From Fidelibacterota bacterium (lineage in GTDB: Bacteria > Fidelibacterota > UBA8477 > JABMPR01), in contig JAIPGJ010000002.1 of NCBI GenBank assembly GCA_021736185.1, positions 143-64,142 of the forward strand: a stretch of DNA of 64,000 nucleotides. Reading direction: 5' to 3'. This document shows, piece by piece, positions 1 through 64,000 of this stretch. A program made the position numbers and the translations under genes. The notes under the pieces are model-generated. The model was given only the letters and a program-made list of their open reading frames with translations. It was not told the DNA's origin and searched no databases. The number at the start of each line of letters is the position of its first letter. Positions within the stretch are counted from its first letter, which is position 1.

Positions 1-312
1 TCCCATTTTGAGACGGGTTTAATTTTTGAATCAAACCAGCCCAGAGGTATTTTGGTACGACATGGTCCTCAAGTCACTATTCGTGAATTTCTAACCAGAG
101 AGATCGTCTATGATGAAGAGATTAATTGGCATGCCAATACTTCAATAGCTTTAACACCAGGCAAGTATATCATCGATTTCTATGTGTATTATTGGGGATT
201 TCACGTCTGGAAATATAAAGGCTTTTTTATGGTTGATGAAGCTGCACCCACACACTTGATCTTAACCACACCACGGCTGGTTACGTCGAAACCTCAAGTC
301 GTTTTCAGGTAG
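1..312 (+). CDS. hypothetical protein, C-terminal fragment (frame open to window start)
   Basis: Frame 1 has no stop from nt 1 to the TAG at 310-312. The listed ORF 52..312 is only the part after an internal TTG. No motif recognised. Confidence 0.4.
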   Translation, partial: SHFETGLIFESNQPRGILVRHGPQVTIREFLTREIVYDEEINWHANTSIALTPGKYIIDFYVYYWGFHVWKYKGFFMVDEAAPTHLILTTPRLVTSKPQVVFR

Positions 313-380
313 CACCGGGAGGGTGTCTACGCCTGGGGCCGGTTACACAACAACAGGTCACAAAAAAAGGGGATTAAACC

Positions 381-746
381 ATGTCAAAACCAAAATTAAT
401 TGTTCCCGCTGTCAGTTTTCTCTCAGGTTTGATCCTGTGGATTGTTTTCCTCCTCTGGGGAAATCCTCAGACTCCCGGCATGCAATGGGTTGGATCACTT
501 TTCTGTCTGATCATTGCCGGGGTTTTCTATTTCTCGGCAGTCCAGTGCCGAATCGCTACGGGAGGGCGCAAAGGGAATCGGATCCGGACCATCGCCTTAT
601 TCCTCATGGCTGTTTTCACCTACTTTCAATCAGCGCTTTATGGCGCCATCATCCTGGGCATCGCCACTCTGGTCATCGGGGACATGGCCCGCCATGGAAC
701 TGATTTTGTGGATGCGGATACACCTTCGCCGAAAGACCAGGGATAA
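381..746 (+). CDS. small integral membrane protein (about 4 predicted TM helices), unknown function
   Basis: ATG start preceded by aaaaagggg. The 121-aa product is dominated by hydrophobic segments (LIVPAVSFLSGLILWIVFLLW, LFCLIIAGVFYF, LFLMAVFTYF, IILGIATLVIG). Confidence 0.5.
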   Translation: MSKPKLIVPAVSFLSGLILWIVFLLWGNPQTPGMQWVGSLFCLIIAGVFYFSAVQCRIATGGRKGNRIRTIALFLMAVFTYFQSALYGAIILGIATLVIGDMARHGTDFVDADTPSPKDQG

Positions 747-855
747 TTTGCATGGCTCGATATTTCTTAGCCCCTATGTCGGGATTAGAATCCCGACCCG
801 GGGGGCAAAAATCATTAATTTCCATTGCCAGTCTCCTTCATAAAAAGCGGGTGTT

Positions 856-1950
856 ATGAAATCAAAAATCCTTTTCCTTTTTCTTATGACTCCCTGTTTC
901 ATCTACCCCCAGGTCACCCTGGAAGCGGATGGACCCGGCAATACCTACGAACTGATCAACAGTGTCCTGGCCCCTGATGGTAATGTGGTTGAAAACCCGG
1001 AATGCGTCCATCCTGAGTTTGGACGTCACATCACCGAAGTCTGGGACGCTGACCTGAATCAATATGTTTTCGAGTTCTACATCCACGTGACACCAGACAA
1101 TGACCGCTGTATCAACTTTGACCGACAGCGGATGGAAATCAAAACCTACGGGGGGTCGCCTGATAATTTAAAAGGCGTGGTGGGAGAACGGATTGAATAC
1201 CATTGGAAATTCCGGCTGCCTGAAGGTTTTCAGCCCTCCACCAGCTTCACCCATATTCATCAAATCAAAGCCGTGGGGGGTGATGATGGTATGCCCATCT
1301 TCACCCTGACACCCAGAAAAGCCAGCCCCAACAGAATGGAGCTGAAACATGATAACACAACCAATGTAGTGACCGTTCCTTTAAGCCTGTTTGAAGGCGT
1401 CTGGGTGGCTTGTACCGAGATTCTCACCGTGGGTGTTAACGGCAGCTATTCCATGGAAATTCGCAAGGTGAGCGATGGAACCGTCCTGCTCTCATACAGC
1501 AACGACAATATCATGACCATCCGGGCTGACAATGACTTTATCCGTCCCAAATGGGGCCTTTATCGGAGTCTGGATCATCCCGATCATTTACGGGACGAAG
1601 CCATGCGTTTTGCCGGCTTCTCCATTGAAGAGCTGGCCGCTGATATTCGCGAAACAGAGCCTGTGACACCCGATAAAGTGTCCCTGCTCCAAAACTATCC
1701 CAATCCCTTCAATCCCAGTACAAATATTAGCTTCATGCTTCCCGAGCAGTCTCAAGTATCCCTGAGAATCGTTGATATATCGGGGAAAGATGTCCAGTTC
1801 CTGCTTGATGGAGAAGCCAGCGCCGGTCATCACCAGGTTCAGTGGGACGGGCTGACCCATTCCGGTAGCCTGGCTCCCAGTGGACCCTATTTTGTGTTGC
1901 TCCAGGCGCAGGGTCATTCATATTCAAGAAAATTGTTGCTGCTAAAATGA
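856..1950 (+). CDS. secreted protein with concanavalin-like (polysaccharide-lyase-like) domain and T9SS C-terminal sorting domain
   Basis: Has an N-terminal signal peptide. The block ERIEYHWKFRLPEGF...FTHIHQIK...PIFTL resembles PL7/PF14099-type lyase folds (from memory, unverified). The C-terminus NYPNPFNPSTNISF...RKLLLLK is a T9SS/FlgD-Ig-like CTD. Confidence 0.6.
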   Translation: MKSKILFLFLMTPCFIYPQVTLEADGPGNTYELINSVLAPDGNVVENPECVHPEFGRHITEVWDADLNQYVFEFYIHVTPDNDRCINFDRQRMEIKTYGGSPDNLKGVVGERIEYHWKFRLPEGFQPSTSFTHIHQIKAVGGDDGMPIFTLTPRKASPNRMELKHDNTTNVVTVPLSLFEGVWVACTEILTVGVNGSYSMEIRKVSDGTVLLSYSNDNIMTIRADNDFIRPKWGLYRSLDHPDHLRDEAMRFAGFSIEELAADIRETEPVTPDKVSLLQNYPNPFNPSTNISFMLPEQSQVSLRIVDISGKDVQFLLDGEASAGHHQVQWDGLTHSGSLAPSGPYFVLLQAQGHSYSRKLLLLK

Positions 1951-2137
1951 GCCCAGCCTGGCTGGAGACAGTGGGGCGGACAGATCAAAACCAAGTGACT
2001 ATGAAGATACCAGACCCCCCATTCGGAGCGAACACTTGCCCACGGCAGCAAACAAATGATGAATTCAGGAGTATAACTGATCTTGATGGACCAAAATTAA
2101 AATTGTCAACAATCTCCAATATCGATGGGGCCCCTGC

Positions 2138-3304
2138 ATGACCTTAATACTCATTTTCTTGCTTACGATCTCTGGCTTCGCCCAACATTATGATAAGCCG
2201 CCCAATTTTGGCAGACAAATCAATCACTTCCAGACCTCTGCTTATGAGTTGTATGCCTCAGATTTGATCTTTGGCAGTCCCAATGCTGATGGATTAAGGC
2301 AACCCATATACCGCATTGAAAATTTCCAGGATTATTTATACAAAGTGGTTGATATAGAGTCCGGGGCCATATTGATCTCATACCTGGCCGGTGAGAAGGT
2401 TCTTTTTTCGAAATACGGGACACTCTGGGCGGTCAATTATAGAAGTAATAGTGGGAATAACGTTCTGAGCGGGCTGGGTGACCATGGCTCCATTGAATAT
2501 CATGAATCCGATATATTCCACGAAGGAGACTTGTTGACCATCAGCGAGCTGAACCATCAATACCTGACCCTCGAATCTCAGCAGACCATTCACTGCTACT
2601 CTGTGGAGGGGACCTTGAACTGGTCCTATCGGTATCCATACGGGGACCTCAGTTTAGAGGAGGCATTTCTGTCTTCAGATGAAACCCTTCTGATTATTAA
2701 TCAACCCAAGGTCCGGGTTCAGGCCCTTGATATGGCTACCGGCAAGGTGCTGTGGAAGGTTGAAGGCAAGTATTGGGCAAGCGTGATTCCTTTCGCCTTG
2801 AATTCCAATGTTATCCTTTTTGATGGTTATTACAGCAAAGCAGGAATCATCAACCGAAGGGGCAAAAAGCTGTACGAACTGGACAAGCCAGGTGACTTGA
2901 GAGCGACAGCATACATCAATAACACCAGTTTGGTCAGTGGGAATTTGGTTATTCCTGATTTAACAAAAGAAGAACGACGCGTCAGATTACCCAGCCGGTT
3001 GGTCTCTGGTAAAGGCCAGGCAGTCACCCCCATTAGCTGGTCAAAGGAAGGGACCTACTTTGCCATCGTCTATGCCTATTGGGAAAAACTGGAACCGCCA
3101 GATTCCACGGTTGAGCGCTATCGGGTCGACGTTGTCTCCGCCGATGGCCGGGATATGGGATTCTTTTTCCCCAGAATTAAAGAAAAACTTGATGATGCTC
3201 AGATTCAGGTCCAAATCTCCAATGAGGGCTCCGAAGTGCTCTTTATTGGACGAGAAAGCGAAGGACTTCAGTTCATTTGCCGGGAGTATTCCATTTCACT
3301 CTAA
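2138..3304 (+). CDS. hypothetical secreted protein (possibly beta-propeller-like)
   Basis: 388-aa ORF with an N-terminal hydrophobic signal (MTLILIFLLTISGFAQ). No catalytic motif recognised. Confidence 0.5.
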   Translation: MTLILIFLLTISGFAQHYDKPPNFGRQINHFQTSAYELYASDLIFGSPNADGLRQPIYRIENFQDYLYKVVDIESGAILISYLAGEKVLFSKYGTLWAVNYRSNSGNNVLSGLGDHGSIEYHESDIFHEGDLLTISELNHQYLTLESQQTIHCYSVEGTLNWSYRYPYGDLSLEEAFLSSDETLLIINQPKVRVQALDMATGKVLWKVEGKYWASVIPFALNSNVILFDGYYSKAGIINRRGKKLYELDKPGDLRATAYINNTSLVSGNLVIPDLTKEERRVRLPSRLVSGKGQAVTPISWSKEGTYFAIVYAYWEKLEPPDSTVERYRVDVVSADGRDMGFFFPRIKEKLDDAQIQVQISNEGSEVLFIGRESEGLQFICREYSISL

Positions 3305-3431
3305 GCAAGACCCGCTGACCCCTTTGACCACCGCTACTGGCGGGGCAGGAAAGCTCAGGGTCCGACTGATGTATCGGGGCTAAAACGCAGGGCGTGAGTG
3401 ACTGCGAACATGATAGGGAAGCTGTTTACAT

Positions 3432-3899
3432 ATGGAAATCATCGGCAAAACAAGCATACATCCCGTCCTGTTTTACTCAGGTAAGTTTGCGGGTTACGCA
3501 ACCTGGGGAGCGCTGGCCGTTTCCCTCTTCACCCTTCCGAAAGAAACCAGGCTGGAGCCCCTTAGCTGGATATCATTTATCCTGCTTGGCCTGGGTTTGC
3601 TGGTCATAGTCACCAGTCTCATCAACCTGGGAAAATCAACCCGCTTGGGCTTACCTCAAGGACCAACCAGGCTCAAGACGAATGGGCTTTATAAACGGAG
3701 TAGAAATCCCATGTATCTGGGTTTTAACCTGCTCACCCTTTCCGCCATACTCCATCTTCATACCCCCCTCATCCTGGTCTCTGGTGTCTATAGCATCATG
3801 ATTTACCATTTCATCATCCTGGCCGAAGAGAAATTTATGGAACGTTGTTTTAAAGATGATTATATCCGGTATAAAGAAACTGTCAGAAGATATATTTAG
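3432..3899 (+). CDS. isoprenylcysteine carboxyl methyltransferase (ICMT/PEMT) family membrane protein
   Basis: The motif GLYKRSRNPMYLGFNLL plus multiple TM segments is typical of the ICMT/phospholipid methyltransferase family. Confidence 0.7.
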   Translation: MEIIGKTSIHPVLFYSGKFAGYATWGALAVSLFTLPKETRLEPLSWISFILLGLGLLVIVTSLINLGKSTRLGLPQGPTRLKTNGLYKRSRNPMYLGFNLLTLSAILHLHTPLILVSGVYSIMIYHFIILAEEKFMERCFKDDYIRYKETVRRYI

Positions 3900-3996
3900 C
3901 CCTGACCCAGGGAGCGTCTGTACACCGATCAGCAGCACCTCAGCTGCTGGTGTGAGAGATGCGGCCGACATGCGGCGATGATAAGCGGGGGACATC

Positions 3997-4473
3997 ATGA
4001 TCGAGTTCAAGACGACTGTTTCAGTTGCTGGTATCACAGCGCATCAAGTGTATGACTTCATGTTGAACTGTAACGATGCTGATTATCAAAAATGGTGGCC
4101 GGGAACCCATTTCGCATTCCATACCCGCCTGCACAAGCCAGGGGGTCTGGGTAATGTGGTGTATTTCGATGAGTCCGTGGGCCCGCAACGAATCAAATCA
4201 AAAGCCGTTGTGGTAGAAGCTGTCAAAGCGCAGAAGCTGGTCTGGCAGTTGAAAAAGGGGCTCAAATTACCGGTTTGGATTGAACTTTCTCTGGAAGATG
4301 ATGCTGCTGGAGTGGGGGTATTACATATAATGAAAGCAGGCTTCCCAGGGCGAGGAAGCATGTTCGATATTTTTTTTCGACTCATTTTGAATCATCATTT
4401 CGAGCGAGAGCTGAATGAGCATGTCCGTACCGAATTTTCTTTGATGGGCAAGCTATTTGCATCGCTCGCATAG
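3997..4473 (+). CDS. SRPBCC (polyketide cyclase/START-like) family protein
   Basis: 158 aa. The N-terminal pattern IEFKTTVSVAGITAHQVYDFMLN...YQKWWPG is typical of SRPBCC-fold proteins. Call made from memory of the family. Confidence 0.5.
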   Translation: MIEFKTTVSVAGITAHQVYDFMLNCNDADYQKWWPGTHFAFHTRLHKPGGLGNVVYFDESVGPQRIKSKAVVVEAVKAQKLVWQLKKGLKLPVWIELSLEDDAAGVGVLHIMKAGFPGRGSMFDIFFRLILNHHFERELNEHVRTEFSLMGKLFASLA

Positions 4474-4623
4474 CCAGCTAATTTATCTGACCTCCAGGTG
4501 AACCTGAGAAATCGAAGCTTCCCAGAGGCCGCTAAAACGCAGGACTTTAGACTGATCAAAAAAATGATAACCATGAAGACACCCGACCCCTGTTCGGATG
4601 AGTGAGAAAGGAAGACCATCAGC

Positions 4624-5412
4624 ATGACAAATGAGAATGACTCACCATCCCGGGAAACGGCGCGACATACACGCCTGGCTATAGTCTGGACCGTCCTGGG
4701 TTCCCTGGGCACCCTGGCAATATTTCCCTACATCCTCACCTTGAATCCCTCTTTGCTGGACGAGGTGACGCTCCCCTTACCCGTGGTGGTTCTGGTCTCT
4801 GTGCTCCAGACCGGTCTGCTCCTTCTTTTGTCCAGCTGGGTCGGACTCCGTCTCGGGGCAGTCGTTGGCCTTGATTCACCGCTGCTACGCGCCTGGGTTT
4901 ACCACACCGAGCGCCCCGTCATTGCCTTTCGCAAACTGGTCATCGCCATCTTCACAGGATTTTTCGGAGGATTCTTCATTCTTCTGCTGGACAAATTGTT
5001 CCAGCCATTCATGCCCAGCACCGTCCAGGTGGCAGAAATCAGTATCGAACCCTGGAAAGGCTTACTGGCTTCATTTTATGGGGGAATCACCGAAGAACTT
5101 TTGATGAGGCTCTTTCTCATGACCCTCATCACCTGGTTGATCTGGAAAATATTTCAGAAGGGTCAGGGTGCACCGACAGCCCTGGTCTTCTGGATCGCCA
5201 TTGTTGCCGCTGCCCTGCTCTTTGGGGCGGGACACTTGCCCACGGCTGCAGACCTCTGGCCCTTGACCACCATGGTTGTGACCCGAACCATCCTGCTGAA
5301 TGCTGTGGGCGGTATCGCCTTCGGCTTTTTTTACTGGCGCTGGGGACTGGAATATGCGGTCATCGCCCACTTTTTTGCCGATATCGCCATTCATGGGTTT
5401 GGCGGTATTTGA
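4624..5412 (+). CDS. CPBP family intramembrane glutamic endopeptidase (CAAX protease-like)
   Basis: Polytopic membrane protein with the motifs GITEELLMRLFL (EExxxR), LLFGAGHL and HFFADIAIH. Confidence 0.8.
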   Translation: MTNENDSPSRETARHTRLAIVWTVLGSLGTLAIFPYILTLNPSLLDEVTLPLPVVVLVSVLQTGLLLLLSSWVGLRLGAVVGLDSPLLRAWVYHTERPVIAFRKLVIAIFTGFFGGFFILLLDKLFQPFMPSTVQVAEISIEPWKGLLASFYGGITEELLMRLFLMTLITWLIWKIFQKGQGAPTALVFWIAIVAAALLFGAGHLPTAADLWPLTTMVVTRTILLNAVGGIAFGFFYWRWGLEYAVIAHFFADIAIHGFGGI

Positions 5413-5434
5413 TGGAGACCATCTGGGGAAGGGA

Positions 5435-6205
5435 ATGAGGAGAAAGAATAGAAAAATCGGCTTGGCTTTGAGTGGCGGTGCAGTCCTTGGTGCTGCACAT
5501 GTGGGTGTACTTAGAGCCTTGGAAGAATTCCATATTCCGATCCATTATGTGGCCGGCACCAGTGCCGGTGCTCTAATTGCAGCATTTTGTGCTTTTAACA
5601 AACCCTGGAGTGAGATTGAAGAAATAGCCTTAGACCTGAATTGGCTGGAGATTTCGGCGCTCTCTCTTTCAAAAATGGCTGTGCTCTCCAATGACAAACT
5701 CGCCAATCTTGTCAAAGAATACATTGGCGATGTGAATTTCAACCAAGCCAAAATACCTCTGGCCATGATTGCCACGGATATTTCCACGGGAGAAAAAGTG
5801 ATCTTGAAAGAAGGCAGTGTAGCCAATGGGGTTCTGGCCAGTACCTGTATACCCGGTGTTTTTAAACCCCATAAAATAGCCGGTAGATTGCTGGTTGATG
5901 GCGGCCTGGTAGAAAATGTTCCCATTACGCCCTTAATCGAAATGGGTGCTGATTTCATTATTGCTGTTGACTTAATTGCCGGGTATTCCCATAAAATGCC
6001 TACCAACTTTGTTGAAGTTTTACTCAACTCTCTTGATTTTACCATCACGGCTTCCACAAAACTCCAAACTCAGGCTGCAGATGTTCTGATTAAACCAGAT
6101 TTGTCGCCCTTTAATAAGATAGATGCCCATCAGACAGGGGCACTCATTGAAAAAGGATATGAGGCCGCTCGGAAAGAATTAAGCCAGCACAAAGAGCTTT
6201 TATAA
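5435..6205 (+). CDS. patatin-like phospholipase
   Basis: Contains the glycine-rich oxyanion loop LSGGAVLGAAHVG, the GxSxG nucleophile GTSAGA and the catalytic DGG (LVDGGLVENVP). Start moved to the ATG at 5435 (ggggaaggg upstream) to avoid overlap with the CPBP gene. Confidence 0.85.
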   Translation: MRRKNRKIGLALSGGAVLGAAHVGVLRALEEFHIPIHYVAGTSAGALIAAFCAFNKPWSEIEEIALDLNWLEISALSLSKMAVLSNDKLANLVKEYIGDVNFNQAKIPLAMIATDISTGEKVILKEGSVANGVLASTCIPGVFKPHKIAGRLLVDGGLVENVPITPLIEMGADFIIAVDLIAGYSHKMPTNFVEVLLNSLDFTITASTKLQTQAADVLIKPDLSPFNKIDAHQTGALIEKGYEAARKELSQHKELL

Positions 6206-6639
6206 AAAAGCATATAGTGAAGAAATATGAATTGCGAAAGAAGCTATATTCGCTAAAGAGCAGTATCTGGCTTACCTCTTTGGCACAGCGCTATATGTTG
6301 ATTAAATTTGAGTGCTCAGAATTTTCTTAAATTGAGCAACATGCAGAACCAGGATCAATTCATCAGGAACAAATGGAAGAAATCAATAAAATATTTGAAA
6401 GAAAATTAAGGCCTTGGCTGTGACACAAGAGAAGACAAACCGGGGATGAGCTTTTGGTCGGTGGTTTCAATCGGTATTGGGGGAATGGCTGTACCGCTAC
6501 TTTACCCAACGGGCTCTGCAAACCCGCCATCGTTCTGATGACAGGGTTTGACACAGTCCTGGGACTTTCGTCAGGTTTTACCTATGCCCATACGGGTTGA
6601 GTGCAAATCCACCGGACAATCGGAGTGCAGGACAAAGAA

Positions 6640-7371
6640 ATGGAGCTTTTTATGTCAGATATAAATAAAAGTAATTCAATCATTCTTGGCCTCTGCCTTG
6701 TCATAGGATTGTCCTCCCTCGGATATTTGCTTGGCAATGCGGCCATACGCTACAAAGAGTATGAACGAACCGTGACGGTAAAAGGGTTGTCTGAGCGGGA
6801 GTACCCGGCAGATATTGTCATCTGGCCCATCCAATTCAGTGCAGCCAGCAATGACCTGGAAGCGCTGTACAAATCTATTGATGGTAGTACGGAGAAAATT
6901 AAGTCCTTTTTGGAGCGCTCCGGAATTGGGGCAGATGAAATTTCCTATTCTTCTCCAGCAATCACGGATAAATCAGCACAAAGATATGATAATCAGACCA
7001 AGGCTGAATTCAGATATGCCGCCTCCCAAACGGTCACGGTCTATTCAGAAAAGATTGAATTGGTCCGACAGGTTATGGGCAAAATGTCAGACCTGGGGAA
7101 ACAGGGAATCGTGTTTACCGGAGCGAACTACCAATCCCAAACTGAGTACATTTTCACCCGCCTGAATGAGGTGAAACCAGAAATGATTGAAGAGGCCACC
7201 AGGAAAGCTCGCGAGGTAGCAGAAAAATTCGCTTCCGACTCCAAAAGCACCCTGGGGAAAATCAAGACGGCGTCTCAGGGACAATTTAGTATTAGCGCAA
7301 GGGATAAGAATAATCCCCACATCAAAAAAATTAGAGTGGTTTCAACGGTTGCTTATTATCTCTCTGATTAG
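6640..7371 (+). CDS. SIMPL (DUF541) domain protein
   Basis: N-terminal TM anchor followed by RTVTVKGLSEREYPADIVIWPIQF, typical of SIMPL/YggE-like proteins. The start is ambiguous (GTG 6601, ATG 6640 or ATG 6652). Confidence 0.55.
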   Translation: MELFMSDINKSNSIILGLCLVIGLSSLGYLLGNAAIRYKEYERTVTVKGLSEREYPADIVIWPIQFSAASNDLEALYKSIDGSTEKIKSFLERSGIGADEISYSSPAITDKSAQRYDNQTKAEFRYAASQTVTVYSEKIELVRQVMGKMSDLGKQGIVFTGANYQSQTEYIFTRLNEVKPEMIEEATRKAREVAEKFASDSKSTLGKIKTASQGQFSISARDKNNPHIKKIRVVSTVAYYLSD

Positions 7372-7494
7372 CACCTTTAGACCTTAGGATATGGCCAGTG
7401 GCATGCAGGATGAGAATGATGCTAAACACTGGTGAAAAAAACTTCCTTTGGCTTGTTGGGAGCCCACAAGAATCCCCTGCAGAAAGAGATAAAG

Positions 7495-8607
7495 ATGGAT
7501 AAAAAAGACCGCCTACTGGGAAATGAAGACTGGTTCAAACAGCTTATCAAAAATTCTTTTGATATGATTGTGCTTCTGGATGCCAATGGAACACAGCGCT
7601 ATGTCAGTGAATCCTGTGAGAAGATTCTGGGATATAAACCCGAAGAACTAACCGGTATTCCCGTCATTGAAACCATGCTTCATCCCGATGATCAGGAGTC
7701 CACCAAAAAAGACTTTATCGACATTCTTGAAAAGAAAGCCCATGGTGGCGCACAGTATCGACATCGACATAAAAATGGAGGCTGGGTTTACCTGGAAGCC
7801 TTTGGCAACAATCAACTGGACAATCCTGTCATTAATGCTGTCGTGCTCAACGTTCGTGATATCACCGAACGCAAAAATGCAGAACAAATGATCAAGGAAA
7901 ATGAAGTCCGCCTGAAAGCGCTCAATGATACCAAAGATCGTTTTTTTTCTATCATCGGGCATGACTTGAAAAATCCATTTAGCAGCGTGGTTGGTTTTAG
8001 CAATCTTATTGTAGATCATATTCAGAAGGAGGACTATAAAAGCGTTGCCGAGTTTGCCACCATCATTCAAAGTTCTGCCAATCGAGCCATGAGTCTGCTG
8101 TCGAATCTGCTGGAATGGTCCCAGGCCCAAACCGGCAAAATTGAGTTTAATCCTGAGTATATTGAGTTGGTCTCGGTCATCAATGACGTGATGGCATTAT
8201 TCGATGATTCAGCCGGGCAAAAATCCATTACCCTTAGCAAAAACTTACCCCACAGTCTGCCTGTATTGGCTGACAAAGCCATGATTAATAGCATTCTGAG
8301 AAATCTGATTTCCAATGGGATAAAATTCACCCGACCGGGTGGCGTAATAATCATCATAGCTGAACAGGCAGAAAATGAATTGGTGGTTTCTGTGGCGGAC
8401 AATGGTGTTGGGATAAAGCCAGCAGCGGTTGACAAGTTATTCAGGATTGATACTGCCTATACAACAGCAGGCACCAACAGGGAAACAGGCACGGGTCTGG
8501 GCTTATTGCTTTGTAAGGAATTTATTGATCTGCATGGGGGCCGGATCTGGATTGAAAGCGAATTGGATAAAGGCAGTACCTTTAGCTTTTCAATACCGAT
8601 TTTATGA
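7495..8607 (+). CDS. PAS-domain sensor histidine kinase (cytoplasmic, orphan)
   Basis: Has a PAS region, the HisKA H-box FFSIIGHDLKNPF, N-box ISNGIKFT, G1 DNGVGI and G2 GTGLGL. No adjacent response regulator. ATG 7495 preferred over GTG 7432. Confidence 0.85.
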   Translation: MDKKDRLLGNEDWFKQLIKNSFDMIVLLDANGTQRYVSESCEKILGYKPEELTGIPVIETMLHPDDQESTKKDFIDILEKKAHGGAQYRHRHKNGGWVYLEAFGNNQLDNPVINAVVLNVRDITERKNAEQMIKENEVRLKALNDTKDRFFSIIGHDLKNPFSSVVGFSNLIVDHIQKEDYKSVAEFATIIQSSANRAMSLLSNLLEWSQAQTGKIEFNPEYIELVSVINDVMALFDDSAGQKSITLSKNLPHSLPVLADKAMINSILRNLISNGIKFTRPGGVIIIIAEQAENELVVSVADNGVGIKPAAVDKLFRIDTAYTTAGTNRETGTGLGLLLCKEFIDLHGGRIWIESELDKGSTFSFSIPIL

Positions 8608-8627
8608 CTGGGAAGAACTGTTTTAGC

Positions 8628-9788
8628 ATGAATAAAACAGCACCAACAGCTGACAGGGGAGACCCAAACAAGATGAATATTTGTCCGGTAACTTCACGCC
8701 GTGACCTGCTTGAATTCATTGAGTTCCCTTATGAATTATATCGCCATGATGCGGTGTGGGTCCCACCCTTACGAAGTGAACAACGCAAGCAGTTTGATGC
8801 CAAAACCAATCCTTTTCTTGATCACTGTGACTGGCGGCTCTTCCTCTTAAAAGACCAGGGAAAAACCATGGGACGGGTGGCTGCCTTTGTGGACAATATC
8901 GCCGTTGATTTCTGGCAGGAACGTATCGGTCACTTCGGTTACTTCGAATGTCTCCCAGACAAAGCCGCAGCAGCTCTGTTGCTGGAAGCTGCCCGAAATT
9001 GGCTCAAGGAACAGCGCTGCACCATGATGCGCGGACCCTGGAGTTTTGTGGCCCAGGAAATTGGTATGGTGGTGGAGGGCTTTGAACCATCCCCGGTTCT
9101 CATGGCTCCTTACAACCCCCCTCATTACCAGGATTTCATGACTGATTTCGGTCTGCACAAGGCCAAGGACCTTTTGTGTTGGTATATCTCTATGGCAGAA
9201 GGATATAAAATCCCCCAGCGCATCCTGACTCTGACCGATGCCGTCGCCAAGCGCTACGGGGTTAGCATTCGACCTATGGATATGAAAGCATACGATCGGG
9301 ATGTTCAAATCTTCACGGAACTCTCCAATCATAGCATTAACGCAAACTGGGGCTTCTCTCCAGTGACTGTGGCCGAGGCCAATGCCATCGCCCAGGATAT
9401 GAAGCAAATCATCCAGCCCAAAGGGGTGCTTTTTGCCGAGGATAAAAATGGGCGCCCCATCGGATTTGCTGTGACCCTCCCCGATATCAACTCCCTGCTC
9501 AAAGGATTGAGGGGGCGCTTGTTTCCCTTTGGTTTTATCAAGCTGCTGTGGGGCATCCCACGGCTGCGGCGCTATCGCATGTTCGCCCTGGGGGTCATCC
9601 CTGAATTTCAGGGCAAGGCCGTGGACAGCCTGCTTTACCGGGCACTTAATGAATCCCTCGCTACACCGGATATGTGGATGGAGATAAACTACGTGCTGGA
9701 AGACAACTGGCCCATGGTCAATGCCATCGAAAAACTGGGAGCCAAGCCCTTGCGGCGCTATCGTGTATATGAATTGGACATCGCCTAG
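8628..9788 (+). CDS. putative GNAT-fold acyltransferase (about 380-aa family)
   Basis: Overall pattern (EFPYELYRHD..WVPPL, PYNPPHY..F...GL.KAKDL, GVIPEFQGKAVDSLLY) matches a family usually annotated as N-acetyltransferase. Start ambiguous (8628 or 8673). Confidence 0.45.
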   Translation: MNKTAPTADRGDPNKMNICPVTSRRDLLEFIEFPYELYRHDAVWVPPLRSEQRKQFDAKTNPFLDHCDWRLFLLKDQGKTMGRVAAFVDNIAVDFWQERIGHFGYFECLPDKAAAALLLEAARNWLKEQRCTMMRGPWSFVAQEIGMVVEGFEPSPVLMAPYNPPHYQDFMTDFGLHKAKDLLCWYISMAEGYKIPQRILTLTDAVAKRYGVSIRPMDMKAYDRDVQIFTELSNHSINANWGFSPVTVAEANAIAQDMKQIIQPKGVLFAEDKNGRPIGFAVTLPDINSLLKGLRGRLFPFGFIKLLWGIPRLRRYRMFALGVIPEFQGKAVDSLLYRALNESLATPDMWMEINYVLEDNWPMVNAIEKLGAKPLRRYRVYELDIA

Positions 9789-9902
9789 TTAGCCGTGATC
9801 GTCATGGCGCGCAGCCCAATTACGCTTTTGAGTTGGTCCCGGCAGGCCTTAGATTGGCTCAATTAGAAAAGACACTGACGAAAAGACCGGGGGGGAGTAT
9901 TC

Positions 9903-11738
9903 ATGATTCTTCGACATCCCACATTTATTACATTCATATCTACACTGCTGATTAGCTTCAGTCTCACAGCTCAATCCTTTATAAACCTGCCGCTTGACTC
10001 GGTTTCATTTGGCCTCTTTGTGGTTGATTATCAATCAAAAACCTTTGAGCAGGGGACTATTCTCAATTATCCAGGCTGTTTGGAAGTGGATACGGTTCAG
10101 CTGCCCCTGGAACTGGAGGTCCAGCCTGCCGGGGATTTTGGCTATACCATCATGACCTATCCCTGTACCGGCGATACTGTTTTTTATGGCAGCTATATCT
10201 GGATGGGACAGGGAGAGATTTTTCAACCCCGTCGCTTTTTAGCGGCTGATTCCTTTGGGGTGCGTGAAGACTCCCTTCCACCGCCACAGACCATTCAATA
10301 TTGGCGGCAGGATGGATTGGCCGTTCTGGACACCATTGAGATTCAGGCGGCGGATTCTGCCTGGAATTCCATTAAAAACCTCGATGTGGTCCATCAATTT
10401 GCACGCTATCCTTACCAGGTAGTCATTTATCGCTATCCACCCACACTTGGAGTCTTTGATCCCGCTGTGGCCAAGTGGATCGTCTTTTTGTATCGTAATC
10501 CGACCTCACCCCTTATCCGCTATGAAGGTCCCGCCTTCTCATTGAGTTTCAACAATCCAGAGCTGGAATTTCCGGTGGTGGTGGACACCAAGCCTCGGAC
10601 CTATCATATCGCTGCAGACCTATTGAATCTGCTGGGTGAAAATGCACCCAACGAATGGACCTTTTCCTCAACCCATCAATCAGAGCACACCCTATCCTTT
10701 GGTTTTGATGCTTTTGTCTTTGGACCCGGAGATACCATAAATTGGAGTGATACGGCCTCCTATGATGTAGCAAGCCTTGACACCTCAGATCATATCTGGC
10801 AGGGATTTACTTACCTGGATATTTACCCTCCGACATTCGTTGATGCGAATACGGGTAATCCATCAGGCTTTGTTATTCGTACCAATAATTCACCAGAGCA
10901 GTTAACCATCGAGGACACCTTATCTTTTGCAATAAGCGGCCACGCCAGATCTGATCTGAGGCAATTCTATCCTCTCGCCCTGGGGAATAAGTGGAAATGG
11001 GCTGAAAGCTATCATTACATCGACTCTGTGCGCACTGAAGAGGTGATTGCCGTCAACGAAAGGGGTGATTACACCGAGTATGTCATCGAACGTCGCAGCC
11101 AGGATTACCAGCTTTATGGCGGTCTGATGTCACAAGACACCCTTTACCGATACACTCATGTTCTTGATCGCGCCAACATCTATTCTGCCCCCTTTCCCGA
11201 TGCGATCAGCGTCTCTTTTTCAGATGCAAACCCAGACGAAGAAATCGAGTTTCTTTACCGATTGGTGGATGATCGTCCGGAACTTTTATTAAGAAAAGGC
11301 AATTATTTTGGCAGCACTACCTGGCGCTATGGCGTTGGACTGATGGCAGAATTCATGGATCCGGGTGCCGTTAAGAGCCTGGTTGGTTATCAGATTGATG
11401 GGGTCACCTCAGGCGATCTTGACCCCATTCCCCTGGCACTTGACGACCACCTCCTTCTGCCTGCCAGCTATCGTCTGCTGGCCTATCCCAATCCATTCAA
11501 TCCTTCGGCCACGATTCACTACACCCTGCCCCTGGCTTCCCAGGTAAAACTGACCGTCTTCAATATTTCAGGTCAAACGGTCCAAGTCATGGTCGACTCA
11601 AAACAGGAGGCCGGGTCCTATCTGGTTCACTGGAATGGATTCAACCAAAGCGGAAACCAAGTCAGTACAGGGATCTATCTGGTTCAACTTCAGACTGAAA
11701 AGTATTCCGGGGTTGTGAAACTTATCTATTTAAAATAG
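9903..11738 (+). CDS. large secreted protein of unknown function with T9SS C-terminal sorting domain
   Basis: Has a signal peptide. The C-terminus AYPNPFNPSATIHYTLP...VKLIYLK is a T9SS CTD. Confidence 0.65.
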   Translation: MILRHPTFITFISTLLISFSLTAQSFINLPLDSVSFGLFVVDYQSKTFEQGTILNYPGCLEVDTVQLPLELEVQPAGDFGYTIMTYPCTGDTVFYGSYIWMGQGEIFQPRRFLAADSFGVREDSLPPPQTIQYWRQDGLAVLDTIEIQAADSAWNSIKNLDVVHQFARYPYQVVIYRYPPTLGVFDPAVAKWIVFLYRNPTSPLIRYEGPAFSLSFNNPELEFPVVVDTKPRTYHIAADLLNLLGENAPNEWTFSSTHQSEHTLSFGFDAFVFGPGDTINWSDTASYDVASLDTSDHIWQGFTYLDIYPPTFVDANTGNPSGFVIRTNNSPEQLTIEDTLSFAISGHARSDLRQFYPLALGNKWKWAESYHYIDSVRTEEVIAVNERGDYTEYVIERRSQDYQLYGGLMSQDTLYRYTHVLDRANIYSAPFPDAISVSFSDANPDEEIEFLYRLVDDRPELLLRKGNYFGSTTWRYGVGLMAEFMDPGAVKSLVGYQIDGVTSGDLDPIPLALDDHLLLPASYRLLAYPNPFNPSATIHYTLPLASQVKLTVFNISGQTVQVMVDSKQEAGSYLVHWNGFNQSGNQVSTGIYLVQLQTEKYSGVVKLIYLK

Positions 11739-11992
11739 GGGACACAGTCTAACCAAGGCACGATCTAGCCGGAGACGGTGGAAAACAATATTTTGAGCGG
11801 AGCAACAATGTGGCTCTCTTTTTATCCCTCATCAGCAGTATATTTGACAAGGGCTTCCACGGTACGTGATTTAAACGCTTGAGTGGCGCGCCGAATCCGA
11901 AAACCAGCCAGAAGCAGCGACTGGAACAGGGCCTGGTTCATACACAACGACAGGAGAGGTTCTTATTTAATAATGGCAAAGGTGTTTTCAGT

Positions 11993-12349
11993 ATGAAGTT
12001 ACTGGTCAAAATCCTGGTTTCGGCTTTACTCATACCAGCCGCTTGTCTTCTTCTGTCTTGCGAAGAGACCCCCCTGGATTCTACCAAGGGCTATATCTCC
12101 GTGTCAGTCCTTGATAATGATTCGGAGCACACACCCGTCTTTGGTATAGAAATCACCATTATGCCAGGAGACTTTACACAGACAACGGATGAAAACGGAA
12201 AGTGCACTTTTGCTGTTGACCCCGGAGACTATGAGGTCCATACTGTGGTACCCGGTCCTGGACCGGGTCGTATTTATAATGAATCTATCAGCGTCCTCGC
12301 CGGAAGGATTTCTGAAATTACCCTGGAGGCCTGTACGGTTTGTGTGTGA
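11993..12349 (+). CDS. small lipoprotein with carboxypeptidase-regulatory-like/Ig-like beta domain
   Basis: ATG at 11993 gives MKLLVKILVSALLIPAACLLLSC (lipobox). The motif VSVLD....P..G..I...PG......TDENGKC.F.V.PGDYEV is typical of CarboxypepD_reg-like domains. Confidence 0.55.
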   Translation: MKLLVKILVSALLIPAACLLLSCEETPLDSTKGYISVSVLDNDSEHTPVFGIEITIMPGDFTQTTDENGKCTFAVDPGDYEVHTVVPGPGPGRIYNESISVLAGRISEITLEACTVCV

Positions 12350-13108
12350 CTAGCGATTACCGCGGTAGTTTGAGTCTCTTGCTTTGACATAAATTAGTTT
12401 GAAACGTCCCGTGGGACTTTCACGCATATCAATATCAAAGGCTCCTGTTGATTTGATCAGAGGTGTCAGTTTTTGAAAACCATAATTTCTGGCATCGAAA
12501 TTGGGCTGCTTCTTTTGCAGCAGGTTACCCACATCACCGAGAAAGGCCCAGCCATCATCATCCGCCAAATCGGAGACCGTGGAGGAAATCAACTTGATGA
12601 CCTGGGGCGTGACCTTATCAAGATCCTTGGTCCGCGGTTTTTTATCTGTTGTGATTTCTGACTCGTTTTCTTCAGCCATGTTTTTTAGAATTTCGATATA
12701 GATAAACTTATCGCAAGCCACAATAAAGGGCTCCGGTGTTTTCTTCTCGCCAATACCAAAAACCTTCATGCCAGCCTCCCGAAGGCGGGTGGCCAGGCGG
12801 GTAAAGTCGCTGTCGCTGGAAACCAGGCAAAAACCGGTGACCTTCTCTGAGTACAAGATGTCCATGGCATCAATAATCATGGCCGAGTCGGTAGCGTTTT
12901 TTCCTGTAGTATAGCCATACTGCTGGACCGGCGTGATGGCATTGGTCAGGAGAATGTTTTTCCATTTGGAGAGATTGGGTTTGGTCCAGTCTCCATAAAT
13001 TCGCTTTATGGTTGGGTTACCATACTTGGCAATTTCTTCCATCATCTCTTTTACGTGGGCAGATGGAATATTATCCCCATCGATCAATACGGCGATATTT
13101 AAATCCAT
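12350..13108 (-). CDS. NYN (LabA-like PIN-type nuclease) domain protein with C-terminal OST-HTH/LOTUS domain
   Basis: N-terminal region IAVLIDGDNIP...IYGDW...SDSDFTRLATRLREAGMKVFGIG is an NYN signature. The C-terminal roughly 70 aa (ADDDGWAFLGDVGNLLQKKQPNFDARNYGFQKL) look like LOTUS. Confidence 0.8.
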   Translation of the reverse strand: MDLNIAVLIDGDNIPSAHVKEMMEEIAKYGNPTIKRIYGDWTKPNLSKWKNILLTNAITPVQQYGYTTGKNATDSAMIIDAMDILYSEKVTGFCLVSSDSDFTRLATRLREAGMKVFGIGEKKTPEPFIVACDKFIYIEILKNMAEENESEITTDKKPRTKDLDKVTPQVIKLISSTVSDLADDDGWAFLGDVGNLLQKKQPNFDARNYGFQKLTPLIKSTGAFDIDMRESPTGRFKLIYVKARDSNYRGNR

Positions 13109-13221
13109 AGCACGCCTCCTGTCTGGTTATTTATTTTTTTAAACGCGTGGTGTACCTTTGATATTAACCGAACGCAGGTCAAATAGAGCAACTATTTCAC
13201 CAGCGAACACCCGGGAGTCCA

Positions 13222-14160
13222 TCAGGGCAGATTGCCATAGGCCATGACCGCCGAGCCCGGAAAGGACAGGGCGCTGTCTGAATAGCCAATGACGATGCCA
13301 TCTGACAGGGCGGCGATGGTTTCAATCTGTTTGCCAAAAGCATTATACACTTTGGCTATTTTTTGTCCCTTCACCACCAGCTCTCCCGGCTCGCGGACAA
13401 ATCGAATGATCCCACTGGTTGAGCTTAAGGGCAAACAGGAATAGATCAGGGTTTTATCCCGGACTTTTTCTGGCAAAGGATACTGATACAGGGGTCCCTC
13501 ATCTTCTACCATTTCCTGGTTACGCAAAATGTTCCACAGCGCCTGAAGTCCGATTTCAATATTCTTCTCATTGATGGTCATGGATTCTCCCATCTCCAGA
13601 ACCAGTGCCGGAATACCTTCCTGAATCAGGTTGAAAGTCAGGGATGAATGAATTTTCTCCGTATCCACAATCTGCAATAACCCGGTCATCTGGGCCAGCT
13701 GCTCCACCATATGGTCCACACTTTTATAGCTGGCGGGGTCCAGCAGGGCATAGGGGATGGATTTATTCCAGTCATTGTGAAGATCCACCACCATGGATGG
13801 TTTGGAGTTGAGAATTTCTTTGAAGATTTTTGAGGCGATGCGTTCTGCCAGGGTTCCCATTTCGTGCCCGGGGAAGGATCGGTTCAAATCCTCTTCGGAA
13901 ATAATATTACGGGTACTGGTTTCAAACCCGAAGGGATTCATCAGGGGAAATGCCATCACCCGGCCGCGGATCAGTCTTTTTTGCAGCTTTTTAAACAGCT
14001 CGTGAATGATGACGGTGCCACCAATTTCATCCCCATGCATACAGCCGGTGAACCAGACCAGGGGACCGGGTTTTTCACTATCCAGATCCATGGTGGGTAT
14101 ACGGCGTTTGGAGAGGTCTGAGCCCGTCAATATTTTGAGAAAAGAGTAATGCTTTTTCAT
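13222..14160 (-). CDS. succinylglutamate desuccinylase/aspartoacylase (M14-like zinc deacylase) family protein
   Basis: Zinc motif GCMHGDEIGG followed by a later ...DLHND... motif. ATG 14160 preferred; GTG 14211 would overlap the upstream gene. Confidence 0.75.
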   Translation of the reverse strand: MKKHYSFLKILTGSDLSKRRIPTMDLDSEKPGPLVWFTGCMHGDEIGGTVIIHELFKKLQKRLIRGRVMAFPLMNPFGFETSTRNIISEEDLNRSFPGHEMGTLAERIASKIFKEILNSKPSMVVDLHNDWNKSIPYALLDPASYKSVDHMVEQLAQMTGLLQIVDTEKIHSSLTFNLIQEGIPALVLEMGESMTINEKNIEIGLQALWNILRNQEMVEDEGPLYQYPLPEKVRDKTLIYSCLPLSSTSGIIRFVREPGELVVKGQKIAKVYNAFGKQIETIAALSDGIVIGYSDSALSFPGSAVMAYGNLP

Positions 14161-14197
14161 TTGTGAAGTTTCCAGTCGGTTCAGTAGCTTGCTTGTT

Positions 14198-15157
14198 TTA
14201 AACGGCAGCACCCTGTATGAGAATCACCATATATCCAAGAAAAGCGGCGAAGAGAATACCCGCTTCCCAACGATCCAGCTTCCATTTTTCTCCCGTGAAC
14301 ATGGCGATGAACAAGAAGACGGTGCCCAGGATGAGCACAAGCATATCCCGGTTAAAAAGGTGATCATAAGCGATGGGGCGCAAGATTGAACTGACACCCA
14401 GAATTAAAAATATATTGAAGATGTTAGAGCCAATGATATTGCCCACAGCAATGTCATTATTCTTCTTAAGGGCCGCCACAACTGAGGTTGCCAATTCTGG
14501 CAGTGAAGTCCCTGCGGCAACAATGGTGAGCCCAATGAGCTTTTCACTCATGTTCATGATCCGGGCCAGAGCCACCGCATTGCTAACCAGAATTTGACCT
14601 CCCACCGTCAAGCCAGTCAGACCAGCCAGGATGAGCAACCATGTTTTGGTGTTGGATAAACTGGTTTCCGTCGTTGCTTCTTTAACGGAGTCCTTTTGTA
14701 ACTGTTTGTAAATATAAAGCATGAAGCCAACAAAGAAGCCCAGGAGGATCAGTCCGTCCAGGCGTGACAAGCCGGGGTCATTGGACAGAAAGGCGACATT
14801 GGTCAAAACCATCAGAATCAACACCGCCAGAAGAGAGAATGGAATCTCTTTCCAGACCGTGGTAGACTGAACGGCCAGGGGACTGATCAGGCCGGCGAGA
14901 CCCAGGATCATAAATAAATTGAAGATGTTGCTACCCAGAATATTCCCAAAGACCATATCGTGATGATCCAGGATGGCGGAATAAACATTGACAATCAACT
15001 CCGGAGCAGAGGTCCCAAAAGCAACGATGGTCAGCCCGATGGTGAGGTCGGATACGCGTTGTTTCCGGGCAAGCTCAGTCGCGCCGCTTACCAGCCAATC
15101 CGCTCCTTTTACCAGGAGGATCAACCCTGCAATCAGCAAGGCACTATGTAAAAACAT
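14198..15157 (-). CDS. calcium/sodium:cation antiporter (CaCA family, YrbG-like)
   Basis: Two alpha-repeats, GTSAPELIV...GNILGSNIFN and GTSLPELATS...GNIIGSNIFN. Start at MFLHSALLIAG (15157) avoids overlap with the acyl-CoA dehydrogenase gene. Confidence 0.9.
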   Translation of the reverse strand: MFLHSALLIAGLILLVKGADWLVSGATELARKQRVSDLTIGLTIVAFGTSAPELIVNVYSAILDHHDMVFGNILGSNIFNLFMILGLAGLISPLAVQSTTVWKEIPFSLLAVLILMVLTNVAFLSNDPGLSRLDGLILLGFFVGFMLYIYKQLQKDSVKEATTETSLSNTKTWLLILAGLTGLTVGGQILVSNAVALARIMNMSEKLIGLTIVAAGTSLPELATSVVAALKKNNDIAVGNIIGSNIFNIFLILGVSSILRPIAYDHLFNRDMLVLILGTVFLFIAMFTGEKWKLDRWEAGILFAAFLGYMVILIQGAAV

Positions 15158-15174
15158 ATTTATCCATTTCCCAA

Positions 15175-16869
15175 TTAGTTGGCCATAACATAATCTTCTC
15201 TGGCCGCAAAAACATGATCTTCCCAAACGCGAAGAAATCGCTCAGGATTGATTGCCGGTTTTTTGATCATCATGGAACAGAGTCTCATTTGACTTCTGGT
15301 GCTGCTGGTTTTCGAATAAAGCTGTAAGGCATGGGTGGAAAAATCTCTCACCATAAAATCAAAGATTTGATCAATGATATCGTCTTCCACAGCATAGATC
15401 CGGGCATTTTCCAGGACGAGTTGACCATAGACAACCAGGGTGAAGAGCTCACCTAAAGCCATGATGAAATCAATATCCTTCGTCTGTTCCTTGTCAGGCC
15501 GGGCCACCATCAATAAGATTTTGAGCAGACGAATCTGTTTTTTGAATATCTTGACATTGGGAAGCTGGACCGACTGATAGACGGTTTTATAATCGTGAAA
15601 TTGTATTTTTCCCAATCCCCGGGCCGGTCCTTGTTTGAACAGAAAGTCATCATTGCGGGCCTGCGATTGCTGGTCCACAACAGGATAGTCTTTGGGTTTA
15701 AAGAAATAATTCGCCATAAACTTGAGTATCAGGGCAATGTTGACATGGACGGTACCCTCCAGCTTGGGAAGAGCCCGGATGTCGCGTGTCACCATGTCAA
15801 AAAAAGTGTCCTTTTCAAAGCCCTTGGCGGCAATGACATCCCACAACAGATCAATGACGGCCTCGCCCTGGGTGGTCACCTTCATTTTTACCACCGGATT
15901 ATACAGCAGATATCTTTTGTCTTCACTGGATGCAACACGCATATAGTCCGCCGCTCGCAAGGCCATCAGTTTCATGGCGACCAGGCGGGTATAGGCATCC
16001 ACAAACATGTGCTTGACGTGGGAGAAATCGGTGACATGCATCTTGTAAAGTTGCCTTTGGGAAGCGTGGTTGATAGCTTCGTAAAAGGCGTGGGTGCACA
16101 TCCCAATGGAAGCCCAGCCCAGATTGTACTTCCCAATATTGACGGTATTCAGGACGGCATCCCAGGCCGCTTGACCCTTATGAAGGATATCTTCCTCGCC
16201 AATGGGATAATCATCCAGGGTGTATTCAGCAACATAGCTTTGACTGACTACCACATTTTTAACACAGCTGTATTTTTCATGCTGATAATTGGCAACAAAG
16301 ACCACATAGTCTCCTGAGTCAGACAGCTTGCCAAAGGTGGAAACCATTTTGGCGATATTGCCATTCCCGATATAATATTTTGATCCATTGGCCAGATACG
16401 TGCCGTCTGGTTGCGGGGAAAGGGTCATTTCAGTGGAATAAATATCTGCCCCATGCTCCTTTTCTGAGAGTCCAAAGGCAAAGACTTCCCCGCTTTCAAG
16501 CAGGTCGGCAGCGCGCTGTTTGAGTGCCTCGTTGGTGGACATCCAGATGGGTCCCAGTCCCAGAATGGAAACCTGCCAGGTGTACCAATAGGCCAGGCCG
16601 TAAAAGCCTAATATTTCATTGAAATGAGCGATCTGCCAGGTATCCCAACGATAGGTTCCTTTGCCACAAGTATCTGGCGTTAAAAGGCGGGCAAAGATTT
16701 TTTCTTTTTTAATAAACTCCAGAAAGTCAGCATACCAGATGTGGTTGATGTCATCCTCTCTGATTTTTTGTAATCCTTTGGATTCAAAAAAGTTAATGGT
16801 CTTCTGGATGATCTCCTGAAAGTCCTGATCCTTATGTTTTGGTGAATAATCCGTCGGATTGAGTAGCAT
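15175..16869 (-). CDS. acyl-CoA dehydrogenase family protein (long, about 560-aa type)
   Basis: Domain order and blocks such as FAFGLSEKEHGADIYS, GSKYYIGNGN and the C-terminal helical domain resemble ACAD-fold proteins. Confidence 0.7.
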   Translation of the reverse strand: MLLNPTDYSPKHKDQDFQEIIQKTINFFESKGLQKIREDDINHIWYADFLEFIKKEKIFARLLTPDTCGKGTYRWDTWQIAHFNEILGFYGLAYWYTWQVSILGLGPIWMSTNEALKQRAADLLESGEVFAFGLSEKEHGADIYSTEMTLSPQPDGTYLANGSKYYIGNGNIAKMVSTFGKLSDSGDYVVFVANYQHEKYSCVKNVVVSQSYVAEYTLDDYPIGEEDILHKGQAAWDAVLNTVNIGKYNLGWASIGMCTHAFYEAINHASQRQLYKMHVTDFSHVKHMFVDAYTRLVAMKLMALRAADYMRVASSEDKRYLLYNPVVKMKVTTQGEAVIDLLWDVIAAKGFEKDTFFDMVTRDIRALPKLEGTVHVNIALILKFMANYFFKPKDYPVVDQQSQARNDDFLFKQGPARGLGKIQFHDYKTVYQSVQLPNVKIFKKQIRLLKILLMVARPDKEQTKDIDFIMALGELFTLVVYGQLVLENARIYAVEDDIIDQIFDFMVRDFSTHALQLYSKTSSTRSQMRLCSMMIKKPAINPERFLRVWEDHVFAAREDYVMAN

Positions 16870-17172
16870 GATTCCCCCTTTTAGAATAACTAGTGTCTGT
16901 CCACAAAGTTAGTTGTAAACAGATGCTATTTCGTAACATTCGTTGTGAAAAAAGCTTTTAAAGACAAGCTCTAACAAGCCAATATTCTCAATGTTTCGCT
17001 TTCTCAAGCACATTTGATCGTAAGATACATTAAAGGCTTGGGAGGTACCAATCTTTTGGGCGTTAGGTCGCAGGGGAATCCCTTCCGGTCTGCGCGAATG
17101 AACCCTTCAGCTGCGCTCAGGAAAGACTCAGTGACTGACATGATCTCGACCTGTCAGTTACCCCGGAAGTCA

Positions 17173-17225
17173 GAGATTGCTTCGCGGAGCCTGTACTGAG
17201 CTTGCCGAAGTGCTCGCAATGACAG
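17173..17225 (+). repeat. intergenic repeat unit GAGATTGC...CTCGCAATGACAG (family A, single long copy)
   Basis: Shares both termini with the copies at 17990, 36073 and 40953. Confidence 0.6.
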
Positions 17226-17232
17226 ACAAGGG

Positions 17233-17838
17233 TTATTTGGTTATGACATCAAAAGAAATCGTGAAATCGTCATAGATGGTTTTGTCGCCCAGTTCCTCAA
17301 AGAACTTCCCGGACCTGTATCTGATATCATAAAGGGTTCGATCAACGATGATTTCTCCGGAGGCCATGGATTGATTCGCTTGAATGTCCACCCGGGCTTG
17401 AAAACTGACGGCATGAGTAATACCCTTGATGGTCAAGTCACCCTTGATATCATAGTTGGCTGCCCCTGGTTTGGGGTTCTTCAGGGCGGTGGCCGAACTG
17501 ATCTCAAAAACGGCCAGCGGGAATTTATCAACAGAGAAGAAGTCATCACTTTTCAAATGGTCCAACAGCTTGGTATTCCATTTCCCCTCTTCAATATCAA
17601 GGACTTTGATGGTGGACATATCGAAGACGAAACGTCCGCCCACCAGGGTCTGTTTCTGGATATCCACAGAAGCCTCTTTGAGCATGAGGCTCCCATTGTG
17701 TTGGCCCGTCACTTTTTTGGCCAGCCATTCCACACTGCTTTTGTTTACGTCAATGGGGGTATTGGCTTTGATTGGTTGCGCGACCATGAACAACAGGGCC
17801 GTGAAGATGATGGGTGAAAAACTTTTTATGCTTCGCAT
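17233..17838 (-). CDS. YceI family periplasmic polyisoprenoid-binding protein
   Basis: Signal peptide plus the YceI signature ...DIKGDLTIKGITHAVSFQARVD... Confidence 0.85.
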   Translation of the reverse strand: MRSIKSFSPIIFTALLFMVAQPIKANTPIDVNKSSVEWLAKKVTGQHNGSLMLKEASVDIQKQTLVGGRFVFDMSTIKVLDIEEGKWNTKLLDHLKSDDFFSVDKFPLAVFEISSATALKNPKPGAANYDIKGDLTIKGITHAVSFQARVDIQANQSMASGEIIVDRTLYDIRYRSGKFFEELGDKTIYDDFTISFDVITK

Positions 17839-17937
17839 GGTATTAGTATTCCTTTGATCTTAAAAATGGTTGATGGGTATGGACCAAGCCAGGATTCGTT
17901 CAAGCTTCGTTATGATCGGTTGGGTTGTCGCCAAACG

Positions 17938-18027
17938 CCTTCGCGAGCGGAGCGCGGCGATCTCCAACCATCCTTTATCCAGGAAGTTGGAGATTGCCAC
18001 GGTCGTTACCCGACCTCGCAATGACAG
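17938..18027. repeat. inverted pair of family A repeat units (BIME-like)
   Basis: 17938-17964 ..TTCGCGAGCGGAGCGCGGCGATCTC faces 17990-18027 GAGATTGCCACGGTCGTTACCCGACCTCGCAATGACAG. Confidence 0.6.
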
Positions 18028-18076
18028 GTCCAAGTAACCCGACAGGCTTAACATGATGACAGGGGATAATCTCCTG

Positions 18077-18592
18077 CTAGTCCTTGGTAGGTGTTGCCAT
18101 CGCTGCGAAATCAGCCAGAATTTCAGGTCCATGTCCTGTGGGTGTCACATTTTCATAGATTTTCCGGATAATCCCAGCCTCATCGATGAGATAGGTTTTG
18201 CGTGAAGGCATAAAAATCCCATCTGCTCCAAAAGCCTTGGCCACAGATTTATCAGAATCACTCAAAAGCGTGAAAGGAAGGTCATATTTCTCAGCAAATG
18301 CTTTATGGCTTTTGATATCATCATAACTCACCCCAAACACCTTGATGCCGTTCTTTTCAAACAGACTGTAATCATCTCGGATGGAGCAGGCTTCTTTGGT
18401 ACATCCCGGCGTGTCATCCTTGGGATAAAAATAGACTACCACCTTCTGCCCTTGGTATTCTGACAGGGTGTGGGATTTCCCGTCCTGATCAGCCATGGTA
18501 AAATCTGGAGCAAGCTCCCCCAGCAGGGACGCTCCCTGGGCACCCAGGGCCAATCCAAAAAACATGAGTCCAGCCATTAGTATTTCATTCAT
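18077..18592 (-). CDS. bcp: thiol peroxidase / peroxiredoxin, Bcp type, exported
   Basis: The motif FYPKDDTPGCTKEACSIRD is the Bcp/PrxQ active site. An N-terminal signal sequence is present. Confidence 0.9.
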   Translation of the reverse strand: MNEILMAGLMFFGLALGAQGASLLGELAPDFTMADQDGKSHTLSEYQGQKVVVYFYPKDDTPGCTKEACSIRDDYSLFEKNGIKVFGVSYDDIKSHKAFAEKYDLPFTLLSDSDKSVAKAFGADGIFMPSRKTYLIDEAGIIRKIYENVTPTGHGPEILADFAAMATPTKD

Positions 18593-18678
18593 TTTATCTG
18601 TATCCTTTTATTAATAATCCATCTTGGTTTGAACCATAAAGAGGGGGGTGGTTACGTCCTCATTTGATTCATCGGTAA

Positions 18679-20478
18679 CTATTCATGCATGATTCCGATG
18701 CCCACCACACCAATCCCGTTGTGGGCTCCGACAACCGGTGATATTTCCTGGATATAGGCCGGGGCTTTCCCCAGCAGTTTTTCCAGATCTGCCGCATACA
18801 CTTCCGCCCGGTCCAAAGCTCTGGCGTGAACAATGGCATAGTTCCAAATCGGTCCTTTTTCGGCAAAATCCACTGTCATTTGCTTAATCTTTTCCATGTT
18901 TCCCTGGCGGCTGAAGGATTTGCCATAGGCCACACCCTTGCCGTCTTCATCCAGTGAGATGATGGGTTTCAGATTAAGCAGCTTGGCAACCAGCCCTTTA
19001 AGGGGACTCACGCGCCCGCCGCGAACCATATACTTCAGGGTTGCCACGTCCACGAAGACCTTGGTTTTTTCCACATAGCTCTGCGCCAGGGCCTTGAGTT
19101 CAGTAATGTTTTTACCTGCATCAATGGCCTGGGCCAGGCGATAGACAATCAAGCCCTGGGAGACGGAGAGTTGTTTGGAATCAATGACGTGAATGTCGTC
19201 CCCTTCATGGTTGTCAACCGCCTGGACAGCCAGGTTATGGATCCCACTCAACTGACTTGAGATATGGACACTCATGACAGAGTCATAATGGGTCTTCAAA
19301 AATGACAGCAGATTGCTCACCATGGCAGGGCTGGGTTGAGCGGTTGAGGGGTGAATCGGTGCCGCATCCAACAGGCTGTAAAATTTTTCAGGCGTAATGG
19401 TCACTTTGTCCAGATAACTGTTTTCGCCAAAGTTTACCGTAAAAGGGATCACATTGATTTGATATTTTTCGATGATCTCCTGGGGTAAATCACAGGCTGA
19501 ATCAGTGACCAGAGCAATGGGGTACTTGCGTTTATGGCTCACTTCATATTGCCGGACCATATCCTCAGCTTTCATGCTGTCCAGCTCACCCTGCTCCCGG
19601 AGCCAGTCAAACAACTCGGCAGGATCGTTGGTGTGGACATGGAGACGCAAACGTTGCGGCGAACCAGCCACCACCACTGAATCACCAAAAGATTCAGCCT
19701 TGTGCTTAACCTCGACAAAATCAACCTTGCTATGAGAAATCAAGGCTTCGGTACAGTAGCGGTAGGGAATCTTATCATCACCTGAAAATTGATGAATTTC
19801 CGCATTCTCTTCAGGTTTTTCGAAAACGGGTATATCACGCAAATTGCCTGCTCTGATAAATTCAGTAATCCCCTGCAAAAAATCGACAAAACCCTTGGCT
19901 CCACTGTCCACCACACCGGCTTTAGCCAGAACTTCCAGCTGTCTCGGGGTTTCCTTCAGTGCTTTTTCCGCCACTTCATAAGCGTTGTGCAGAATAATCT
20001 GAAAATCATCCGAGGTGCTGCTGAACTTTTTAAGGGCATTGGACCAGGCACGCATGACGGTCAGAATGGTTCCTTCAACGGGGTTAAGCAACGATTCGTA
20101 GACATGTTCCACACTGACCCTGGCGGCCTCAACAAATTTGGCCGGGGTGGTGAGTTTTTCGCTTTTCAGGGATAAGGACAATCCATAGAGGAATTGGGCA
20201 AAAATAATTCCTGAATTTCCCCGGCTCCCCATGAGGGCTGCATCGGATGCCTCGGATATGACTTTTCCCAGTGAAGGATCATTGGGAAGTTCTGCAGCAA
20301 CAGCCTGGACGGTGGAGGCCAGATTGGTTCCAGTGTCGGCATCTGCTACGGGGAAGACGTTGATCTTATTTAAATAGGCCCGATCATTGATAATGGCTTG
20401 CGCCCCGGCAATAAAGGCTGCCCTGAATCGATATCCGTCGATGTATTTCACCCCCTGGCGGACTGCTATCTCACTCAT
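18679..20478 (-). CDS. DAK2(FakA-N/YloV-like)-DegV fusion protein (fatty-acid kinase-like)
   Basis: N-terminal region INVFPVADADTGTNL...GSRGNSGIIFAQ is a DAK2/DhaL-like domain. The middle block YRYCTEALI...GDSVVVAG...LRLHVHTNDP is as in YloV/FakA. The C-terminal roughly 290 aa (IALVTDSACDLPQEIIEKYQINVIPF...) are DegV. Confidence 0.75.
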   Translation of the reverse strand: MSEIAVRQGVKYIDGYRFRAAFIAGAQAIINDRAYLNKINVFPVADADTGTNLASTVQAVAAELPNDPSLGKVISEASDAALMGSRGNSGIIFAQFLYGLSLSLKSEKLTTPAKFVEAARVSVEHVYESLLNPVEGTILTVMRAWSNALKKFSSTSDDFQIILHNAYEVAEKALKETPRQLEVLAKAGVVDSGAKGFVDFLQGITEFIRAGNLRDIPVFEKPEENAEIHQFSGDDKIPYRYCTEALISHSKVDFVEVKHKAESFGDSVVVAGSPQRLRLHVHTNDPAELFDWLREQGELDSMKAEDMVRQYEVSHKRKYPIALVTDSACDLPQEIIEKYQINVIPFTVNFGENSYLDKVTITPEKFYSLLDAAPIHPSTAQPSPAMVSNLLSFLKTHYDSVMSVHISSQLSGIHNLAVQAVDNHEGDDIHVIDSKQLSVSQGLIVYRLAQAIDAGKNITELKALAQSYVEKTKVFVDVATLKYMVRGGRVSPLKGLVAKLLNLKPIISLDEDGKGVAYGKSFSRQGNMEKIKQMTVDFAEKGPIWNYAIVHARALDRAEVYAADLEKLLGKAPAYIQEISPVVGAHNGIGVVGIGIMHE

Positions 20479-20511
20479 GAAAACCCCTTATATTCATTCG
20501 TTGCTTTTGTT

Positions 20512-21057
20512 CTATGGCCAGATTTGTGGAACTTTTTGGATTTTATCAAGGGCATATCCCTGTTTTTCAACTTTATCTAAGATAGTCTGATAAACACTAT
20601 CAGAAAGACTGGATTCTCGTGCCATGATCCACAAATATTTGCGGTTGGGCACCCCGATCACTGTATAACTGTAATCTTCGGCAAGGTCGATAATAAGATA
20701 ACCCAACCTCAAGGGCCAAATGGGTTGGACCCGCCATTCCGCATTGGTTTCCTGGTTGTAAATAAAGCCCTTTTGGGTCATGTGTTTGGGCTTGCCTTCT
20801 GGAGATCCCGCCCGATAATCAAAAGAGACTTCAACGATTTCTTTTTCCGGGTTCCAGGTGTAGTTCTCAATGGCGTTGACGGCCCCTTTTTCAAAAGGCG
20901 TGGGGATATTGGCGATGACGTACCAGTCGCCCATGAAACGATCCAGGTCGACATGGTCAACCAGTTTTTGTTCGGCTTGCTTATCTGCTGCTGTAAGCAT
21001 GGTTATGAGTCCTATCAATAATATGATGGTGAGGTTAAATTTTGCACGCTTTTTCAT
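20512..21057 (-). CDS. lipocalin-like protein (distant Blc relative)
   Basis: Signal peptide plus DLDRFMGDWYVIANIPTPFEKG and ..YLWIMARE.. lipocalin motifs. Confidence 0.7.
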   Translation of the reverse strand: MKKRAKFNLTIILLIGLITMLTAADKQAEQKLVDHVDLDRFMGDWYVIANIPTPFEKGAVNAIENYTWNPEKEIVEVSFDYRAGSPEGKPKHMTQKGFIYNQETNAEWRVQPIWPLRLGYLIIDLAEDYSYTVIGVPNRKYLWIMARESSLSDSVYQTILDKVEKQGYALDKIQKVPQIWP

Positions 21058-21824
21058 TTTCGTTTTCCTGGAAAAAAGGCATTGGTGTTTTCAATATATT
21101 CAGCATAATCAGGCTTGGTTTTTCTCAACAGATCATCCAGCATGGCTACGCCGGAGACCTTCATCAGCAACCAGGTCATGATCACCGGGCTGATCAATAT
21201 CCAGACTGTATTTAATTCGATGGCAATCAGGGTAAAACCCCACCAGAGTAATGCTTCACCAAAATAATTTGGATGTCGGGTGAGACTCCAGAGACCGGTG
21301 TTTAAGACTTTCCCTTTATTAGCTGGATCTTTTTTAAAGGTTCGCAACTGCCAGTCACCGATAGCTTCAACCAGGAAACCCACTGTGAAAAATAGAATCC
21401 CCACCCAATCAATAATGGTCAGAGATGACTTGTCCTGCAAACCAACCAGGAGGGGCAGGGAAACAATCCACATGACCACACCCTGGAGAATAAAGACTCT
21501 CAAATAGCTTAGCCACCACCATTTCTTACCAAATTGTTGGCGCCAATTGGCATAACGAGCATCCTCGGCATGGCCCAGGTTTCTCACGCCAATATGCAGT
21601 GACAGCCTGAGACCCCACAGGATAACCAGCAGGTAGAGTAGGCGGGGTTGTAAAGCATGACTATAGTCAGCAGCCAGATAGATAAATCCAACCACGAGGA
21701 AACCAAGGCCCCAGAAAATATCCATAATGCCGGCATCTTTCTTAATCAGGCTGATGACCCAAATAAGACTCACATAAATAAGGATTGCCAGTCCACCCTG
21801 TAAAAAAATTTGACCTGTGTCCAT
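21054..21824 (-). CDS. DUF1295 / steroid 5-alpha-reductase-like membrane protein
   Basis: Polytopic membrane protein with the signature LWSLTRHPNYFGEALLWWGF. The start overlaps the lipocalin stop by 4 nt. Confidence 0.8.
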   Translation of the reverse strand: MDTGQIFLQGGLAILIYVSLIWVISLIKKDAGIMDIFWGLGFLVVGFIYLAADYSHALQPRLLYLLVILWGLRLSLHIGVRNLGHAEDARYANWRQQFGKKWWWLSYLRVFILQGVVMWIVSLPLLVGLQDKSSLTIIDWVGILFFTVGFLVEAIGDWQLRTFKKDPANKGKVLNTGLWSLTRHPNYFGEALLWWGFTLIAIELNTVWILISPVIMTWLLMKVSGVAMLDDLLRKTKPDYAEYIENTNAFFPGKRK

Positions 21825-22484
21825 TTAACTTTTCCCCTCTGCGCTGCGGCGCTCTGTTTCTATTAAAGCATCCTTAAATATACCCACAATAGAGACCCGG
21901 TTGAAGTAATCACTGACAGAATCAGGAATCCAGCCGCCGGGATCCATGACGAGACGGTAGGAAACATGATATTTCCCATCGGCTTGTTTATTCATGGACC
22001 AGGAACCCACACCGACATCAATGTAGACTCCTGATCTCTTGTTAATTTTATAGTCGCCCAGATTGTTTTGGGGTATGAGCTCCCAATCGACCCGGGTGCC
22101 TGAGGGTTCTGGTCTAAACATTTTAAAAGCATAGACACGATCAGAGATGAGGGGAATATCCACATATTGATAGCCCACCAGATGATCTGTATTATTCTCA
22201 AGCAGTTGACACTCCATACCTGGAGCACTTTTTAAGAACTGACCATAGTTGGTCAAGTCTTCAATGACCTGGGCCAGGGTTTCAGGATCAATGGCAATGA
22301 CCTGACTGACTTTTACGGCTCTCACCGAGATCCCATCTATCTTTTTTTCGGCAACACTAATACCATCTGTTCTTGATTCTACGGTGAGCCAGTTATCCTC
22401 GTCATACAGTCTGTCAGACAAGACAGCTGGAGAGGCCCATAGGGCCATGGGGATAAAGAGTGCAAGGAGATTTACGCGTTTCAT
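21825..22484 (-). CDS. START/SRPBCC-like lipid-binding domain protein, secreted
   Basis: Signal peptide. Size and pattern are consistent with a START-like fold (weak, from memory). Translationally abutted to the flanking genes. Confidence 0.4.
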   Translation of the reverse strand: MKRVNLLALFIPMALWASPAVLSDRLYDEDNWLTVESRTDGISVAEKKIDGISVRAVKVSQVIAIDPETLAQVIEDLTNYGQFLKSAPGMECQLLENNTDHLVGYQYVDIPLISDRVYAFKMFRPEPSGTRVDWELIPQNNLGDYKINKRSGVYIDVGVGSWSMNKQADGKYHVSYRLVMDPGGWIPDSVSDYFNRVSIVGIFKDALIETERRSAEGKS

Positions 22485-23026
22485 GATGAGGCTCTCCTTT
22501 CCAGATAAGTATTAAGCTGGATCAGACCCGGAATGGCCAGACCCCAGAATAGACCCAGTATGATCACGGTCAAACCGAAGCTCTGATTAAACACAATAGC
22601 GTCAAATTTTGCTCCGGCCATATACGAGAGGGGACCAAAAATAGCGCCCAGGGCAAAGGCCAGAAGGGGTTTATTTTTTAACCAACCCAGGGAGTGATTT
22701 AAAGTCGCGGCAAAGCCACCCCACATGGCTGTTATCCACAACGGGGCAAGCGCCGGCGCCAGGGAGTAACCCCCGCCATAGCTCAATAATCCAGAGGCAG
22801 AAAAAATACTATCTGCCATGGTCCCGGCCAGCATGGCTGACAGGATCAGGAGGGTTTCAGGTTTGCCTTTGGTAAAAGAGTAATGGTCCGCCACCAGATA
22901 GAGGGTCATAACCAGGGGTCCCAGCCAGGGATATCCCGCCACAATTCCCAGCACACTGAGCCACCAGGCTGACTGAAAGCCCAGAGCGTTAAATCCAATT
23001 TTCAATGTTTCCGTTTTTGTATTCAT
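22481..23026 (-). CDS. DUF2878-like membrane protein
   Basis: 181 aa, about 5 TM segments. The pattern NALGFQSAWWLSVLG is typical of DUF2878 genes found next to DUF1295/lipocalin genes in CFA-type clusters. Confidence 0.45.
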   Translation of the reverse strand: MNTKTETLKIGFNALGFQSAWWLSVLGIVAGYPWLGPLVMTLYLVADHYSFTKGKPETLLILSAMLAGTMADSIFSASGLLSYGGGYSLAPALAPLWITAMWGGFAATLNHSLGWLKNKPLLAFALGAIFGPLSYMAGAKFDAIVFNQSFGLTVIILGLFWGLAIPGLIQLNTYLERRASS

Positions 23027-23073
23027 TTGTTCTTGCTCCTATAAAAAACAACGCTCCATTCGCGCATGCCACC

Positions 23074-23101
23074 ATTATAACGCGCATAACGCGCATTTCA
23101 A
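23074..23101 (-). promoter_or_regulatory. putative sigma70-type promoter (TTGAAA-N16-TATAAT) with embedded ATGCGCG repeats
   Basis: The minus strand reads TTGAAATGCGCGTTATGCGCGTTATAAT about 48 nt upstream of the ATG at 23026. A third ATGCGCG lies just downstream (23061-23067). Confidence 0.4.
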
Positions 23102-23221
23102 GTATTTTTATGAAATTTTGTAATAAAGGCTGTCCCAGAACACGAGATAGTCCCCTTTGTTGTTTTTAGACTCTGATTTTCACTGAGAGGAGCCGACAGT
23201 GGTTATTCAAGCAAAAGAGGA

Positions 23222-23315
23222 TGCGTTTGGGATTGCGTCTTTCTGAACTGTCCCAATCACAACCCCAGTCCACCCTATACCCCTATACCCCCTTATGCCT
23301 TTATACCCTCAATAA
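23222..23315 (-). repeat. 3'-exon part of a duplicated intergenic module (copy 1; paralog of 60847-60928)
   Basis: TTGAGGGTATA, GGTATAG repeats, ACTGGG and GGACAG..CAG.AAGAC.C.AT.CCAAAC.CA are shared with the copy after the 58506..60788 gene. Confidence 0.6.
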
Positions 23316-23320
23316 ATCGA

Positions 23321-23390
23321 GTAGGAGGATAGGGATTAATTCCCTATCCGTCCTCTCACACCACCCTGCGTACGGTTCCGTACAGGGCGG
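23321..23390 (-). ncRNA. group II intron ribozyme domains V and VI
   Basis: Hand-folded hairpins immediately 3' of the intron ORF stop; see the intron entry above. Confidence 0.75.
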
Positions 23391-23399
23391 TTCCTTAAT

Positions 23400-24797
23400 T
23401 TACACCTTAACCTTTCGGTAATAATCCATGAAGAAGAGGTATCCAGCTACTTGAAGACGAGCATTGGTGATTGACCTGCTCAAGATTGGGCTCTTGGCTG
23501 TATTCCAATATCCCTTTCTTGTATTTGCAAATTCCCAAGCTTTGTATTTAGGTATGCCCAGTTTTGTGAGGTTACGTAAACGGGTTCTTATTCGTTTCCA
23601 TTGTTTCCAAATCACCATACGTAAACGCCTACGATACCATTTATCTATTCTTATCAATAGTTTATGCATATCAGCAAGTTTGAAATAGTTGACCCAGCCT
23701 CTGATGTAGATTTTGAGCTGCTCTTTCCTCCTTGCATTACCCCAACCATTACTTCTGGATGTGAGAACTTTGATCCGCTCCTTCATCTTAGTAATGCTTT
23801 TCGGGTGTACCCGTAGCAGTCCATTGCCATCATGGACATAGAACGAATATCCCAGGAATTTAATCCTTGAGACACTGGCTACTTTCGTCTTCTCCTTATT
23901 CACCTTGAGGAACAACTTCTTCTCAATAAATGACACAATGCTTGTCAATACGCGGTTTGCACTACGCTCACTCCTGGTAAATATCACCAAGTCATCAGCG
24001 TAGCGAACAAAGCGATGCCCGCGGGATTCAAGCTCCTTATCCAACTCATTAAGCATGATATTGCTCAATAATGGACTCAAAGGACCACCCTGTGGAACAC
24101 CCATTCTTGTTGGCTCAAACTTCTCGCCTACAACTACACCAGCATTTAGATATTTATGGATGAGCGAGATTACCCGGCCATCTTTTATAGTTCTTGATAA
24201 TACTTCTATCAATTTACTCTGATTGACTTTATCAAAGAACTTCTCTAAATCCATATCAACAGCATATTTGTAACCGGCTGTGATATTTGCTCTACATTGC
24301 TGTAAAGCCTGGTGGGCACTGCGTCCAGGTCTAAAACCATAACTACTGTCTGAAAATTGTAGCTCATATATAGGCGACAAGACCTGCTGGATTGCCTGTT
24401 GTATCACACGGTCTACTACCGTCGGTATACCAAGCAACCGCTTCTTGTTATTGTCCTTGGGTATCTCTACCCTGCGGACTGGATTAGGACGGTACTTACC
24501 ATCCAATATGGAACTTATTAGCTCATCTCTATTTTGAATTAGATAATCTTTTAAAGATTCGACATCCATCTTATCAACCCCACCACTTCCTTTGTTGGCT
24601 CGAACTTTCTTATAAGCCAGGTTCAGATTTGGTGGAGCAAGGATTTGCTCTAGTAATCCACATTCCGATTCGTTAAAACTTGTGATGTTGTTTTCAGTTA
24701 TCCACATAAAGGTCTGCACTCCAGAATATCCTTCGAGTTCCGCTCTAGCTTTCCTCTGGGAGCTGTCTTTTGACATTTTCTGCTTTCTATCCTTCAT
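23400..24797 (-). CDS. ltrA: group II intron reverse transcriptase/maturase (no endonuclease domain)
   Basis: RT motifs RRVEIPKDNNKKRLLGIPTVVDRVIQ, GVPQGGPLSPLLSNIML and RYADDLVIF. Maturase X domain RGWVNYFKLA. 465 aa with no HNH tail, as in IIC intron proteins. Confidence 0.95.
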   Translation of the reverse strand: MKDRKQKMSKDSSQRKARAELEGYSGVQTFMWITENNITSFNESECGLLEQILAPPNLNLAYKKVRANKGSGGVDKMDVESLKDYLIQNRDELISSILDGKYRPNPVRRVEIPKDNNKKRLLGIPTVVDRVIQQAIQQVLSPIYELQFSDSSYGFRPGRSAHQALQQCRANITAGYKYAVDMDLEKFFDKVNQSKLIEVLSRTIKDGRVISLIHKYLNAGVVVGEKFEPTRMGVPQGGPLSPLLSNIMLNELDKELESRGHRFVRYADDLVIFTRSERSANRVLTSIVSFIEKKLFLKVNKEKTKVASVSRIKFLGYSFYVHDGNGLLRVHPKSITKMKERIKVLTSRSNGWGNARRKEQLKIYIRGWVNYFKLADMHKLLIRIDKWYRRRLRMVIWKQWKRIRTRLRNLTKLGIPKYKAWEFANTRKGYWNTAKSPILSRSITNARLQVAGYLFFMDYYRKVKV

Positions 24798-25214
24798 CTG
24801 GTAACATTCATTTACTGATCACTACTTAAGGTTCAGTCCTTTCTAATTCGCTGTCGATAAATTAGTACTATGACCTCGGCTGACTTCTCACAGCTAATCT
24901 TTTTCAACCGTAATGGAATACATCCTCATTACGTCTGTGAGATCTCCCGTGGTAAGGTTAATAACTTTCTTTCCATGTAACTGTACCATCTACATCCTGA
25001 TATTCCGTGTAGTTTTCGGACTTCGTTTTGTTTAGTAAACTTATCCATATCAGACTGCCTAATGATCTTCGTGTTCCTCAGTTCGGAAATTTGCCTTAAG
25101 CTTCCTTCAGATTCGCAGTCACCCACGACACCCTTGCTCTCGACTAGTGGTTGGATACTACATTCCTCCACAGTGGACTTGCACCACCTAGTTATTAACC
25201 ATGCACGGCACACT

Positions 25215-25246
25215 AAAAAAAGAGGCCGCCCTTTCAGGACAGCCTC
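25215..25246 (-). terminator. rho-independent terminator of the blc gene (intron homing site)
   Basis: The minus strand reads GAGGCTGTCC-TGAAA-GGGCGGCCTC (10-bp stem including 2 G-U pairs) followed by TTTTTTT. Confidence 0.8.
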
Positions 25247-25278
25247 TTGATACGATGGGTGCGCGTTTGTTTAGCGGC

Positions 25279-25803
25279 TTAGGGGTGATCAACAAAGATC
25301 AAGGCACTGGTGTCGAACCCCAGACTGGCTGCTTTTTCAATAAATTGATCTTTCAACTCCTGGCTTACTTCTGGGGTCCGCGATAAAAACCACAGATATT
25401 TGGTGCTGGAACCTGAGATAAAAGCGTACTGGTATTCTGAATCCAGCTCAAAAACGGCATAGCTTCCATAAAAAGGACCAAAAAACGAAACCTTTAGATG
25501 ACCGACCTGGGGCTCGCCCACAAAGAAGGCCTTGCCCTCTGCATCTTTCCATTTTTCCTGCTGGCCGGAATAACCGCGATTGGTCACGCTGACACCGCCA
25601 TCGGGTCGCATGGCATATTCAGCAGTAACCGCCTGAAGCCCTCGTTCAAAAGAATGATCCAGCCTGGCTATCTCATACCATTTCCCCAGATATTTATCCA
25701 ACTCAAAACCCTGAACGGGAGTCACCCCTTCAGGCACTCCCAGACAACCCCCAAATAAAAACGGCAGCATGAGTGCCAGTATTTTTTTCATAAATTTCCC
25801 CAT
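25279..25803 (-). CDS. blc: outer-membrane lipoprotein lipocalin Blc
   Basis: Lipobox LFGGC. Motifs FELDKYLGKWYEIARLDHSFERGL and YLWFLSRTP are canonical bacterial lipocalin signatures. Confidence 0.9.
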   Translation of the reverse strand: MGKFMKKILALMLPFLFGGCLGVPEGVTPVQGFELDKYLGKWYEIARLDHSFERGLQAVTAEYAMRPDGGVSVTNRGYSGQQEKWKDAEGKAFFVGEPQVGHLKVSFFGPFYGSYAVFELDSEYQYAFISGSSTKYLWFLSRTPEVSQELKDQFIEKAASLGFDTSALIFVDHP

Positions 25804-25928
25804 TCCTTTAATTGTTAAAGCCTTTTAAGCTGTCTATCATAATACACCTGTCCCGGCGCAAAACCTCCTGTTTTAACCATTCCGGTCAAGGGAGCCCACT
25901 CGTTTCATATGACAGGTTCGCTGGTCAA

Positions 25929-26444
25929 TTAGAATTGATCAACATAAATTAATTGTGAGGTATCAAACCCTAGCTTTTGCGACTTTTCCACAAAATCATC
26001 TATGATATCCTCCTTCAAAAATTTTGTTCTGGAGAGCAGCCATAGAAAGGATCTGTCTTTTCCACAGACATAGGCATATTCGTAATCCGGGTCCAGCTCG
26101 AAAATAACATAGGGTTTATAGAGTGGACCAAAATAAGAAACCTTAAGGTGGCCGATGTTCGGGTCACCTGCCAGAGAGATTCGGCCTTCTTTTTCTCTCC
26201 ATTCAGTCCATTTGGTCAGATAGCCCCGATTCTTGAAAACGATATCGCCATCCTGGTTGCGGCGATATTCCGTGCTGACACTCTTGAGTCCTCGTTCATC
26301 CGCATTATCCAATCGAGCGATTTCATACCAGGTACCCAGATATCGATTTATTTTAAAGCGCTTAACCGGTTTAATCCCCTCGGGTACATCCACACAGCCA
26401 TTCACAACCAACGCCACCAATATTACTGTAAACAGGGTTTTCAC
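25929..26444 (-). CDS. blc: outer-membrane lipoprotein lipocalin Blc, tandem paralog
   Basis: Lipobox VVNGC. Motifs FKINRYLGTWYEIARLDNADERGL and FLWLLSRT. Collinear with the neighbouring blc gene. Confidence 0.9.
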   Translation of the reverse strand: MKTLFTVILVALVVNGCVDVPEGIKPVKRFKINRYLGTWYEIARLDNADERGLKSVSTEYRRNQDGDIVFKNRGYLTKWTEWREKEGRISLAGDPNIGHLKVSYFGPLYKPYVIFELDPDYEYAYVCGKDRSFLWLLSRTKFLKEDIIDDFVEKSQKLGFDTSQLIYVDQF

Positions 26445-26461
26445 AAAAAACTCCTTAACGC

Positions 26462-26959
26462 TTACATCGATTCAGTTTTACGGCCAAAATACACCTGACC
26501 TACAGCCACACCATTGATCTCAGCCACACCAGGAAGGTGCGCCCACTGTTCAAATTTAAACTTTTTCAACAGGCCTATGCTTGATACATTGGTTTCCAGC
26601 AGGATGGCAAACAGGGTTTTGATCTTAAGCTCAGGACAGCTCTGGATACAGGCCTCCAGGAGTGCTGATCCAACCCCCTGGCCATGATGCTTATAATCAA
26701 CAAAATAGCTGAGCTCTGCCGTGTGCCTCAAGGCGGTGCGACCCGGTCGATAAGCACTGAAATAGCTATATCCTAAAATAGCGTCCTGGGATTCGGCGAT
26801 GAGGATGGGATGGCTCTCTCTGGGATGTTCATCAAACCAGGCTTGTCTTGCCTGTGGCGTAACCGGTTCCAACACGGCGATACACTGGGCAGCAATCGCC
26901 TGGTTATAAATGTCCACCAGGGCTGGCAGATCCTGCTTTTCTGCAAAACGAATGTTCAT
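26462..26959 (-). CDS. GNAT N-acetyltransferase, phosphinothricin/methionine-sulfoximine acetyltransferase-like
   Basis: MNIRFAEKQDLPALVDIYNQAI...WFDEH...HHGQGVGSALL is a PAT-family pattern. Confidence 0.7.
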   Translation of the reverse strand: MNIRFAEKQDLPALVDIYNQAIAAQCIAVLEPVTPQARQAWFDEHPRESHPILIAESQDAILGYSYFSAYRPGRTALRHTAELSYFVDYKHHGQGVGSALLEACIQSCPELKIKTLFAILLETNVSSIGLLKKFKFEQWAHLPGVAEINGVAVGQVYFGRKTESM

Positions 26960-27062
26960 AAACGGCGCAAGGCTACCTTATCTTGTTAAATATATTAGGA
27001 CCTGTCTCTACCCCTCAACCATGGACGCCAGACGAATCAAAACCAATGATCATTCGGATTAT

Positions 27063-29561
27063 TTAGCCTTCCTTTAAGTGGAAATTCATCAGGGAAAATT
27101 GATAGCCCCTGTTTTTGAGTTCTGAGATCAGACTATCTAGCTTATTGTATAGCTTATCGGTTCTATCTGCATGCGTTCCCAGGTGGATGAGTAAAATAAA
27201 ACCGTTGAGGCCGTGATCGGAACTGGATTCATATTTCAAAATATTGTCATACAGGGTCTGACTATCCACATAGGCTTTTCCCATCTCCGGAGTGGTGTAA
27301 TCAGCATGAGATCGAGTTCCTGGCGTATAGTTGATCAAGGTGAGTCCCAGCTCCTGACTCCATCTGGCAATGTCGTCATTATACCATTCGTAGGACGGCA
27401 TAAAAAGAGGAGCCTCTGACCTGCTGACCCCAAACCGGGCCATCTCTTTATAATTTTGTTTTAAATCCTCGGTGAATTCACTTCGGGAAACCAGCAGCGA
27501 ATCCCGCTTTTCCCATGAGGCATACAACAGATGTTTGTCTGAATGAGCCCCCAGGTAATGACCATCTTTCCTGAGCTTTTTGATCAAGCTTTTATTGTCC
27601 GGGTTGCGATAAAAATCTCCCGTAAAGAAAAAGTGGGCCGGGACATTCTGTTGCTTCAGGACCGCCTGAATGATGCTGCCGCCATCATTATAATCATGTC
27701 CGGTAAACACCAGATGAATCGTGGGCTGGTTGAGATTTCCCCGAGTAATAGCACCCTGGTTATAACTGAGGTCGACTAGTTTTTCGCCCCTATCCTTTAC
27801 GCCAAGGGCAGAAAAATAATAAGTCAGGCTGGCTGTTCCATCCATGGTGGGTTCATTGGTGGAATAGTCTCCATAGTCATCATGATAGACACACAGATCA
27901 GACTGAAAGGCCGCATACTCATCACCATTCACAATTTTCAAGCCGCGTAAAGACTCAAAGATGGAAGTGTATACCGGGCCATCTACCAGGCCACCATCAA
28001 TCTCCAGACCAAAAACGGCCGTCTGGGCAGCATGAGGGTCTACGGGTGTATCGCCTTCAGCGGGATAGCCAACGATCATGCTGGTACCCCAGGGATTACA
28101 TCCCAGGAGCCAATCCCGCATGGCTGCCTCAAGTTCTGAATATTGATCATCCCCGGTCAATGTCTGATAAAGGCTGACCTGAGTTAAAGCTGCAGCCACC
28201 AGATTATTGGAACACCAGATGTAGGGGATACCCATGAGAAAACCATTGGCCTGGGCCCGTTCATTGATGGCTTCAATCCCCTGTTGCAGGTAGGCAATAA
28301 ATATGGATCGTTCCGTGCTGTCAGCCAGAGCTGCAATTTTATAGTGCCCCAGATTGACAAAGGGATACCATTGATAATGTCTGGCTTCATTATCCTTCAT
28401 CCAGGGCGTCACTTTTTCCAGTTTGCCCCAGTATACGGCTTCCTTGAAAAATCGCTCATCATGGGTCTGTTGAAAAAGCTGTACGGCCGCCAGCTCCATG
28501 TCATCGACATAATTATCTTCTTCATAAAAATAGGGAGAGCGATTGCTGGCCGTTTGACAGACGCCCAGATCGCTCCTGGCAAAATCATAAGCTTCGAGGC
28601 TTTTCCTGGCGATATGCTGGCTGAATTCCGGGTAATAGGCTTGCAGTAATTTTGCTCCCATGGCAAAGGTCGAGGCATATTTCGCAGCGCTGGAGGATAC
28701 GCCTGTGGATCGGTTTTTATATAGCCCTAGACCCTGTGGTTTCCCGGTGACGAGATAAACCGGCCGTTGGCGACCCTTGCCGTAATCCACTGAATCAAGC
28801 GAGGGTAATGTGAATTTGGTATGGTCCCGATCATCGGCAATCTGATTAAACATGATGCCAGCCTCTGGATTCATTTTATTCAGCCAGTCCAGACCCCATT
28901 TTGCCTCATCCAGCACATCTGGAATCCCATTGCTTCCTGGATCGCCATTACGGTCATATTCATCCCCAAAAGCGCTGGGGTTTTGCTCATAGGCGAACAG
29001 CATTTGATAGGTGGCGTTGGCAGATGTGGTTACATACTGGAGATAATCTGAAGCATCATGCCAACCCCCGGTCACATCGATATGCATGGAGTCCTGTTGG
29101 GGGAAATCAACGATAAACCCATCGCGGGTATGACATGAATCCTGGAGAAAAGGGTTGTAACCACAGCGTTGTTGCCGCATGTATTTCAGCAAAAAATCTG
29201 CGGCGCCCTGATAAATATCCTGGTGGATGGTAAACTCAGGGGAGCGCGTCGCACCGGCTTTTATAAGATATCGGCCGGGTGTGGTGAACTGGGAAAAGTC
29301 CAAACGCTGGATTTGATCAAAACTGCCATAAGCCCCATAACTGCGAATCTGCTTCGATCGCAGAACCACTTCTCCTGATAATACTTCGATGAGCTCAAAG
29401 CGCCTGGGTAACTTGGTATTTTGACTGGCCAGGACCGCCACCTTGATGGCGTCGGGTTGATAGCCTGCCTGATTAATTCGAATCCAGCTTTCTCCAGCCT
29501 GGAGCGTGACCTGCCCCAGAAGAAGCAGGACAATAAAATGAAGTGGTCTGATATAAGACAT
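27063..29561 (-). CDS. secreted GH9 glycoside hydrolase (Ig-like N-domain plus catalytic domain) fused to a C-terminal polysaccharide deacetylase-like domain
   Basis: Has a signal peptide. CelD_N-like region IRINQAGYQP...PGRYLIKAG. GH9 motifs DVTGGWHDASDYLQY and YSTNEPTMDGTASL. The C-terminal roughly 240 aa (IHLVFTGHDYNDGG...GAHSDKHLLY...LLIHLG) are deacetylase-like. Confidence 0.75.
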   Translation of the reverse strand: MSYIRPLHFIVLLLLGQVTLQAGESWIRINQAGYQPDAIKVAVLASQNTKLPRRFELIEVLSGEVVLRSKQIRSYGAYGSFDQIQRLDFSQFTTPGRYLIKAGATRSPEFTIHQDIYQGAADFLLKYMRQQRCGYNPFLQDSCHTRDGFIVDFPQQDSMHIDVTGGWHDASDYLQYVTTSANATYQMLFAYEQNPSAFGDEYDRNGDPGSNGIPDVLDEAKWGLDWLNKMNPEAGIMFNQIADDRDHTKFTLPSLDSVDYGKGRQRPVYLVTGKPQGLGLYKNRSTGVSSSAAKYASTFAMGAKLLQAYYPEFSQHIARKSLEAYDFARSDLGVCQTASNRSPYFYEEDNYVDDMELAAVQLFQQTHDERFFKEAVYWGKLEKVTPWMKDNEARHYQWYPFVNLGHYKIAALADSTERSIFIAYLQQGIEAINERAQANGFLMGIPYIWCSNNLVAAALTQVSLYQTLTGDDQYSELEAAMRDWLLGCNPWGTSMIVGYPAEGDTPVDPHAAQTAVFGLEIDGGLVDGPVYTSIFESLRGLKIVNGDEYAAFQSDLCVYHDDYGDYSTNEPTMDGTASLTYYFSALGVKDRGEKLVDLSYNQGAITRGNLNQPTIHLVFTGHDYNDGGSIIQAVLKQQNVPAHFFFTGDFYRNPDNKSLIKKLRKDGHYLGAHSDKHLLYASWEKRDSLLVSRSEFTEDLKQNYKEMARFGVSRSEAPLFMPSYEWYNDDIARWSQELGLTLINYTPGTRSHADYTTPEMGKAYVDSQTLYDNILKYESSSDHGLNGFILLIHLGTHADRTDKLYNKLDSLISELKNRGYQFSLMNFHLKEG

Positions 29562-29588
29562 GGGCTATTCCAAAATTAGGGGGTGTTT

Positions 29589-30143
29589 TTAGTTTTTCAA
29601 ACTATCTAATATTTGAGCCGTCGTCTGAATCTGGCAGAATTCGTCATTCAAACTGGCCAGATTGACGCGATGCATCTCTGCTGCGCTGATGTGGTTTCCA
29701 TCTGTGTCCTGGCGCTCGAAGGTGGCCGTTGCATCGGAAATCAGGGTTACATCAAAACCCAGATTGGCGGCCATCCGCGTGGATGTGGACACACAATGAT
29801 CTGTGGTCAGGCCGACAATGACCAGCGACCTTAGGCCCTGCTCATGTAAATAATCTTCCAAACCTGTCCCGATAAAGGCACTGTTGACCGTTTTTTTGAA
29901 CACCGGTTCTCCACTTTTGGGCCTGGCTTCATTTTTAAAGGCATTTCCGGGTTGATCCGGGTGCAATGCTGATTTTGGAGAAACAGAACAATGCTGCACG
30001 TGAATAATGGGCGCTTGCTGTTTTCTCCAGGCATCCAGTAGTCTGGCGATATTCGCTTCTGCCTGGGGATTGTTCCGCTCACCCCACAGCGGACTATCAA
30101 AACCTTTTTGAACATCTATGAGCAGGAGAGCTGAATTATTCAT
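29589..30143 (-). CDS. isochorismatase-family cysteine hydrolase
   Basis: ALLLIDVQKGF and VIVGLTTDHCVSTS (catalytic Cys) motifs. Confidence 0.85.
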   Translation of the reverse strand: MNNSALLLIDVQKGFDSPLWGERNNPQAEANIARLLDAWRKQQAPIIHVQHCSVSPKSALHPDQPGNAFKNEARPKSGEPVFKKTVNSAFIGTGLEDYLHEQGLRSLVIVGLTTDHCVSTSTRMAANLGFDVTLISDATATFERQDTDGNHISAAEMHRVNLASLNDEFCQIQTTAQILDSLKN

Positions 30144-30161
30144 TTCTGTTCACTTTCTGAT

Positions 30162-32369
30162 TTACTTGAGCAAGACCAGTTTTAGAGCGCTGGAGCCTTC
30201 ACCGGTCTGGAATTGTGCAAAATATAATCCTGCAGCAGCTGGTTCACCTCCGGTTTTGGTCCCATTCCATTGCACCCCATAATAGCCGGGAGCATGTGAA
30301 GTATTCACCAGCATTCGAACCAGGCTTCCATGCATGTCGTAAATTCCTAGTTGAACCTGTGAGGCCTCTGAGATTTGATATTCTATGGTCGTTGTTGGAT
30401 TAAATGGATTGGGGTAATTCCTGATCAGTTCGAATTCGGTGGGAACCGGTGCCGTTCTATCCACATCTGTGGTTATGCCCATCCAGTGTACGATACCTGT
30501 CAGCAGGGTTTCAAATTGATCATAAGCAAAATCAGCCTGTGGCGAAGGGGTTACGGCGGCGTCCGGCATAAACCCAAGCAAGGCTGTTTTAAACGTACCC
30601 GCATCATAAGCCACGCCATAAATCATACTATCGCTGGCTCCCTGGAACAGGGGCAGTGCGTTGCCGGGAACCAGATAGTCACCCCAGTTTGATGTTCCAT
30701 AGAGCGCATGGTTTAACACCAGGGGTGTATTCATAAAATCCATATCGATGTCAGTGCCGGCAATACCATAAAACACGGTGTCGGCAACAGAAACTTCATC
30801 CCCATTTATGGGATCATTGGTGGCCGAGGCCAGACCAAAATAATCATGGGCAAAATCACCCGCTTCAAACTGTAAATCAGGCGCTAGACCATGACTGAAA
30901 AACAGGTCCTGATCTGCCAGAACCAAATGACCACCATTATTTAGAAAGTCCGCAAACCCCGGGTCAGTCTCCCCTTCGATGACAGGCACAACGTCAGTGG
31001 TCCAGCCATAAACCAAAATATTTGACCAACCCGCCTGGATCACAGAGGCGTCGATTCCCTTTTCAATTGAAGTATCCCAAAACTCATATTCAAGACCAAT
31101 ATTATCTGCGGCACGACGATACAGATCAGCCACCACCTGTTCATCAGCCGCCTGATCGGCAATAATGAGCAGCTCAGCATCAGGGTGAATCGGCTCCTTA
31201 ATTTCAAACTGTAGATGTATCGATTCATTAACCATTATTCCATTACTCGTGATTATCCAATATTCTATTTCATCTCCGACATCAAAGGTTCCCGAAATTT
31301 CATAGCTGTATAAACCACTCCCAGACGGATCAACATCAACGGGAACAGGGCTTCCCTCAGTCTCTATGTCATTAACAGTCCAGTGAAATACGATGCTGTC
31401 GTTATCAACAAAATCACCATCGAATATTTCAGCAAAAACGGTGAACGGACCTTCGGTATTGTAGGTGTTACTTAAAACAGAAAGCATGTTGACTACTGGG
31501 GGGTGAATATCAAAATACTCAATTTTCACCAGCATCATCAGATCTACCTGTGGAGAATAACGCCTCCAGCTGCCTCCGGTTGAGGGTCCCCCAAACCAGG
31601 TATAGGTCAAACCTCCCTGGTCATCTGTGGCATCAGCCAGAGGCATCGGGTCATTCGCTGTCTTAACCAGGCCAATCACAAACTGAGGTGGACCATTAAG
31701 AATGGCGGTATTATACGCCATAAAAGTCCCGCCGATATCAAGCTGGCTGGACCAGTCTGCTGAATAGAACTCAATGATATTGGTTGTGATCGGCGTCCTT
31801 AACGCACCAATGGGTGTTCCGGAGAATGAACCAGAATCAATTGTGCTGCACTCACCGTCAGGACTGATCGCTCTGGCACTATCGTTATAATCGGCTCCAA
31901 AAGCCTGGACGGTTCCCGGTGTGTACCATTGCATATACACTTCTCTAACGATTGCTGTGACCGCCGCGGTAAAAACGACAGCAAAAGTATCTTCTGCCAC
32001 ACCTGAACCCAAATAGTACTCAGCATTATCATCAACATGCCGGAGCGTCCACAACAAATCATCCCGGTAAACATCATCGGGATTCATAACGCGCTGGTGC
32101 TGGGTTCTTTTCAGTCGGATCAGGGGGGCTTCACCCGGGTTTTTGGAATTTCTGCTCTCCAATAAATTCAGGGGCACCTGTCTTCCTGTTTGGGACTCAA
32201 TTATTTGCACTGAAGCATCCCCCGCAGGGAAGCTCCTCAGCTCCGTTTTGGCTTGTAGCTCAAAAGCGAAGAGGGTCATAAGCAAACAGACTGTTATGGA
32301 AAACCTCTCGCCAAGCTTTCTTCTACTCAATTCAGAACCAGCCTGATCTGTATGTGTCTGTGTTTTCAT
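30162..32369 (-). CDS. large secreted protein of unknown function with T9SS C-terminal sorting domain
   Basis: Signal/anchor segment, then the C-terminus NYPNPFNPTTTIEYQIS...LKLVLLK. Confidence 0.65.
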   Translation of the reverse strand: MKTQTHTDQAGSELSRRKLGERFSITVCLLMTLFAFELQAKTELRSFPAGDASVQIIESQTGRQVPLNLLESRNSKNPGEAPLIRLKRTQHQRVMNPDDVYRDDLLWTLRHVDDNAEYYLGSGVAEDTFAVVFTAAVTAIVREVYMQWYTPGTVQAFGADYNDSARAISPDGECSTIDSGSFSGTPIGALRTPITTNIIEFYSADWSSQLDIGGTFMAYNTAILNGPPQFVIGLVKTANDPMPLADATDDQGGLTYTWFGGPSTGGSWRRYSPQVDLMMLVKIEYFDIHPPVVNMLSVLSNTYNTEGPFTVFAEIFDGDFVDNDSIVFHWTVNDIETEGSPVPVDVDPSGSGLYSYEISGTFDVGDEIEYWIITSNGIMVNESIHLQFEIKEPIHPDAELLIIADQAADEQVVADLYRRAADNIGLEYEFWDTSIEKGIDASVIQAGWSNILVYGWTTDVVPVIEGETDPGFADFLNNGGHLVLADQDLFFSHGLAPDLQFEAGDFAHDYFGLASATNDPINGDEVSVADTVFYGIAGTDIDMDFMNTPLVLNHALYGTSNWGDYLVPGNALPLFQGASDSMIYGVAYDAGTFKTALLGFMPDAAVTPSPQADFAYDQFETLLTGIVHWMGITTDVDRTAPVPTEFELIRNYPNPFNPTTTIEYQISEASQVQLGIYDMHGSLVRMLVNTSHAPGYYGVQWNGTKTGGEPAAAGLYFAQFQTGEGSSALKLVLLK

Positions 32370-32554
32370 TGATGTCCTCCCGCGTTTTTCCCCGCCTGGC
32401 CCACTTTTCTAAAAGGCACTTCAAAAAAGATAGGTGCCTGTTGAGGTGAATGAAATTCATTTCATCCCGTGCATTTACAAAAAACCCATTAAAATTCTTT
32501 CAGCCCACCGGCTTGGGGTGCATCTTTTATGAGCATTTAAAACAGGAACTATTT

Positions 32555-33412
32555 ATGAAACTACTCTCCTATGGACTTGATATTCGTATGGAACCCCGGC
32601 TGGCTTTTTCCTTGAGGGGTCAGGCTATTGATGTGATGCGGGCCTCACTGTGGATGAAGGAAGATCGCCATGCTCAGGAATTTTTAAGCCTGGCCTCCAC
32701 CATGAAGCTGCTGCTGATGGATTGGCAACGCTCCTTTGCCCTGCTTCGTCAATTGGAGGATGCTTTTCAAAATATTGATCCTTCAGGATTGAAAACCCAT
32801 CATCGACCCGTGGCCCTGCCTGAAGATGATATCGTGTTTTTCGCCCCCATGCCCGACTCGCCCAGCATCCGCTTTTTCAATGCTTTTTCAGATTCCTCAC
32901 CTGAACATTTTGACTTTGGGCAAACTCAAACCCTCCTGGGTCATGGACACGAATTGCCCTCGACCAGCCTGGCTCCCCGGGGCGAGATCGCAGCCATTAT
33001 TGCCGGCAATAAAACTACCAGGGATCCGGTCATTGCCGGCTACACCATTGTCAACAACTGGACCGATACCCAGGCGAAGGCCTCTGGAAAAAGTGGCCTG
33101 GCCCTGGGACAGGCCACCACCCTGGGACCCTATCTGGTGACTGCGGATCAGCTTGATCCTTTGAAGATCGCCAAGGGCTTCAATTTGGACCTGCAAATCC
33201 GGCTGGACGGCAAGACCGAAGTGGATACGAGGCTCAGAGACATGAATTTCAGTTTTGAGGATATGATTCAGCAAGCCAGTTTGACCCAGGTTGGATCGGG
33301 TGATATTTTTTGCTCGGGAAGTCCTTCGAAAAGAGATCTGGTTTTAACTCCGGGGCAAAAATTAGATGTTGAAATTCAGGCCCTGGGCATGCTTTCAACT
33401 GTGGTGGTATAA
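32555..33412 (+). CDS. fumarylacetoacetate hydrolase (FAH) family protein
   Basis: ATG 32555 gives MKLLSYGL... The C-terminal pattern ...GSGDIFCSGSPSKRDLVLTPGQKLDVEIQALGMLSTVV resembles the FAH-fold terminus. Moderate confidence. Confidence 0.5.
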   Translation: MKLLSYGLDIRMEPRLAFSLRGQAIDVMRASLWMKEDRHAQEFLSLASTMKLLLMDWQRSFALLRQLEDAFQNIDPSGLKTHHRPVALPEDDIVFFAPMPDSPSIRFFNAFSDSSPEHFDFGQTQTLLGHGHELPSTSLAPRGEIAAIIAGNKTTRDPVIAGYTIVNNWTDTQAKASGKSGLALGQATTLGPYLVTADQLDPLKIAKGFNLDLQIRLDGKTEVDTRLRDMNFSFEDMIQQASLTQVGSGDIFCSGSPSKRDLVLTPGQKLDVEIQALGMLSTVVV

Positions 33413-33418
33413 AACAGC

Positions 33419-33829
33419 GTGTCTCCCCTCCGAATTCCAGAAAGTGAGCTTGAGCTCAAAGCGATTCGCTCCGGTGGACCGGGAGGACAAAATGTCAACA
33501 AAGTGGCCACGGCCATACAGCTGCGTTTTGATAGTCAAAAGTCCAGTCTCCCCGATCATATCAAAGCGCGATTGATGATCCTTCGGGATCAGCGTATCAA
33601 TTCAGAAGGCATCATTACCATTACCGCTCGCCAGTACCGTAATCAGGAAGCCAATCGTCTGGCCGCCATGGAGCGGCTGGAAAAGATCCTTCAAAAAGCT
33701 GAAACCGTGCCAAAGAAACGCAAGAGAACCAAACCCACCCAGGCTTCTGTCAAAAAGCGGCTGGAAGCCAAAACCAAACGGAGTCAGGTAAAACAACGCC
33801 GCACGCCTGTAAAACCAGATGATTTGTAA
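33419..33829 (+). CDS. arfB: alternative ribosome-rescue factor ArfB (peptidyl-tRNA hydrolase, YaeJ)
   Basis: GGQ motif SGGPGGQNVNKVATAIQLRFD and a basic C-terminal tail. GTG start. Confidence 0.9.
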   Translation: MSPLRIPESELELKAIRSGGPGGQNVNKVATAIQLRFDSQKSSLPDHIKARLMILRDQRINSEGIITITARQYRNQEANRLAAMERLEKILQKAETVPKKRKRTKPTQASVKKRLEAKTKRSQVKQRRTPVKPDDL

Positions 33830-33840
33830 GGAGGTCGTTC

Positions 33841-35790
33841 GTGGGCAATAAAGTGATGTGGACTCCGGATGAAAAGCAGGTCAAGCAGGCGCAGATTACC
33901 CAGTTTCGTCTGGAAATGAATTCCAAATACGGAATACAGCTGAACTCCTATGATGATTTATACCAATGGTCGCTGAATCATGCCCCTGAGTTCTGGTCAG
34001 AAATCTGGAAAGCAGGTAAAATCATTTCCAGTCAAGATCCACAGGAGATTGTGGATGATATTGGGAAAATGCCCGGTGCCAAATGGTTCCAGGGTTCCCG
34101 ACTGAATTATGCTGAAAACCTGCTGCGTTATCGGGACGAGCGCATCGCCATTCACTTCCGTGGTGAAGACCATGTCCAACGGTCATTGAGCTACACCCAA
34201 CTCTATGCACAGGTCTCCTGTGCCGCCCAGGCCATGAAGGATGCCGGGGTGAATCAAGGCGATCGAATTGCCGGCTTTATTCCCAATCTGCCTGAAACCA
34301 TCATCGCCATGCTGGCAGCCTCCAGCCTGGGTGCCATCTGGTCATCTTCTTCACCTGACTTTGGCATTAAGGGTGTCCTGGATCGTTTCTCGCAAATCGA
34401 GCCTAAACTCATTTTTGCCGCAGATGGCTATTTCTACGGTGGCAAGCGTTTCGACTCCCTGGAAAAGCTGCAGAATATCCTCCATGAATTACCTTCGGTG
34501 GAAAAAGTTGTGGTCATCAGCTATACGGAAAAACCCGATTTAAGACAGATCCCCAACAGTATTCACTGGGAGGACTTCATTGATAATGCTGCCACTGAAG
34601 TGAGTTTCACACCCCTGCCCTTTGATCATCCCCTCTATATCATGTATTCTTCAGGGACCACGGGACTGCCGAAATCCATCGTCCATTCCGCCGGTGGTAC
34701 GCTGATCCAGCATTTAAAAGAACTCATGCTCCACTGCGATTTGAGACCTGAGGATACTATCTTCTATTTCACGACTTGTGGTTGGATGATGTGGAACTGG
34801 CTCATAAGCAGCTTGGCTGTTGGCGCTACCCTGGTGCTCTATGACGGAAACCCCTTTTATCCCGGACCGGAGGCACTCTGGAAAATGGCCGACGAGCTGG
34901 ATATTTCCGTTTTTGGGACCAGCGCAAAATACCTGGATGCCCTGGAGGATGCTGGATGTAAACCAGGCAAAGCTTTTGCGTTGCCGGTGTTACGGGCCGT
35001 TTTATCTACTGGATCCCCGCTTTCAGAGGAGAGTTTCGATTTTGTTTATCGAGATATCAAACAGGATCTCCTGCTGGCCTCTATTTCAGGAGGAACCGAT
35101 ATTGTCTCCTGTTTTGTTCTAGGTAATCCAGCGTTACCTGTCTATCGCGGTGAATTACAGTGTCGCGGGCTGGGAATGCAGGTGGAAGCTTTTGATGAAT
35201 CTGGGAAGTCAGTGTTGAATAAAAATGGCGAGCTGGTCTGTACCCAGGCATTTCCGTCCATGCCGGTTTTCTTCTGGAATGATCCTGATGGAGAAAAATA
35301 TCATCAGGCCTACTTTGCTGACTATCCTGGAATCTGGCGTCATGGTGATTTTATTGAAATTAACGATCATGGCGGTGTGCGAATTTATGGTCGGTCTGAT
35401 GCCACCCTGAATCCTGGTGGCGTACGGATTGGTACCGCTGAAATTTATGCTGTGGTGGAAAACCTGCCTGAGATTGCGGATGCCCTGGTCGTCGGTCAGG
35501 CCTGGCAGGATGACGAGCGGGTCATTCTTTTTGTAAAACTAGCTGCCGATGCTGTGCTTGATGAGGCTCTGGTGAAGAAACTGAAAACCGTCATTCGTCA
35601 GAATTGCAGTCCACGACACGTACCGGCTCTAATTCTGGAAACCGCCGATATTCCATATACCATCAATGGTAAAAAGGTAGAGATTGCCGTCAAAAAAATC
35701 ATCGCGGGGCAAGAGGTTCAGAACCGATCAGCCCTGGCCAATCCTGAGTCTTTGGACTTATATAAAAATTTGAAAACCCTTAATCCATAG
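33841..35790 (+). CDS. aacS: acetoacetate-CoA ligase (acetoacetyl-CoA synthetase)
   Basis: 649 aa with the AMP-binding motif YSSGTTGLPKSIVH. The N-terminal region WTPDE....Q...F and overall layout are typical of AacS. Confidence 0.85.
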   Translation: MGNKVMWTPDEKQVKQAQITQFRLEMNSKYGIQLNSYDDLYQWSLNHAPEFWSEIWKAGKIISSQDPQEIVDDIGKMPGAKWFQGSRLNYAENLLRYRDERIAIHFRGEDHVQRSLSYTQLYAQVSCAAQAMKDAGVNQGDRIAGFIPNLPETIIAMLAASSLGAIWSSSSPDFGIKGVLDRFSQIEPKLIFAADGYFYGGKRFDSLEKLQNILHELPSVEKVVVISYTEKPDLRQIPNSIHWEDFIDNAATEVSFTPLPFDHPLYIMYSSGTTGLPKSIVHSAGGTLIQHLKELMLHCDLRPEDTIFYFTTCGWMMWNWLISSLAVGATLVLYDGNPFYPGPEALWKMADELDISVFGTSAKYLDALEDAGCKPGKAFALPVLRAVLSTGSPLSEESFDFVYRDIKQDLLLASISGGTDIVSCFVLGNPALPVYRGELQCRGLGMQVEAFDESGKSVLNKNGELVCTQAFPSMPVFFWNDPDGEKYHQAYFADYPGIWRHGDFIEINDHGGVRIYGRSDATLNPGGVRIGTAEIYAVVENLPEIADALVVGQAWQDDERVILFVKLAADAVLDEALVKKLKTVIRQNCSPRHVPALILETADIPYTINGKKVEIAVKKIIAGQEVQNRSALANPESLDLYKNLKTLNP

Positions 35791-35803
35791 CCTGGAGAAT
35801 TGT

Positions 35804-36001
35804 ATGAATTCAGATCCTGTAGAAGAAAAGAAGCCAAAACGACGTCCCCGATATATTGGTGTTGGACTGGCTGTTGGAGCTGGTGTTGGTGTGGCAATGG
35901 ATAATATTGCTGTGGGCATCGCGCTTGGACTGGCAATCGGTGTCGCCCTGGACTCCTACCACAAAGAAAAACGTGAGAATGATAGTGATGAAGAGGATTG
36001 A
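35804..36001 (+). CDS. small glycine-zipper membrane protein
   Basis: 65 aa with GVGLAVGAGVGVAMDNIAVGIALGLAIGVAL flanked by charged termini. Confidence 0.45.
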   Translation: MNSDPVEEKKPKRRPRYIGVGLAVGAGVGVAMDNIAVGIALGLAIGVALDSYHKEKRENDSDEED

Positions 36002-36010
36002 CCCCACACA

Positions 36011-36109
36011 GTCTTTGCGAGTAACTGAAGGGGAGTGACGCGATCTATAAAACGTTGCGGTGCGTATAGCCGGAGATTGCCGCGGTCGCTACACTCCCTC
36101 GCAATGACA
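36011..36109. repeat. inverted pair of family A repeat units (BIME-like)
   Basis: 36011-36047 GTCTTTGCGAG...GACGCGATCT faces 36073-36109 GAGATTGCCGCGGTCGCTACACTCCCTCGCAATGACA. Confidence 0.6.
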
Positions 36110-36123
36110 ACCCCTAACTTATA

Positions 36124-36147
36124 ACTTTTGACTTTTGACTTTTGACT
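36124..36147. repeat. heptamer tandem repeat (ACTTTTG) x about 3.4
   Basis: Read directly as ACTTTTGACTTTTGACTTTTGACT, immediately 3' of the dehydrogenase stop codon. Confidence 0.9.
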
Positions 36148-36151
36148 AAAA

Positions 36152-37186
36152 TCACGCCCACCCCTCCAAAACCACCTTGCCAAAGGCATGCTCAAATTCC
36201 AGATGATCATGGGCTCCCCGAATATTCTGAAAAGGAAACACCTTGTCGATGACCGGGATCAAAACTTTTTGTTCAGCCAGGTGGAGACATTCGTTGAAAT
36301 CAGAGACTGAACCCATGGTAGAACCCAAAACAGACTGACGTTTGTAAAAGAGGTGTCGCAGATTCACTTCTCCTTTTACTCCCGTCGTCGCCCCGCAGGT
36401 CACCAGTCGGCCTCCCACAGCCAGTGATTTCATTGACTCCGTCCAGGTGCTTTCTCCAATATGCTCAAACACGACATTGGCCCCCCGGCCCTTCGTCAAA
36501 GTTTTTACCTGTTTGGAAAAACCCTCCTGTCGATGATTCAAGACTTCATCAGCCCCCAGGGAGAAAGCCAGTTTCCGCTTTAATTCTGATCCGGCCGTGG
36601 CAATGACCCGGGCACCCAGATAACGCCCCATTTGAACTGCCATGCTCCCTACGCCCGAACCCGCCCCCAGAACCAGTAGCGTTTCTCCAGACTGCAGATG
36701 AGCCCGGTTTTTTAACATGTTCCAGGCGGTGAGTGAGGCCAGGGGCAGAGCGGCCGCTTCAACAAAACTGAGGTTTTTGGGTTTGGGTCCAATATTTGCT
36801 GGTAAGAGACTGATATATTGTCTCTGAACACCACTTTCTGTTTCACCGAGAATACCGTAGGAAGCACACATGTCTTCTCTACCAGCCAGACACTGAGGAC
36901 ATTCCCCACAGAAGGTTCCTGGTTGAATCACAACTTCGTCCCCGACATTCCAATTTTTAACCTCCGAACCCACTTCTGCAATCACACCGGAGGCATCACT
37001 TCCCGGGATATGGGGCAGGGGGATATCCAGGCCGGGTAAACCACGTCTCAACCAGAGATCCAAATGGTTAAGACTGGCAGCTTTTATTTCAACCAACACC
37101 TGATTGTTGTCAGGACTTGGTTTTTCCATGGTTGACAGCTCTAAAACGTCGCTGGAACCATGTGCTGAAAATTGAATGCCAATCAT
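36152..37186 (-). CDS. zinc-type alcohol dehydrogenase / quinone oxidoreductase (MDR superfamily)
   Basis: GHE-like N-domain (PHIPGSDASGVI), structural-zinc Cys cluster CGECPQCLAG...C and Rossmann motif VLGAGSGVGS. Confidence 0.85.
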   Translation of the reverse strand: MIGIQFSAHGSSDVLELSTMEKPSPDNNQVLVEIKAASLNHLDLWLRRGLPGLDIPLPHIPGSDASGVIAEVGSEVKNWNVGDEVVIQPGTFCGECPQCLAGREDMCASYGILGETESGVQRQYISLLPANIGPKPKNLSFVEAAALPLASLTAWNMLKNRAHLQSGETLLVLGAGSGVGSMAVQMGRYLGARVIATAGSELKRKLAFSLGADEVLNHRQEGFSKQVKTLTKGRGANVVFEHIGESTWTESMKSLAVGGRLVTCGATTGVKGEVNLRHLFYKRQSVLGSTMGSVSDFNECLHLAEQKVLIPVIDKVFPFQNIRGAHDHLEFEHAFGKVVLEGWA

Positions 37187-37288
37187 GATTAACCCTCATT
37201 CTCTTCCATAAAGATTCATTTTTATTGAGTTTTTCATTTCATCTGAATCCTGCAAAAAATAACTTTATCCATCTAATACGGGGATAAA

Positions 37289-37918
37289 ATGTTTAAAAAA
37301 TTACTGTTTCTGTCTTTTTCAGTCCTGATGCTTTTATCATGCTATCCACTGGGAACCTTTCAGGGTCCCGACGTGTTGCCCGAAGGCCAGGAAACTGTGG
37401 GCATGGGTCTGAGCTGGATGAGCAACATTATTTCACTTCAAGACTCCAGCAATGGTAACGAAACTGCCTTTCTGGCAGATGCCAGTCTGTTGTTCAGAAG
37501 GGGCTTCCCCAATAATACAGAAATAGGTATCAAATTTGTCGGTCGCCCCTGGGCCAATGGAGCGGTTTTAACTGATGTAAAATGGCTAATGATTCATGAA
37601 CCCGTAAAGGTCGCTGTAGATTTTGGGATGTCATATTGGTCCAATATCGATATCCAATCATTCCTTGGATATCATCCTGCTGTCATCGTAGGAGGTGATA
37701 AATATTTTGTTGTGGGCCAGTACAATTATGTCCGCTCAAGAATGGATGTGTTAAAAACACAAGACCTGCTGCTGGGTCGGCAATTCACCATGACGCGCAA
37801 TCAATATGTTTTTACGCCTCTCTTTGGTTTGCACCGGGATTCCTCCAGCCCGGACAACCTGTTCTTTTCACTGGGCTTCGGATTTACTGGACCCCTGGAT
37901 CAATGGGCCAAGCCTTAG
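37289..37918 (+). CDS. hypothetical lipoprotein (possible small beta-barrel)
   Basis: Signal peptide plus lipobox LLSC. Alternating hydrophobic pattern. No recognised motif. Confidence 0.5.
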   Translation: MFKKLLFLSFSVLMLLSCYPLGTFQGPDVLPEGQETVGMGLSWMSNIISLQDSSNGNETAFLADASLLFRRGFPNNTEIGIKFVGRPWANGAVLTDVKWLMIHEPVKVAVDFGMSYWSNIDIQSFLGYHPAVIVGGDKYFVVGQYNYVRSRMDVLKTQDLLLGRQFTMTRNQYVFTPLFGLHRDSSSPDNLFFSLGFGFTGPLDQWAKP

Positions 37919-37921
37919 CTT

Positions 37922-39346
37922 TTACTTCTCAAACCACAATGTTTTAACTTTAGCAAAGGCCCGTTTGCCTCCAAGGGCTCTGTGGGAAACCAGCACAAAA
38001 ACCAAATAGGCGAGGGCCACTCCAATAGCTGCCCAGAAATAGAGCGGATTGGCCTTGGTGATACTATAGGCGGGAAGATTGATCGACAAGATAAAGGGAA
38101 TCACCAGGAAGAAAGTAAAGGCCGCTGAATACATGTAATCCGTTGCCACCGGCGTTTCAAAATCAGGATCAACCACCCGCAAAAGTGCCAGACCGGTGGG
38201 CATGGTTCCGGTACAGGCACCATAAATGATCAACGCGCGGTGAAACTGATAGTCTTCAAAAATTCGTGAACTGATCCAGATGACGGTAATAAATGTGATA
38301 AAGCCACCGACAATAGAAATAACCAGGATGGGCAGCCAGTATTGGACAACCACGGTGAGCGATATGGCACCCACGGCGGCGGCTACCATGATATCAACGC
38401 TGTTGCCGGCAATGCGGGTCAGACTACCATTGTCCAGAGTATGTTCGACTTTTAGCTTAATCATGATGGTTTTCACAATCAGGGCCACCATGGCAGCAAA
38501 AACAAAACTGATACCCCAGAGGTTTACTGCCAGATCATTCCCCATATTTCCAGCAAAGGAAAGCAGGCCACCGAGACCTTTGAGCATTAAGAAGCTAAAG
38601 AGATAGACCATGAGGACCACTGCCATATTGTAACTGGCAGAATCAATGGCTTCTGATTCTGTGGTCAGCCTGGATCCGACCTGTAGTTTCTCATCACGTC
38701 CCATGACACCAGAACGAAACTGCCGATCCCTGATTTTTTTTACCTGTTCTTTACCGAGCCAGCCTCTTCTGATACCCATATTGATCAGAACGACACCACC
38801 AAAACACGCCCACATATAACCAACCGCGGCAAAAGTAAGACCCACATCCGGGGCGCCCTTAAACCCCATGCCAACCCAGCCTTCCCCGATGGCATAAGCC
38901 TGGCCTGGTCCAAGTGCAAAACCCAGGGGGAGGAAGAAACCAAAGGCGGGGTACAGCTCTTTCATGACAGTACTCATAAAGAAAAATGTCAGGAGCAGAC
39001 CAACCAGGGACTGAAGCGAGTATTGAGAAATAATTGAAACCGATGTGCCGAAAACGCTTTTATCTCCTTTACGCTTGGTATAGGCTGGTTTTCGAAGACT
39101 CATGGCAATAAAGGAAATACTCAACAGGTGGTAAACGATGGCACCCAAACCAACCTCCGTCATGCCCACCAATGGAGCCAGGAAGTTGTAGAAGGGCAGG
39201 AGGATGAAGCCGGCCGTCAGAGCATTGGGAATCAAATACTTTTGAAAAAAACTTATCCGTGCCCGAAGAAAGGTTGCCAGGAGCAACGCCATTGAAATGA
39301 CGCCGAGATCCAGAAACATATTCCATGGAAAATTCATATGGTCCAT
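37922..39346 (-). CDS. gltS: sodium/glutamate symporter family (GltS-like) transporter
   Basis: Polytopic membrane protein. The N-terminus LLLATFLRARISFFQKYLIPNALTAGFIL resembles GltS (ESS family). Confidence 0.6.
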   Translation of the reverse strand: MDHMNFPWNMFLDLGVISMALLLATFLRARISFFQKYLIPNALTAGFILLPFYNFLAPLVGMTEVGLGAIVYHLLSISFIAMSLRKPAYTKRKGDKSVFGTSVSIISQYSLQSLVGLLLTFFFMSTVMKELYPAFGFFLPLGFALGPGQAYAIGEGWVGMGFKGAPDVGLTFAAVGYMWACFGGVVLINMGIRRGWLGKEQVKKIRDRQFRSGVMGRDEKLQVGSRLTTESEAIDSASYNMAVVLMVYLFSFLMLKGLGGLLSFAGNMGNDLAVNLWGISFVFAAMVALIVKTIMIKLKVEHTLDNGSLTRIAGNSVDIMVAAAVGAISLTVVVQYWLPILVISIVGGFITFITVIWISSRIFEDYQFHRALIIYGACTGTMPTGLALLRVVDPDFETPVATDYMYSAAFTFFLVIPFILSINLPAYSITKANPLYFWAAIGVALAYLVFVLVSHRALGGKRAFAKVKTLWFEK

Positions 39347-39487
39347 CCTGTTTTTAAAACTGCTGTTGTCTAATTGGTGTCGTAAACTGGCTCCAGTTTA
39401 CTTGCATGAAACATTATTTACAACGCTAAAACTCCTCTGAGAGGAGGCTCTGTTGTGTCTCAGTTCTCCAGAGTTTAGAGGTAATAA

Positions 39488-39516
39488 CCTTACGAAGGTT
39501 TAAAACCTTCTTAAGG
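39488..39516. repeat. degenerate REP hairpin (family B; same as the RAYT-flanking REPs)
   Basis: CCTTACGAAGG-TTTAAAA-CCTTCTTAAGG, with one stem mismatch relative to the 47.3/47.9-kb copies. Confidence 0.65.
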
Positions 39517-39975
39517 TTAAGCATCGCGTAAGGTTACATGCCCTTTTGTCTTAAAAGTATAGGATGCCATGGCCAGATCAAGCCGCTCGATCCACTCAAG
39601 CTTTTTCCAGAAATCGAAGCCACTCCGGTTGTCTTTATTGATGAAAATGTGGCATTTTTCAATACCGGCAGCCTCAATTTTCCCGAGGCAGAGATAAACA
39701 AGCTCCTTACCGATCCCTTGTTTCCGGTATTCTGGTAATACCACTAAGTGATGAATAGAACCAAAGCGACCATCATGACCCCCCAATATCCCACCCACTA
39801 TCTGGTCGTGGGATTCAGCAACAAAACTTAAGCCTGGATTTCGTTCCAGGAAGGCGACAAAACCCGCTGGTGTATCTGCTTTTCTGAGTGTCAGACCTGG
39901 GGTCTGTTTCCATAGCATATAGAGAAATGAGTGATCCCCAGGGAGCATTTCACGATATTTGACACCCGCCGACAT
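39517..39975 (-). CDS. GNAT family N-acetyltransferase
   Basis: Acetyl-CoA motif VLPEYRKQGIGKELV. The start abuts the lipA stop. Confidence 0.8.
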   Translation of the reverse strand: MSAGVKYREMLPGDHSFLYMLWKQTPGLTLRKADTPAGFVAFLERNPGLSFVAESHDQIVGGILGGHDGRFGSIHHLVVLPEYRKQGIGKELVYLCLGKIEAAGIEKCHIFINKDNRSGFDFWKKLEWIERLDLAMASYTFKTKGHVTLRDA

Positions 39976-40899
39976 TTATCCGAGAATGGCCTCTCGCTTT
40001 TTAACGGGATGTAGAATTTCATTTTGCAATACTTGTTCATCGGCATGATAGGAGGAGCGCACCAGGGGTCCCGACTCAACATAACTGAATCCAATTTTCA
40101 TCCCATACGCCTTATACTCGGCAAATTCATCGGGATGAACAAAGCGATGCACAGGCTCATGCTCTTTCGTGGGTTGAAGGTATTGTCCCAGAGAAAAAAT
40201 CTGGGTCCCGGTTTTCCGCACATCATCCATGAGAGCCAAGACTTCCGCCTTGGTTTCGCCAATCCCTACCATGATGGAGGTCTTGGTCTGCAAGCCTGCC
40301 AGCACGGATTGGCTGAGCACATCCAAGGATCGCTGATACTGAGCCTGGGGTCGAATTCTGCGATGGAGTCGCTCCACCGTTTCCATATTGTGACTCATGA
40401 TCTCAGGTTGAGCATCCAGTACCGTTTTAATGCTGGCTGGATTCCCTTGAAAATCCGGTGTGAGGACTTCAATGGAACAACCTGGAACCTGAGCATGAAT
40501 TTGCCTGATGGTTTCTGCCCAAATAGCAGCCCCGCCATCATCAAGCTCATCTCTATCCACCGAAGTGATGACACAGTGATGCAGACCCATCTGTTTAACG
40601 GCCTCAGCGGTCCTTCTGGGCTCGTCCAGGTCCACAGCCGAAGGTCGGCCTGTCTTGACGGCGCAGAAGGCACAGGAGCGCGTACAGGTGTCACCCAGAA
40701 TCATGATGGTGGCGGCCCGACGCTCCCAGCATTCACTGATATTGGGACACATGGCTTCCTGACACACCGTATGAACTTTATGACTAGAGACAATGCTTTT
40801 CAGGTCTTGGAAATTTGGACCGCTGCGTAATTTTGTTTTTAGCCAGGCTGGCTTTGTAGGTTTAGACATATATAATGCTTTCTCTTTAGCTGTCGTCAT
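39976..40899 (-). CDS. lipA: lipoyl synthase
   Basis: Auxiliary cluster motif CQEAMCPNISECW and radical-SAM motif CTRSCAFC. The start may be ATG 40869. Confidence 0.95.
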   Translation of the reverse strand: MTTAKEKALYMSKPTKPAWLKTKLRSGPNFQDLKSIVSSHKVHTVCQEAMCPNISECWERRAATIMILGDTCTRSCAFCAVKTGRPSAVDLDEPRRTAEAVKQMGLHHCVITSVDRDELDDGGAAIWAETIRQIHAQVPGCSIEVLTPDFQGNPASIKTVLDAQPEIMSHNMETVERLHRRIRPQAQYQRSLDVLSQSVLAGLQTKTSIMVGIGETKAEVLALMDDVRKTGTQIFSLGQYLQPTKEHEPVHRFVHPDEFAEYKAYGMKIGFSYVESGPLVRSSYHADEQVLQNEILHPVKKREAILG

Positions 40900-40986
40900 C
40901 GCGAGTGAGATACGAACGCGGCGATCTCTCTGTTTTCCAGTATCAATATAATGAGATTGCTTCGTCGTTTCACTTCTCGCAATGAC
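40895..40986. repeat. inverted pair of family A repeat units (BIME-like)
   Basis: 40895-40928 GTCATCGCGAGTGAGATACGAACGCGGCGATCTC faces 40953-40986 GAGATTGCTTCGTCGTTTCACTTCTCGCAATGAC. Confidence 0.7.
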
Positions 40987-41016
40987 CCAGGAGGATCAAA
41001 CCTTAAGCAGAACATG

Positions 41017-42300
41017 TTATTGCAGATTTCCAGCGAGTTCCTTTGCGGGATCCACGCTTTCAAGGTTCTTCATGATTTCTTCAATAAACTGCCCGCCCAT
41101 GGCGCCATCAATGAGACGATGGTCAAAGCCCAGGGTAAAGACACACATTTGACGAATGGCTATTTCATCGCCAGTTTTCGTTTCAATCACCACCGGTTTC
41201 TTCTTAATGGCCCCGACTCCCAGGATCGCCATATTGGGCTGGTTGATGATGGGATAACCTGCCAGGTTGCTAAAAACACCAAAATTGGTAATGGAGAAGG
41301 TCGCACCTTCCAGGTCATCCAGGGTCAACTTCTTTTCCCGGGCCCGGCTCACAATATCTGAGATTGAGTCTGAGATTTCCAGTAAGGACTTTGCTTCGGC
41401 ATATCGTACTGGCGGAACCACCAGACCGTCCCCGACAGCCACGGCAATACCAATGTTCAGATGCTTATGACGGATAATTTTTGAGCCATCCAGGGAGCTG
41501 TTGATCAGGGGGAATTTCAGCAACGCATCACGAACCGCTTTGGTTATGAAATGAGTGACGGTGATGGAATGCCCGTGCTGTTTTTTAAACGCTGCATTGT
41601 TTTCGGAAATGAAGGCCATGATGGCCGTCATATCCGCTTCACTGACGGAATAGACATGGGCAGAGGTGTCAACGCTTTTTCGCATGTGTTTGGCGATACT
41701 TTTACGCATGCTGTCCATTTCAATGATTTCAACATCTTCAGCTGCGACTCGTTGGGCCAGACCGGTTTCTTCCAGCCCACGCAGGGAATGAGTCTTTTTA
41801 TTGCTGGAATCGCGGGTTTCCAGATAAAAGAGCACATCTTTTTTGGAGACACGACCACGGAATCCACTGCCGGGAATGCCTTGTAGTTCAGCCGGGCTGA
41901 TACCTTCCTGGGCCGCGATACTTCTTACCAGGGGAGAATACACCCGGTCATCACCAAATGTTGTGGGTTGTGGAGGCGCTTCGCGAAGCGCCGTCTTCAC
42001 CCCAAGGGGTTCAGCTGACCTGACAGGGGGATTGTCCTTTGGAATATGGCTCTGAATGTCATCAGAGGTTTCCACCCGGGCAATGATGGTATCTATATCA
42101 TAGGTCTGGTTGACTTTGCCGATAATCTCAATCAGGATGCCGGATACGGGACTGGGAATTTCTGCATCCACTTTATCCGTGGCAATCTCCAGGAGGGTTT
42201 CATCCTTATCGATGGTATCCCCAACGGCCTTTTTCCACTCCAGAACCGTGCCTTCAGTTAAGGATTCACCCATTTTGGGCATGACGATATCGAATATCAT
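41017..42300 (-). CDS. 2-oxoacid dehydrogenase E2 (dihydrolipoamide acyltransferase)
   Basis: Lipoyl domain EIATDKVDAEIPSP, E3-binding domain SPLVRSIAAQEGI and catalytic motif DHRLIDG. Confidence 0.9.
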   Translation of the reverse strand: MIFDIVMPKMGESLTEGTVLEWKKAVGDTIDKDETLLEIATDKVDAEIPSPVSGILIEIIGKVNQTYDIDTIIARVETSDDIQSHIPKDNPPVRSAEPLGVKTALREAPPQPTTFGDDRVYSPLVRSIAAQEGISPAELQGIPGSGFRGRVSKKDVLFYLETRDSSNKKTHSLRGLEETGLAQRVAAEDVEIIEMDSMRKSIAKHMRKSVDTSAHVYSVSEADMTAIMAFISENNAAFKKQHGHSITVTHFITKAVRDALLKFPLINSSLDGSKIIRHKHLNIGIAVAVGDGLVVPPVRYAEAKSLLEISDSISDIVSRAREKKLTLDDLEGATFSITNFGVFSNLAGYPIINQPNMAILGVGAIKKKPVVIETKTGDEIAIRQMCVFTLGFDHRLIDGAMGGQFIEEIMKNLESVDPAKELAGNLQ

Positions 42301-42337
42301 AGGGTCACCTTTTTAAACCATAATTATAGCAGAGGTC

Positions 42338-42359
42338 GGAGCGTTTCGCGAAACGCTCC
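42338..42359. repeat. 22-nt perfect palindrome GGAGCGTTTCGCGAAACGCTCC between the E1 and E2 genes
   Basis: Read directly from the sequence. No adjacent T-run on the coding (minus) strand. Confidence 0.9.
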
Positions 42360-42369
42360 AGCAATATTT

Positions 42370-44385
42370 TCAATACTCTAACAGTCTTTCTGAAGCTAGG
42401 CGGATGTCTTCGGTCTGTGGCAGGATTTCATCTTCCAGGTCCCAGTTGAAGGGGATGGGAGCATCTTTAGCTGCTACCCTCAATACGGGTCCATCCAGAT
42501 ACTCAAAATATTCTTCAGCGATAATCGCTGCTATTTCAGCACCAGGACCCGCCGTCAAGCTATCTTCATAAACGACCAGGGCCTTACTGGTCTTCTGTAA
42601 AGACTTTCCAATGGTCATTTTATCCAGAGGACTGAGTGTCCTCAGATCGATCACTTCAATGGAAACGCCTTGAGATTTTTCAAGCTGCCTGGCGGCCTCC
42701 AGGGCCTTATAAACCATTAAACCGTAGGTGATAATTGTGAGATCTCGTCCTTCGCGCACCACAGCAGCCTGACCAAAGGGAAGCAGATAATCTTCATCTG
42801 GTTCAGGACGCTTGGCAAAGCCCTGACGATACATGCCCTTGTGCTCCAGAAAGAGGACGGGGTCGTCACAGCGACAGGCATATTTAAGCAATCCTTTGGC
42901 ATCCGCCGCATTGGACGGATATACAATATGAATACCAGGTAAATGCATAAAGAAGCCCTCAATACTCTGGCTGTGGCATAAGCCGCCATGAATATAACCT
43001 CCCACGGGGGTTCGAATAACAAGGGGACATGAAAAGTGGTTGTTGCTGCGATATCGGATGGTGGCCACTTCATTACGGATTTGCATCATGGCCGTCCAGA
43101 TATAATCGCCGAACTGAATTTCAACCACCGGCTTCAAACCGGCAATGGCCGCACCAACGGCCGTACCAACGATGGAGGCTTCGGCCAAGGGTGAATTAAA
43201 GACCCGGTCTTTGCCAAACTCTGTAGAAAGTCCTTTGGTGGCAGTAAACACACCGCCTTTTCCATCGGCAACATCCTGACCATAGATAATCATTTTGTCG
43301 TTGCGGGTCATTTCCTCATGAAGGGCATGGTTGATGGCGTCCACAATAACGATTTCAGAACCAAAAGCAGGCGACGCCGAAGCTTTTACGGAAAGCGTCG
43401 TTTCGTTGACAACATGGGTGATTGCTTCAGCTCGCTCTGGGAAGGGAGCCGACATGGCTTTTTCAGCGGCTTCATCGACAGCTTGCAGAACCTCGTTCCG
43501 GATCTGCTGAAACTCATCTGGACTAATTATGCCTGAGTTCTCACATTGGGTTCTGAACTTTTCAATGGGATCCCGTTTTTGCTCTTCGGTGAGTTCATCG
43601 GCATTTCTGTATTTGCGGTGATCATCAGAAGAGGAATGGGGGAGCAGGCGTACGACGTTTGAAACCACAATAGCTGGACCGTTTCCGCTGCGAATACTGG
43701 CCATGGCCTTCTTAAATGTTTCATGGGATTCGAAAAAATCGGTCCCATCCGTTTCAAAGCGAGAGAGGTTTCCATAACCACCAACCATATCGTAGACCGA
43801 CCCCTCGGCTGTTTGGGACGACTTGGGAACCGAGATGGCGAAACCATTGTCTTCAATATGGAAAAGAACCGGTAATTTTTCACGACTGGCCCAGTTTAAG
43901 GCTTCATGAAACTCTCCCTGGCTGGTGGTTCCTTCTCCAGAAGAAACATAGACCAGGGCTTTATTTCCGGCGTGTCGAGCCGCCATGGCTGTTCCGACGG
44001 CCTGAAGAAACTGGGTGCCCGTGGGACTGGATTGGGTCACAATATTCAGATCTTTTTTGCCATAGTGCTGGGGGAGTTGGCGACCCCCTGACCCGGGGTC
44101 ATCCCTTTTTGCCAGAAACCCCAGAAAGAGGTCTTCTGTAGTCATTCCCAAGCCCATCACCATGGTTTGATCCCGGTAGTAGGGGTATGACCAATCCAGC
44201 TTGGGATTCATTTGCATGGCGCAGGCTAGCTGTGCCCCTTCATGTCCGGCAGCACCAATATGGAAAAATGATTTCCCCTGTCTCAGCAGGGTGAGCATTT
44301 TTTCATCGGTACGGCGTGAGGTTGCCATGGTTTTGAAAATGCCCACTAATTCGTTTTTGGTGAATCCTTTAAGGCTGGCTGACAC
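42370..44385 (-). CDS. 2-oxoacid dehydrogenase E1 component, fused alpha-beta subunits
   Basis: The N-terminal half has the TPP-binding E1-alpha pattern (SSGEGTTSQGEFHEALN). The C-terminal half is E1-beta (transketolase-like Pyr and C domains). Confidence 0.85.
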   Translation of the reverse strand: MSASLKGFTKNELVGIFKTMATSRRTDEKMLTLLRQGKSFFHIGAAGHEGAQLACAMQMNPKLDWSYPYYRDQTMVMGLGMTTEDLFLGFLAKRDDPGSGGRQLPQHYGKKDLNIVTQSSPTGTQFLQAVGTAMAARHAGNKALVYVSSGEGTTSQGEFHEALNWASREKLPVLFHIEDNGFAISVPKSSQTAEGSVYDMVGGYGNLSRFETDGTDFFESHETFKKAMASIRSGNGPAIVVSNVVRLLPHSSSDDHRKYRNADELTEEQKRDPIEKFRTQCENSGIISPDEFQQIRNEVLQAVDEAAEKAMSAPFPERAEAITHVVNETTLSVKASASPAFGSEIVIVDAINHALHEEMTRNDKMIIYGQDVADGKGGVFTATKGLSTEFGKDRVFNSPLAEASIVGTAVGAAIAGLKPVVEIQFGDYIWTAMMQIRNEVATIRYRSNNHFSCPLVIRTPVGGYIHGGLCHSQSIEGFFMHLPGIHIVYPSNAADAKGLLKYACRCDDPVLFLEHKGMYRQGFAKRPEPDEDYLLPFGQAAVVREGRDLTIITYGLMVYKALEAARQLEKSQGVSIEVIDLRTLSPLDKMTIGKSLQKTSKALVVYEDSLTAGPGAEIAAIIAEEYFEYLDGPVLRVAAKDAPIPFNWDLEDEILPQTEDIRLASERLLEY

Positions 44386-44400
44386 GCAAATTCTCCATAC

Positions 44401-45033
44401 TTAGTTTAACACCCTGTCATAGGCAAAGACGGTTTGGAAGGCCAGAATCAGAGGTTGTGCAACCGTTTCAACTGTGATCTCGCTTCCCAGCAACTCCTGC
44501 ATACTCACGACCCCCTTCCCTGTTATTCCGCAGGGAATCATGCCATTGAAATATGACATATCTGGTCTCACATTCAAGGCAAATCCATGCATGGTCACCC
44601 ACCGGGAAAGCCGTACGCCCATGGCACAAACTTTTTGACTACCCACCCAGACACCCGTCATTCCAGGGATGCGCTCTCCCGTGATGTCAAAATGCTGGAG
44701 GGTTTTTATAATAACCTCTTCCAGATTGCGCATAAACCAGCTCACGCTTTTCTTGTGATCTTCCAGATTGATAATGGGATATCCCACCAGTTGTCCGGGA
44801 CCGTGCCAGGTGATATCTCCACCGCGGTCGCTCTGAATAACCTGGGCATCGCGGGCATTGATGAGGTTCGATTTGTCCGCGTTTTTACCAAAGGTATATA
44901 CCGGGGGATGTTCTAGAAGAATCAGGGTGTCGGCAATCTCGCCAGCCAGTCGACGGGCATGGACCTGGCGTTGATATTCCCAGGCTTCTTCGTAGGGAAC
45001 CAAGCCTTTTTTTATGACGTGTAGATCAGACAC
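44401..45033 (-). CDS. lipB: lipoyl(octanoyl) transferase
   Basis: RGGDITWHGPGQLVGYP and the catalytic-region pattern KVCAMGVR..WVTMHGFALN. Confidence 0.9.
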   Translation of the reverse strand: MSDLHVIKKGLVPYEEAWEYQRQVHARRLAGEIADTLILLEHPPVYTFGKNADKSNLINARDAQVIQSDRGGDITWHGPGQLVGYPIINLEDHKKSVSWFMRNLEEVIIKTLQHFDITGERIPGMTGVWVGSQKVCAMGVRLSRWVTMHGFALNVRPDMSYFNGMIPCGITGKGVVSMQELLGSEITVETVAQPLILAFQTVFAYDRVLN

Positions 45034-45072
45034 AGGAGGGGTTTCTCAATTCTTTTATATTGCTAGATATGT

Positions 45073-45100
45073 GTCGTCCCTCGACTCCGCTCGGGATGAC
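45073..45100. repeat. intergenic hairpin repeat (family C): GTCGTCCCTCGACTCCGCTCGGGATGAC
   Basis: Related in terminus (..GGGATGAC) and layout to family A. Paired with 45158-45183. Confidence 0.5.
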
Positions 45101-45157
45101 GAACTCAGGTTGATGCCAATTCCAAGAGTGGCTTGTGATACTCCAAAAAACGGGACT

Positions 45158-45183
45158 GTCACCTCGAGCGAAGTCGAGAAATC
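45158..45183. repeat. intergenic hairpin repeat (family C, opposite orientation): GTCACCTCGAGCGAAGTCGAGAAATC
   Basis: Contains the internal palindrome CTCGA-GCGAAG-TCGAG. It faces the 45073 copy. Confidence 0.5.
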
Positions 45184-45212
45184 TTGACCTCCACATTTGA
45201 TTCTTGCCTGAA

Positions 45213-45680
45213 TCAAAATAACACCGCTAATTTTTCACAAATAGCTTCCAGCAACTCGGTGTCCTGATCTGTAAATGGGGAGATTGCATGGGAGTCTATA
45301 TCCAGCTCAGCCACAAATTTACCTGCTTTCATGATGGGAAAAACCACCTCTGACTGGACATTTGAGCTACAGGATAAATAATTATTCTCCAGGGAGACAT
45401 CCTGGATGATGCGACTCATTTCGAAGACTGCAACCTGGCCGCAAACGCCTTTACCAAAGGCAATCTTAACATGATCTGTGGCGGCACCCACATAGGGACC
45501 AAGAATTAGATTCTTGCCCGACTCATCAACGATATAAAATCCCACCCAGTTATAGTGGTCAATACTGCTGGAAAGGAGTTCAGCAATTTTCTGCAATACT
45601 TCATCCCTGGTTTTCAGGCTGGATAGGACTGTGTCCACAGATTTGAGAAGCGTTGGTATGTTGGGAAATGCCAGGTTCAT
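45213..45680 (-). CDS. msrC: GAF-domain free methionine-(R)-sulfoxide reductase-like protein (YebR/MsrC family)
   Basis: NWVGFYIVDE...LILGPYVG......I.FGKGVCGQ...SCSSNVQSEVVFPI...ELDIDS...FTDQD is collinear with E. coli YebR as I recall it. Confidence 0.7.
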   Translation of the reverse strand: MNLAFPNIPTLLKSVDTVLSSLKTRDEVLQKIAELLSSSIDHYNWVGFYIVDESGKNLILGPYVGAATDHVKIAFGKGVCGQVAVFEMSRIIQDVSLENNYLSCSSNVQSEVVFPIMKAGKFVAELDIDSHAISPFTDQDTELLEAICEKLAVLF

Positions 45681-45889
45681 GAAAAGCCTCTTTTTTCAGC
45701 ACTCATTCTAATTGATTTGATGTCTCATACCAAGGAGCTTCACCAACCAACTGCCTTGTGCTATATTTTATAATATCAACTATCCCAATATTATGGGAAG
45801 CGACCGTAGCGCCTTTGTCATAGAGAAGCTGTTGCTGTTCATCAATATTTTGAATCTTTCCCGTTTTTTTGGGATAGGTCTTGTCGCCT

Positions 45890-47296
45890 TTAAAGGTGAA
45901 TGCCGCGATCTAATGCCAGGGCGGAAGCTTCCATGATCATTTCTGACAATGTGGGGTGGGCATGAATGGTTTCGAGCACGGCTTCATGGGTTGCCTCAAG
46001 GGAACGGGCCATTCCGATTTCAGCAATCAATTCTGTTGCCTCCGCTCCAATAATGTGTGCGCCCAAAAGCTCCCCATATTTGGCATCATAGATGAGTTTG
46101 GTAAAACCATCAGTCTCTCCTGATGCCATCGCTTTTCCGGATACACGATAGGGGAACTTGCCAACCTTCACTTCGTATCCTGCTGCCCTCGCCGCTTTCT
46201 CGGTGAGTCCAATAGAGGCCACCTGAGGCGTGCAATAGGTGCAACCCGGCACGTTGTCATACTTCATGGGTTTCACATTTAATCCCGCGATGTGCTCAAC
46301 CGCAGTAATGCCTTCGTGGGAAGCTACGTGGGCCAGCCAGGGAGGACCAGCGACGTCACCAATGGCGTAAATGCCCGCCACAGAAGTCTGCATGTAGGCG
46401 TTGGTCTTAATCCAGCCTTTTTCCAGCTGGACACCAGCGGCCTCCAGTCCCAGATCCTCGATGTTACCCTGAACCCCGATGGCAATTAAAACTTTGTCTG
46501 CATCCAGCCCCAGAAGCTCACCTGTTTTGGTTTTTACTTTGACCAGAGCCCGATTTTCAGAGATAGAAATGCTTTCGACTTTAGCCTCGGTATGGGTCTT
46601 GATTTTTTTGCGTTTGAACATTTTTTGCAGCTCGATGGAGACCTCTTCGTCTTCAATGGGCAGCAGCTGTGGCAACATTTCAACCAGAGTCACTTCCGTG
46701 CCCATGGCAGCGTAAAAATCGGCGAACTCAACCCCAATAGCTCCGGCACCTACCACAACCAGCTTTTCAGGGATAGACTCAAGATTCATGGCTTCCTTGG
46801 ATGAGATGATGATTTTGCCATCAAATGCCGCGTCGGGCATGGGTCGCGGACGAGCGCCAGTAGCCAGAATGATATTGTCCGCGCTGATTTCCTGATCATC
46901 ATCGATGCTTATCCGGTTCCCGCCAATAAGTTTTGCACTACCGTTGATAACGTCTATCTCATTTTTTTTCATGAGAAAATCCACGCCCTTTGAAAGGGCT
47001 TCGGCGACCTGTCTTGAACGCTGTATCACTGCCGGAAAATCCACATCTACATCATCCACCAGTACGCCAAACTTTTTGGCTTTTTGGGCTGACCGCAATA
47101 CTTCGGCACTTTTTAAGAGGGCCTTGGTTGGAATACAACCCCAGTTCAGACAGATTCCACCCAACGCAGCGCGTTCAATAACAAGCGTCTTTTTACCCAG
47201 CTGAGCGGCGCGAATAGCAGCCACATATCCACCGGGTCCGCCGCCGATGATTGCGATGTCATAATGGGTTGTACTCACTGTAATTCCTTCTCTCAT
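45890..47296 (-). CDS. lpdA: dihydrolipoyl dehydrogenase (E3)
   Basis: FAD motif IIGGGPGGY, redox disulfide GGICLNWGCIPTK and C-terminal HAHPTLSE. Confidence 0.95.
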   Translation of the reverse strand: MREGITVSTTHYDIAIIGGGPGGYVAAIRAAQLGKKTLVIERAALGGICLNWGCIPTKALLKSAEVLRSAQKAKKFGVLVDDVDVDFPAVIQRSRQVAEALSKGVDFLMKKNEIDVINGSAKLIGGNRISIDDDQEISADNIILATGARPRPMPDAAFDGKIIISSKEAMNLESIPEKLVVVGAGAIGVEFADFYAAMGTEVTLVEMLPQLLPIEDEEVSIELQKMFKRKKIKTHTEAKVESISISENRALVKVKTKTGELLGLDADKVLIAIGVQGNIEDLGLEAAGVQLEKGWIKTNAYMQTSVAGIYAIGDVAGPPWLAHVASHEGITAVEHIAGLNVKPMKYDNVPGCTYCTPQVASIGLTEKAARAAGYEVKVGKFPYRVSGKAMASGETDGFTKLIYDAKYGELLGAHIIGAEATELIAEIGMARSLEATHEAVLETIHAHPTLSEMIMEASALALDRGIHL

Positions 47297-47308
47297 TATT
47301 ATTAACCC

Positions 47309-47351
47309 CTTGAGGCTTAGCCTTACGAAGGCTTAAAACCTTCGTAAGGCT
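47309..47351. repeat. REP hairpin (family B), left flank of RAYT
   Basis: CTTGAGGCTT-AGCCTTACGAAGG-CTTAAAA-CCTTCGTAAGGCT with a 13-bp perfect stem. Preceded by ATTAAC. Confidence 0.85.
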
Positions 47352-47360
47352 ATTTTTCCA

Positions 47361-47927
47361 TTACGAGCCTTCTAATTTGAATTTATCCAGTATTTTCTCG
47401 TGCTGGATTTCAGAGTAATATTTTAAAAATTCTTTATACTCAGTTTTTGATATAAACGAATCAACGATGTGCTTGCTAATGAGAGTAGAGTCTCTTTTCC
47501 CAAGCCACTCCTGACAATTTGAGAATTCCCATTCGGCAGCCTCTGAAACCAGTCCTGCAGCGACAGGATTGAAATGGATATATGCTATTAGTTCCTGAAA
47601 ATATTTGTCACCCTCAATCAAAATGTGTTTAGGTCTTCCCTCAAAAAGCGTTCCTTTGCGACCCTCCTGTTTGTTAATCGCTTGAGAATACCCATTAAAA
47701 ATATACTGAAGCCATTTTGAAACTGGTATCTCAGAATTTTGCTGAACAAGCAAGTGATAGTGGTTTGGCATAAGACAATATGCGATGACATCAATGCCGA
47801 ATCGTTCTTTGGTGGTCGCTATTTTTTCTGTAAGATAACGATAGTTTTCTTCGGAATAAAAAATTTGCTTGTGGTTCCATCCTCGGTTGAAAACGTGATA
47901 TATCCCTGATTCTTGATACACGAACAT
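47361..47927 (-). CDS. rayT: REP-associated tyrosine transposase (RAYT; IS200-like Y1/HUH transposase)
   Basis: HUH motif CLMPNHYHLLVQQ and catalytic-Tyr helix AYIHFNPVAAGLV. 188 aa, visibly AT-rich relative to its neighbours, and flanked by REPs. Confidence 0.85.
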   Translation of the reverse strand: MFVYQESGIYHVFNRGWNHKQIFYSEENYRYLTEKIATTKERFGIDVIAYCLMPNHYHLLVQQNSEIPVSKWLQYIFNGYSQAINKQEGRKGTLFEGRPKHILIEGDKYFQELIAYIHFNPVAAGLVSEAAEWEFSNCQEWLGKRDSTLISKHIVDSFISKTEYKEFLKYYSEIQHEKILDKFKLEGS

Positions 47928-47932
47928 TAACT

Positions 47933-47975
47933 CTTGAGGCTTAGCCTTACGAAGGTTTAAAACCTTCGTAAGGCT
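47933..47975. repeat. REP hairpin (family B), right flank of RAYT
   Basis: Identical to 47309-47351 except for one loop base (T for C), in the same orientation and also preceded by ATTAAC. It encodes the last 8 codons and the stop of the murU-like gene. Confidence 0.85.
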
Positions 47976-48690
47976 CTTTACTTAAATGCTTCCGTAATTC
48001 TTCCAGTTTTTCTACGGCGCCAATATCAATCCAGTAAGCATGATCCATTGGAAAGGCCTTGATTTTCTCCCCTGCCTCGGCGGCTTTTAAATAGACTGGA
48101 ATGGTGGAAAAAACGTTCCCAAATTCCGTCATATAATCAAAAAGCTTTGGTGAAACGACCTGAACCCCATTAAAAGCCAGTTTTTCGTAACTTTTGGTGT
48201 TCCAGGATACTTTTTCGCCAGTCGTTCGGTTTTCCCACCCGCATAAATTTTTATCCTCGTCAAATCTTAGATAACGAGATGTTTCCCTTTTGGCAACAGC
48301 CAGGGTAGCCAGGCTCTGTGATGTTCGATGAGCTGCCACCAGGGATCCGAGATCGAGATCGGTATATATATCACTATTACATACGAGAAAGGCCTCATCT
48401 CCGACAAAGTATTGTGAAGCCTGTAGTAATCCACCACCCTGACCCAACAGGTCTGGTTCTTCTGAGATGTGAATGGTCAAGCCAAAATCTCTGGACCGAA
48501 TAAACTCAATCACCTGTTCTGAAAAATGATGCACATTAATCACCAGGGTATCCACACCAGCAGCTTTGAGCTGGAGAATGTTGTGTTCCAGCAAGGTCTT
48601 GTTACCCGCCCTGACCAGACATTTGGGATGTCTGTCTGTGAGGGGGGCCAGACGGCTTCCCCTGCCTGCGGCAAAAAGCATGGCCTTCAA
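47947..48690 (-). CDS. murU: N-acetylmuramate alpha-1-phosphate uridylyltransferase-like nucleotidyltransferase
   Basis: MKAMLFAAGRGSRLAPLTDRHPKCLV...VINVHH...GQGGGL...NSDIYTD is collinear with Pseudomonas MurU as recalled. Confidence 0.75.
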   Translation of the reverse strand: MKAMLFAAGRGSRLAPLTDRHPKCLVRAGNKTLLEHNILQLKAAGVDTLVINVHHFSEQVIEFIRSRDFGLTIHISEEPDLLGQGGGLLQASQYFVGDEAFLVCNSDIYTDLDLGSLVAAHRTSQSLATLAVAKRETSRYLRFDEDKNLCGWENRTTGEKVSWNTKSYEKLAFNGVQVVSPKLFDYMTEFGNVFSTIPVYLKAAEAGEKIKAFPMDHAYWIDIGAVEKLEELRKHLSKEPYEGFKPS

Positions 48691-48696
48691 GAGAGG

Positions 48697-50115
48697 TTAT
48701 GCTTCCAGTTCTCGGTGGTGAACGACCACATCAATATCGTGGGTCTCTTTCAGGTGGGCTGCCAGCTTGTTGGCTGAATGGACAGATCTATGCTGTCCGC
48801 CAGTGCATCCAAATGAAATCATCAGATCGGTAAAATTCTGTTCCTCGTAGCTGGTAACTGCCGCATCCACCATGGTGAACAGCCGTTTTAACCAGCGGGT
48901 CATGTCGGGTTTACTGGCAAACCAGTCTATCACTTCCTGATCATTGCCCGTCAACTTTTTATAGGCAATATCACGGCCGGGATTGGGTAGAAAACGGCAA
49001 TCAAAAACGAAGCCGCCGCCATGGCCACGATCATCAATGGGCACCCCGTTTTTATATGAAAAACTGGATATGCGTACCTTCAGGCGCAATTTTGCCTTGC
49101 CAAATTCTCTCAGGGCTGAAGACTGAATCAGTTGATGAAAAACATCCATCATGACGGGAATCTTAATGGATAGATCCACCTTGCGAATGAGGTATTCAAG
49201 ATTTCTTACCGCATAGGGAATACTTTGCAGAAAGTGGGTTTTGCGCTCATAAAAACCGCGATAGCCATAGGCACCCATGGCCTGCATGATACGAATATAC
49301 ACGAAAGCATAGTAATGCCTGGTGAAGGCTTCACGATCAATGGGAAGCAGTTGGGATGCAGCACTCAAATAGTGGTCTAGCAGGTGTTCTCTCACCTCAA
49401 ATGGCAGGTCGGCCTTCGCATCAAAAAGCAAGGATGCTATATCATATTGCAGGGCCCCCTTTCGCCCCCCCTGATAATCAATAAACCAGGGCTTATTGTC
49501 ATTGAGCATAATGTTTCTGGATTGAAAATCACGATAGAGAAAGTGGTTTCCATCAGCTTGAAGCAAAAAATCCGTGAAGGTTCGGAAATCCTGCTCCAGC
49601 TGCTGCTCATTAAAACGGATGTGGGCCAGTTTTAGAAAATAATATTTGAAATAATTCAAATCCCACATCATGGATTGACGGTCAAAACTGTGGTGGGGAT
49701 AAGATTTGCTGTAATCCAAGCCCTGGCCGCCTTTGATTTGAAACTGAGGCAGACGCTCAACCACCTGTTCATAGGTCTTTAAGAGCTCTTCAGGGAATCC
49801 TTTGCGTCCTTCCCGTACTTTGCGGAGATAGTCAAACAGGGTGATATCACCAAGATCCTGCTGGAGATAGATATGATGGTCCAGATCTTCGGCATAAATT
49901 TCCGGCACATCAAGACCTTTTGAACGGAAGTGTCTGGAGAAGGATATAAAGGCATCATTTTCCAGTCGATCCATGTTTTTTGCACCAATCACCGAACGCT
50001 GGTCGTTGCTCAGACGAAAATATTCTCGGTTGGAACCATGGGCCGGCAATGGACTCAGGTCAATGACATCTTCCTTGAAATGTTTTTCAAACAAGGTTTT
50101 TAACTTATCAGGCAT
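48697..50115 (-). CDS. amgK: AmgK-like sugar anomeric kinase (APH fold) fused to a RapZ C-terminal-like domain
   Basis: The N-terminal roughly 330 aa are APH/AmgK-like (HGSNREYFRL; LYRDFQSRNIMLNDNKPWFIDYQGGRKGALQYDIASLL). The C-terminal roughly 135 aa (FSYKNGVPID...FVFDCRFLPNPGRD...LTGNDQEV...ISFGCTGGQHRSV) match the RapZ C-domain motifs [16 protein letters not shown] and GCTGGKHRSV. Confidence 0.75.
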   Translation of the reverse strand: MPDKLKTLFEKHFKEDVIDLSPLPAHGSNREYFRLSNDQRSVIGAKNMDRLENDAFISFSRHFRSKGLDVPEIYAEDLDHHIYLQQDLGDITLFDYLRKVREGRKGFPEELLKTYEQVVERLPQFQIKGGQGLDYSKSYPHHSFDRQSMMWDLNYFKYYFLKLAHIRFNEQQLEQDFRTFTDFLLQADGNHFLYRDFQSRNIMLNDNKPWFIDYQGGRKGALQYDIASLLFDAKADLPFEVREHLLDHYLSAASQLLPIDREAFTRHYYAFVYIRIMQAMGAYGYRGFYERKTHFLQSIPYAVRNLEYLIRKVDLSIKIPVMMDVFHQLIQSSALREFGKAKLRLKVRISSFSYKNGVPIDDRGHGGGFVFDCRFLPNPGRDIAYKKLTGNDQEVIDWFASKPDMTRWLKRLFTMVDAAVTSYEEQNFTDLMISFGCTGGQHRSVHSANKLAAHLKETHDIDVVVHHRELEA

Positions 50116-50173
50116 AGTATCTCTCTCTGCGTACTCCGCACTCTGTGCTTTGATTGATCAAAGGCTATCCGGT

Positions 50174-50743
50174 TTATAAATTCCTCATGCTTATGATACT
50201 CAAAAATTCGGCTCTTGTTTCAGCCTCATCATGAAACTCTCCCAGCATGGCAGAGGTGGTGGCAAAAGAATTCTGCTTTTCCACGCCACGCATCTGCATA
50301 CATAGATGGCGGCCCTCCAGGACCACAGCAACACCGGCAGGATCTAATAATTCATTCAGAGCTTCTGCCACCTGGTGGGTAATCCGCTCCTGAATCTGAA
50401 GCCTGCGGGAGTACATTTCAATGATTCTGGGAATTTTGGAGAGACCAATCACCTTGCCTCGGGGAATATAAGCCACGTGAGCCTTGCCAAAAAAAGGCAG
50501 CATGTGGTGTTCACACATACTGAAGAATTCAATATCTCTAACCACCACCATTTCAGAACATTTGTCCTCGAAGATGGCATCATTCAAAACCTCTTTCAGG
50601 TTTTGATCATAACCCTTGGCAATAAACTTCCAGGCCTTGGCAACCCGGAGAGGCGTGCGAACCAGGCCCTCTCGTTCAGGATCTTCACCAATCTCTATTA
50701 AAAGGTTGCGTGTTAAGTCTTCTATTTTTTTTAAGTCTTCCAT
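50174..50743 (-). CDS. folE: GTP cyclohydrolase I
   Basis: [22 protein letters not shown] and QIQERIT motifs. Confidence 0.95.
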
Positions 50744-50755
50744 GTATAACTCCTG

Positions 50756-51547
50756 TCAATTGGATATTTTTTCAGTTTCAAACTCAGCCAGAGGATCGAT
50801 CTCCAGATAGCGTGAAAGATAGTGCACGCCAAGGTAAAAGGGACCGGTATCCAACAAGGCTGCAATCATTTTAAAGGTATATCCCGAAACAATAAAGATC
50901 AGGAGCTGGCTAAAGATAGGCTTGGCCATATCTACGGGTAAAGCCTTGGCATAATAGTGGGTCACCAGAATGACAGCCACTGTATCCACCAACTGACTCA
51001 CCAGGGTCGAGCCATTATTTCTTAACCAGAGATGTTTTCCCCGGGTGAGTTTTTTCCAAAAATGGAACACATAGACATCCACAAACTGTGCCGCCAGATA
51101 GGCAATCATGGAGGCAAGAACAGCACCAAAAGTCAGGGCTCGCACCTCATAGAAGACTGGCAAGCGACCGGCTGCATCGCGGGCAATTTCTCCCGTGGCC
51201 GTGAGGGTTTCAAATCCGGGCATGACCCCACCGAGCCACATAATAAAGATGACCCATAGATTGAGAAGAAGACCCACAAAAACGACAAAATTTGCCCGCT
51301 TGCGACCATAGAGTTCGCTGATGAGATCTGTGGCTAAAAAGGTGAGCGGATAGGGCAGAACACCTACGGCCACAGCAAAGACAACATCACCGTAGCCATC
51401 AAAGTTCAGCGTAAACAGTTTTACAAAACGGCTGATGCCTAAAATGTTGAGCATGGCCAGAGTGCCCAGAAACAATCCTGCCAGAACCAGAAAGACCCGT
51501 TCTCTCCTTTGAATTATTTCCGAAGAAGGGTTCGAATTATTTATCAT
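50756..51547 (-). CDS. yhhQ: queuosine-precursor transporter (YhhQ/VUT family)
   Basis: Polytopic DUF165-type pattern (YPLTFLATDLISELYG; RNNGSTLVSQLVDT) located between folE and queD. Confidence 0.7.
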   Translation of the reverse strand: MINNSNPSSEIIQRRERVFLVLAGLFLGTLAMLNILGISRFVKLFTLNFDGYGDVVFAVAVGVLPYPLTFLATDLISELYGRKRANFVVFVGLLLNLWVIFIMWLGGVMPGFETLTATGEIARDAAGRLPVFYEVRALTFGAVLASMIAYLAAQFVDVYVFHFWKKLTRGKHLWLRNNGSTLVSQLVDTVAVILVTHYYAKALPVDMAKPIFSQLLIFIVSGYTFKMIAALLDTGPFYLGVHYLSRYLEIDPLAEFETEKISN

Positions 51548-51602
51548 GATATATCATCCTTTTAAGGGGACTTAAATACACGCCATGAGGTGTGTGAGTC
51601 GA

Positions 51603-52010
51603 TTATTGTTGGGGACCGTAATAGTCCGTGTATATCGTGGGTGTTTCCTGGAGCCTGATGCGATGCAGGGTTCCATCTTTTAGATGCTTCGATATCTGCC
51701 CCCATATCCAGACCACCATGTTTTCCGTAGATGGCTGCCTGTTTTTAAACCAGGGGATATCAATTTCTATCTGCGAATGATCAACCTGCTTAATGACCTG
51801 TTCTTTCACAACCTCTTTGAGGTGTCCCAGATCAACAAGAAATCCCGTCGCAGTATTTATTTCTCCGGTTACAGAGACTGTCAGCTCATAATTATGCCCA
51901 TGAATATTTAGATCTTCACCAAAAGCGGCCAGGTTTTCTGCTTCACTCAGGTTGGGATTTCCATAGCGATGTGCGGCACAAAAGTGAAATATTTTATTCA
52001 AAACAATCAT
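51603..52010 (-). CDS. queD: 6-carboxy-5,6,7,8-tetrahydropterin synthase
   Basis: FCAAHRY...HGHNYELTVSVTG is a PTPS/QueD signature. Confidence 0.85.
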   Translation of the reverse strand: MIVLNKIFHFCAAHRYGNPNLSEAENLAAFGEDLNIHGHNYELTVSVTGEINTATGFLVDLGHLKEVVKEQVIKQVDHSQIEIDIPWFKNRQPSTENMVVWIWGQISKHLKDGTLHRIRLQETPTIYTDYYGPQQ

Positions 52011-52105
52011 TTCAAATCCTTTATTCTAGCTTTGAATTTATGGTCAGGCGCTTCAATTTCAAAACAAACGGAGCGAGACATAAATAATCCTGTGGCGTGG
52101 TCTCA

Positions 52106-52624
52106 TTAAAAAAAGGATTCATCCTGCCAGCGGGAAATACGCCAGACGCCTTCGGGATCACTGATAAAATCAAACACAGCATTGCCGGATAGAAAAATTT
52201 CACCTCCGATGGTGAGGTCAAAAGTCTTGGTAAGGCTGCGTTTGTTCACAGCCAAAGAATCCGTGGCAATGGTGGCATTCCAGATCAATGTAAAATGATC
52301 AAAGGCCCGAAATAATCGCGCTGTGGTTCGCAGTTCAGTATCTCTGCCCCAATAATCATAACCGCCGACACCACCAATCTCAGGATCAAAATAGAGAAAA
52401 ACAAAACTGGTGTCAAAAAGATCGCTGTAAACCAGACTGTCCCGATAAATATAGGCATATCGGAAGTTTTGCAGGACTTCTTCTGGTGATCTCTGCTCGG
52501 TGAGGCTCAGCGAAATATCTCCCTCAAGCAGGCCTTCCGTCGGGGCAAAAGGATTCCAACAGCCCTGGAGTGTGGCCAGCCCCAACAAAGTGACAAGCAT
52601 GATTTGTCTGGAGATATGGATCAT
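52106..52624 (-). CDS. hypothetical lipoprotein (paralog of the upstream gene)
   Basis: Lipobox LATLQGC. Shares SPEEVLQNF and ...W(R/E)IS.WQD blocks with 52625..53215. Confidence 0.55.
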   Translation of the reverse strand: MIHISRQIMLVTLLGLATLQGCWNPFAPTEGLLEGDISLSLTEQRSPEEVLQNFRYAYIYRDSLVYSDLFDTSFVFLYFDPEIGGVGGYDYWGRDTELRTTARLFRAFDHFTLIWNATIATDSLAVNKRSLTKTFDLTIGGEIFLSGNAVFDFISDPEGVWRISRWQDESFF

Positions 52625-53215
52625 CTATTGGACCTTGATTTTAAGGTCGCTCCAGCAGGGCAGCGTATCAGATTTCAAGTCCTGCCATACTGATATTTCA
52701 TAGAGTTGATCAATGTTTTGAACCAGGGTCAACGTCGCCTGCCCTTTGAGCTGGGTGGGCAGGGCGGTCTCAGATTCTCCATAGGATAAGGTGAGATGGT
52801 AGTCAGTGATGATTTCATAGCGATCATCAATGGGCGATAATTGCTCAATTTCCCAATCCAGACGCTGGAAACCATCTTCCTTGAGCACATCGAAGAGCTT
52901 GGTAATAAAATTTTCCTCTTCCACATAGCCCCAGTTGTCAAAGACACCTGGTTGTGAGCTGGAGACACCCTGGTCGGGTAAAAAAACAAAGGCGACGCCT
53001 GTTTCATCGTTGTTTCCCAGAACATCCAGATGATAATTGAGCTGATGTGCCGGAAATGCATTGGCCAGATTTTGCAGCACCATCTCAGGTGAGGTTGGGG
53101 GAATCCAGGCGTAGGGATCCAGAACGTCGATGGGGGGCTCTGATTCACGCGGCGTGAAAAGTTCACACCCCGCCAATAAGAGCATAGCTAGCAACGCAAC
53201 GACAGACCATTTCAT
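52625..53215 (-). CDS. hypothetical lipoprotein
   Basis: ATG 53215 gives MKWSVVALLAMLLLAGC (lipobox). Its TAG stop is directly followed by the ATG of the next gene. Confidence 0.55.
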   Translation of the reverse strand: MKWSVVALLAMLLLAGCELFTPRESEPPIDVLDPYAWIPPTSPEMVLQNLANAFPAHQLNYHLDVLGNNDETGVAFVFLPDQGVSSSQPGVFDNWGYVEEENFITKLFDVLKEDGFQRLDWEIEQLSPIDDRYEIITDYHLTLSYGESETALPTQLKGQATLTLVQNIDQLYEISVWQDLKSDTLPCWSDLKIKVQ

Positions 53216-53309
53216 TTGGTGAAAGTACACGATGTGACATGAAAAGCAAATCACATGTTGCGCTTTTCTCATCTATCGGGCTATTTTCCCACATGGAGCA
53301 ACACAGGAC

Positions 53310-53942
53310 ATGAGGATCTACGCGTGTATGGCCACCTCTCTGGATGGCAAGATCGGGCCTGCCAATGTGGATCGATTTGTCCCCATAGGTTCTCGATATG
53401 ATATGGAAAACCTGATCGCGCTGCGGGATGATGCTGACGGGATACTCTTTGGCGCCAGCACTTTCAGAGCCTGGCCAAAAGTCCATCAGGGGAATGATCC
53501 CCAAAAAATCGCTCATCATTTTATAATGAGCCGCAGCCTGAATCTGGATTTTAGAGCCGAGCTTTTTCAAAACCCTGAAATACCCATCACCATTTACTCT
53601 GGCTCAGAAAATACAACCCCGAATCAATCTCCACCCGTTCATGTGGAAATTATCTCCATTCCTGATCAACCCGGTCAAATAGATCTTATTCTGAAGCATG
53701 TTGCCCAATGTGGCGTCAAGTCATTGCTCATAGAAGGTGGTGGTCACATTCTTCACAAATTTATAACTGCTCAAGTCCTGGAAGAGCTCTATCTCACGCT
53801 GGTTCCTGCAGTAATTGGCGATGAAATGGCTCCGGCCCTGCTGGGCGGGCAACATCTGGCAGCACTTCCTCATATTAAAATTCGGAATAGCCGGCAGATC
53901 GGGAATGAAATTTTTCTACACCTTGAGCTTCAGTATATTTAA
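53310..53942 (+). CDS. RibD C-terminal domain / dihydrofolate-reductase-like reductase
   Basis: MRIYACMATSLDGKI...LIEGGGHILHKFI...EELYLTLVP is the RibD_C pattern. Confidence 0.75.
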   Translation: MRIYACMATSLDGKIGPANVDRFVPIGSRYDMENLIALRDDADGILFGASTFRAWPKVHQGNDPQKIAHHFIMSRSLNLDFRAELFQNPEIPITIYSGSENTTPNQSPPVHVEIISIPDQPGQIDLILKHVAQCGVKSLLIEGGGHILHKFITAQVLEELYLTLVPAVIGDEMAPALLGGQHLAALPHIKIRNSRQIGNEIFLHLELQYI

Positions 53943-54042
53943 ATCCCTGTGGGAAAACTCTGGTTCTAATCTATGTTCTCTCCCATCATGGGTCACTATT
54001 ACATGCTTGTCTTTAGAAATCTCGTCAAATAAGATATATACT

Positions 54043-55383
54043 ATGAAACGCTCCCTTATGGTTTTGCTTTTTTTTATCACGACTGCCTGGGCTGATTATC
54101 CAGATCAGGACAAAGTATTAAGAACTGCAGACATGTGGGTTCAAATCAGCAGTAACAGCAATGTTGTGCTCAGCGAGGACGGTAGTTCTTTGCAGTTAGC
54201 CGATGGAACGACCTCGGGCTATTTCATCTTACTGCCTGATACTTTGCCATCTCCCTTTGATCGTGGGCTACCTTCATGGAATGGTGAGGCTCTTAACGAG
54301 AATGGCGGGTTTAAGGTTTCCATGCGCTTTAAATATGGCGCGACCTGGTCCCCATGGTTAACCGCAGGCTATTGGAAAAACTATATCTGGCCATCCTATG
54401 GAACCATATCCTACGCAGCAGGAGAAATTGACTATGATTATGTGGTTCTGGATGACTTTCATACGATCTGGCAATGGCGTGTTGAATTCAAGCGCCAGCT
54501 TGCCGCAGATCCTTCGCCATCCATCGAAAAACTCAGTTTTTATGTCAGTGATCAGAGAACCACTGACAATATGGACCTGTCAGCGATTGTCAATGATGAT
54601 CCGCCGGAGATATACATCCCTACAAACTTTGTCTGTCAGTATAATGTCGACCCTGTAATCGGTGGCAGTATCTGTTCGCCCACCTCCACGGTGATGGCTA
54701 TCCGCTCTTATGATATAGAAGTGGACCCCTATGACTTTGCCGTTGATAATTATGATGATTACTGGAACATCTTTGGTATGTGGCCACGGGCCGTCCAAAA
54801 TGCGGCGGGCTATCATCTTGATGGAGCGGTGACCCGGTATCGCACATGGAGTCAAGCGTATGACACGCTGGCTGCCGGTGGACGTGTTGTCATGTCAGTT
54901 GGACCCCCGCTTTATAGCGGGCATCTCATGATGCTGGCTGGTTTTGACAGTCAGGGTGATCCGCTGGTCCATGATCCTGCACGACAGAACGGTGAAGGCT
55001 ATAAATACAACAAATCTTCTCTCTCTCAATCCTGGTTCACCAAAGGCGGTGTGAGTTACACCTTCTTCCCAGACGAAACCCTGGTGGCTCTGGATGAAAG
55101 CGAAAAAACTTTCCGTCCGGCTCAACTGGCTTTGCACCAAAATTTTCCCAATCCTTTTAATCCATCTACCAGGCTGAGGTTTTCACTGCCCTCTGCCTCA
55201 TTCATCCAGCTGGGTATTTATGATCTTGCCGGAAAGCAGGTTGCCGCTTTAATCAGTGATTATTTGCCTCCAGGAAATCACCAACTGGTCTGGAATGCAG
55301 AAAACCAGGCAAGCGGGGTTTATCTCATACGCCTGGAATCCAATTCTGAAACACAGATAAAGCGTATGACCCTGTTAAAATAA
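54043..55383 (+). CDS. secreted papain-like (C39-like) cysteine peptidase-domain protein with T9SS C-terminal sorting domain
   Basis: ATG 54043 gives a signal peptide, MKRSLMVLLFFITTAWA. Candidate Cys (GGSICSPTSTVM) and His (YSGHLMMLAGFD..DPLVHDP) are arranged as in Peptidase_C39_2. The CTD is NFPNPFNPSTRLRF...KRMTLLK. Confidence 0.55.
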   Translation: MKRSLMVLLFFITTAWADYPDQDKVLRTADMWVQISSNSNVVLSEDGSSLQLADGTTSGYFILLPDTLPSPFDRGLPSWNGEALNENGGFKVSMRFKYGATWSPWLTAGYWKNYIWPSYGTISYAAGEIDYDYVVLDDFHTIWQWRVEFKRQLAADPSPSIEKLSFYVSDQRTTDNMDLSAIVNDDPPEIYIPTNFVCQYNVDPVIGGSICSPTSTVMAIRSYDIEVDPYDFAVDNYDDYWNIFGMWPRAVQNAAGYHLDGAVTRYRTWSQAYDTLAAGGRVVMSVGPPLYSGHLMMLAGFDSQGDPLVHDPARQNGEGYKYNKSSLSQSWFTKGGVSYTFFPDETLVALDESEKTFRPAQLALHQNFPNPFNPSTRLRFSLPSASFIQLGIYDLAGKQVAALISDYLPPGNHQLVWNAENQASGVYLIRLESNSETQIKRMTLLK

Positions 55384-55400
55384 CCCCTTTTTAAATGGTT

Positions 55401-57191
55401 TTAAAACGGCCAGAAAATCGGCGCCATAACGGATGCAATAACCCAGAAAATCAGATTCAGGGGTGCGCCTGCCTTGACATAATCCATAAACTGGTATTTT
55501 CCCGGACCATAAACCATGAGATTGGTTTGATATCCAATGGGGGTCATAAAACTGGCTGAAGCAGCATAACAAATCGTAAAGATCAGGGGGCGAGAGTCGA
55601 TACCCATATTGTTTGCTGCTGCAATGGCAATCGGGGTCAGCACAATGGCTGCCGCATTATTTGAAACCACCGAAGTGATGATGGCTGTGATCAAATAGAG
55701 ACTGGAAAGCAATACATAAGGTGCCAGGCGGGCAGAAAAAACATGAGCCAGAGATGTTACGCTTTCTCCAACCAGACTTGCCGCTCCACTGGTTTCCATG
55801 GCGGTTCCAAAAGGGATAAAAGCCGCGATAAAGACAATGACGGGCCAGTTGATCGCAGTATAAGCTTCCCTGGTTGATATATGTCTGGTGACCAGGAGCA
55901 GGAAGGCACCAGCCAGGGCTGCTGCCAGGATATCAATCAAACCGGTTGCTGCGGTGAGCATAATGATGGGGATGATGATCACTGCCAGCCAGCGAATTCT
56001 TTTTTTTCGCATATTGATTTCATGGTGCTGAAGAATAATCAGGTTGGGATCGTTGCGCATTTCCGAAATCTGGTCTGCTGGCATGAGCATGAGTAGCGTA
56101 TCGGCGAAGCGGAGACGGATGTGGGCTATTTTTTGTTTGATGGTGATGCCCCTGCGACCGATAGCCAGAACAAAGGCTTGATACTTCTTTCGGAAATCAA
56201 GATCACTTAGAGACTTGTCGAACAATGTCGATTCCGGCCCAATCAGACCCTCAACCAAAACATTGTCCCCTTCCTGTAGTTCATTTTCACCCAGCTTGAC
56301 ATCTGAAAGCGCCAACACCTTTTCCTGCTGATGAAATTTTAGAAAATTGTCTATAGCGCCCCTTGTCAGAAGAATATCGCCCTGAATCAGGGTGAGCTCA
56401 CCTGCATTTCCCCCGAGGTGAAGCCCGTCTCGAATGACACCCAGAACGGTAATTTCATATCGTTCATTGAGCTTTCGTTCTCGACAGTTCGATCCGATAA
56501 GTGGGGATCCTTTGTCAATTTTGAACTCTGTGAGATAGGTGGACATATGGTATTTACCGACCAGCGAGCTTACCGGGGCGCGGGATGGCAGCAATCGGGG
56601 TAAAATGACCAGGCTATAAATGGTCCCCACGACAAGAAAAATGAAACCTAAGGGCAAGAACTCAAACATCCCCAGCGGTTTGAGTCCGTGAGCCTCACCG
56701 ACAGAACTGACCAGCAAATTGGTAGAGGTACCAATCAACGTGATGGTGCCGCCATAAATGGCAGCATAGGAAAGGGGTAAAAGTAATTTTGAGGGTGAAA
56801 CCCTGAATTTTGAGGAAATGTGCATGGCCACGGGAATAAAAATCGCCACGGCGGCAACATTGTTGATAAATCCAGAGAAAAGGCTGACGGTGATCAGGAA
56901 AAGGCCTATTCCCAGCTTCTTCACTTTCTTTTCCACATCGAAAAAATATTGGGCGAAATTCTCAAGAACACCGGTCTTGACCAGGGCATGGCTTAAGACG
57001 AACATCACTGCAACCGTAAGAACCGCCTTATTACTAAACCCGGCGATGGCTTGTTCGCTATCTACATATCCGGCAAACCATAACACCAGCAGCAGACCCA
57101 GGCCAAGCACATCAATGGGGAGAATCTCCAGGATCAGCAGGACCAGGACCAGGACCATCAAAGCAAAAATCCCAATGATGCTGAGACTCAT
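55401..57191 (-). CDS. SLC13/DASS family permease with two central TrkA-C (RCK_C) domains
   Basis: Two transporter halves flank the segments EITVLGVIRDG...LIQGDILLTRG and FVLAIGRRG...LRFADTLLML. Start at MSLSIIG (57191) lies just after the upstream stop. Confidence 0.8.
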   Translation of the reverse strand: MSLSIIGIFALMVLVLVLLILEILPIDVLGLGLLLVLWFAGYVDSEQAIAGFSNKAVLTVAVMFVLSHALVKTGVLENFAQYFFDVEKKVKKLGIGLFLITVSLFSGFINNVAAVAIFIPVAMHISSKFRVSPSKLLLPLSYAAIYGGTITLIGTSTNLLVSSVGEAHGLKPLGMFEFLPLGFIFLVVGTIYSLVILPRLLPSRAPVSSLVGKYHMSTYLTEFKIDKGSPLIGSNCRERKLNERYEITVLGVIRDGLHLGGNAGELTLIQGDILLTRGAIDNFLKFHQQEKVLALSDVKLGENELQEGDNVLVEGLIGPESTLFDKSLSDLDFRKKYQAFVLAIGRRGITIKQKIAHIRLRFADTLLMLMPADQISEMRNDPNLIILQHHEINMRKKRIRWLAVIIIPIIMLTAATGLIDILAAALAGAFLLLVTRHISTREAYTAINWPVIVFIAAFIPFGTAMETSGAASLVGESVTSLAHVFSARLAPYVLLSSLYLITAIITSVVSNNAAAIVLTPIAIAAANNMGIDSRPLIFTICYAASASFMTPIGYQTNLMVYGPGKYQFMDYVKAGAPLNLIFWVIASVMAPIFWPF

Positions 57192-57225
57192 AGCACCCTT
57201 TTCCTGTGGCCTTGAATGCTTATCA

Positions 57226-58251
57226 CTATTTTCCCGCCAATAACGGATCCAGGACATTCAGAATGAGATGGGTGGCATCTCCCAGACTATCCAGAGTATA
57301 AAGAGGTGAGGGTAGCGGTGAAGTAGCCTCCTGTAGTTGACTTCTAAAGCCGTGCTCTTTCAATATCGTTTGAGCTTTATCACTCCACAAAAAAGTCAAA
57401 AACGAGCTCACTATTTCTTCCTGTTCCTCACTGATGTTTTGCCTGAGGGCAACGGCAACATGTTCGGTCATAATATTTGGCCTGGGATAAACCATTCTGA
57501 TGTTAGTGTCGTTGTGGTGATTACCTGCAACGGACTCATAATTCAACATAATATCTCCAAGACCGGCTCGAAACTGCTCCCAGGCATCCTGAGCTGTGGA
57601 GGGGTGGTTTACAGTCCTTAGAAAAACACCTTTCACAAAAGCCAGCGCATCATCATGTCCAAACCCTTGATCCAGTTTTGCCCGATAAAGAGCCAGGGCC
57701 GCTATTTGTCCTTCTCCTGAAGTTAAGGGGTCCGGAATAATGATATTCATTCCTGAATAATCAATGTCTGCAAGATTCCATGGTGTTTCTGTAACCTTTT
57801 CGCCGAGAAAGAGGACCAGGGGCGACTGACAGAATTTCGGCTTTTGCTGAAGGTCCTGCCAGCTTGACGCTGTGATTATTCCTGCGGTCATTAATCGTCG
57901 CGCATCAAGCTCCGAGGAAAGGATGGCGACCTCCGCTGGAAAGCGGGTCATTATCTGACGAGTAATAACACCTGAGCCGGCAAAAGTGGTGATAAATTCC
58001 ACTCTTTCCTGCTTCTCCTTTAGCCATGCCTGCTGGAAAGCCGGCAACAGACCTCGCTCCATCACGGTTTCCATGGCGCTGAAACAATAAATCGTCATGG
58101 TTCGCGGTTCATCGATCAATTGCTGGTTCCGGCTATACCAGATAAACAAGAGAATCAGCAAGCCAATGAAGGCAGGCACCACAACACTGGTAATTCGATA
58201 TGCTGGATCATTTTTGTAGGATGCTTCCATTTTTTCCTTTGGACGATTCAT
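57226..58251 (-). CDS. membrane-anchored sulfate/thiosulfate-binding-protein-like periplasmic substrate-binding protein
   Basis: ATG 58251 follows a GGGGGAG RBS. An N-terminal TM anchor is present. TFAGSGVITRQI...AEVAILSS..D....(W)...SPLVLFLGEK...IIIPDPLTSGEGQ parallels Sbp/CysP blocks (SHGGSGKQ, TSTIVFLVRKGNP, ITPNPKTSGGAR). Confidence 0.55.
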   Translation of the reverse strand: MNRPKEKMEASYKNDPAYRITSVVVPAFIGLLILLFIWYSRNQQLIDEPRTMTIYCFSAMETVMERGLLPAFQQAWLKEKQERVEFITTFAGSGVITRQIMTRFPAEVAILSSELDARRLMTAGIITASSWQDLQQKPKFCQSPLVLFLGEKVTETPWNLADIDYSGMNIIIPDPLTSGEGQIAALALYRAKLDQGFGHDDALAFVKGVFLRTVNHPSTAQDAWEQFRAGLGDIMLNYESVAGNHHNDTNIRMVYPRPNIMTEHVAVALRQNISEEQEEIVSSFLTFLWSDKAQTILKEHGFRSQLQEATSPLPSPLYTLDSLGDATHLILNVLDPLLAGK

Positions 58252-58505
58252 CGCTCCCCCTTTTTCAGTCTGTTCAGAAACTTTGAAAAAGTTATTGTGA
58301 TTAAATGACTTGCACAAGCAAATTCCACGTCTTCATCCTGCTTAACCATGGTCTCAAATGGTTGATACAGATTGTATCTGATGAAATAGTTCCAGTTTAA
58401 ATCCCGCTGTTGCTCACAAGGAAAAGGCTTGGCGGGTCAACCCTGTTTGTTAAATTCAGCACGGACATTAAAGAGATAAATCAATACAGAATGAGGAAGT
58501 AGCGC

Positions 58506-60788
58506 ATGAAAAAATTAGTTACCCTATTAACTTTTACTCTGATCCTGGTTGGTGGTCTATACGCTGACAAAGTTGCTGTGATCTCAAAAGTTCAAGGTGA
58601 GGTCCTGCTACAAAAGGAAGCTGATTACGACTATAATACACCGATTACCGTGGGTATGATTCTGGAAAACAATGATCAGGTCAAAGTAAACGACGGTTTT
58701 GCAGTGATGTTACTTCTGGATGATAAAAGCCAGGTAAAGCTGCGCGAAAACACCGAAGTTGCCATCGCTATGGTCGAAGACATTGGTGGAGCGGGTTACC
58801 ATGTTCGTCTCGAGTACGGCCAAGCCCTTACAAAATATACCAAAGGGGCTGAATTCGGATTTCAGCTCCATACACCCACCTCAGTTGCCTCCATTAAGGG
58901 GACTGAGTTCTGGACCGTTACCGACCCGGAAACAGGCGATCAGGTGATCGTGGTTGAAGGTCAGGTTGACGTGATGAATAATCTTACCGGAATGATCAGC
59001 ACAGCTGGTCCTGGTGAAACCGTAAGCTCAACCACGGATGGATATATCCAGACGGATCCGACTGAAGAGGGCTCTATTCCTGAAGACCCTGAAGCCGGTT
59101 CTGTCGGCACTGAACAAGGTGATGGCACAGAAACTGAAGGTGAGGAAGCCGGTGGCGAGGAAGATACACTGGTAGAAGATACTGAAGCGACGGATACCAC
59201 CACGGGCATGCCTCCACCGCCCCCATCAACAATTAGCGAAACAGCTCCCGAACCTGAAGCAGAACCTGAGGGTGGAGAAGAAGGCGGCGGACTTATGGGG
59301 GGCGCCCTGGCAATGGATGCTGGCTTTGGCGCTGTAACCATTGATGGTCAGCTATATAACCAGATCGCCTTACGCCCGGAAATTTCCATTGGTAAGCTTG
59401 GCGTTGGCCTGGATTTGGTTATCTATATGGACCAGGATGGCAACATTCGCAAGGACGAGTGGAATGACGCCAAGGATATCATCGACAAGGTTATGTTTGT
59501 TCGTTGGGGACAACCAGGCGACCCCCTCTATATTCGTGTTGGCACGCTCCAGGATGTAGTGCTGGGATACGGAATGTTCATGAATGGTTATTCAAATATG
59601 ATGGAATATCCATCAGTTCGAAAAACTGGACACCATGTTGGTTTTAAAGTCGGCAATTTTGGTATCGAAAATGTTGTGGCCAATTACAAAGAGTTCTCAT
59701 TTAGTGGAGATAGCAAGGGTCTGGGAATCATGGGTTTACGTGGAACTTATTCCATGGGCAAACTCACTTTTGGTAGCACCGTTGTCGTGGATAATAACCA
59801 GTATCTCGGTCTGAAAGATGATGATGGAGACTATATCCCCAATCTGGTGGACGATTTCCCTGATGATGCTGCCTATTCCAAAGATTCTGATGGTGACGGT
59901 CGTCCAGATGCCTCACCCGATGAATGGGATATTGATGGTGATGGAAAAACTGATAATTACACTCCTGACCCTACCAAGAACTGGGAGTTTGGTGATGATA
60001 TCACTCGCAAACCAGATCCTTTTGATATCAGCGAGAATCCAAGTACAGTCGGTGGTTTAAGTGTTGATGTCGCTTATCCTATCATCAATAGAGATAAACT
60101 GAAATTAATCCTTTTTGCTGAGGCCGGTCAATATTTTGGTACTGCTGACTCCATGTACTATGACGATAATGGTACGGTGAAACAGAAAAAAGTGAAGTAT
60201 GGAATGGGGGCCACAGCTCCTGGTCTGCGCGCCCAGATTTTCAGCTTCCTGACAGCCAGTCTGGAGTTCAGAATTACGCCCACAGGTTACTTTATCTATG
60301 GCCTGTTTGATCGGAATTATGACCTGGAGCGGGTCGGCTTTGTAGATTATCCAGGCATGGGATTAACGCCTGTCACCCGTTATGAAAAGCTCTATGACAA
60401 CCCCTCCATGATGGGTGTCTTTGGAAGTGTGGGTGCCGACATTCTGCACCTGGTAACCTTGCAGGCTGGATATCAGCACATGGCCTCGGGAGATGATGTC
60501 GTTAAAGGTATTCAGGGTTCCATCGGTCTGGCACCAAATCTGATTCCCAAGATACAAGGAGCCAATGCCTATATCCTGCGTATGAATGTTGATGATCCCT
60601 TTGATATTGTCAGCGAAGGAACCTTGCTGGGATACAAAGTGACTGTTGGTCTGGGTGGCGGAGCCACGATTACCTGGGACTTTCGTCAGAGCTACATTGA
60701 CCTGAACGGGGACGGTACCATTGATACGGATTCCGGTTCTGGAGAAGTGGTTGCTCAAACCAGTATCGTGACCGGTTTTTCTTTCTAA
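58506..60788 (+). CDS. secreted FecR-domain protein with acidic linker, thrombospondin-type-3-like Ca-binding repeats and probable C-terminal beta-barrel
   Basis: Has a signal peptide. FecR-like region GEVLLQKE...VKVNDGFAVMLLLDDKSQVKLRENTEV...IKGTEFW. An E/T/G/P-rich linker (aa about 185-255). D-rich repeats DDDGDYIPNLVDDFPDDAAYSKDSDGDGRPD...DIDGDGKTDN. The C-terminus ends ...IVTGFSF (OMP-like terminal Phe). Confidence 0.6.
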   Translation: MKKLVTLLTFTLILVGGLYADKVAVISKVQGEVLLQKEADYDYNTPITVGMILENNDQVKVNDGFAVMLLLDDKSQVKLRENTEVAIAMVEDIGGAGYHVRLEYGQALTKYTKGAEFGFQLHTPTSVASIKGTEFWTVTDPETGDQVIVVEGQVDVMNNLTGMISTAGPGETVSSTTDGYIQTDPTEEGSIPEDPEAGSVGTEQGDGTETEGEEAGGEEDTLVEDTEATDTTTGMPPPPPSTISETAPEPEAEPEGGEEGGGLMGGALAMDAGFGAVTIDGQLYNQIALRPEISIGKLGVGLDLVIYMDQDGNIRKDEWNDAKDIIDKVMFVRWGQPGDPLYIRVGTLQDVVLGYGMFMNGYSNMMEYPSVRKTGHHVGFKVGNFGIENVVANYKEFSFSGDSKGLGIMGLRGTYSMGKLTFGSTVVVDNNQYLGLKDDDGDYIPNLVDDFPDDAAYSKDSDGDGRPDASPDEWDIDGDGKTDNYTPDPTKNWEFGDDITRKPDPFDISENPSTVGGLSVDVAYPIINRDKLKLILFAEAGQYFGTADSMYYDDNGTVKQKKVKYGMGATAPGLRAQIFSFLTASLEFRITPTGYFIYGLFDRNYDLERVGFVDYPGMGLTPVTRYEKLYDNPSMMGVFGSVGADILHLVTLQAGYQHMASGDDVVKGIQGSIGLAPNLIPKIQGANAYILRMNVDDPFDIVSEGTLLGYKVTVGLGGGATITWDFRQSYIDLNGDGTIDTDSGSGEVVAQTSIVTGFSF

Positions 60789-60810
60789 AGCCAACGCTTC
60801 ATGATAACTC

Positions 60811-60928
60811 AAAGAGGCTGTCCCAAAAGGGCGGCCTCTTTTTTTATATGTTGAGGGTATAGTGGTATAGAGTAAACTGGGTCTCGGTGGAGATACGGAC
60901 AGCCCAGCAAGACACCATTCCAAACACA
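60811..60928 (+). repeat. uninterrupted copy of the duplicated intergenic module (terminator + GGTATAG repeats + conserved 3' block)
   Basis: AAGAGGCTGTCCCAAAAGGGCGGCCTCTTTTTTTA-TATGTTGAGGGTATAGTGGTATAG...ACTGGG...GGACAGCCCAGCAAGACACCATTCCAAACACA aligns with the exon flanks of the intron at 25246/23315. Confidence 0.65.
60814..60845 (+). terminator. rho-independent terminator of the 58506..60788 gene
   Basis: GAGGCTGTCC-CAAAA-GGGCGGCCTC followed by seven T. Confidence 0.8.
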
Positions 60929-61004
60929 ACTGCCTGGGTCACCATGGCCAGTTCCTATCGATGAAAATCCGGCTTCGCGAGTCCCGCAAAACCTATCATA
61001 AAAA

Positions 61005-61030
61005 AAGACGCCTCACATTTGAGGCGTCTT
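61005..61030. terminator. bidirectional rho-independent terminator
   Basis: 11-bp stem AAGACGCCTCA-CATT-TGAGGCGTCTT with an A-run upstream and a T-run downstream, 57 nt past the stop of the minus-strand thioredoxin-like gene. Confidence 0.75.
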
Positions 61031-61089
61031 TTAGTTTTTCTTTTTTCTGGTCTTCTTCTTTCCCGTCAACCAGATGGTGGGATAGGAAT

Positions 61090-62145
61090 CTAGCTGGAAG
61101 CCAGGAATTTAGCCTTCTGGTCCTGGTAATAGGTGTCTTCTGGTTGCAGAAGAATACATTCGTCCATGACGGCAACCGCTTCATCAATGCGACCAAGTTT
61201 CCAGAGCACTTCGCCCTTGGTGTCCATGATTTGAGCTTTTTCACGAGCACTTGCATCTGTGGCGAGCAGGGCGATTCCCTGGTTGATACGGACAAGGGCA
61301 TTATCAAGGTTTAAACCGAGTTCAGTCATGCGCCAGGCATAGCCATTTAGAATGCCTGCAGTTTCTTTATGAACACCCGACATAAAGTCAACATAACGAC
61401 GATAGGTATCTGCCTCGGCAGACTTGTCCTTGGTGCTGCGATAGAAGTTGCGCAAGGCATCATAAGCTTTGGGGAGAACCTCGGTATTGGTCTCGCTGTT
61501 GATAAAGGAAATCAGTGTTTCCGGGTCTGAATTCTCTTGGGCGTGATAAAGCGCCATTTTTAAGGCTGCCGTTGAGTGCAGGACCGGGTTCACCTCTTCC
61601 AGCCCGAAGAGCATTTCCCAATAGGTGATAGCTGTTTTGAGACCACTCATGGTTTCCACTTTACCAGCTAAAGACTGTAATAAGTCTGCGTTTTCCGGGT
61701 CATTCTCCAGCCGGTTGATCAAATCCGGAACCGTATTTATCCCATTGCGAATCCTGATCATTTCTGCTTGATATTCAGCAGGCGGCATAAAACCCACAAT
61801 ACGGTCAATTTCATTACCCTCTTCGTCCACAAAGACAAAGGAGGGAATCGAATGAATATTGTAGCGTTCCGTTAAAGCGTCATTTTGAGTTGAATCCACA
61901 TTTAAGTGATAGGAAACAAAATGCTCAGAGGCATAGGCTATGAGTGAAGGATCGATAAATGTTTCGGCGTCCAGCCGATTACAAGAGCCTCACCACTTGG
62001 CGAAGAATTCGTATCCGACAATTTTTCCGTTGGCTTCCACCTGAACACTGGCGTCAGTGATCCATGGGTAAACCGGGTCCTTTTCTGCACAGGCCAGGAT
62101 CATGAGTCCCGCGATGGCAGCGAACCATAGGTTGTTTGCTTTCAT
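61090..62145 (-). CDS. thioredoxin-fold (TlpA-like) lipoprotein with C-terminal TPR-like domain; in-frame UGA (codon 52, nt 61992-61990) read as selenocysteine
   Basis: ORFs 61990..62184 and 61090..61899 are in the same frame. Joined, they read MKANNLWFAAIAGLMILAC...YEFFAKW-U-GSCNRLDAETF...YNIHSIPSFVFVDEEGNEIDRIVG, a complete Trx fold with U at the first Cys of WCxxC. Confidence 0.6.
61960..61983 (-). promoter_or_regulatory. candidate bacterial SECIS stem-loop
   Basis: Minus strand reads UGU-AAU-CGGC-UGGAC-GCCG-AA-ACA, starting 7 nt after the UGA, with a GG-containing apical loop about 20 nt downstream. The short 4-bp upper stem makes this tentative. Confidence 0.35.
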
Positions 62146-62255
62146 GTTTGTCCTTTCAATATCTTGAATAAAAATTTTGGTCATATGAAGCTATTGACAG
62201 GAGCAACGATTTGCAACTGCTCCTTGTTCTAAGACCATCAATAACTGGTTTGATT

Positions 62256-62750
62256 CTAAAGGTGTTTTGTCATCTCGCCAAGATGGATCATTTCAGCGCT
62301 TGTAAATTTGATCTCTCGCACTTTTTCCATGTCCCCCCAAAGATATTTATTTCCTTTGAGCCAAACCGTCATTCGCATTCTCCGCCGCAGCCGTCTGGCT
62401 TCGATTTCTGAGGCAGGTCGGGATTCACCCAGAGTACCATAAAGCCTTACTCCAGGATAAGTATCAAACTTTATCCTCAGGAGCGATTTTAACCAGAAAA
62501 GGGTGCCACTGTTTACGGCCAGGATACATATCCCTGGGTTTGTTTTGGCGTATTTTGGAAGCTTTGTAGGATACTTCTCGAAATAAAATCCACTTTGATC
62601 TGAATTCAAAAAAAGACTTCCGACAGGCGTGTTCAAAGGCTGACCGCTGTCATCGACTGAGGCAACAGAGCAATGGAAATTACTGGAGAAACTATGGTTA
62701 AAATGGTTTCGGATCTTCTTCCAGTCAGTGATTAAATCAAGATTATTCAT
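62256..62750 (-). CDS. hypothetical protein (possibly PNPOx-like split-barrel)
   Basis: 164-aa ORF with coding-like composition. The family assignment is a weak guess. Confidence 0.4.
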   Translation of the reverse strand: MNNLDLITDWKKIRNHFNHSFSSNFHCSVASVDDSGQPLNTPVGSLFLNSDQSGFYFEKYPTKLPKYAKTNPGICILAVNSGTLFWLKSLLRIKFDTYPGVRLYGTLGESRPASEIEARRLRRRMRMTVWLKGNKYLWGDMEKVREIKFTSAEMIHLGEMTKHL

Positions 62751-62850
62751 TTTTTATCCACATCTTGCTTTCATACCTAAAAAGAAAAACCCGGTACCCT
62801 TTGAAATAGTCAGGATACCGGGTTTCGAAACGTAAGCAAATTAAAGCGAT

Positions 62851-64000
62851 CTAGTGAACGGTGTGCTCGATGGACTTCTGAAGCTTGGGGTCACCAAAAG
62901 CAATGACGGGATCTTGGCCCATTTTCAAAAATAACCACCAGACAAAGATGCCACCCAGACCCAGAAAGGTGGTGATATGCATCCATGAAATTTGCATATA
63001 ATGGTCATTGAAGGTGGGGTTAATCATCCAGAAATGATCCACATAATGCATAAACAGCATCAAGCTTGAAATAGCCAGAATCAACCGAGGAACCCTTTTG
63101 GTCGCACGAAAGGACAGAACCATAAAAGGGACAATAAAGTGAAACAGGATAAGGAAAAGACTGACGGCCTTCCAGCCATGTTCCCAACGATGGAGAAACC
63201 AGATGGTCTCCTCGGGAATATTGCCATACCAGATCAGAAAATATTGGGCACCACCGATATAGGCCCACCAGGCGGTAAAGGCGAACAGGAATTTTCCCAG
63301 ATCATGGGTGTGTTCCGCAGTGACAATCTCACCGGCACCATGGTTTCGCAATACGATGGCCAGTATGGATAAGAAAGCGATGGCCGCCAGGAAAGCCCCT
63401 GAAAACACATAAACACCAAAAATGGTTGAGTACCAGTGGGGATCCAGGCTCATCAGCCAATCAAAAGCAAACAAAGTTACTGTAATAGCAAACAGCACGG
63501 TTCCACCTGCCGCCTTGCGACGCATTTTTCCCAGGCTCTCTACATTCCCTTTATCCTGTGCCAGCGAGAGCGTTCTCAGTCCATGAATCAGCCAGCTCCA
63601 GATCACGAAAAAGATGATATTGCGGATAAAAAAGAAGGTGGTATTCAGGTAGGGCGCTTTCCATTGAAGTATGGCATCATGGGCGACATGGGGATCCTCC
63701 ACATGGCTCCAGTGAAACAGGTCATGCATCCCGAAAAACAGGGGCAGCATGGCCAGGCCCATGAGGGGCAAGGTGTAGGCCAGATTTTCAGCGACCCGGC
63801 GCATGACCACCCCCCAGTAAGCACCGGTGATGTGATGGATCAAAACAAAAAAGAGTCCGCCCAGACCCAGGGTGGTAAAAAAGGTAAAAGCCGTGAGATA
63901 GGCCTGGAAAAATTGGGCATGATCCATAAAGGCGCCGACCACAGAGAGCAGCAATCCAGCAACACCAGCAATCAATGCTTTCTGAGCGAATGACCCGGTC
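62851..64000 (-). CDS. polytopic membrane protein, possibly ActF/NrfD-like subunit of alternative complex III; N-terminus beyond window
   Basis: More than 10 TM segments. The frame stays open upstream of the listed TTG (63975) to the window edge. HHITGAYWGVVMRRVAE resembles ActF-type proteins (from memory). Confidence 0.45.
   Translation of the reverse strand, partial: TGSFAQKALIAGVAGLLLSVVGAFMDHAQFFQAYLTAFTFFTTLGLGGLFFVLIHHITGAYWGVVMRRVAENLAYTLPLMGLAMLPLFFGMHDLFHWSHVEDPHVAHDAILQWKAPYLNTTFFFIRNIIFFVIWSWLIHGLRTLSLAQDKGNVESLGKMRRKAAGGTVLFAITVTLFAFDWLMSLDPHWYSTIFGVYVFSGAFLAAIAFLSILAIVLRNHGAGEIVTAEHTHDLGKFLFAFTAWWAYIGGAQYFLIWYGNIPEETIWFLHRWEHGWKAVSLFLILFHFIVPFMVLSFRATKRVPRLILAISSLMLFMHYVDHFWMINPTFNDHYMQISWMHITTFLGLGGIFVWWLFLKMGQDPVIAFGDPKLQKSIEHTVH

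What the first reader, a model, noticed from the sequence alone, without database searches (positions are those of the whole stretch)
23316..25246. Class C group II intron inserted immediately after a rho-independent terminator, with boundaries pinned by an in-window empty site
Seen in sequence (minus strand):
- The blc terminator GAGGCTGTCC-TGAAA-GGGCGGCCTC plus TTTTTTTA is followed at once by GTGTGCCGTGCATGG... (a GUGYG 5' end at 25213).
- The 465-aa ORF has RT motifs (YADD) and a maturase X domain but no HNH/En domain.
- Directly after its stop, a 30-nt hairpin CCGCCCUGUACGG/CCGUACGCAGGGUGG carries a 2-nt bulge and a CGC triad.
- A second hairpin (23355-23321) has a bulged A 7 nt before ...CTCGAT.

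Established knowledge: IIC introns lack the En domain, use a CGC triad, and home to sites just downstream of terminator stem-loops.

Joining the two exon flanks gives TTTTTTTA|TTATTGAGGGTATA. This matches the uninterrupted paralog TTTTTTTA|TATGTTGAGGGTATA at 60839-60860.
Basis: partly seen in the sequence, partly recalled or inferred. Interest (0 to 1): 0.6.

Follow-up and report, generated by a model that had tools for sequence, protein, structure and literature searches.

The report
Class C intron behind a terminator
This is a complete, apparently functional mobile group II intron of the well-known class C type, sitting where that class always sits (just behind a transcription terminator), so it is real but ordinary.

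Summary
Window 25213..23316 (minus strand, 1898 nt) is a complete group II intron.

- **Ribozyme:** Rfam models match domains I-IV (138.6 and 50.2 bits) and domains V/VI (43.3 bits).
- **Protein:** the 465-aa ORF is a reverse transcriptase/maturase with no endonuclease domain. Its best solved relatives are the class C proteins of E.r.I1 and GsI-IIC (E 1e-121 and 1e-120). LtrA (IIA) scores only 1e-46.
- **Class C RNA hallmarks:** all those tested are present. These are the 30-nt domain V with a CGC triad, the AGGAA bulge, and a 3-4 bp EBS1.
- **Boundaries:** they are pinned better than by the in-window "empty site". 19 near-identical congener copies (plus one divergent copy) and about 55 distant relatives each start after a different terminator hairpin plus T-run. 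25 congener copies all end at CTCGAT.
- **Target pairing:** covariation locates EBS1 at 25034-25031 (UAAA), which pairs with the site's UUUA. EBS3 is G24990.

One correction. The "paralog" at 60815 is not a gene paralog. It is one of at least 15 copies of a genus-wide modular intergenic repeat that begins with this terminator hairpin.

This is a new member of a known kind, of low interest.

The parts
25222..25246 (-). Target stem-loop in the 5' exon: intrinsic-terminator hairpin GAGGCUGUCC-UGAAA-GGGCGGCCUC, 32 nt after the stop of the lipocalin (Blc-like) gene. It is also 'hairpin A', the first module of a dispersed repeat.
   Evidence: -21.3 kcal/mol, z -5.6; repeat membership; lipocalin.
25214..25221 (-). 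U7 + A tail of the terminator. IBS1 is its last 3-4 nt, (U)UUA at 25217-25214. The insertion point is 8 nt after the stem.
   Evidence: Pairing with EBS1 shown by covariation in 57 relatives.
23316..25213 (-). Complete class C (IIC) group II intron, 1898 nt, from GUGUG to CUCGAU.
   Evidence: Rfam. 5' boundary from 19 congener copies and about 55 distant relatives. 3' boundary from 25 + 70 copies. Single copy in this assembly.
24957..25128 (-). Domain I core, matching Rfam group-II-D1D4-3 over its full length. It contains the unpaired 11-nt epsilon-prime bulge with AGGAA (25106-25102), the EBS1 loop and the EBS3 position.
   Evidence: 138.6 bits, model 1-170/170; AGGAA; the IIC definition of this bulge is in PMC1702495.
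25031..25034 (-). EBS1, 5'-UAA(A)-3' (intron nt 180-183), in the terminal loop ACUAAACA. It pairs with IBS1 (U)UUA.
   Evidence: Covariation: exon -1/-2/-3 versus intron 180/181/182 gives 89-91% Watson-Crick pairs against 32-49% expected, with all four pair types. Coordinates.
24990..24990 (-). Probable EBS3 (G, intron nt 224). It pairs with IBS3, the first 3'-exon base U at 23315, as a G.U wobble.
   Evidence: this is the best column, 92% Watson-Crick in 52 relatives. Three of the four relatives with a non-T exon base are Watson-Crick compensated and the fourth is a G.U wobble. Weakly informative.
24836..24904 (-). Segment towards domains II-IV, matching Rfam group-II-D1D4-1.
   Evidence: 50.2 bits, gathering score 35.
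23400..24797 (-). Intron-encoded protein in domain IV: 465 aa with RT, X/thumb (maturase) and a C-terminal DNA-binding region. YADD is present and there is no HNH/En domain.
   Evidence: TIGR04416 420 bits; full-length alignment to the E.r.I1 and GsI-IIC proteins, which also lack En.
23361..23390 (-). Domain V, 30 nt, with a CGC catalytic triad (G.U at its middle pair), a 2-nt bulge and a GAAC tetraloop.
   Evidence: CGC in 70 of 71 relatives, with compensatory stem changes.
23319..23358 (-). Domain VI, with the bulged branch-point A at 23322 (position -7). The intron ends AU at 23317-23316.
   Evidence: -24.7 kcal/mol, z -5.8. A and AU conserved in 70 of 71 relatives.
23125..23315 (-). 3' exon, which is the rest of the interrupted modular repeat: UUAUUGAGGGUAUA, GGGTATAG units, an approximately 110-nt core and a degenerate hairpin E. 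IBS3 is the U at 23315.
60815..61000 (+).
23074..23101 (-). Context: near-consensus sigma-70-type promoter (TTGAAA-16-TATAAT) of the downstream DUF2878 operon. The intron and repeat therefore lie between a terminator and the next promoter and interrupt no gene.
   Evidence: DUF2878.

Best explanation
A full-length bacterial class C (IIC) group II intron retroelement.

How it works:
- Its RNA folds into the compact six-domain IIC ribozyme.
- The ORF in domain IV encodes an endonuclease-less reverse transcriptase/maturase, which binds the excised RNA.
- The particle recognises single-stranded DNA carrying an intrinsic-terminator stem-loop. It reverse-splices about 8 nt downstream of the stem.
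- The site is chosen only by a 3-4 bp EBS1-IBS1 pairing (UAAA with UUUA) and a 1-bp EBS3-IBS3 pairing (G.U).
- cDNA synthesis is then primed by a nascent strand at a replication fork.

Because the intron lies after the terminator of the lipocalin gene and before the next promoter, it disrupts no gene. It is transcribed only by terminator read-through.

Shown here: identity, class, exact boundaries, the EBS1/IBS1 pairing, and the terminator rule across many copies. Inferred from established knowledge of IIC introns: reverse splicing into ssDNA, fork-primed cDNA synthesis, read-through expression, and current activity.
For: - Rfam RF02001 138.6 bits and RF01998 50.2 bits; RF00029 43.3 bits for DV/DVI.
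- Protein: RVT_1 + GIIM only. TIGR04416 scores 420 bits, above its cutoff of 300, while all retron, Drt and Abi models fall far below theirs.
- PDB ranking: the class C proteins 7uim (E.r.I1, 2e-121), 6ar1 (GsI-IIC, 8e-120) and 5hhj/5hhl (1e-91) come first, then LtrA (IIA, 1e-46) and 6me0 (5e-38). The alignments are full length at roughly half identical residues.
- IIC RNA hallmarks as defined in PMC1702495: short DV with CGC (70 of 71 relatives), the 11-nt AGGAA bulge, a 3-bp covarying EBS1, and no EBS2-type signal.
- Terminator rule: the 19 near-identical congener 5' junctions each follow a different hairpin plus T-run. Mean MFE is -19.3 kcal/mol against -7.7 for control DNA 105-150 nt upstream, and 19 of 19 have a T-run. 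For 48 distinct 5' exons of distant relatives the mean is -19.3 against -5.3 for shuffles.
- 25 congener 3' junctions end at CUCGAU, then unrelated DNA; the first exon base is T in 20 of 25.
- The ORF is intact. The identical intron occurs in two public metagenome runs. Copies 93-99% identical over the stretches assembled occur in up to 12-13 places in a congener genome.
Against:
- There is only one copy in this 89%-complete draft, although a sequence-compatible empty site (same hairpin, UUUA, +1 U) lies 36 kb away at 60815-60847. Activity in this genome is therefore unproven.
- EBS3 forms a wobble pair with this site, not a Watson-Crick pair.
- RF00029 passes its gathering score by only 3 bits and was missed in the whole-window scan.
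- No formal phylogeny with reference proteins of all eight classes was built. Class assignment rests on score ranking plus RNA hallmarks.
Confidence: 0.93

Rival explanations
1. A real class C intron, but an immobile resident in this genome. It would persist as a single inherited copy that no longer retrotransposes, for example through a subtle defect in the protein or ribozyme, or because read-through expression is too low.
For: Single copy, with no partial copies at contig ends. At least one fully compatible site in the same contig is unoccupied, at 60815-60847, and other repeat copies carry T-run + A as well. EBS3 is G, although 20 of 25 congener sites and this site have T at +1.
Against: The ORF is uninterrupted with all motifs, and every ribozyme domain is intact. 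EBS1 (UAA) differs from the congener version (GAU) yet matches its own site exactly, as expected after a genuine EBS1-guided insertion. Public-run unitigs carrying the identical intron stop 8-9 nt upstream and 0-1 nt downstream of it, which suggests more than one flanking context in those samples. The empty site is on the other strand, which GC skew and gene orientation suggest is the unfavoured one.
Confidence: 0.3
2. A hairpin-targeting group II intron of another lineage (IIC-attC type, or an E/F-like lineage that converged on stem-loop targets) rather than a canonical terminator-targeting class C intron.
For: Class was not tested with a full reference phylogeny. Earlier notes of this scan report non-IIC hairpin-targeting introns elsewhere (leads only).
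Against: The CGC triad, the short 30-nt DV, the AGGAA bulge and the 3-bp EBS1 are all the IIC state. The best solved relatives are canonical class C proteins by more than 70 orders of magnitude. The 5' exons carry T-runs after the stem (19 of 19 congeners, 37 of 48 distant relatives), so they are terminators and not attC sites.
Confidence: 0.04
3. A domesticated reverse transcriptase (retron, DRT, Abi or group-II-like defence RT) that merely resembles an intron protein.
For: There are weak sub-threshold matches to retron St85 (98.6 bits, cutoff 235) and to Drt2/3a/4/5.
Against: All are far below their cutoffs, whereas TIGR04416 passes. A complete ribozyme with covarying exon-binding sites flanks the ORF. 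Copies are multiple and sit after different terminators.
Confidence: 0.01

Closest known systems
E.r.I1 (Eubacterium rectale) and GsI-IIC (Geobacillus stearothermophilus) class C group II introns, whose proteins have solved structures (PDB 7uim, 6ar1)
   Same: Full-length protein alignment (residues 47-461 and 47-445) at E 1e-121 and 1e-120, with the same RT-X-D architecture and no endonuclease. Same target type, a structured stem-loop DNA.
   Different: Only about half the residues are identical. This protein has an approximately 45-residue N-terminal extension, shared with its nearest relatives from Bacteroidota assemblies. The host is an uncultured lineage whose name I could not determine.
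B.h.I1 of Bacillus halodurans, the reference terminator-targeting IIC intron (PMC1702495; Robart et al. 2007, cited in PMC4424553)
   Same: Insertion a few nt after an intrinsic terminator stem-loop plus U-run. EBS1-IBS1 of 3-4 bp, EBS3-IBS3, no EBS2, CGC triad, DV shortened, AGGAA bulge, multiple copies behind different terminators.
   Different: No biochemical data here. The B.h.I1 sequence was not compared directly.
Unnamed class C introns in Bacteroidota genomes and MAGs (for example Labilibaculum manganireducens, Salegentibacter agarivorans, Arenibacter latericius; loci L013-L054)
   Same: Protein 66-79% identical over its full length. Same 5' GUG(U/C)GCC, the same EBS1 loop frame GC-NNN-ACA, the same DV/DVI, and the same terminator context.
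   Different: Different EBS1 triplets, each matched to its own site. These are annotated, if at all, only as generic RT/maturase.
Group II introns residing in dispersed repeats
   Same: Here the target hairpin is the first module of a repeat with at least 15 copies. A second intron copy in congener G008 sits behind the repeat's other terminal hairpin.
   Different: Most copies of this intron family sit behind unrelated terminators, so the association looks incidental and not specific.

Membership tests
Bacterial class C (IIC) group II introns | Group II ribozyme with domains I-VI, including catalytic DV and a DVI with a bulged branch A | tested here: met
   RF02001 138.6 bits, RF01998 50.2 bits, RF00029 43.3 bits. 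DVI folds with a bulged A at -7.
Bacterial class C (IIC) group II introns | Intron-encoded RT/maturase belonging to IEP class C | tested here: met
   TIGR04416 420 bits. The top four PDB sequences are all class C proteins (E 1e-121 to 1e-91), against IIA 1e-46. This is score ranking, not a tree.
Bacterial class C (IIC) group II introns | No endonuclease (En/HNH) domain in the protein | tested here: met
   Only RVT_1 and GIIM in Pfam. Aligns end to end with the En-less E.r.I1 protein.
Bacterial class C (IIC) group II introns | DV basal stem with CGC in place of AGC, and a distal stem 2 bp shorter (PMC1702495) | tested here: met
   30-nt DV, CCGCC..., aligned with 4 model positions deleted in the distal stem. 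CGC in 70 of 71 relatives.
Bacterial class C (IIC) group II introns | Epsilon-prime region is an 11-nt bulge with conserved AGGAA (PMC1702495) | tested here: met
   The unpaired stretch AAUCUGAAGGAA in the RF02001 alignment. AGGAA at 25106-25102.
Bacterial class C (IIC) group II introns | EBS1-IBS1 of only 3-4 bp | tested here: met
   Three adjacent columns (intron 180-182) covary antiparallel with exon -1..-3, at 89-91% Watson-Crick with four pair types. Position -4 shows no clear signal.
Bacterial class C (IIC) group II introns | No EBS2-IBS2 pairing; a stem-loop occupies the IBS2 position | tested here: inconclusive
   No intron column covaries with exon -4..-14 (best excess 0.19, against 0.41-0.57 for EBS1), and a hairpin is present there. 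The low sequence variety of T-runs limits the power of this test.
Bacterial class C (IIC) group II introns | 3' exon defined by a single EBS3-IBS3 pair | tested here: inconclusive
   The best column (intron 224) pairs with exon +1 in 92% of 52 relatives. Three of the four non-T cases are Watson-Crick compensated and the fourth is a G.U wobble. This is few informative cases, and the window's own pair is a G.U wobble.
Bacterial class C (IIC) group II introns | Insertion shortly downstream of intrinsic terminator stem-loops, outside genes | tested here: met
   The window's own site, 19 near-identical congener copies and about 55 distant relatives, with energies and T-runs.
Bacterial class C (IIC) group II introns | Splicing and retromobility | not testable with these tools
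There is only indirect support from multi-copy congeners.
IIC-attC subgroup (S.ma.I2 type) | Insertion into integron attC recombination sites | tested here: not met
   The targets are G+C-rich perfect hairpins followed by T-runs (19 of 19 congener copies), directly after gene stops. Integron context was not searched.
Retron / DRT / Abi reverse transcriptases | Score at or above the curated NCBIfam cutoff of the family | tested here: not met
   Retron St85 98.6 bits (cutoff 235), Drt3a 70.8 (200), Drt2 62.7 (390), AbiA 34.7 (250).

The most novel reading that the evidence does not exclude
The target hairpin is not an ordinary gene terminator. It is the first module of a genus-wide, modular 'two-terminator cassette' repeat. 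Its layout is: hairpin A plus T-run, a variable GGGTATAG array, a core, then hairpin E facing the other way. It is lodged between convergent genes at a nearly fixed 23-32 nt after stop codons. On the boldest reading this repeat is itself mobile, by an unknown mechanism, and spreads ready-made homing sites. The repeat and the class C intron would then form a coupled pair of selfish elements, with the intron's 3-nt EBS1 (UAA here, GAU in congeners) retuned to the repeat's T7A tail.
Probability: 0.12. Interest if true: 0.4.

Novelty: new member of a known kind. Interest (0 to 1): 0.17.

Why it matters
It matters little as biology, because class C introns behind terminators have been textbook material since 2001-2007. 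This scan's own notes already hold hundreds of similar findings.

Its practical value is threefold:
- **Annotation.** The 1.9-kb stretch between the lipocalin gene and the DUF2878 operon is a retroelement, not operon content. The 'split' lipid-handling block noted by another reader is an insertion artefact.
- **A clean data set.** About 75 independent junctions show 3-bp EBS1-IBS1 covariation in an uncharacterised Bacteroidota-centred IIC subgroup. Thermostable or otherwise useful RTs of the GsI-IIC type could be mined from it.
- **A pointer** to an undescribed modular intergenic repeat in this genus.

Tried and rejected
- **Whole-window Rfam scan** at gathering thresholds missed DV/DVI. Only the focused scan found it. 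The initial absence was a filter effect, not evidence against the intron.
- **Further copies in the window's own genome:** none, not even 16-mers at contig ends.
- **Is the repeat a known RNA?** No Rfam match at E <= 1 in 13 copies.
- **Is its core a structured RNA?** RNAalifold gives -2.4 kcal/mol with no covariation support; rejected.
- **Does its core encode a peptide?** A 23-codon ATG...TGA frame is visible in some copies. However, 1-nt indels in 3 of 12 copies and lost ATGs in others argue against it (reading the alignment).
- **Is hairpin A the REP of the RAYT transposase at 47.3-48.0 kb?** No, the sequence is different.
- **Host taxonomy:** It was not determined.
- **EBS1 of the multi-copy congener G008:** not recoverable, because the assembly breaks about 130 nt inside each copy.
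Full report
**What is there**

On the minus strand, the lipocalin (Blc-like) gene is at 25803..25279 (Lipocalin_2, E 5e-42). A perfect terminator follows it:
- hairpin GAGGCUGUCC-UGAAA-GGGCGGCCUC at 25246-25222;
- U7 at 25221-25215, then A at 25214.

The hairpin folds at -21.3 kcal/mol with z = -5.6, and the terminator scan finds it.

The next base, 25213, starts GUGUGCCGUGCAUGG. From there to 23316 (...CCUACUCGAU) lies a 1898-nt element.

**It is a group II intron**

- Rfam matches group-II-D1D4-3 over the whole model (25128-24957, 138.6 bits, E 1e-28).
- Rfam matches group-II-D1D4-1 at 24904-24836 (50.2 bits).
- When the region is scanned alone, Intron_gpII (domains V and VI) matches 23392-23316 at 43.3 bits, above its gathering score of 40. 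The whole-window scan had filtered this hit out.
- The 465-aa ORF (24797..23400) has RVT_1 (7e-46) and the group II maturase domain GIIM (8e-17) and nothing else.
- The ORF passes NCBI's equivalog model for group II RT/maturases (TIGR04416, 420 bits, cutoff 300). Retron, Drt and Abi models score far below their cutoffs.

**It is class C**

Protein evidence. Among all solved structures the best matches are the class C intron proteins:

| Protein | PDB | Class | E-value |
|---|---|---|---|
| E.r.I1 | 7uim | C | 2e-121 |
| GsI-IIC | 6ar1 | C | 8e-120 |
| R.i./E.r. RT domains | 5hhj, 5hhl | C | 1e-91 |
| LtrA | 5g2x | IIA | 1e-46 |
| Maturase reverse transcriptase | 6me0 | not stated by the tool | 5e-38 |

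The alignments run end to end at roughly half identical residues, and none of these class C proteins has an endonuclease domain.

RNA evidence. The hallmarks listed by Toor, Robart and Zimmerly (PMC1702495) were checked one by one.
- Domain V (23390-23361) is 30 nt, with four distal-stem model positions deleted. It has CGC where other classes have AGC, and a 2-nt bulge.
- The epsilon-prime region is an unpaired AAUCUGAAGGAA carrying the conserved AGGAA (25106-25102).
- Domain VI (23358-23319) has a bulged A at 23322, 7 nt from the 3' end.
- In 71 aligned relatives, CGC, the branch A and the terminal AU are each kept in 70. The DV and DVI stems show compensatory changes.

**Boundaries and the terminator rule**

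Much stronger evidence exists.

Congeneric genomes hold copies 93-99% identical over the stretches assembled, up to 12-13 per genome. In the 19 near-identical 5' junctions, similarity stops exactly at the G of GUGUGCC. Upstream is each time a different hairpin followed by a T-run and 2-4 more bases. One further, more divergent copy (82% identical) shows the same hairpin context.

| 5' exon set | Mean MFE (kcal/mol) | Control | T-run |
|---|---|---|---|
| 19 congener copies, 45 nt | -19.3 | -7.7 (DNA 105-150 nt further upstream) | 19 of 19 |
| 48 distinct distant relatives, 40 nt | -19.3 | -5.3 (shuffles) | 37 of 48 |

In 25 congener 3' junctions, similarity stops exactly after CUCGAU. The next base is T in 20, C in 4 and A in 1. 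About 55 distant relatives (58-79% protein identity, mostly Bacteroidota and Bacillota assemblies) show the same pattern.

**How the site is read**

I aligned the 5' ribozyme parts of 57 relatives and asked which intron columns pair with the last exon bases.
- Intron positions 180, 181 and 182 pair antiparallel with exon -1, -2 and -3 in 89-91% of sequences, against 32-49% expected. All four Watson-Crick pair types occur, and no other column comes close.
- The loop reads GC-NNN-ACA. Examples: AAC with exon ...GUU, AAU with ...AUU, CAA with ...UUG, ACG with ...CGU, UGC with ...GCA.
- In the window, EBS1 is UAA(A) at 25034-25031 and the exon ends (U)UUA, a perfect match.
- The two congener copies whose EBS1 region is assembled carry GAU instead. 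GAU matches the ...AUC that precedes five of the copies in genome G008. So the window's copy has a retuned EBS1 that fits its own site.
- For the 3' exon, the best column is intron 224 (G at 24990). It pairs in 92% of 52 relatives. Three of the four non-T cases are Watson-Crick compensated and the fourth is a G.U wobble. In the window the pair is also a G.U wobble.
- No column covaries with exon -4 to -14, as expected if there is no EBS2. The test has little power in T-runs.

**Mechanism**

Shown here: identity, class, ends, the EBS1 pairing, and the stem-loop plus T-run context.

Inferred from what is established for class C introns (PMC1702495; PMC4424553): the RNA-protein particle reverse-splices into single-stranded DNA that presents the stem-loop. 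The endonuclease-less protein uses a nascent strand at the replication fork as primer.

The intron sits after a terminator and before the near-consensus promoter at 23101-23074. It therefore interrupts no gene and depends on read-through for expression.

In this window the plus strand has negative GC skew (-0.024), and about 64% of long-ORF length is on the minus strand. This fits the intron lying in the strand co-oriented with replication. That would also explain why the equally well-matched site at 60815-60847 on the other strand is empty. This last point is a weak inference.

**Is it active here?**

For activity:
- The ORF and ribozyme are intact.
- The identical sequence is present in two public metagenome runs, on unitigs that stop 8-9 nt before and 0-1 nt after the intron. 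That suggests more than one flanking context in those samples.

Against:
- The draft genome (89% complete) has only one copy and no fragments at contig ends.

I put current activity at roughly 0.6-0.7.

**Correction to the 'paralog'**

The hairpin and the 3' flank are not private to the lipocalin gene. They belong to a dispersed modular repeat with at least 15 copies in this genome (24 matches) and 8-24 matches in several congeners.

Its layout, in order:
1. Hairpin A, GAGGCTGTCCCAAAAGGGCGGCCTC, plus a T-run. Its two conserved G.U pairs would be C.A on the other strand.
2. AUGUCGAGGGUAUA and one to more than eight GGGTATAG units.
3. A core of about 110 nt, with optional inserts of about 35 nt and about 33 nt.
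4. Hairpin E, which pairs better on the opposite strand.

In 17 of 18 copies a same-strand ORF stops 9-32 nt before hairpin A, and usually a convergent ORF ends just beyond hairpin E.

The repeat has no Rfam match and no conserved core structure. It is unrelated to the REP sequences of the RAYT gene in the window.

The intron split one such copy (25246..23125). Another intron copy in congener G008 sits behind a hairpin of the E type. Most copies sit behind unrelated terminators, so I read the association as incidental.

**Verdict**

This is a new member of a well-known kind, in an uncharacterised IIC subgroup centred on Bacteroidota-type hosts. Interest is low. The modular repeat is the only feature nearby that is not already explained.

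Noticed in passing
window 60815-61000 (+) and 25246..23125 (-, split by the intron); other copies in the same genome, e.g. loci L140-L152: A genus-wide modular intergenic repeat, with at least 15 copies here and 8-24 matches in congeners. Layout: terminator hairpin A plus T-run, a variable array of GGGTATAG units (1 to more than 8), a core of about 110 nt with optional inserts of about 35 and 33 nt, and an oppositely oriented terminator-like hairpin E. In 17 of 18 copies a gene stops 9-32 nt before hairpin A, and usually a convergent gene ends beyond hairpin E. There is no Rfam match, no conserved core fold and no consistent ORF. Its mechanism of spread is unknown.
   Followed up: partly
loci L002, L003/L108 (congeners G017, G021) versus window 25034-25032: Intron copies 93-94% identical to the window's carry EBS1 = GAU instead of UAA. 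GAU fits the ...AUC before five G008 copies. Other G008 sites (…GUA, …UGC, …AUA) would fit neither, which suggests several EBS1 variants in one genome, or tolerated mismatches. The G008 assembly breaks inside every copy, so this could not be checked.
   Followed up: partly
loci L138, L139 (Logan unitigs of SRR12088350 and SRR12088349): Unitigs of 1907 nt hold the identical intron with only 8-9 nt of 5' flank (…CTTTTTTTA) and 0-1 nt of 3' flank. This is the pattern expected if the intron has more than one flanking context in those samples.
   Followed up: no
window 23074-23101 (-): A near-consensus promoter (TTGAAA, 16-nt spacer, TATAAT; 11 of 12 matches) just downstream of the repeat. It drives the DUF2878 operon, so the intron lies between transcription units.
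   Followed up: partly
window 25279-25803 and 25929-26444 (-): Two tandem lipocalin (Blc-like, Lipocalin_2) genes lie upstream of the intron.
   Followed up: no
window 47309-47351 and 47933-47975: REP-type hairpins flank a minus-strand RAYT-like gene (TTGAGGCTTAGCCTTACGAAGG...CCTTCGTAAGGCT). They share only the GAGGCT start with hairpin A of the modular repeat and are otherwise unrelated.
   Followed up: partly

What the first reader, a model, noticed from the sequence alone, without database searches (positions are those of the whole stretch)
47301..47975. RAYT transposase bracketed by two near-identical REP hairpins, with a third degenerate REP about 8 kb away
Seen in sequence:
- The 188-aa ORF carries the HUH motif (PNHYHLL) and the Y1 catalytic helix (YIHFNPVAAGLV).
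- It is flanked at 47309-47351 and 47933-47975 by the 43-nt element CTTGAGGCTT-AGCCTTACGAAGG-(C/T)TTAAAA-CCTTCGTAAGGCT. This has a 13-bp perfect stem and one loop difference between the copies.
- Both copies are in the same orientation and both are preceded by ATTAAC. On the minus strand, each runs straight into an ATG (RAYT at 47927; lpdA at 47296).
- A copy with one stem mismatch lies at 39488-39516.
- The RAYT gene is visibly more AT-rich than lpdA and murU.

Established knowledge: RAYTs are domesticated IS200-like transposases that associate with, and are thought to disseminate, REP/BIME hairpins.

Inference: RAYT plus one REP (about 625 bp) was inserted or duplicated between murU and lpdA. 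The direct-repeat arrangement differs from the inverted flanks typical in enterobacteria.
Basis: partly seen in the sequence, partly recalled or inferred. Interest (0 to 1): 0.6.

Follow-up and report, generated by a model that had tools for sequence, protein, structure and literature searches.

The report
REP-associated transposase gene with its hairpins
This is a real, long-resident, single-copy "domesticated" tyrosine transposase gene (RAYT) sitting between murU and lpdA of a marine Marinimicrobia genome, bracketed by the same 33-nt DNA hairpin that is scattered about a dozen times through the genome; it is a known kind of system in a new lineage, with an unusual tag-less hairpin.

Summary
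The ORF at 47361-47927 (-) is a class-2 Y1 HUH enzyme. It scores 78.9 bits on NCBIfam REP_Tyr_transpos against 17.9 on the IS200 model. Its best solved-structure match, by sequence and by fold, is E. coli TnpA-REP (4ER8).

Exact hairpins flank it at 47319-47351 and 47943-47975. The draft genome (2.74 Mb, 89% complete) holds 13 copies of the family, with compensatory stem changes, and 11 of them lie within 27 nt after a stop codon. It is the only repeated long-hairpin family in this genome, and the RAYT gene is single-copy.

The reading "recent insertion" is only partly right:
- Two congeners carry the orthologous RAYT at the same murU-lpdA site.
- RAYT dN equals murU dN, and dN/dS is about 0.07.
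- 17 congeners have no RAYT and one hairpin there. One is a precise empty site (G018) and one a scar (G012).
- The 50-nt direct repeat is specific to this genome. The orthologue in G003 has inverted flanks.

Across about 80 homologues from many phyla, a hairpin with a 15-bp stem and 3-nt loop flanks the gene far above background. These hairpins lack the GT[AG]G foot.

Verdict: an ordinary RAYT-REP system in a new lineage, with an atypical REP type.

The parts
47361..47927 (-). RAYT / TnpA-REP gene (188 aa; the start could also be the GTG two codons in, giving 186 aa)
   Evidence: Pfam Y1_Tnp E = 1e-10. NCBIfam REP_Tyr_transpos 78.9 bits (cut-off 80) vs IS200 17.9. Best PDB sequence hit is 4ER8. 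AF2 model pLDDT 92.5, best fold match 4ER8 at E = 1.3e-8 and TM 0.73. Single copy in the genome.
47754..47762 (-). HUH motif codons (H56-Y57-H58 in LMPNHYHLL)
   Evidence: Invariant in 34 homologues. Aligns with the HMH of E. coli TnpA-REP.
47580..47582 (-). Catalytic tyrosine codon (Y116 in YIHFNP, the class-2 Y---NP signature)
   Evidence: Invariant Y116, H118, N120 and P121. The class-2 signature is as defined in PMC6006769.
47943..47975 (.). murU-proximal REP hairpin (15-bp stem, 3-nt loop). It also encodes the last 9 residues and the stop codon of murU.
   Evidence: The murU ORF ends inside it. The same holds in G011.
47319..47351 (.). lpdA-proximal REP hairpin. It starts 7 nt after the RAYT stop codon and ends 40 nt before the likely lpdA GTG start.
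47926..47975 (+). Direct repeat copy 2: ATTAAC-T-CTTGAGGCTT plus REP. On the minus strand this reads REP followed by the leader AAGCCTCAAGAGTTAAT, running into the RAYT ATG.
   Evidence: The leader is homologous to the RAYT leader of G011.
47301..47351 (+). Direct repeat copy 1: ATTAAC-CC-CTTGAGGCTT plus REP. This is a duplicate of the RAYT-side REP and leader, placed upstream of lpdA.
   Evidence: No such repeat exists in G011 or G003, whose lpdA-side REP is a different, mismatched, inverted copy.
39485..39519 (.). Solo REP of the dispersed AACC...GGTT subtype, with one stem mismatch. The core ends 1 nt before the stop codon of a minus-strand gene.
47947..48690 (-). murU-like nucleotidyltransferase, the upstream neighbour
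   Evidence: Pfam NTP_transferase. Conserved neighbour in 21 of 23 congeners.
45890..47278 (-). lpdA (dihydrolipoyl dehydrogenase), the downstream neighbour, with its likely GTG start
   Evidence: Pfam Pyr_redox_2 and Pyr_redox_dim. Start inferred from the alignment with relatives.

Best explanation
The locus is a REPtron-like unit. It consists of a single-copy, vertically inherited REP-associated tyrosine transposase (RAYT / TnpA-REP, class 2 of the Y1 HUH family) and its cognate REP hairpins. It lies in a Marinisomatota (Marinimicrobia / SAR406) MAG.

Shown:
- The enzyme has the HUH and Y---NP catalytic motifs and the TnpA-REP fold.
- The same 33-35-nt perfect palindrome (TAACCTTNCGAAGGTT-NNN-AACCTTCGNAAGGTTA) flanks it and recurs about 11 more times in the genome, mostly just after stop codons.
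- The gene has sat between murU and lpdA since before three species diverged, and it is under purifying selection.
- Relatives without it keep one hairpin at the site.
- Homologues in many phyla are flanked by hairpins of the same geometry (15-bp stem, 3-nt loop). These hairpins are dispersed 1 to 132 times in their genomes.

Inferred:
- As with E. coli TnpA-REP and IS608 TnpA, the protein binds the folded hairpin on single-stranded DNA, for example at the replication fork. It cuts and rejoins next to the hairpin foot through a 5'-phosphotyrosine link at Y116.
- This activity seeds, homogenises or removes REP copies.
- The same chemistry, or plain recombination between the flanking REPs, can delete or restore the segment 'RAYT plus one REP'. 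That would give the empty (G018) and scarred (G012) sites, and the freshly homogenised direct repeat in this genome.
- The hairpins that persist right behind stop codons probably also serve the host as mRNA 3'-end structures.
For: Enzyme identity:
-.
- 4ER8 is the top match by sequence (E = 0.003) and by fold (E = 1.3e-8; 164 alignment columns against the 165-residue chain). IS200, IS608 and ISDra2 are three orders of magnitude weaker.

Repeat family:
- 13 copies, with central pairs A-T, G-C and C-G always compensated.
- It is the only repeated family among the 82 perfect hairpins of at least 11 bp in the genome.
- Chance expectation is about 1e-5 per genome.

Association within the genus:
- The three RAYT+ genomes hold 10, 9 and 7 perfect copies.
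- RAYT- genomes hold 9, 4, 3, 3, 3, 2, 2, 1, 1 and eleven zeros.
- Mann-Whitney p = 0.003, not corrected for phylogeny.

Vertical history:
- The orthologues in G011 and G003 lie at the same junction.
- RAYT dN is about equal to murU dN, and dN/dS is about 0.07.
- G018, the sister of G003 (SH-aLRT 98), has the murU-side REP of G003 joined straight to the lpdA leader.
- G012 retains half a REP.

Turnover:
- Four REP sites are orthologous between species, with compensatory double changes.
- Others are present or absent between species.

Family-wide pattern:
- A hairpin lies within 250 nt upstream in 42 of 75 loci, downstream in 40 of 79, and on both sides in 30 of 74. Background is 0.022 per window.
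- The loop is 3 nt in 73 of 89 hairpins, and the modal stem is 15 bp.
- The hairpins are dispersed in those genomes.
Against: - No activity is shown.
- The NCBIfam equivalog score is just under its cut-off (78.9 vs 80).
- Copy number is low (13), and the sister genome G018 keeps 9 copies without a RAYT. Maintenance over that time span therefore does not need the enzyme.
- The placement 1-27 nt behind stop codons could reflect host selection for 3'-end hairpins rather than transposase targeting.
- The REP has no GT[AG]G foot or any unpaired conserved tag. The E. coli residues that read GTAG are replaced: W94, Q95, E100, H101 and R104 become F, E, H, I and E. Recognition and cleavage sites therefore cannot be transferred from the E. 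coli model.
- The genome is an 89%-complete MAG in 161 contigs, so all counts are lower bounds.
- The tree rests on two genes only.
Confidence: 0.85

Rival explanations
1. A recently inserted or horizontally acquired mobile cassette. In this reading REP-RAYT-REP, or RAYT plus one REP, entered the murU-lpdA spacer recently and independently in the three carriers. It was targeted to a pre-existing hairpin, as IS200-like or REP-targeting elements are.
For: - The two flanking repeats are near-identical over 50-51 nt in this genome, although synonymous sites between species are saturated.
- RAYT GC is 37-38% against about 46% for murU in all three carriers.
- The carriers do not form one clade on the two-gene tree.
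- Empty sites keep exactly one hairpin.
- The 78 homologues from outside this genus in the scan lie in other gene contexts.
- Other notes of this scan describe REP-RAYT-REP cassettes that come and go. These are leads only.
Against: - RAYT divergence tracks murU divergence pair by pair.
- The RAYT leader and the lpdA-side mismatched REP are orthologous between G011 and G003.
- G012 carries a REP scar inside the clade of carriers.
- There is one copy per genome and no second copy anywhere.
Confidence: 0.12
2. The hairpins are host transcription terminators or mRNA-stability elements that merely resemble each other, and the Y1 gene next to them is unrelated to their spread.
For: - 11 of 13 copies lie within 27 nt after a stop codon.
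- RAYT-less relatives also have a hairpin after murU.
- On the + strand both flanking copies pass a simple terminator scan.
Against: - The flanking genes are on the - strand, where no T-run follows the hairpins.
- The genome uses canonical stem-plus-T-run terminators elsewhere, for example after rplS.
- Twenty fixed stem bases are shared at unlinked loci (chance expectation about 1e-5).
- Across phyla the hairpin sequence changes, yet it still flanks the RAYT homologue on both sides and is dispersed in that genome.
Confidence: 0.03
3. An autonomous IS200-type insertion sequence, meaning a tnpA gene between left-end and right-end subterminal hairpins in the same orientation.
For: The unit is about 670 bp with like-oriented hairpins at both ends, superficially like IS200. 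The protein has the Y1_Tnp domain.
Against: - The Y motif is Y---NP, not Y---Q.
- The IS200 model scores 17.9 bits against a cut-off of 55.
- The gene is single-copy.
- Solo hairpins outnumber the gene by about 11 to 1.
- Empty sites retain a hairpin.
- The orthologue in G003 has inverted flanks.
Confidence: 0.01

Closest known systems
E. coli TnpA-REP / RayT (YafM) and its REPtron (PDB 4ER8; TnpA-Y1 subclass 2.2 of Quentin et al. 2018, PMC6006769; Nunvar 2010, PMC2817692)
   Same: - Single-copy Y1 HUH enzyme with the Y---NP motif and the W-x-F-S tail motif.
- Best sequence and fold match of the query.
- The gene is flanked by hairpins that are also dispersed in intergenic DNA, mostly at the 3' ends of genes.
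- Vertical inheritance.
   Different: - About 16% identity.
- The REP here is a perfect, symmetric hairpin (15-bp stem, 3-nt loop) with no GT[AG]G foot and no bulge.
- The GTAG-contact residues are not conserved.
- There are 13 copies rather than hundreds.
- The flanks are direct in this genome.
- No BIME or REPIN doublet organisation, apart from one pair 67 nt apart on contig C56.
TnpA-Y1 subclass 2.1 (2.1.2) = Bertels RAYT Group 1 / 'TIRYT' (PMC6006769, PMC5581495, PMC3733652)
   Same: - The family motifs NHYH, GTLF[EQ]GR and YIH[LFY]NP fit the second motif set listed for subclass 2.1: NH[YF]H, FQ, Y[IV]HLNP.
- Patchy distribution across many phyla.
- Bertels reports only about 12 genome-wide occurrences of flanking 16-mers for Group 1, which is similar to the count here.
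   Different: - The published survey found no REP-like structures next to subclass 2.1 genes, and Di Nocera found long TIRs with GGGGWSAS.
- Here, clear hairpins flank the gene in about half of 80 homologues.
- This protein is short (188 aa) and lacks the DnaA_C/HTH tail.
- The assignment is by motif only, not by a tree with reference sequences.
IS200/IS605 TnpA (IS608, ISDra2; subclass 1.1)
   Same: - Same HUH/Y1 fold.
- Those enzymes recognise a folded DNA hairpin on single-stranded DNA, which is the mechanism assumed here.
- Excision of the segment between two like-oriented hairpins would give the observed empty site.
   Different: - Y---NP, not Y---Q.
- Single copy, with no tnpB.
- The IS200 HMM scores far below its cut-off.
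- Solo hairpins are dispersed.
- Long residence at one locus.
REPIN-RAYT populations of Pseudomonas and Enterobacteria (Bertels & Rainey 2011, PMC3116915; bioRxiv 10.1101/2021.07.10.451892)
   Same: - One RAYT per repeat family.
- Vertical persistence.
- The repeat population shrinks or is missing in lineages without the RAYT.
- Orthologous repeat sites are shared between species.
   Different: - The units are single symmetric hairpins, not inverted doublets.
- Populations are about ten copies, not hundreds.

Membership tests
RAYT / TnpA-REP (class 2 TnpA-Y1) | HUH motif plus a catalytic Tyr in a Y---NP motif | tested here: met
   NHYH (H56, H58) and Y116-IHF-NP, invariant in 34 homologues. 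The signature is as given in PMC6006769.
RAYT / TnpA-REP (class 2 TnpA-Y1) | Passes the curated family model (NCBIfam NF047646, equivalog) | tested here: inconclusive
   78.9 bits against a cut-off of 80. The match covers 134 residues of the query (3-136), aligned to positions 5-146 of the 146-position model.
RAYT / TnpA-REP (class 2 TnpA-Y1) | TnpA-REP fold, including the C-terminal extension | tested here: met
   AF2 model pLDDT 92.5. 4ER8_A is the top hit at E = 1.3e-8, TMt 0.73, with 164 alignment columns against the 165-residue chain.
RAYT / TnpA-REP (class 2 TnpA-Y1) | Single copy, with no near-identical duplicates in the genome | tested here: met
   One match in G000. The other Y1 gene (contig C144) belongs to a different subclass. 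The genome is 89% complete.
RAYT / TnpA-REP (class 2 TnpA-Y1) | The gene is flanked by palindromic repeats that also occur dispersed in the same genome | tested here: met
   There are two flanking copies and 11 others. The same holds for homologues in other phyla.
RAYT / TnpA-REP (class 2 TnpA-Y1) | Vertical inheritance, behaving like a housekeeping gene | tested here: met
   Same locus in three species, dN equal to that of murU, dN/dS about 0.07.
RAYT / TnpA-REP (class 2 TnpA-Y1) | Sequence-specific binding and cleavage of the REP as single-stranded DNA | not testable with these tools
   This needs biochemistry.
Canonical REPtron (subclasses 2.2, 2.4, 2.5, 2.7, 2.8) | REP carries a 5' GT[AG]G foot | tested here: not met
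   Pooled flanks of 31 REPs show conservation only of T-A-A, which pairs with the other flank. There is no unpaired tag.
Canonical REPtron (subclasses 2.2, 2.4, 2.5, 2.7, 2.8) | The GTAG-reading residues W94, Q95, E100, H101 and R104 are conserved | tested here: not met
   The aligned residues are F, E, H, I and E. The residue list comes from PMC6006769.
Canonical REPtron (subclasses 2.2, 2.4, 2.5, 2.7, 2.8) | Flanking REPs are in inverted orientation | tested here: not met
   They are direct in this window. They are inverted in the orthologue of G003 and in several homologues with asymmetric stems or loops.
IS200/IS605 insertion sequence (subclass 1.1) | Y---Q motif, and passes the IS200 model | tested here: not met
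   The motif is YIHFNP. NF033573 scores 17.9 bits against a cut-off of 55.
IS200/IS605 insertion sequence (subclass 1.1) | Multiple near-identical copies, often with tnpB | tested here: not met
   Single copy. The neighbours are murU and lpdA.
Intrinsic terminator | G+C-rich stem followed by a T-run on the transcribed strand | tested here: not met
   On the - strand the hairpins are followed by AAGCCTCAAG. Only the antisense + strand shows T-rich tails.

The most novel reading that the evidence does not exclude
This protein belongs to a widespread but uncharacterised RAYT clade. The clade occurs in Marinisomatota, Calditrichota, KSB1, Cloacimonadota, Bacteroidota/Ignavibacteria, Chloroflexota, Planctomycetota and Latescibacterota. 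By motif it falls in subclass 2.1, which the published survey reported as REP-less.

Its cognate REP would be a new type: a symmetric, tag-less hairpin with a 15-bp stem and a 3-nt loop. Both DNA strands fold identically, so the enzyme has no strand or orientation cue.

'RAYT plus one REP' would then behave as a cassette that is excised and re-integrated REP-to-REP by the enzyme itself. That would leave precise empty sites (G018), scars (G012) and freshly homogenised direct repeats (this window).
Probability: 0.3. Interest if true: 0.55.

Novelty: new member of a known kind. Interest (0 to 1): 0.35.

Why it matters
RAYT-REP systems have been studied almost only in Proteobacteria and Cyanobacteria.

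This locus gives a clean, small example in an uncultured marine phylum:
- one enzyme and about a dozen targets;
- an occupied site, an empty site and a scarred site among congeners.

It also shows that a large RAYT clade spread over many other phyla uses a hairpin without the GTAG tag on which the current recognition model rests. That makes the clade a useful test case for how Y1 enzymes read a symmetric hairpin. It also bears on whether low-copy REP populations are maintained by the enzyme or by host selection for 3'-end structures.

For annotation there are two practical points:
- The hairpin overwrites the 3' end of murU.
- The hairpin breaks assemblies (the G021 contig ends there).

Tried and rejected
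I could therefore not look for reads showing excision junctions, new REP insertions or transcripts.
- Rfam at permissive thresholds found nothing in 38000-50000.
- I tried to place the protein in the Quentin/Bertels subclasses through that paper's supplement. The supplement holds REP tables only, none of the six genera I searched for (Ignavibacterium, Anaerolinea, Caldilinea, Caldithrix, Melioribacter, Rhodothermus), and no REP like this one. The subclass call therefore rests on motifs.
- I looked for flanking hairpins around the 31-35%-identical paralogues in congeners (L006-L013). I found none except a 24-bp one in L006. Those paralogues are about 200 aa and lack a DnaA_C tail, so they did not help to anchor subclass 2.1.
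- I tested whether the second Y1 gene (contig C144) is flanked by the other repeat family seen in the window (GAGATTGC...CTCGCAATGAC). It is not.
- I considered an in-frame fusion of RAYT with murU or lpdA, as in other notes of this scan. This is rejected because the frames differ (offsets of 22 nt and 67 nt, neither a multiple of three).
- Orientation scoring of flanking hairpins across 30 homologues gave no consistent direct or inverted signal from the outer flanks. Only copies with asymmetric stems or loops are informative, and these are mostly inverted.
- Extraction of the gene upstream of murU for the tree was inconsistent, so the tree uses murU plus the lpdA N-terminus only.
Full report
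**Observation.**
The region reads as described. ORF 47361-47927 on the minus strand encodes 188 aa with LMPNHYHLL and AYIHFNPVAAGLV. The pattern AGCCTTACGAAGG-N7-CCTTCGTAAGGCT occurs exactly twice in the window, at 47319-47351 and 47943-47975, and in none of 100 shuffles.

The repeat extends 5' through CTTGAGGCTT to ATTAAC, with a 2-nt spacer in one copy and a 1-nt spacer in the other. This gives direct repeats of 51 and 50 nt. As single-stranded DNA each copy folds into a 15-bp stem at -16.7 kcal/mol, z = -6.6 to -7.9. The copy with one mismatch at 39488-39516 is real. RAYT GC is 37.4%, against 45.7% for murU and 50.5% for lpdA.

**The protein.**
- Pfam gives Y1_Tnp at 1e-10.
- NCBIfam gives REP_Tyr_transpos 78.9 bits, just under its cut-off of 80, against 17.9 bits for the IS200/IS605 model with a cut-off of 55.
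- The best solved relative by sequence is E. coli TnpA-REP, 4ER8. The HUH and the Tyr helix are aligned.
- An AlphaFold model built on 34 homologues has mean pLDDT 92.5. Its best PDB fold match is again 4ER8 (E = 1.3e-8, TM 0.73, 164 alignment columns against the 165-residue chain). The IS200, IS608 and ISDra2 transposases are about 1000-fold weaker.
- The Y---NP motif is the class-2 (TnpA-REP) signature of Quentin et al. 2018, whereas IS200 has Y---Q.
- The gene is single-copy in the 2.74-Mb, 161-contig, 89%-complete assembly.
- A second Y1 gene on contig C144 has the Y---Q--HH signature of the non-IS subclass 1.2.
- The neighbours are murU and lpdA. No tnpB is present.

**The hairpin family.**
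Genome-wide there are 13 copies at up to 2 mismatches per arm, of which 10 have perfect stems. The consensus is TAACCTTNCGAAGGTT-NNN-AACCTTCGNAAGGTTA. In the perfect-stem copies the central N pair is A-T, G-C or C-G and is always compensated.

The two copies that flank the RAYT are a private subtype (AGCC...GGCT). Of the 82 perfect hairpins of at least 11 bp in the genome, this is the only family with more than two members. Pooled flanks of 31 copies from four genomes show no conserved unpaired tag. Conservation stops at T-A-A, which pairs with the other flank.

Eleven of the 13 copies lie within 27 nt after the stop codon of an ORF of at least 100 aa, several of them between convergent genes. 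They are not canonical terminators. On the coding (minus) strand no T-run follows the two flanking copies, and the genome has ordinary stem-plus-T-run terminators elsewhere, for example after rplS. No Rfam family matches.

**Relatives.**
Record titles place the genus in Candidatus Neomarinimicrobiota / Marinimicrobia.

Presence of the RAYT:
- Of 22 congeners, only G011 (75% identity) and G003 (65%) carry the orthologue.
- In both, it lies between murU and lpdA with a hairpin of the same family on each side.
- In 17 other congeners murU and lpdA are adjacent with a single hairpin between them.

Divergence:
- RAYT dN equals murU dN for the same genome pairs: 0.140 vs 0.147, 0.229 vs 0.269, and 0.245 vs 0.248.
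- Synonymous sites are saturated, and dN/dS is about 0.07.

Tree (murU plus the lpdA N-terminus):
- G018 is sister to G003 with SH-aLRT 98.
- G000 and G011 lie in a clade with RAYT-less G016, G012 and G008.

State of the junction in non-carriers:
- The single junction hairpin of G018 is identical over 28 nt to the murU-side REP of G003, including its stem mismatch and loop. It is joined to the lpdA leader. This is a precise absence of 'RAYT plus one REP'.
- G012 keeps only one arm of the REP fused to the lpdA leader, which is a scar.
- The G021 contig ends at murU, so its state is unknown.

Old residence with several losses is therefore the simplest history.

**Orientation.**
In G003 the stem mismatch is asymmetric, and it shows the two flanks are inverted, as in classical REPtrons. 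The lpdA-side REP of G011 carries the same mismatch as that of G003. In this window the lpdA-side copy is instead a near-perfect duplicate of the murU-side REP together with the RAYT leader (AAGCCTCAAGRGGTTAAT). The direct repeat is thus a recent, lineage-specific homogenisation or re-duplication, not a trait of the system.

**Association and turnover.**
- Perfect copies per genome are 10, 9 and 7 in the three RAYT+ genomes. In RAYT- genomes they are 9 (G018), 4, 3, 3, 3, 2, 2, 1, 1 and eleven zeros. Mann-Whitney p = 0.003, uncorrected for phylogeny. The non-zero RAYT- genomes cluster around the carriers on the tree.
- Of the REP sites fetched from G011 and G018, four are orthologous to G000 sites. 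These are on contigs C49, C32, C56 and C46, and they differ by compensatory double changes of the central pair.
- Others are present in one species and absent in G000. One example is contig C114, where the two genes are nearly abutting in G000.
- This is the pattern of a slowly turning-over, structure-constrained repeat population.

**The wider family.**
A scan of one genome per species found more than 576 relatives. The best 80 (38-74% identity) come from Cloacimonadota, Calditrichota, KSB1, Fidelibacterota/Marinisomatota, Ignavibacteria/Bacteroidota, Chloroflexota, Planctomycetota, Latescibacterota and others. Only the two congeners have murU and lpdA as neighbours.

A hairpin of at least 12 bp lies within 250 nt upstream in 42 of 75 loci, downstream in 40 of 79, and on both sides in 30 of 74. 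Background in the same loci is 0.022 per window. Loops are 3 nt in 73 of 89 hairpins, and the modal stem is 15 bp. The stem sequence differs between lineages, but the two flanks of one gene match each other.

These hairpins are dispersed in their genomes: 1-5 copies for the CCTTGCGAAGG type and 2-132 for the CCTCCCGNAGG type, with zero control matches. The family motifs NHYH, GTLF[EQ]GR and YIH[LFY]NP fit the second motif set of subclass 2.1. For that subclass the published survey found no REPs, and Bertels found only about 12 occurrences of flanking 16-mers. This subclass assignment is by motif only. Databases already label members 'transposase' or 'REP element-mobilizing transposase RayT'.

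**Mechanism.**
Shown:
- catalytic motifs and fold;
- cognate flanking and dispersed hairpins;
- purifying selection;
- presence and absence of the unit 'RAYT plus one REP'.

Inferred, from IS608 and E. coli TnpA-REP biochemistry (established knowledge; PMC3479197, PMC8266576):
- The enzyme binds the folded hairpin on single-stranded DNA and cuts and rejoins next to its foot through Y116.
- The hairpin is symmetric and untagged, and the GTAG-contact residues are replaced. The cleavage site and any strand preference therefore cannot be predicted.
- Enzyme-mediated REP-to-REP excision and plain recombination between the REP arms would both yield the G018 junction. Its crossover maps within the AAGG of the right arms.

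**Verdict.**
This is a genuine RAYT-REP unit, ordinary in kind. It is new for this phylum and has an atypical REP type. The 'recent insertion' and 'direct repeats as a system trait' readings are not.

Noticed in passing
window 47947-47975 (also L004 1450-1482): The last 9 residues and the TAA stop of murU (…KEPYEGFKPS*) are encoded by the REP. The same holds in G011 (…KEPYEGLKPS*). Congeners without this REP end murU about 9-10 residues earlier, for example G016 …HLS*.
   Followed up: partly
window 47276-47296: The homologous lpdA start is probably the in-frame GTG at 47278 (MSTTHYDIAIIGGG), preceded by GAGAAGGAA. It matches the starts in congeners. The ATG at 47296 would add 6 residues that are not seen elsewhere.
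   Followed up: partly
genus genomes; G000 contig C129:10814-10833: A second dispersed hairpin family, GCG[A/G]GGATT-NN-AATCC[T/C]CGC, occurs 1-13 times per genome in 22 of 23 congeners (control 0). It is the hairpin that occupies the murU-lpdA junction in most RAYT-less species, and G000 has only one copy. The junction thus hosts different REP-like families in different species. No enzyme partner was identified.
   Followed up: partly
G000 contig C144:39596-39940 (L002 1375-1857) and L002 about 1850-2200: A second Y1 gene (160 aa) has the Y---Q--HH signature of the non-IS subclass 1.2. It is followed by at least three tandem copies of a repeat of roughly 110 nt. It is not flanked by the hairpin family or by the GAGATTGC repeats.
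   Followed up: partly
L040, L041, L046, L072, L073, L086, L098: RAYT homologues of only 41-51% identity, in Calditrichota, KSB1, Anaerolineae, Chloroflexia, Ignavibacteriales and Bacteroidota, are flanked by the same REP core as in this genus (CCTTGCGAAGGTT-NNN-AACCTTCGCAAGG). This points either to strong conservation of the recognition sequence or to horizontal spread of the enzyme with its hairpin.
   Followed up: partly
G000 contig C56:22431-22526: Two REPs lie 67 nt apart between convergent genes, and the second is degenerate. This is the only doublet in the genome. The orthologous site in G011 has a single REP.
   Followed up: no
window 48697-50115: The gene upstream of murU is a fusion of an APH/AmgK-like kinase domain with a RapZ C-terminal domain (Pfam PF01636 plus PF22740).
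   Followed up: no
L036 / G011 record title: The closest congener (CAZDVD010000028.1) is deposited as 'uncultured Lentisphaeria bacterium', while its relatives are labelled Neomarinimicrobiota. This is probably a taxonomic mislabel of the record.
   Followed up: no
window 17173-17225, 17990-18027, 36073-36109, 40953-40986: This is another low-copy repeat, GAGATTGC...CTCGCAATGAC. The 11-mer occurs 6 times in the genome against about 1.3 expected. The 8-mer GAGATTGC alone (119 occurrences) is barely above chance.
   Followed up: partly

What the first reader, a model, noticed from the sequence alone, without database searches (positions are those of the whole stretch)
61090..62145. In-frame UGA at the first Cys of a WCxxC thioredoxin motif: candidate selenocysteine-containing exported lipoprotein
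Seen in sequence:
- The minus-strand ORFs 61990..62184 and 61090..61899 are in the same frame (the TGA at 61992-61990 and the GTG at 61899 are 93 nt apart).
- Reading through the TGA gives ...NGKIVGYEFFAKW-[UGA]-GSCNRLDAETFIDPSLIAYASEHFVSYHLNVDSTQNDALTERYNIHSIPSFVFVDEEGNEIDRIVGF...
- This is the beta1-alpha1-beta2-alpha2-beta3 layout of a thioredoxin/TlpA fold. The UGA sits exactly where the nucleophilic Cys of W-C-x-x-C belongs, and the resolving Cys is retained (U-G-S-C).
- Neither half is credible alone. The upstream ORF is only a signal peptide, a lipobox (MILAC) and about 30 residues. The downstream ORF starts at a GTG in mid-fold.
- A small hairpin with a GG-containing loop follows the UGA (61983-61960).

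Established knowledge: redox-motif Cys/Sec pairs in thioredoxin-fold proteins are the classic signature of bacterial selenoproteins.

Inference: this is a Sec-containing periplasmic thiol-disulfide oxidoreductase fused to a TPR-like domain, and standard gene callers miss it.
Basis: partly seen in the sequence, partly recalled or inferred. Interest (0 to 1): 0.8.

Follow-up and report, generated by a model that had tools for sequence, protein, structure and literature searches.

The report
Selenocysteine thioredoxin-TPR lipoprotein gene, mis-annotated
This is a real gene for an exported redox enzyme whose catalytic residue is selenocysteine encoded by an in-frame UGA, conserved in dozens of marine Marinimicrobia relatives and routinely split or truncated by automatic annotation. 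It is a new member of an already known class of selenoproteins, not a new kind of system.

Summary
On the minus strand, one frame runs from ATG 62145 to TAG 61090, interrupted only by TGA 61992-61990. That TGA sits at the first position of a U-G-S-C redox motif inside a Pfam Thioredoxin_2 domain that spans it.

Across 120 sources, the codon in this column is TGA in 52, TGC/TGT in 48, and never TAA or TAG. In the Trx+TPR orthologues of Marinimicrobia/Fidelibacterota, a small hairpin lies 16 nt after the UGA (window 61983-61960, loop UGGAC). Compensatory changes maintain it, some of which alter the encoded amino acid. In Sec forms the core stem is paired in 159 of 160 cells, against 25 of 36 in Cys orthologues. 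The hairpin meets all four published bacterial SECIS criteria.

TGA is an ordinary stop elsewhere in the window. The protein is a signal-peptide/lipobox lipoprotein with a DsbD-gamma-like thioredoxin domain and a TPR superhelix, an architecture like CnoX/YbbN.

Sec-containing UxxC "thiol:disulfide interchange" (PF13098/cd02953) proteins are a known predicted family, so this is a new member. Public records annotate it as truncated fragments.

I could not check for selA, selB, selD or tRNA-Sec in the same genome.

The parts
61090..62145 (-). Complete selenoprotein gene: 351 codons, with Sec at codon 52, followed by a TAG stop.
   Evidence: Single frame ATG 62145 to TAG 61092-61090, interrupted only by TGA. 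Orthologues start at the equivalent MK(T/A)(N/K)xLW.
62089..62145 (-). Signal peptide ending in a lipobox-type Cys19 (MKANNLWFAAIAGLMILAC).
   Evidence: Read directly from the sequence. A hydrophobic leader followed by [G/A/S]-Cys was flagged by a simple pattern in 34 of 45 full-length orthologues. A few have a signal-peptidase-I-type leader instead. Inference only; no dedicated predictor was run.
61990..61992 (-). In-frame UGA, the proposed Sec codon (residue 52).
   Evidence: TGA in 52 loci, TGC/TGT in 48, no TAA or TAG in this column. It aligns with the N-terminal Cys of WCxxC in Cys orthologues and in DsbD-gamma/2kuc.
61981..61992 (-). U-G-S-C redox motif (Sec plus resolving Cys55).
   Evidence: The second Cys is invariant in all Sec and Cys forms.
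61960..61983 (-). SECIS-like hairpin. Lower stem 61983-61981 / 61962-61960. Upper stem 61978-61974 / 61968-61964. Apical loop UGGAC 61973-61969.
   Evidence: The MFE structure (-8.1 kcal/mol) matches the covariation model. On 41 orthologues, 90.2% of cells are paired, 6 of 8 pairs show double changes, and 0 of 500 shuffles reach the observed values. RNAalifold independently finds the core stem. It meets the four bSECIS criteria quoted.
61762..62037 (-). Thioredoxin-fold domain (residues 37-128), DsbD-gamma-like.
   Evidence: Pfam Thioredoxin_2, 54.5 bits. Best PDB sequence hits are 2kuc and DsbD C-terminal domains. NCBIfam best hits are the DsbD-like portions, below family cutoffs. The AF2 model shows beta-alpha-beta-alpha-beta-beta-alpha.
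61093..61731 (-). All-helical TPR-like superhelix domain (residues about 139-351).
   Evidence: Pfam TPR_8/TPR_2/TPR_14 hits below their cutoffs. In the AF2 model, helices 139-358 have pLDDT above 90. Foldseek top hits are TPR superhelices.
61003..61032 (-). Intrinsic-terminator-like hairpin plus T-run, 58 nt after the stop codon.
   Evidence: (13-bp stem, T tail), also visible. It suggests a monocistronic unit.

Best explanation
This is a single gene for a selenocysteine-containing, exported, lipid-anchored thiol/selenol-disulfide oxidoreductase.

**Decoding (comparatively well supported).** Translation starts at ATG 62145. At codon 52 the UGA is read as Sec, because a small mRNA hairpin 16 nt downstream recruits SelB carrying Sec-tRNA(Sec). 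The upper stem is UCGGC/GCCGA and the apical loop is UGGAC. Translation then continues to TAG 61090, giving a 351-aa product.

**Protein (inferred from homology and architecture).** The signal peptide directs export and Cys19 is lipidated. The DsbD-gamma-like thioredoxin domain uses the selenolate of U52 as nucleophile on substrate disulfides or oxidised cysteines. The mixed selenenyl-sulfide is resolved by Cys55. The C-terminal TPR superhelix acts as the client- or partner-binding module, as in the Trx+TPR chaperedoxin CnoX/YbbN. Re-reduction by a DsbD/CcdA-type membrane shuttle is assumed, not shown.
For: - **Continuous domain.** The Pfam Trx domain spans the UGA. Peptide conservation continues in frame on both sides in all orthologues, with YPW...DF(Y/E)T(D/E)W upstream and xxC(x)RLDA(D/E)T downstream.
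- **Sec/Cys pairs.** The column is TGA in 52 loci and Cys in 48, never TAA or TAG. Cys forms are interspersed in the family tree. One Cys form is 85% identical to a TGA sister.
- **SECIS covariation.** Stem variants are CGGC/GCCG, CUGC/GCAG, CGAC/GUCG, CGUU/AACG, CGCU/AGCG and CAGC/GCUG. Several change the encoded amino acid (Ala to Asn, Val or Ser; Arg to Leu or Gln) while keeping pairing. Overall, 22 compensatory cells were seen, 0 of 500 shuffles matched, and slid-register controls gave 22-55% paired against 90%.
- **Synonymous-site constraint only in Sec forms.** The Leu codon ends in G in 40 of 40 Sec forms and 1 of 8 Leu codons in Cys forms (a ninth has ATG/Met). The core stem is paired in 159 of 160 cells against 25 of 36.
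- **bSECIS criteria met.** All four are satisfied.
- **TGA is a normal stop.** It ends 10 of 45 Pfam-supported ORFs in the window, so there is no code reassignment.
- **Architecture.** The AF2 model has pLDDT 87.9. Foldseek and hhalign link it to CnoX, and its Trx domain resembles DsbD-gamma and 2kuc.
- **Lineage hint.** SAR406 single-cell genomes carry SelD according to Peng et al. 2016 (PMC5029168).
Against: - No selA, selB, selD or tRNA-Sec could be examined for this genome. None lie in the window or in 850 kb of related loci.
- The hairpin is small, sits at the minimum allowed spacing (16 nt) and is near the energy threshold. Alone it is not better than shuffles (z = -0.84).
- No Rfam family matches.
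- There is no conserved gene neighbourhood to support a specific substrate or reductant.
- No DsbD/CcdA is present in the window.
- One orthologous contig has a 1-nt deletion in the UGA codon.
- There is no experimental evidence of Se incorporation.
Confidence: 0.88

Rival explanations
1. SECIS/SelB-dependent recoding occurs, but it inserts cysteine or another residue rather than selenocysteine, for example through a tRNA-Sec-like Cys tRNA.
For: Sequence alone cannot say which residue is delivered. Cys is functionally acceptable at this site, as shown by the many Cys orthologues.
Against: No such tRNA was seen in any fetched sequence. The pattern of TGA/Cys pairs plus a SECIS is the standard signature of true selenoproteins. 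SAR406 genomes carry SelD.
Confidence: 0.04
2. UGA terminates translation. The locus then makes a 51-aa lipopeptide, and possibly a separately initiated C-terminal fragment from GTG 61899 or another start, as current annotations imply.
For: Public annotations call exactly such fragments. Some termination at UGA is expected when selenium is limiting.
Against: - Neither fragment is a complete fold, because the Trx domain spans the UGA.
- The 31 codons between the UGA and the GTG are conserved at protein level, including the resolving Cys.
- Annotated starts differ from record to record (lengths 232-305 aa).
- The downstream fragment would lack a signal peptide.
- The hairpin covaries.
Confidence: 0.03
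3. The gene is a pseudogene, or the TGA is a sequencing or assembly error for TGC/TGT.
For: A single base separates TGA from TGC/TGT. One related contig does carry a 1-nt deletion at this codon, and a close relative has TGC.
Against: The same TGA occurs in more than 40 distinct orthologues from independent assemblies at 29-80% identity. The frames are otherwise intact and a stem is maintained by selection.
Confidence: 0.01
4. TGA is decoded by SECIS-independent read-through, or this lineage has reassigned it (Trp or Gly).
For: Some database translations read W at this column (P0001, P0090, P0100).
Against: - P0001 also reads W at what is evidently its own terminal stop codon: it carries a 14-residue W-initiated extension past the aligned C-terminus. 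That marks a code-4-type gene call on a short contig, not biology.
- TGA ends 10 of 45 well-supported ORFs in the window.
- A Trp at the nucleophile position would kill the redox motif.
- The hairpin constraint is unexplained by simple read-through.
Confidence: 0.02

Closest known systems
Predicted selenoprotein family 'Thiol:disulfide interchange protein' / 'Trx-like 2' (PF13098, cd02953; UxxC), from Kryukov & Gladyshev 2004 and Zhang & Gladyshev 2008, as tabulated in PMC13188914 and PMC2398784
   Same: It has the same Pfam domain (Thioredoxin_2), the same DsbD-gamma-type subfamily, and the same UxxC motif with Sec at the N-terminal nucleophile position. A bacterial SECIS lies immediately downstream, and the setting is marine metagenomic.
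   Different: This protein has a roughly 215-residue TPR superhelix fused C-terminally and a lipoprotein leader, and it forms a distinct orthologous group in Marinimicrobia/Fidelibacterota. Neither paper mentions a TPR fusion or this phylum. I could not compare directly with the family's representative sequence.
DsbD C-terminal (gamma) domain and Bacteroides 'putative disulphide isomerase' 2kuc
   Same: These are the best sequence matches to the Trx domain (E 3e-12 to 1e-9). Cys orthologues carry DWCVWC, against the WCGPC of 2kuc that aligns at the same column. Both are on the exported side of the membrane.
   Different: There is no DsbD membrane or alpha domains. It scores far below the DsbD and TsoB family cutoffs (45-56 bits against 330-805). 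It has Sec instead of Cys, and a TPR domain is appended.
CnoX / YbbN chaperedoxin (E. coli, PDB 3qou)
   Same: It is the only solved protein that aligns over the full length (341 columns): an N-terminal Trx domain followed by a TPR domain. hhalign gives probability 92.7%, E 4e-7, over the Trx domain plus the first TPR helices.
   Different: CnoX is cytoplasmic and has no signal peptide. E. coli CnoX lacks a CxxC (SQHC, from my own knowledge). Global TM-score is only 0.19-0.24. Sequence identity is about 19%. It contains no Sec.
Experimentally verified Sec-thioredoxin (Trx, PF00085, UxxC) listed in PMC13188914
   Same: It has the thioredoxin fold and Sec in the UxxC motif.
   Different: That protein is a small cytoplasmic single-domain Trx. 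This one is exported, lipid-anchored and has two domains.

Membership tests
Bacterial selenoprotein gene (Sec-UGA recoding) | In-frame UGA aligned with Cys in homologues (Sec/Cys pair) | tested here: met
   TGA in 52 loci and TGC/TGT in 48 at the same column. Cys orthologues occur within the same family, one at 85% identity.
Bacterial selenoprotein gene (Sec-UGA recoding) | Protein-level conservation on both sides of the UGA, and TGA-containing orthologues in other organisms | tested here: met
   There are more than 40 distinct TGA orthologues at 29-80% identity.
Bacterial selenoprotein gene (Sec-UGA recoding) | bSECIS model: loop 3-9 nt, upper stem 4-16 bp, G in the first two loop positions, spacing 16-37 nt, MFE <= -7.5 kcal/mol | tested here: met
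   Loop is 5 nt (UGGAC), stem 5 bp, G at loop position 2 followed by G, spacing 16 nt, MFE -8.1 kcal/mol. Criteria are taken from PMC13188914. The bSECISearch program itself was not run.
Bacterial selenoprotein gene (Sec-UGA recoding) | selA, selB, selD and tRNA-Sec present in the same genome | not testable with these tools
   Only the 64-kb window is available. None were found in it or in 850 kb of related loci. The literature notes SelD in SAR406 single-cell genomes.
Bacterial selenoprotein gene (Sec-UGA recoding) | Selenium incorporation shown experimentally | not testable with these tools
Thioredoxin_2 (PF13098) / DsbD-gamma-like thioredoxin fold | Domain score above the Pfam gathering threshold, and a C/UxxC at the N-terminus of helix 1 | tested here: met
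   54.5 bits against a cutoff of 27. The alignment to 2kuc puts U on the first Cys of WCGPC. The AF2 secondary structure is consistent with a Trx fold.
DsbD (protein-disulfide reductase) / TsoB | Full-length family score above the NCBIfam cutoff (membrane and alpha domains present) | tested here: not met
   45.7 bits against 330 (DsbD) and 56 against 805 (TsoB). Only the C-terminal Trx part matches.
CnoX/YbbN chaperedoxin | Trx domain followed by a TPR domain | tested here: met
   AF2 model. Foldseek aligns 341 columns to 3qou and 340 to 3qdn. hhalign probability is 92.7%.
CnoX/YbbN chaperedoxin | Cytoplasmic location and close structural/sequence similarity over both domains | tested here: not met
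   A signal peptide and lipobox are present. TM-score is 0.19-0.24. hhalign covers only 145 columns at 19% identity.
Bacterial lipoprotein | Signal peptide ending in a lipobox with an invariant Cys | tested here: inconclusive
   ILAC at residues 16-19. A simple pattern found the leader Cys in 34 of 45 orthologues. No dedicated predictor (SignalP/LipoP) was available.

The most novel reading that the evidence does not exclude
The most novel reading not excluded is as follows. This would be the founding member of an envelope 'seleno-chaperedoxin': a lipid-anchored, CnoX-like Trx+TPR holdase/reductase whose nucleophile is selenocysteine. It would be near-universal in the abundant marine phylum Marinimicrobia (SAR406). 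Envelope protein redox repair in a major ocean clade would then depend on selenium supply, and the repeated Sec/Cys switching would track selenium availability.
Probability: 0.25. Interest if true: 0.55.

Novelty: new member of a known kind. Interest (0 to 1): 0.4.

Why it matters
- **Annotation.** Public records for this widespread Marinimicrobia gene (NCBI, JGI, ENA) are split or N-truncated and lack the signal peptide and the catalytic residue. NCBIfam has no model that would rescue it. A family-specific model would correct hundreds of entries.
- **Biology.** It indicates that Marinimicrobia/Fidelibacterota, abundant in the dark ocean and in oxygen-minimum zones, decode Sec and place a selenoenzyme in the cell envelope. 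This adds a selenium requirement to their physiology.
- **Method.** The family is a clean natural data set for a minimal bacterial SECIS with a 4-5 bp stem and 16-nt spacing. Protein sequence visibly yields to RNA structure (Ala to Asn, Val or Ser and Arg to Leu or Gln swaps that preserve pairing). It also contains very recent Sec/Cys switches.

Tried and rejected
- **Other in-frame-TGA ORF pairs in the window.** Candidates at 4603, 6598 and 32447, plus motif-based candidates at 33604 and 51778, were translated. None look like read-through proteins, so this is the only selenoprotein candidate in the window.
- **Rfam.** Only a group II intron matched at gathering threshold. Nothing meaningful matched at E <= 10 around the UGA.
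- **tRNA-Sec.** ARAGORN found none in the window or in any fetched locus.
- **Sel genes.** tblastn with E. coli SelA, SelB and SelD against the window plus 850 kb of loci gave no hits. This is uninformative given the small fraction of each genome held.
- **Synteny.** Neighbours are conserved only among the closest relatives (L001-L003), and no partner gene is shared across the family. The window neighbours are unrelated: a FecR-domain protein, a solute-binding protein and a CitMHS transporter.
- **UGSC-containing selenoprotein family (NF041046).** The shared U-G-S-C motif made this a candidate, but there was no NCBIfam hit, so it was rejected.
- **Structure prediction of the joined sequence.** I used the 78%-identical orthologue P0001 instead, which has W at the U column. 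The active-site loop is therefore low confidence (pLDDT 58 for residues 51-60).
- **Literature.** Searches for Marinimicrobia, SAR406, Marinisomatota or Fidelibacter with seleno* terms found no description of this protein.
Full report
**1. Observation**

On the minus strand a single reading frame runs from ATG 62145-62143 to TAG 61092-61090. It is interrupted only by TGA at 61992-61990.

- The ORF finder splits it into 61990..62184 (64 aa) and 61090..61899 (269 aa, GTG start).
- Read-through gives ...IVGYEFFAKW-U-GSCNRLDAETFIDPSLIAYASEHF...
- With Cys substituted for the UGA, the 351-aa product matches Pfam Thioredoxin_2 (E 1.6e-14, 54.5 bits against a cutoff of 27) over residues 37-128, across the UGA. 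It also gives weak TPR hits at the C-terminus.
- The N-terminus MKANNLWFAAIAGLMILAC is a signal peptide ending in a lipobox-type Cys.
- A terminator-like hairpin with a T-run lies 58 nt after the stop (61032-61003).

**2. Is the UGA real and conserved?**

A protein search returned 84 relatives, mostly labelled Candidatus Marinimicrobia, Neomarinimicrobiota or Fidelibacterota.

- Almost all are N-truncated calls of 232-305 aa that begin just after the UGA column.
- The few "full-length" calls either have Cys (P0067 and P0069, EWCVWC) or read W at that column.
- One of the W-reading calls, P0001, also carries a 14-residue W-initiated extension past the aligned C-terminus. That means its own terminal stop was read as W by a code-4-type gene call on a short contig.

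I fetched DNA for 41 loci from reference genomes and 78 from metagenomes. I anchored on the conserved E(I/V)DRI(V/I)G motif and read the codon at the first position of the xxC motif.

- The codon is TGA in 52 sources, TGC in 38 and TGT in 10. It is never TAA or TAG.
- Within the Trx+TPR orthologues (45 full-length reconstructions), Sec forms dominate.
- Cys forms (L004, L009, L010, L046, L048, L054, L059, L060) are scattered over the tree in at least four places.
- A further Cys orthologue (P0122, locus L124, TGC) is 85% identical in protein to a TGA-bearing sister (P0001, loci L125-L127).
- The upstream part (leader, YPW, DF(Y/E)T(D/E)W) is conserved in the same frame as the downstream part in all of them.
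- TGA is an ordinary stop in 10 of 45 Pfam-supported ORFs of the window, so the code is standard.

Sequencing error, pseudogene and code reassignment are therefore excluded as general explanations.

**3. The RNA element**

Numbering starts from the U of UGA.

| Feature | Positions | Window coordinates |
|---|---|---|
| Lower stem | 10-12 with 31-33 | 61983-61981 / 61962-61960 |
| Upper stem | 15-19 with 25-29 | 61978-61974 / 61968-61964 |
| Apical loop UGGAC | 20-24 | 61973-61969 |

- This structure is the MFE fold at -8.1 kcal/mol. On its own it is not better than shuffled sequence (z = -0.84).
- On a gap-free alignment of 41 distinct TGA orthologues, 90.2% of cells are paired. Six of eight pairs show changes on both sides, with 22 compensatory cells. 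No shuffle out of 500 reaches any of the observed measures. Sliding the 3' partner by 1 to 3 columns in either direction drops pairing to 22-55%.
- RNAalifold, with no structure supplied, finds the core stem 16-19/25-28.
- Stem variants include CGGC/GCCG, CUGC/GCAG, CGAC/GUCG, CGUU/AACG, CGCU/AGCG and CAGC/GCUG.
- Because the stem is built from the Arg-Leu-Asp-Ala codons, several of these swaps change the protein (Ala to Asn, Val or Ser; Arg to Leu or Gln) while keeping the helix.
- The constraint is specific to Sec forms:

| Measure | Sec forms | Cys orthologues |
|---|---|---|
| Core stem cells paired | 159 of 160 | 25 of 36 |
| Loop starts UGGA | 40 of 40 | 2 of 9 |
| G-ending codon at the Leu position | 40 of 40 (all Leu) | 2 of 9 (1 of 8 Leu codons, plus one ATG/Met) |

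- One extra Sec subgroup (L125-L127) has loop UGUUA, still G followed by U.
- More distant TGA-bearing relatives (L024, L034, L085, L098-L100, L102) have a hairpin about 6 nt further 3'. In L024, L085 and L098-L100 its loop is GGUC; by my reading L034 has AGGU and L102 CGUGAU (the folds are my reading of the sequences, not computed).
- The published bacterial SECIS model requires a 3-9 nt loop, a 4-16 bp upper stem, a G in the first two loop positions, 16-37 nt between UGA and loop, and MFE <= -7.5 kcal/mol (PMC13188914). The window element meets all four, at the lower limit of spacing and near the energy limit.
- Rfam has no matching family.

**4. What could not be shown**

- No tRNA-Sec and no SelA, SelB or SelD were found in the window, or in about 850 kb of related loci. 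This covers only a small fraction of any genome, so it says nothing either way.
- The tools did not let me reach the rest of the genome.
- The literature held here has no account of selenoproteins in this phylum. Peng et al. 2016 list three SAR406 single-cell genomes as carrying SelD (PMC5029168).

The selective maintenance of TGA plus hairpin is indirect evidence that the machinery exists.

**5. The protein**

- **Structure model.** An AlphaFold2 model of the 78%-identical orthologue P0001 has mean pLDDT 87.9 and pTM 0.80. It shows a thioredoxin fold (strands 42-48, 76-82, 102-106 and 112-117 with intervening helices), followed by thirteen helices from 139 to 358. The active-site block is low confidence, because few sequences cover the N-terminus and the model carries W at the U position.
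- **Thioredoxin domain.** The best sequence matches in the PDB are 2kuc (a Bacteroides "putative disulphide isomerase", E 3e-12) and DsbD C-terminal domains. NCBIfam gives only sub-threshold matches to the DsbD-like parts of TsoB and DsbD.
- **Helical domain.** Foldseek finds TPR superhelices. The only full-length architectural matches are E. coli YbbN/CnoX (3qou, 341 columns, TM 0.19-0.24) and its Salmonella homologue 3qdn. hhalign of the family profile against CnoX gives probability 92.7%, E 4e-7, over the Trx domain and the first TPR helices.
- **Leader.** Most orthologues carry a leader ending in [G/A/S]-Cys. A few have an ordinary signal peptide.
- **Context.** Gene neighbourhood is conserved only among close relatives, and no DsbD/CcdA gene is nearby.

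**6. Most likely mechanism**

*Shown comparatively:* SelB/SECIS-type recoding of UGA 61992-61990 gives one 351-residue pre-protein.

*Inferred:*
- The protein is exported and lipidated at Cys19.
- The selenolate of U52 attacks substrate disulfides or oxidised cysteines.
- Cys55 resolves the mixed selenenyl-sulfide.
- The TPR domain binds clients or partners, as in CnoX.
- Reducing power comes from a CcdA/DsbD-type shuttle encoded elsewhere.

Confidence that this is a genuine selenoprotein gene is about 0.9. Confidence in the specific physiological role is much lower.

**7. Comparison with what is known**

[quoted passage not shown] - The window protein has the same domain type, the same motif and the same kind of SECIS, so it belongs to a known kind.
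- What I did not find described is the fusion to a TPR superhelix, the lipoprotein leader and the Marinimicrobia orthologous group.
- It is not a DsbD or TsoB, because the family cutoffs are missed by a wide margin. It is not a CnoX family member, because it is exported and its structural similarity is low. It resembles CnoX in architecture only.
- It has no hit to the "UGSC-containing protein" model despite the identical tetrapeptide.

**8. Annotation status**

- NCBI records call it "thioredoxin family protein", "thioredoxin fold domain-containing protein" or "hypothetical protein", at 269-302 aa.
- JGI calls it "TPR repeat protein" at 232-269 aa.
- The 51-aa upstream piece is a separate "hypothetical protein" (MBC8191979.1, next to MBC8191978.1).

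**9. Verdict**

The finding is a well-founded new member of a known selenoprotein class with an unreported domain fusion. It is systematically mis-annotated in an ecologically important phylum. It is useful and solid, but not surprising to a selenoprotein specialist. Interest is 0.4.

Noticed in passing
window 23400-25128 (minus strand): A group II intron. Rfam D1-D4 domains match at 24836-24904 and 24957-25128. The ORF 23400..24797 encodes a reverse transcriptase/maturase (RVT_1 + GIIM). It is inserted within a cluster of three lipocalin-like genes (20512..21057, 25279..25803, 25929..26444).
   Followed up: partly
L122 45-60 (ENA ERZ27316756 k141_116028): A close orthologue reads tgg-tag-gc... 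instead of tgg-tga-ggc. One base of the Sec codon is deleted, shifting the frame, and the gene caller restarted at an overlapping GTG (protein P0006, MVGSC...). This is either an assembly error or a real pseudogene.
   Followed up: partly
L124 454-456 versus L125-L127 454-456: Two sister orthologues are 85% identical in protein and 82% in DNA. They differ at the catalytic codon (TGC versus TGA) while sharing the same hairpin, CGGC-UGUUA-GCCG. This is a very recent Sec/Cys switch, and it shows a second loop variant in the family.
   Followed up: partly
L024, L034, L085, L098, L099, L100, L102, L106 (TGA positions listed): More distant TGA-bearing relatives of the Trx domain carry U-x-x-C too. 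They come from Zixibacteriota and Holophagae MAGs and from unassigned metagenome contigs. Except for L106, whose hairpin is in register with the main family, their hairpin lies about 6 nt further downstream. By my reading of the sequences its loop is GGUC in L024, L085 and L098-L100, AGGU in L034 and CGUGAU in L102.
   Followed up: no
window 856-1950, 9903-11738, 30162-32369, 53815-55383: Four proteins carry a C-terminal type-IX-secretion sorting domain (Por_Secre_tail), three of them also with FlgD_ig. This fits an FCB-group/Fidelibacterota origin for the window.
   Followed up: no
window 47361-47927 (minus strand): An IS200-like Y1 transposase gene lies between a dihydrolipoamide-dehydrogenase-like gene and a nucleotidyltransferase gene.
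   Followed up: no
window 39976-47296 (minus strand): A 2-oxoacid dehydrogenase gene cluster: a fused E1, an E2, a pyridine nucleotide-disulphide oxidoreductase (E3-like), lipoyl synthase and a lipoyl ligase/transferase.
   Followed up: no
window 18077-18592 (minus strand): An AhpC/TSA peroxiredoxin is encoded as an uninterrupted ORF. I did not inspect its active-site residue, but no in-frame TGA candidate was found there. The Trx-TPR gene is the only selenoprotein candidate in the 64-kb window.
   Followed up: partly
proteins P0001, P0090, P0100, P0103, P0104 in the protein collection: Some ENA/Logan gene calls on short contigs read the Sec UGA as W (P0001, P0090, P0100 checked). In P0001 the terminal stop was evidently read as W as well, giving a 14-residue extension. 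These look like code-4-type calls and produce spurious 'full-length' proteins with W at the catalytic position. P0103 and P0104 are 351 aa but were not inspected.
   Followed up: partly
window 53310-53942 and 53815-55383 (plus strand): Two well-supported ORFs, a RibD_C-domain protein and a Peptidase_C39-like protein with a T9SS tail, overlap by 128 nt as listed. The TTG start of the second is probably too far upstream.
   Followed up: no
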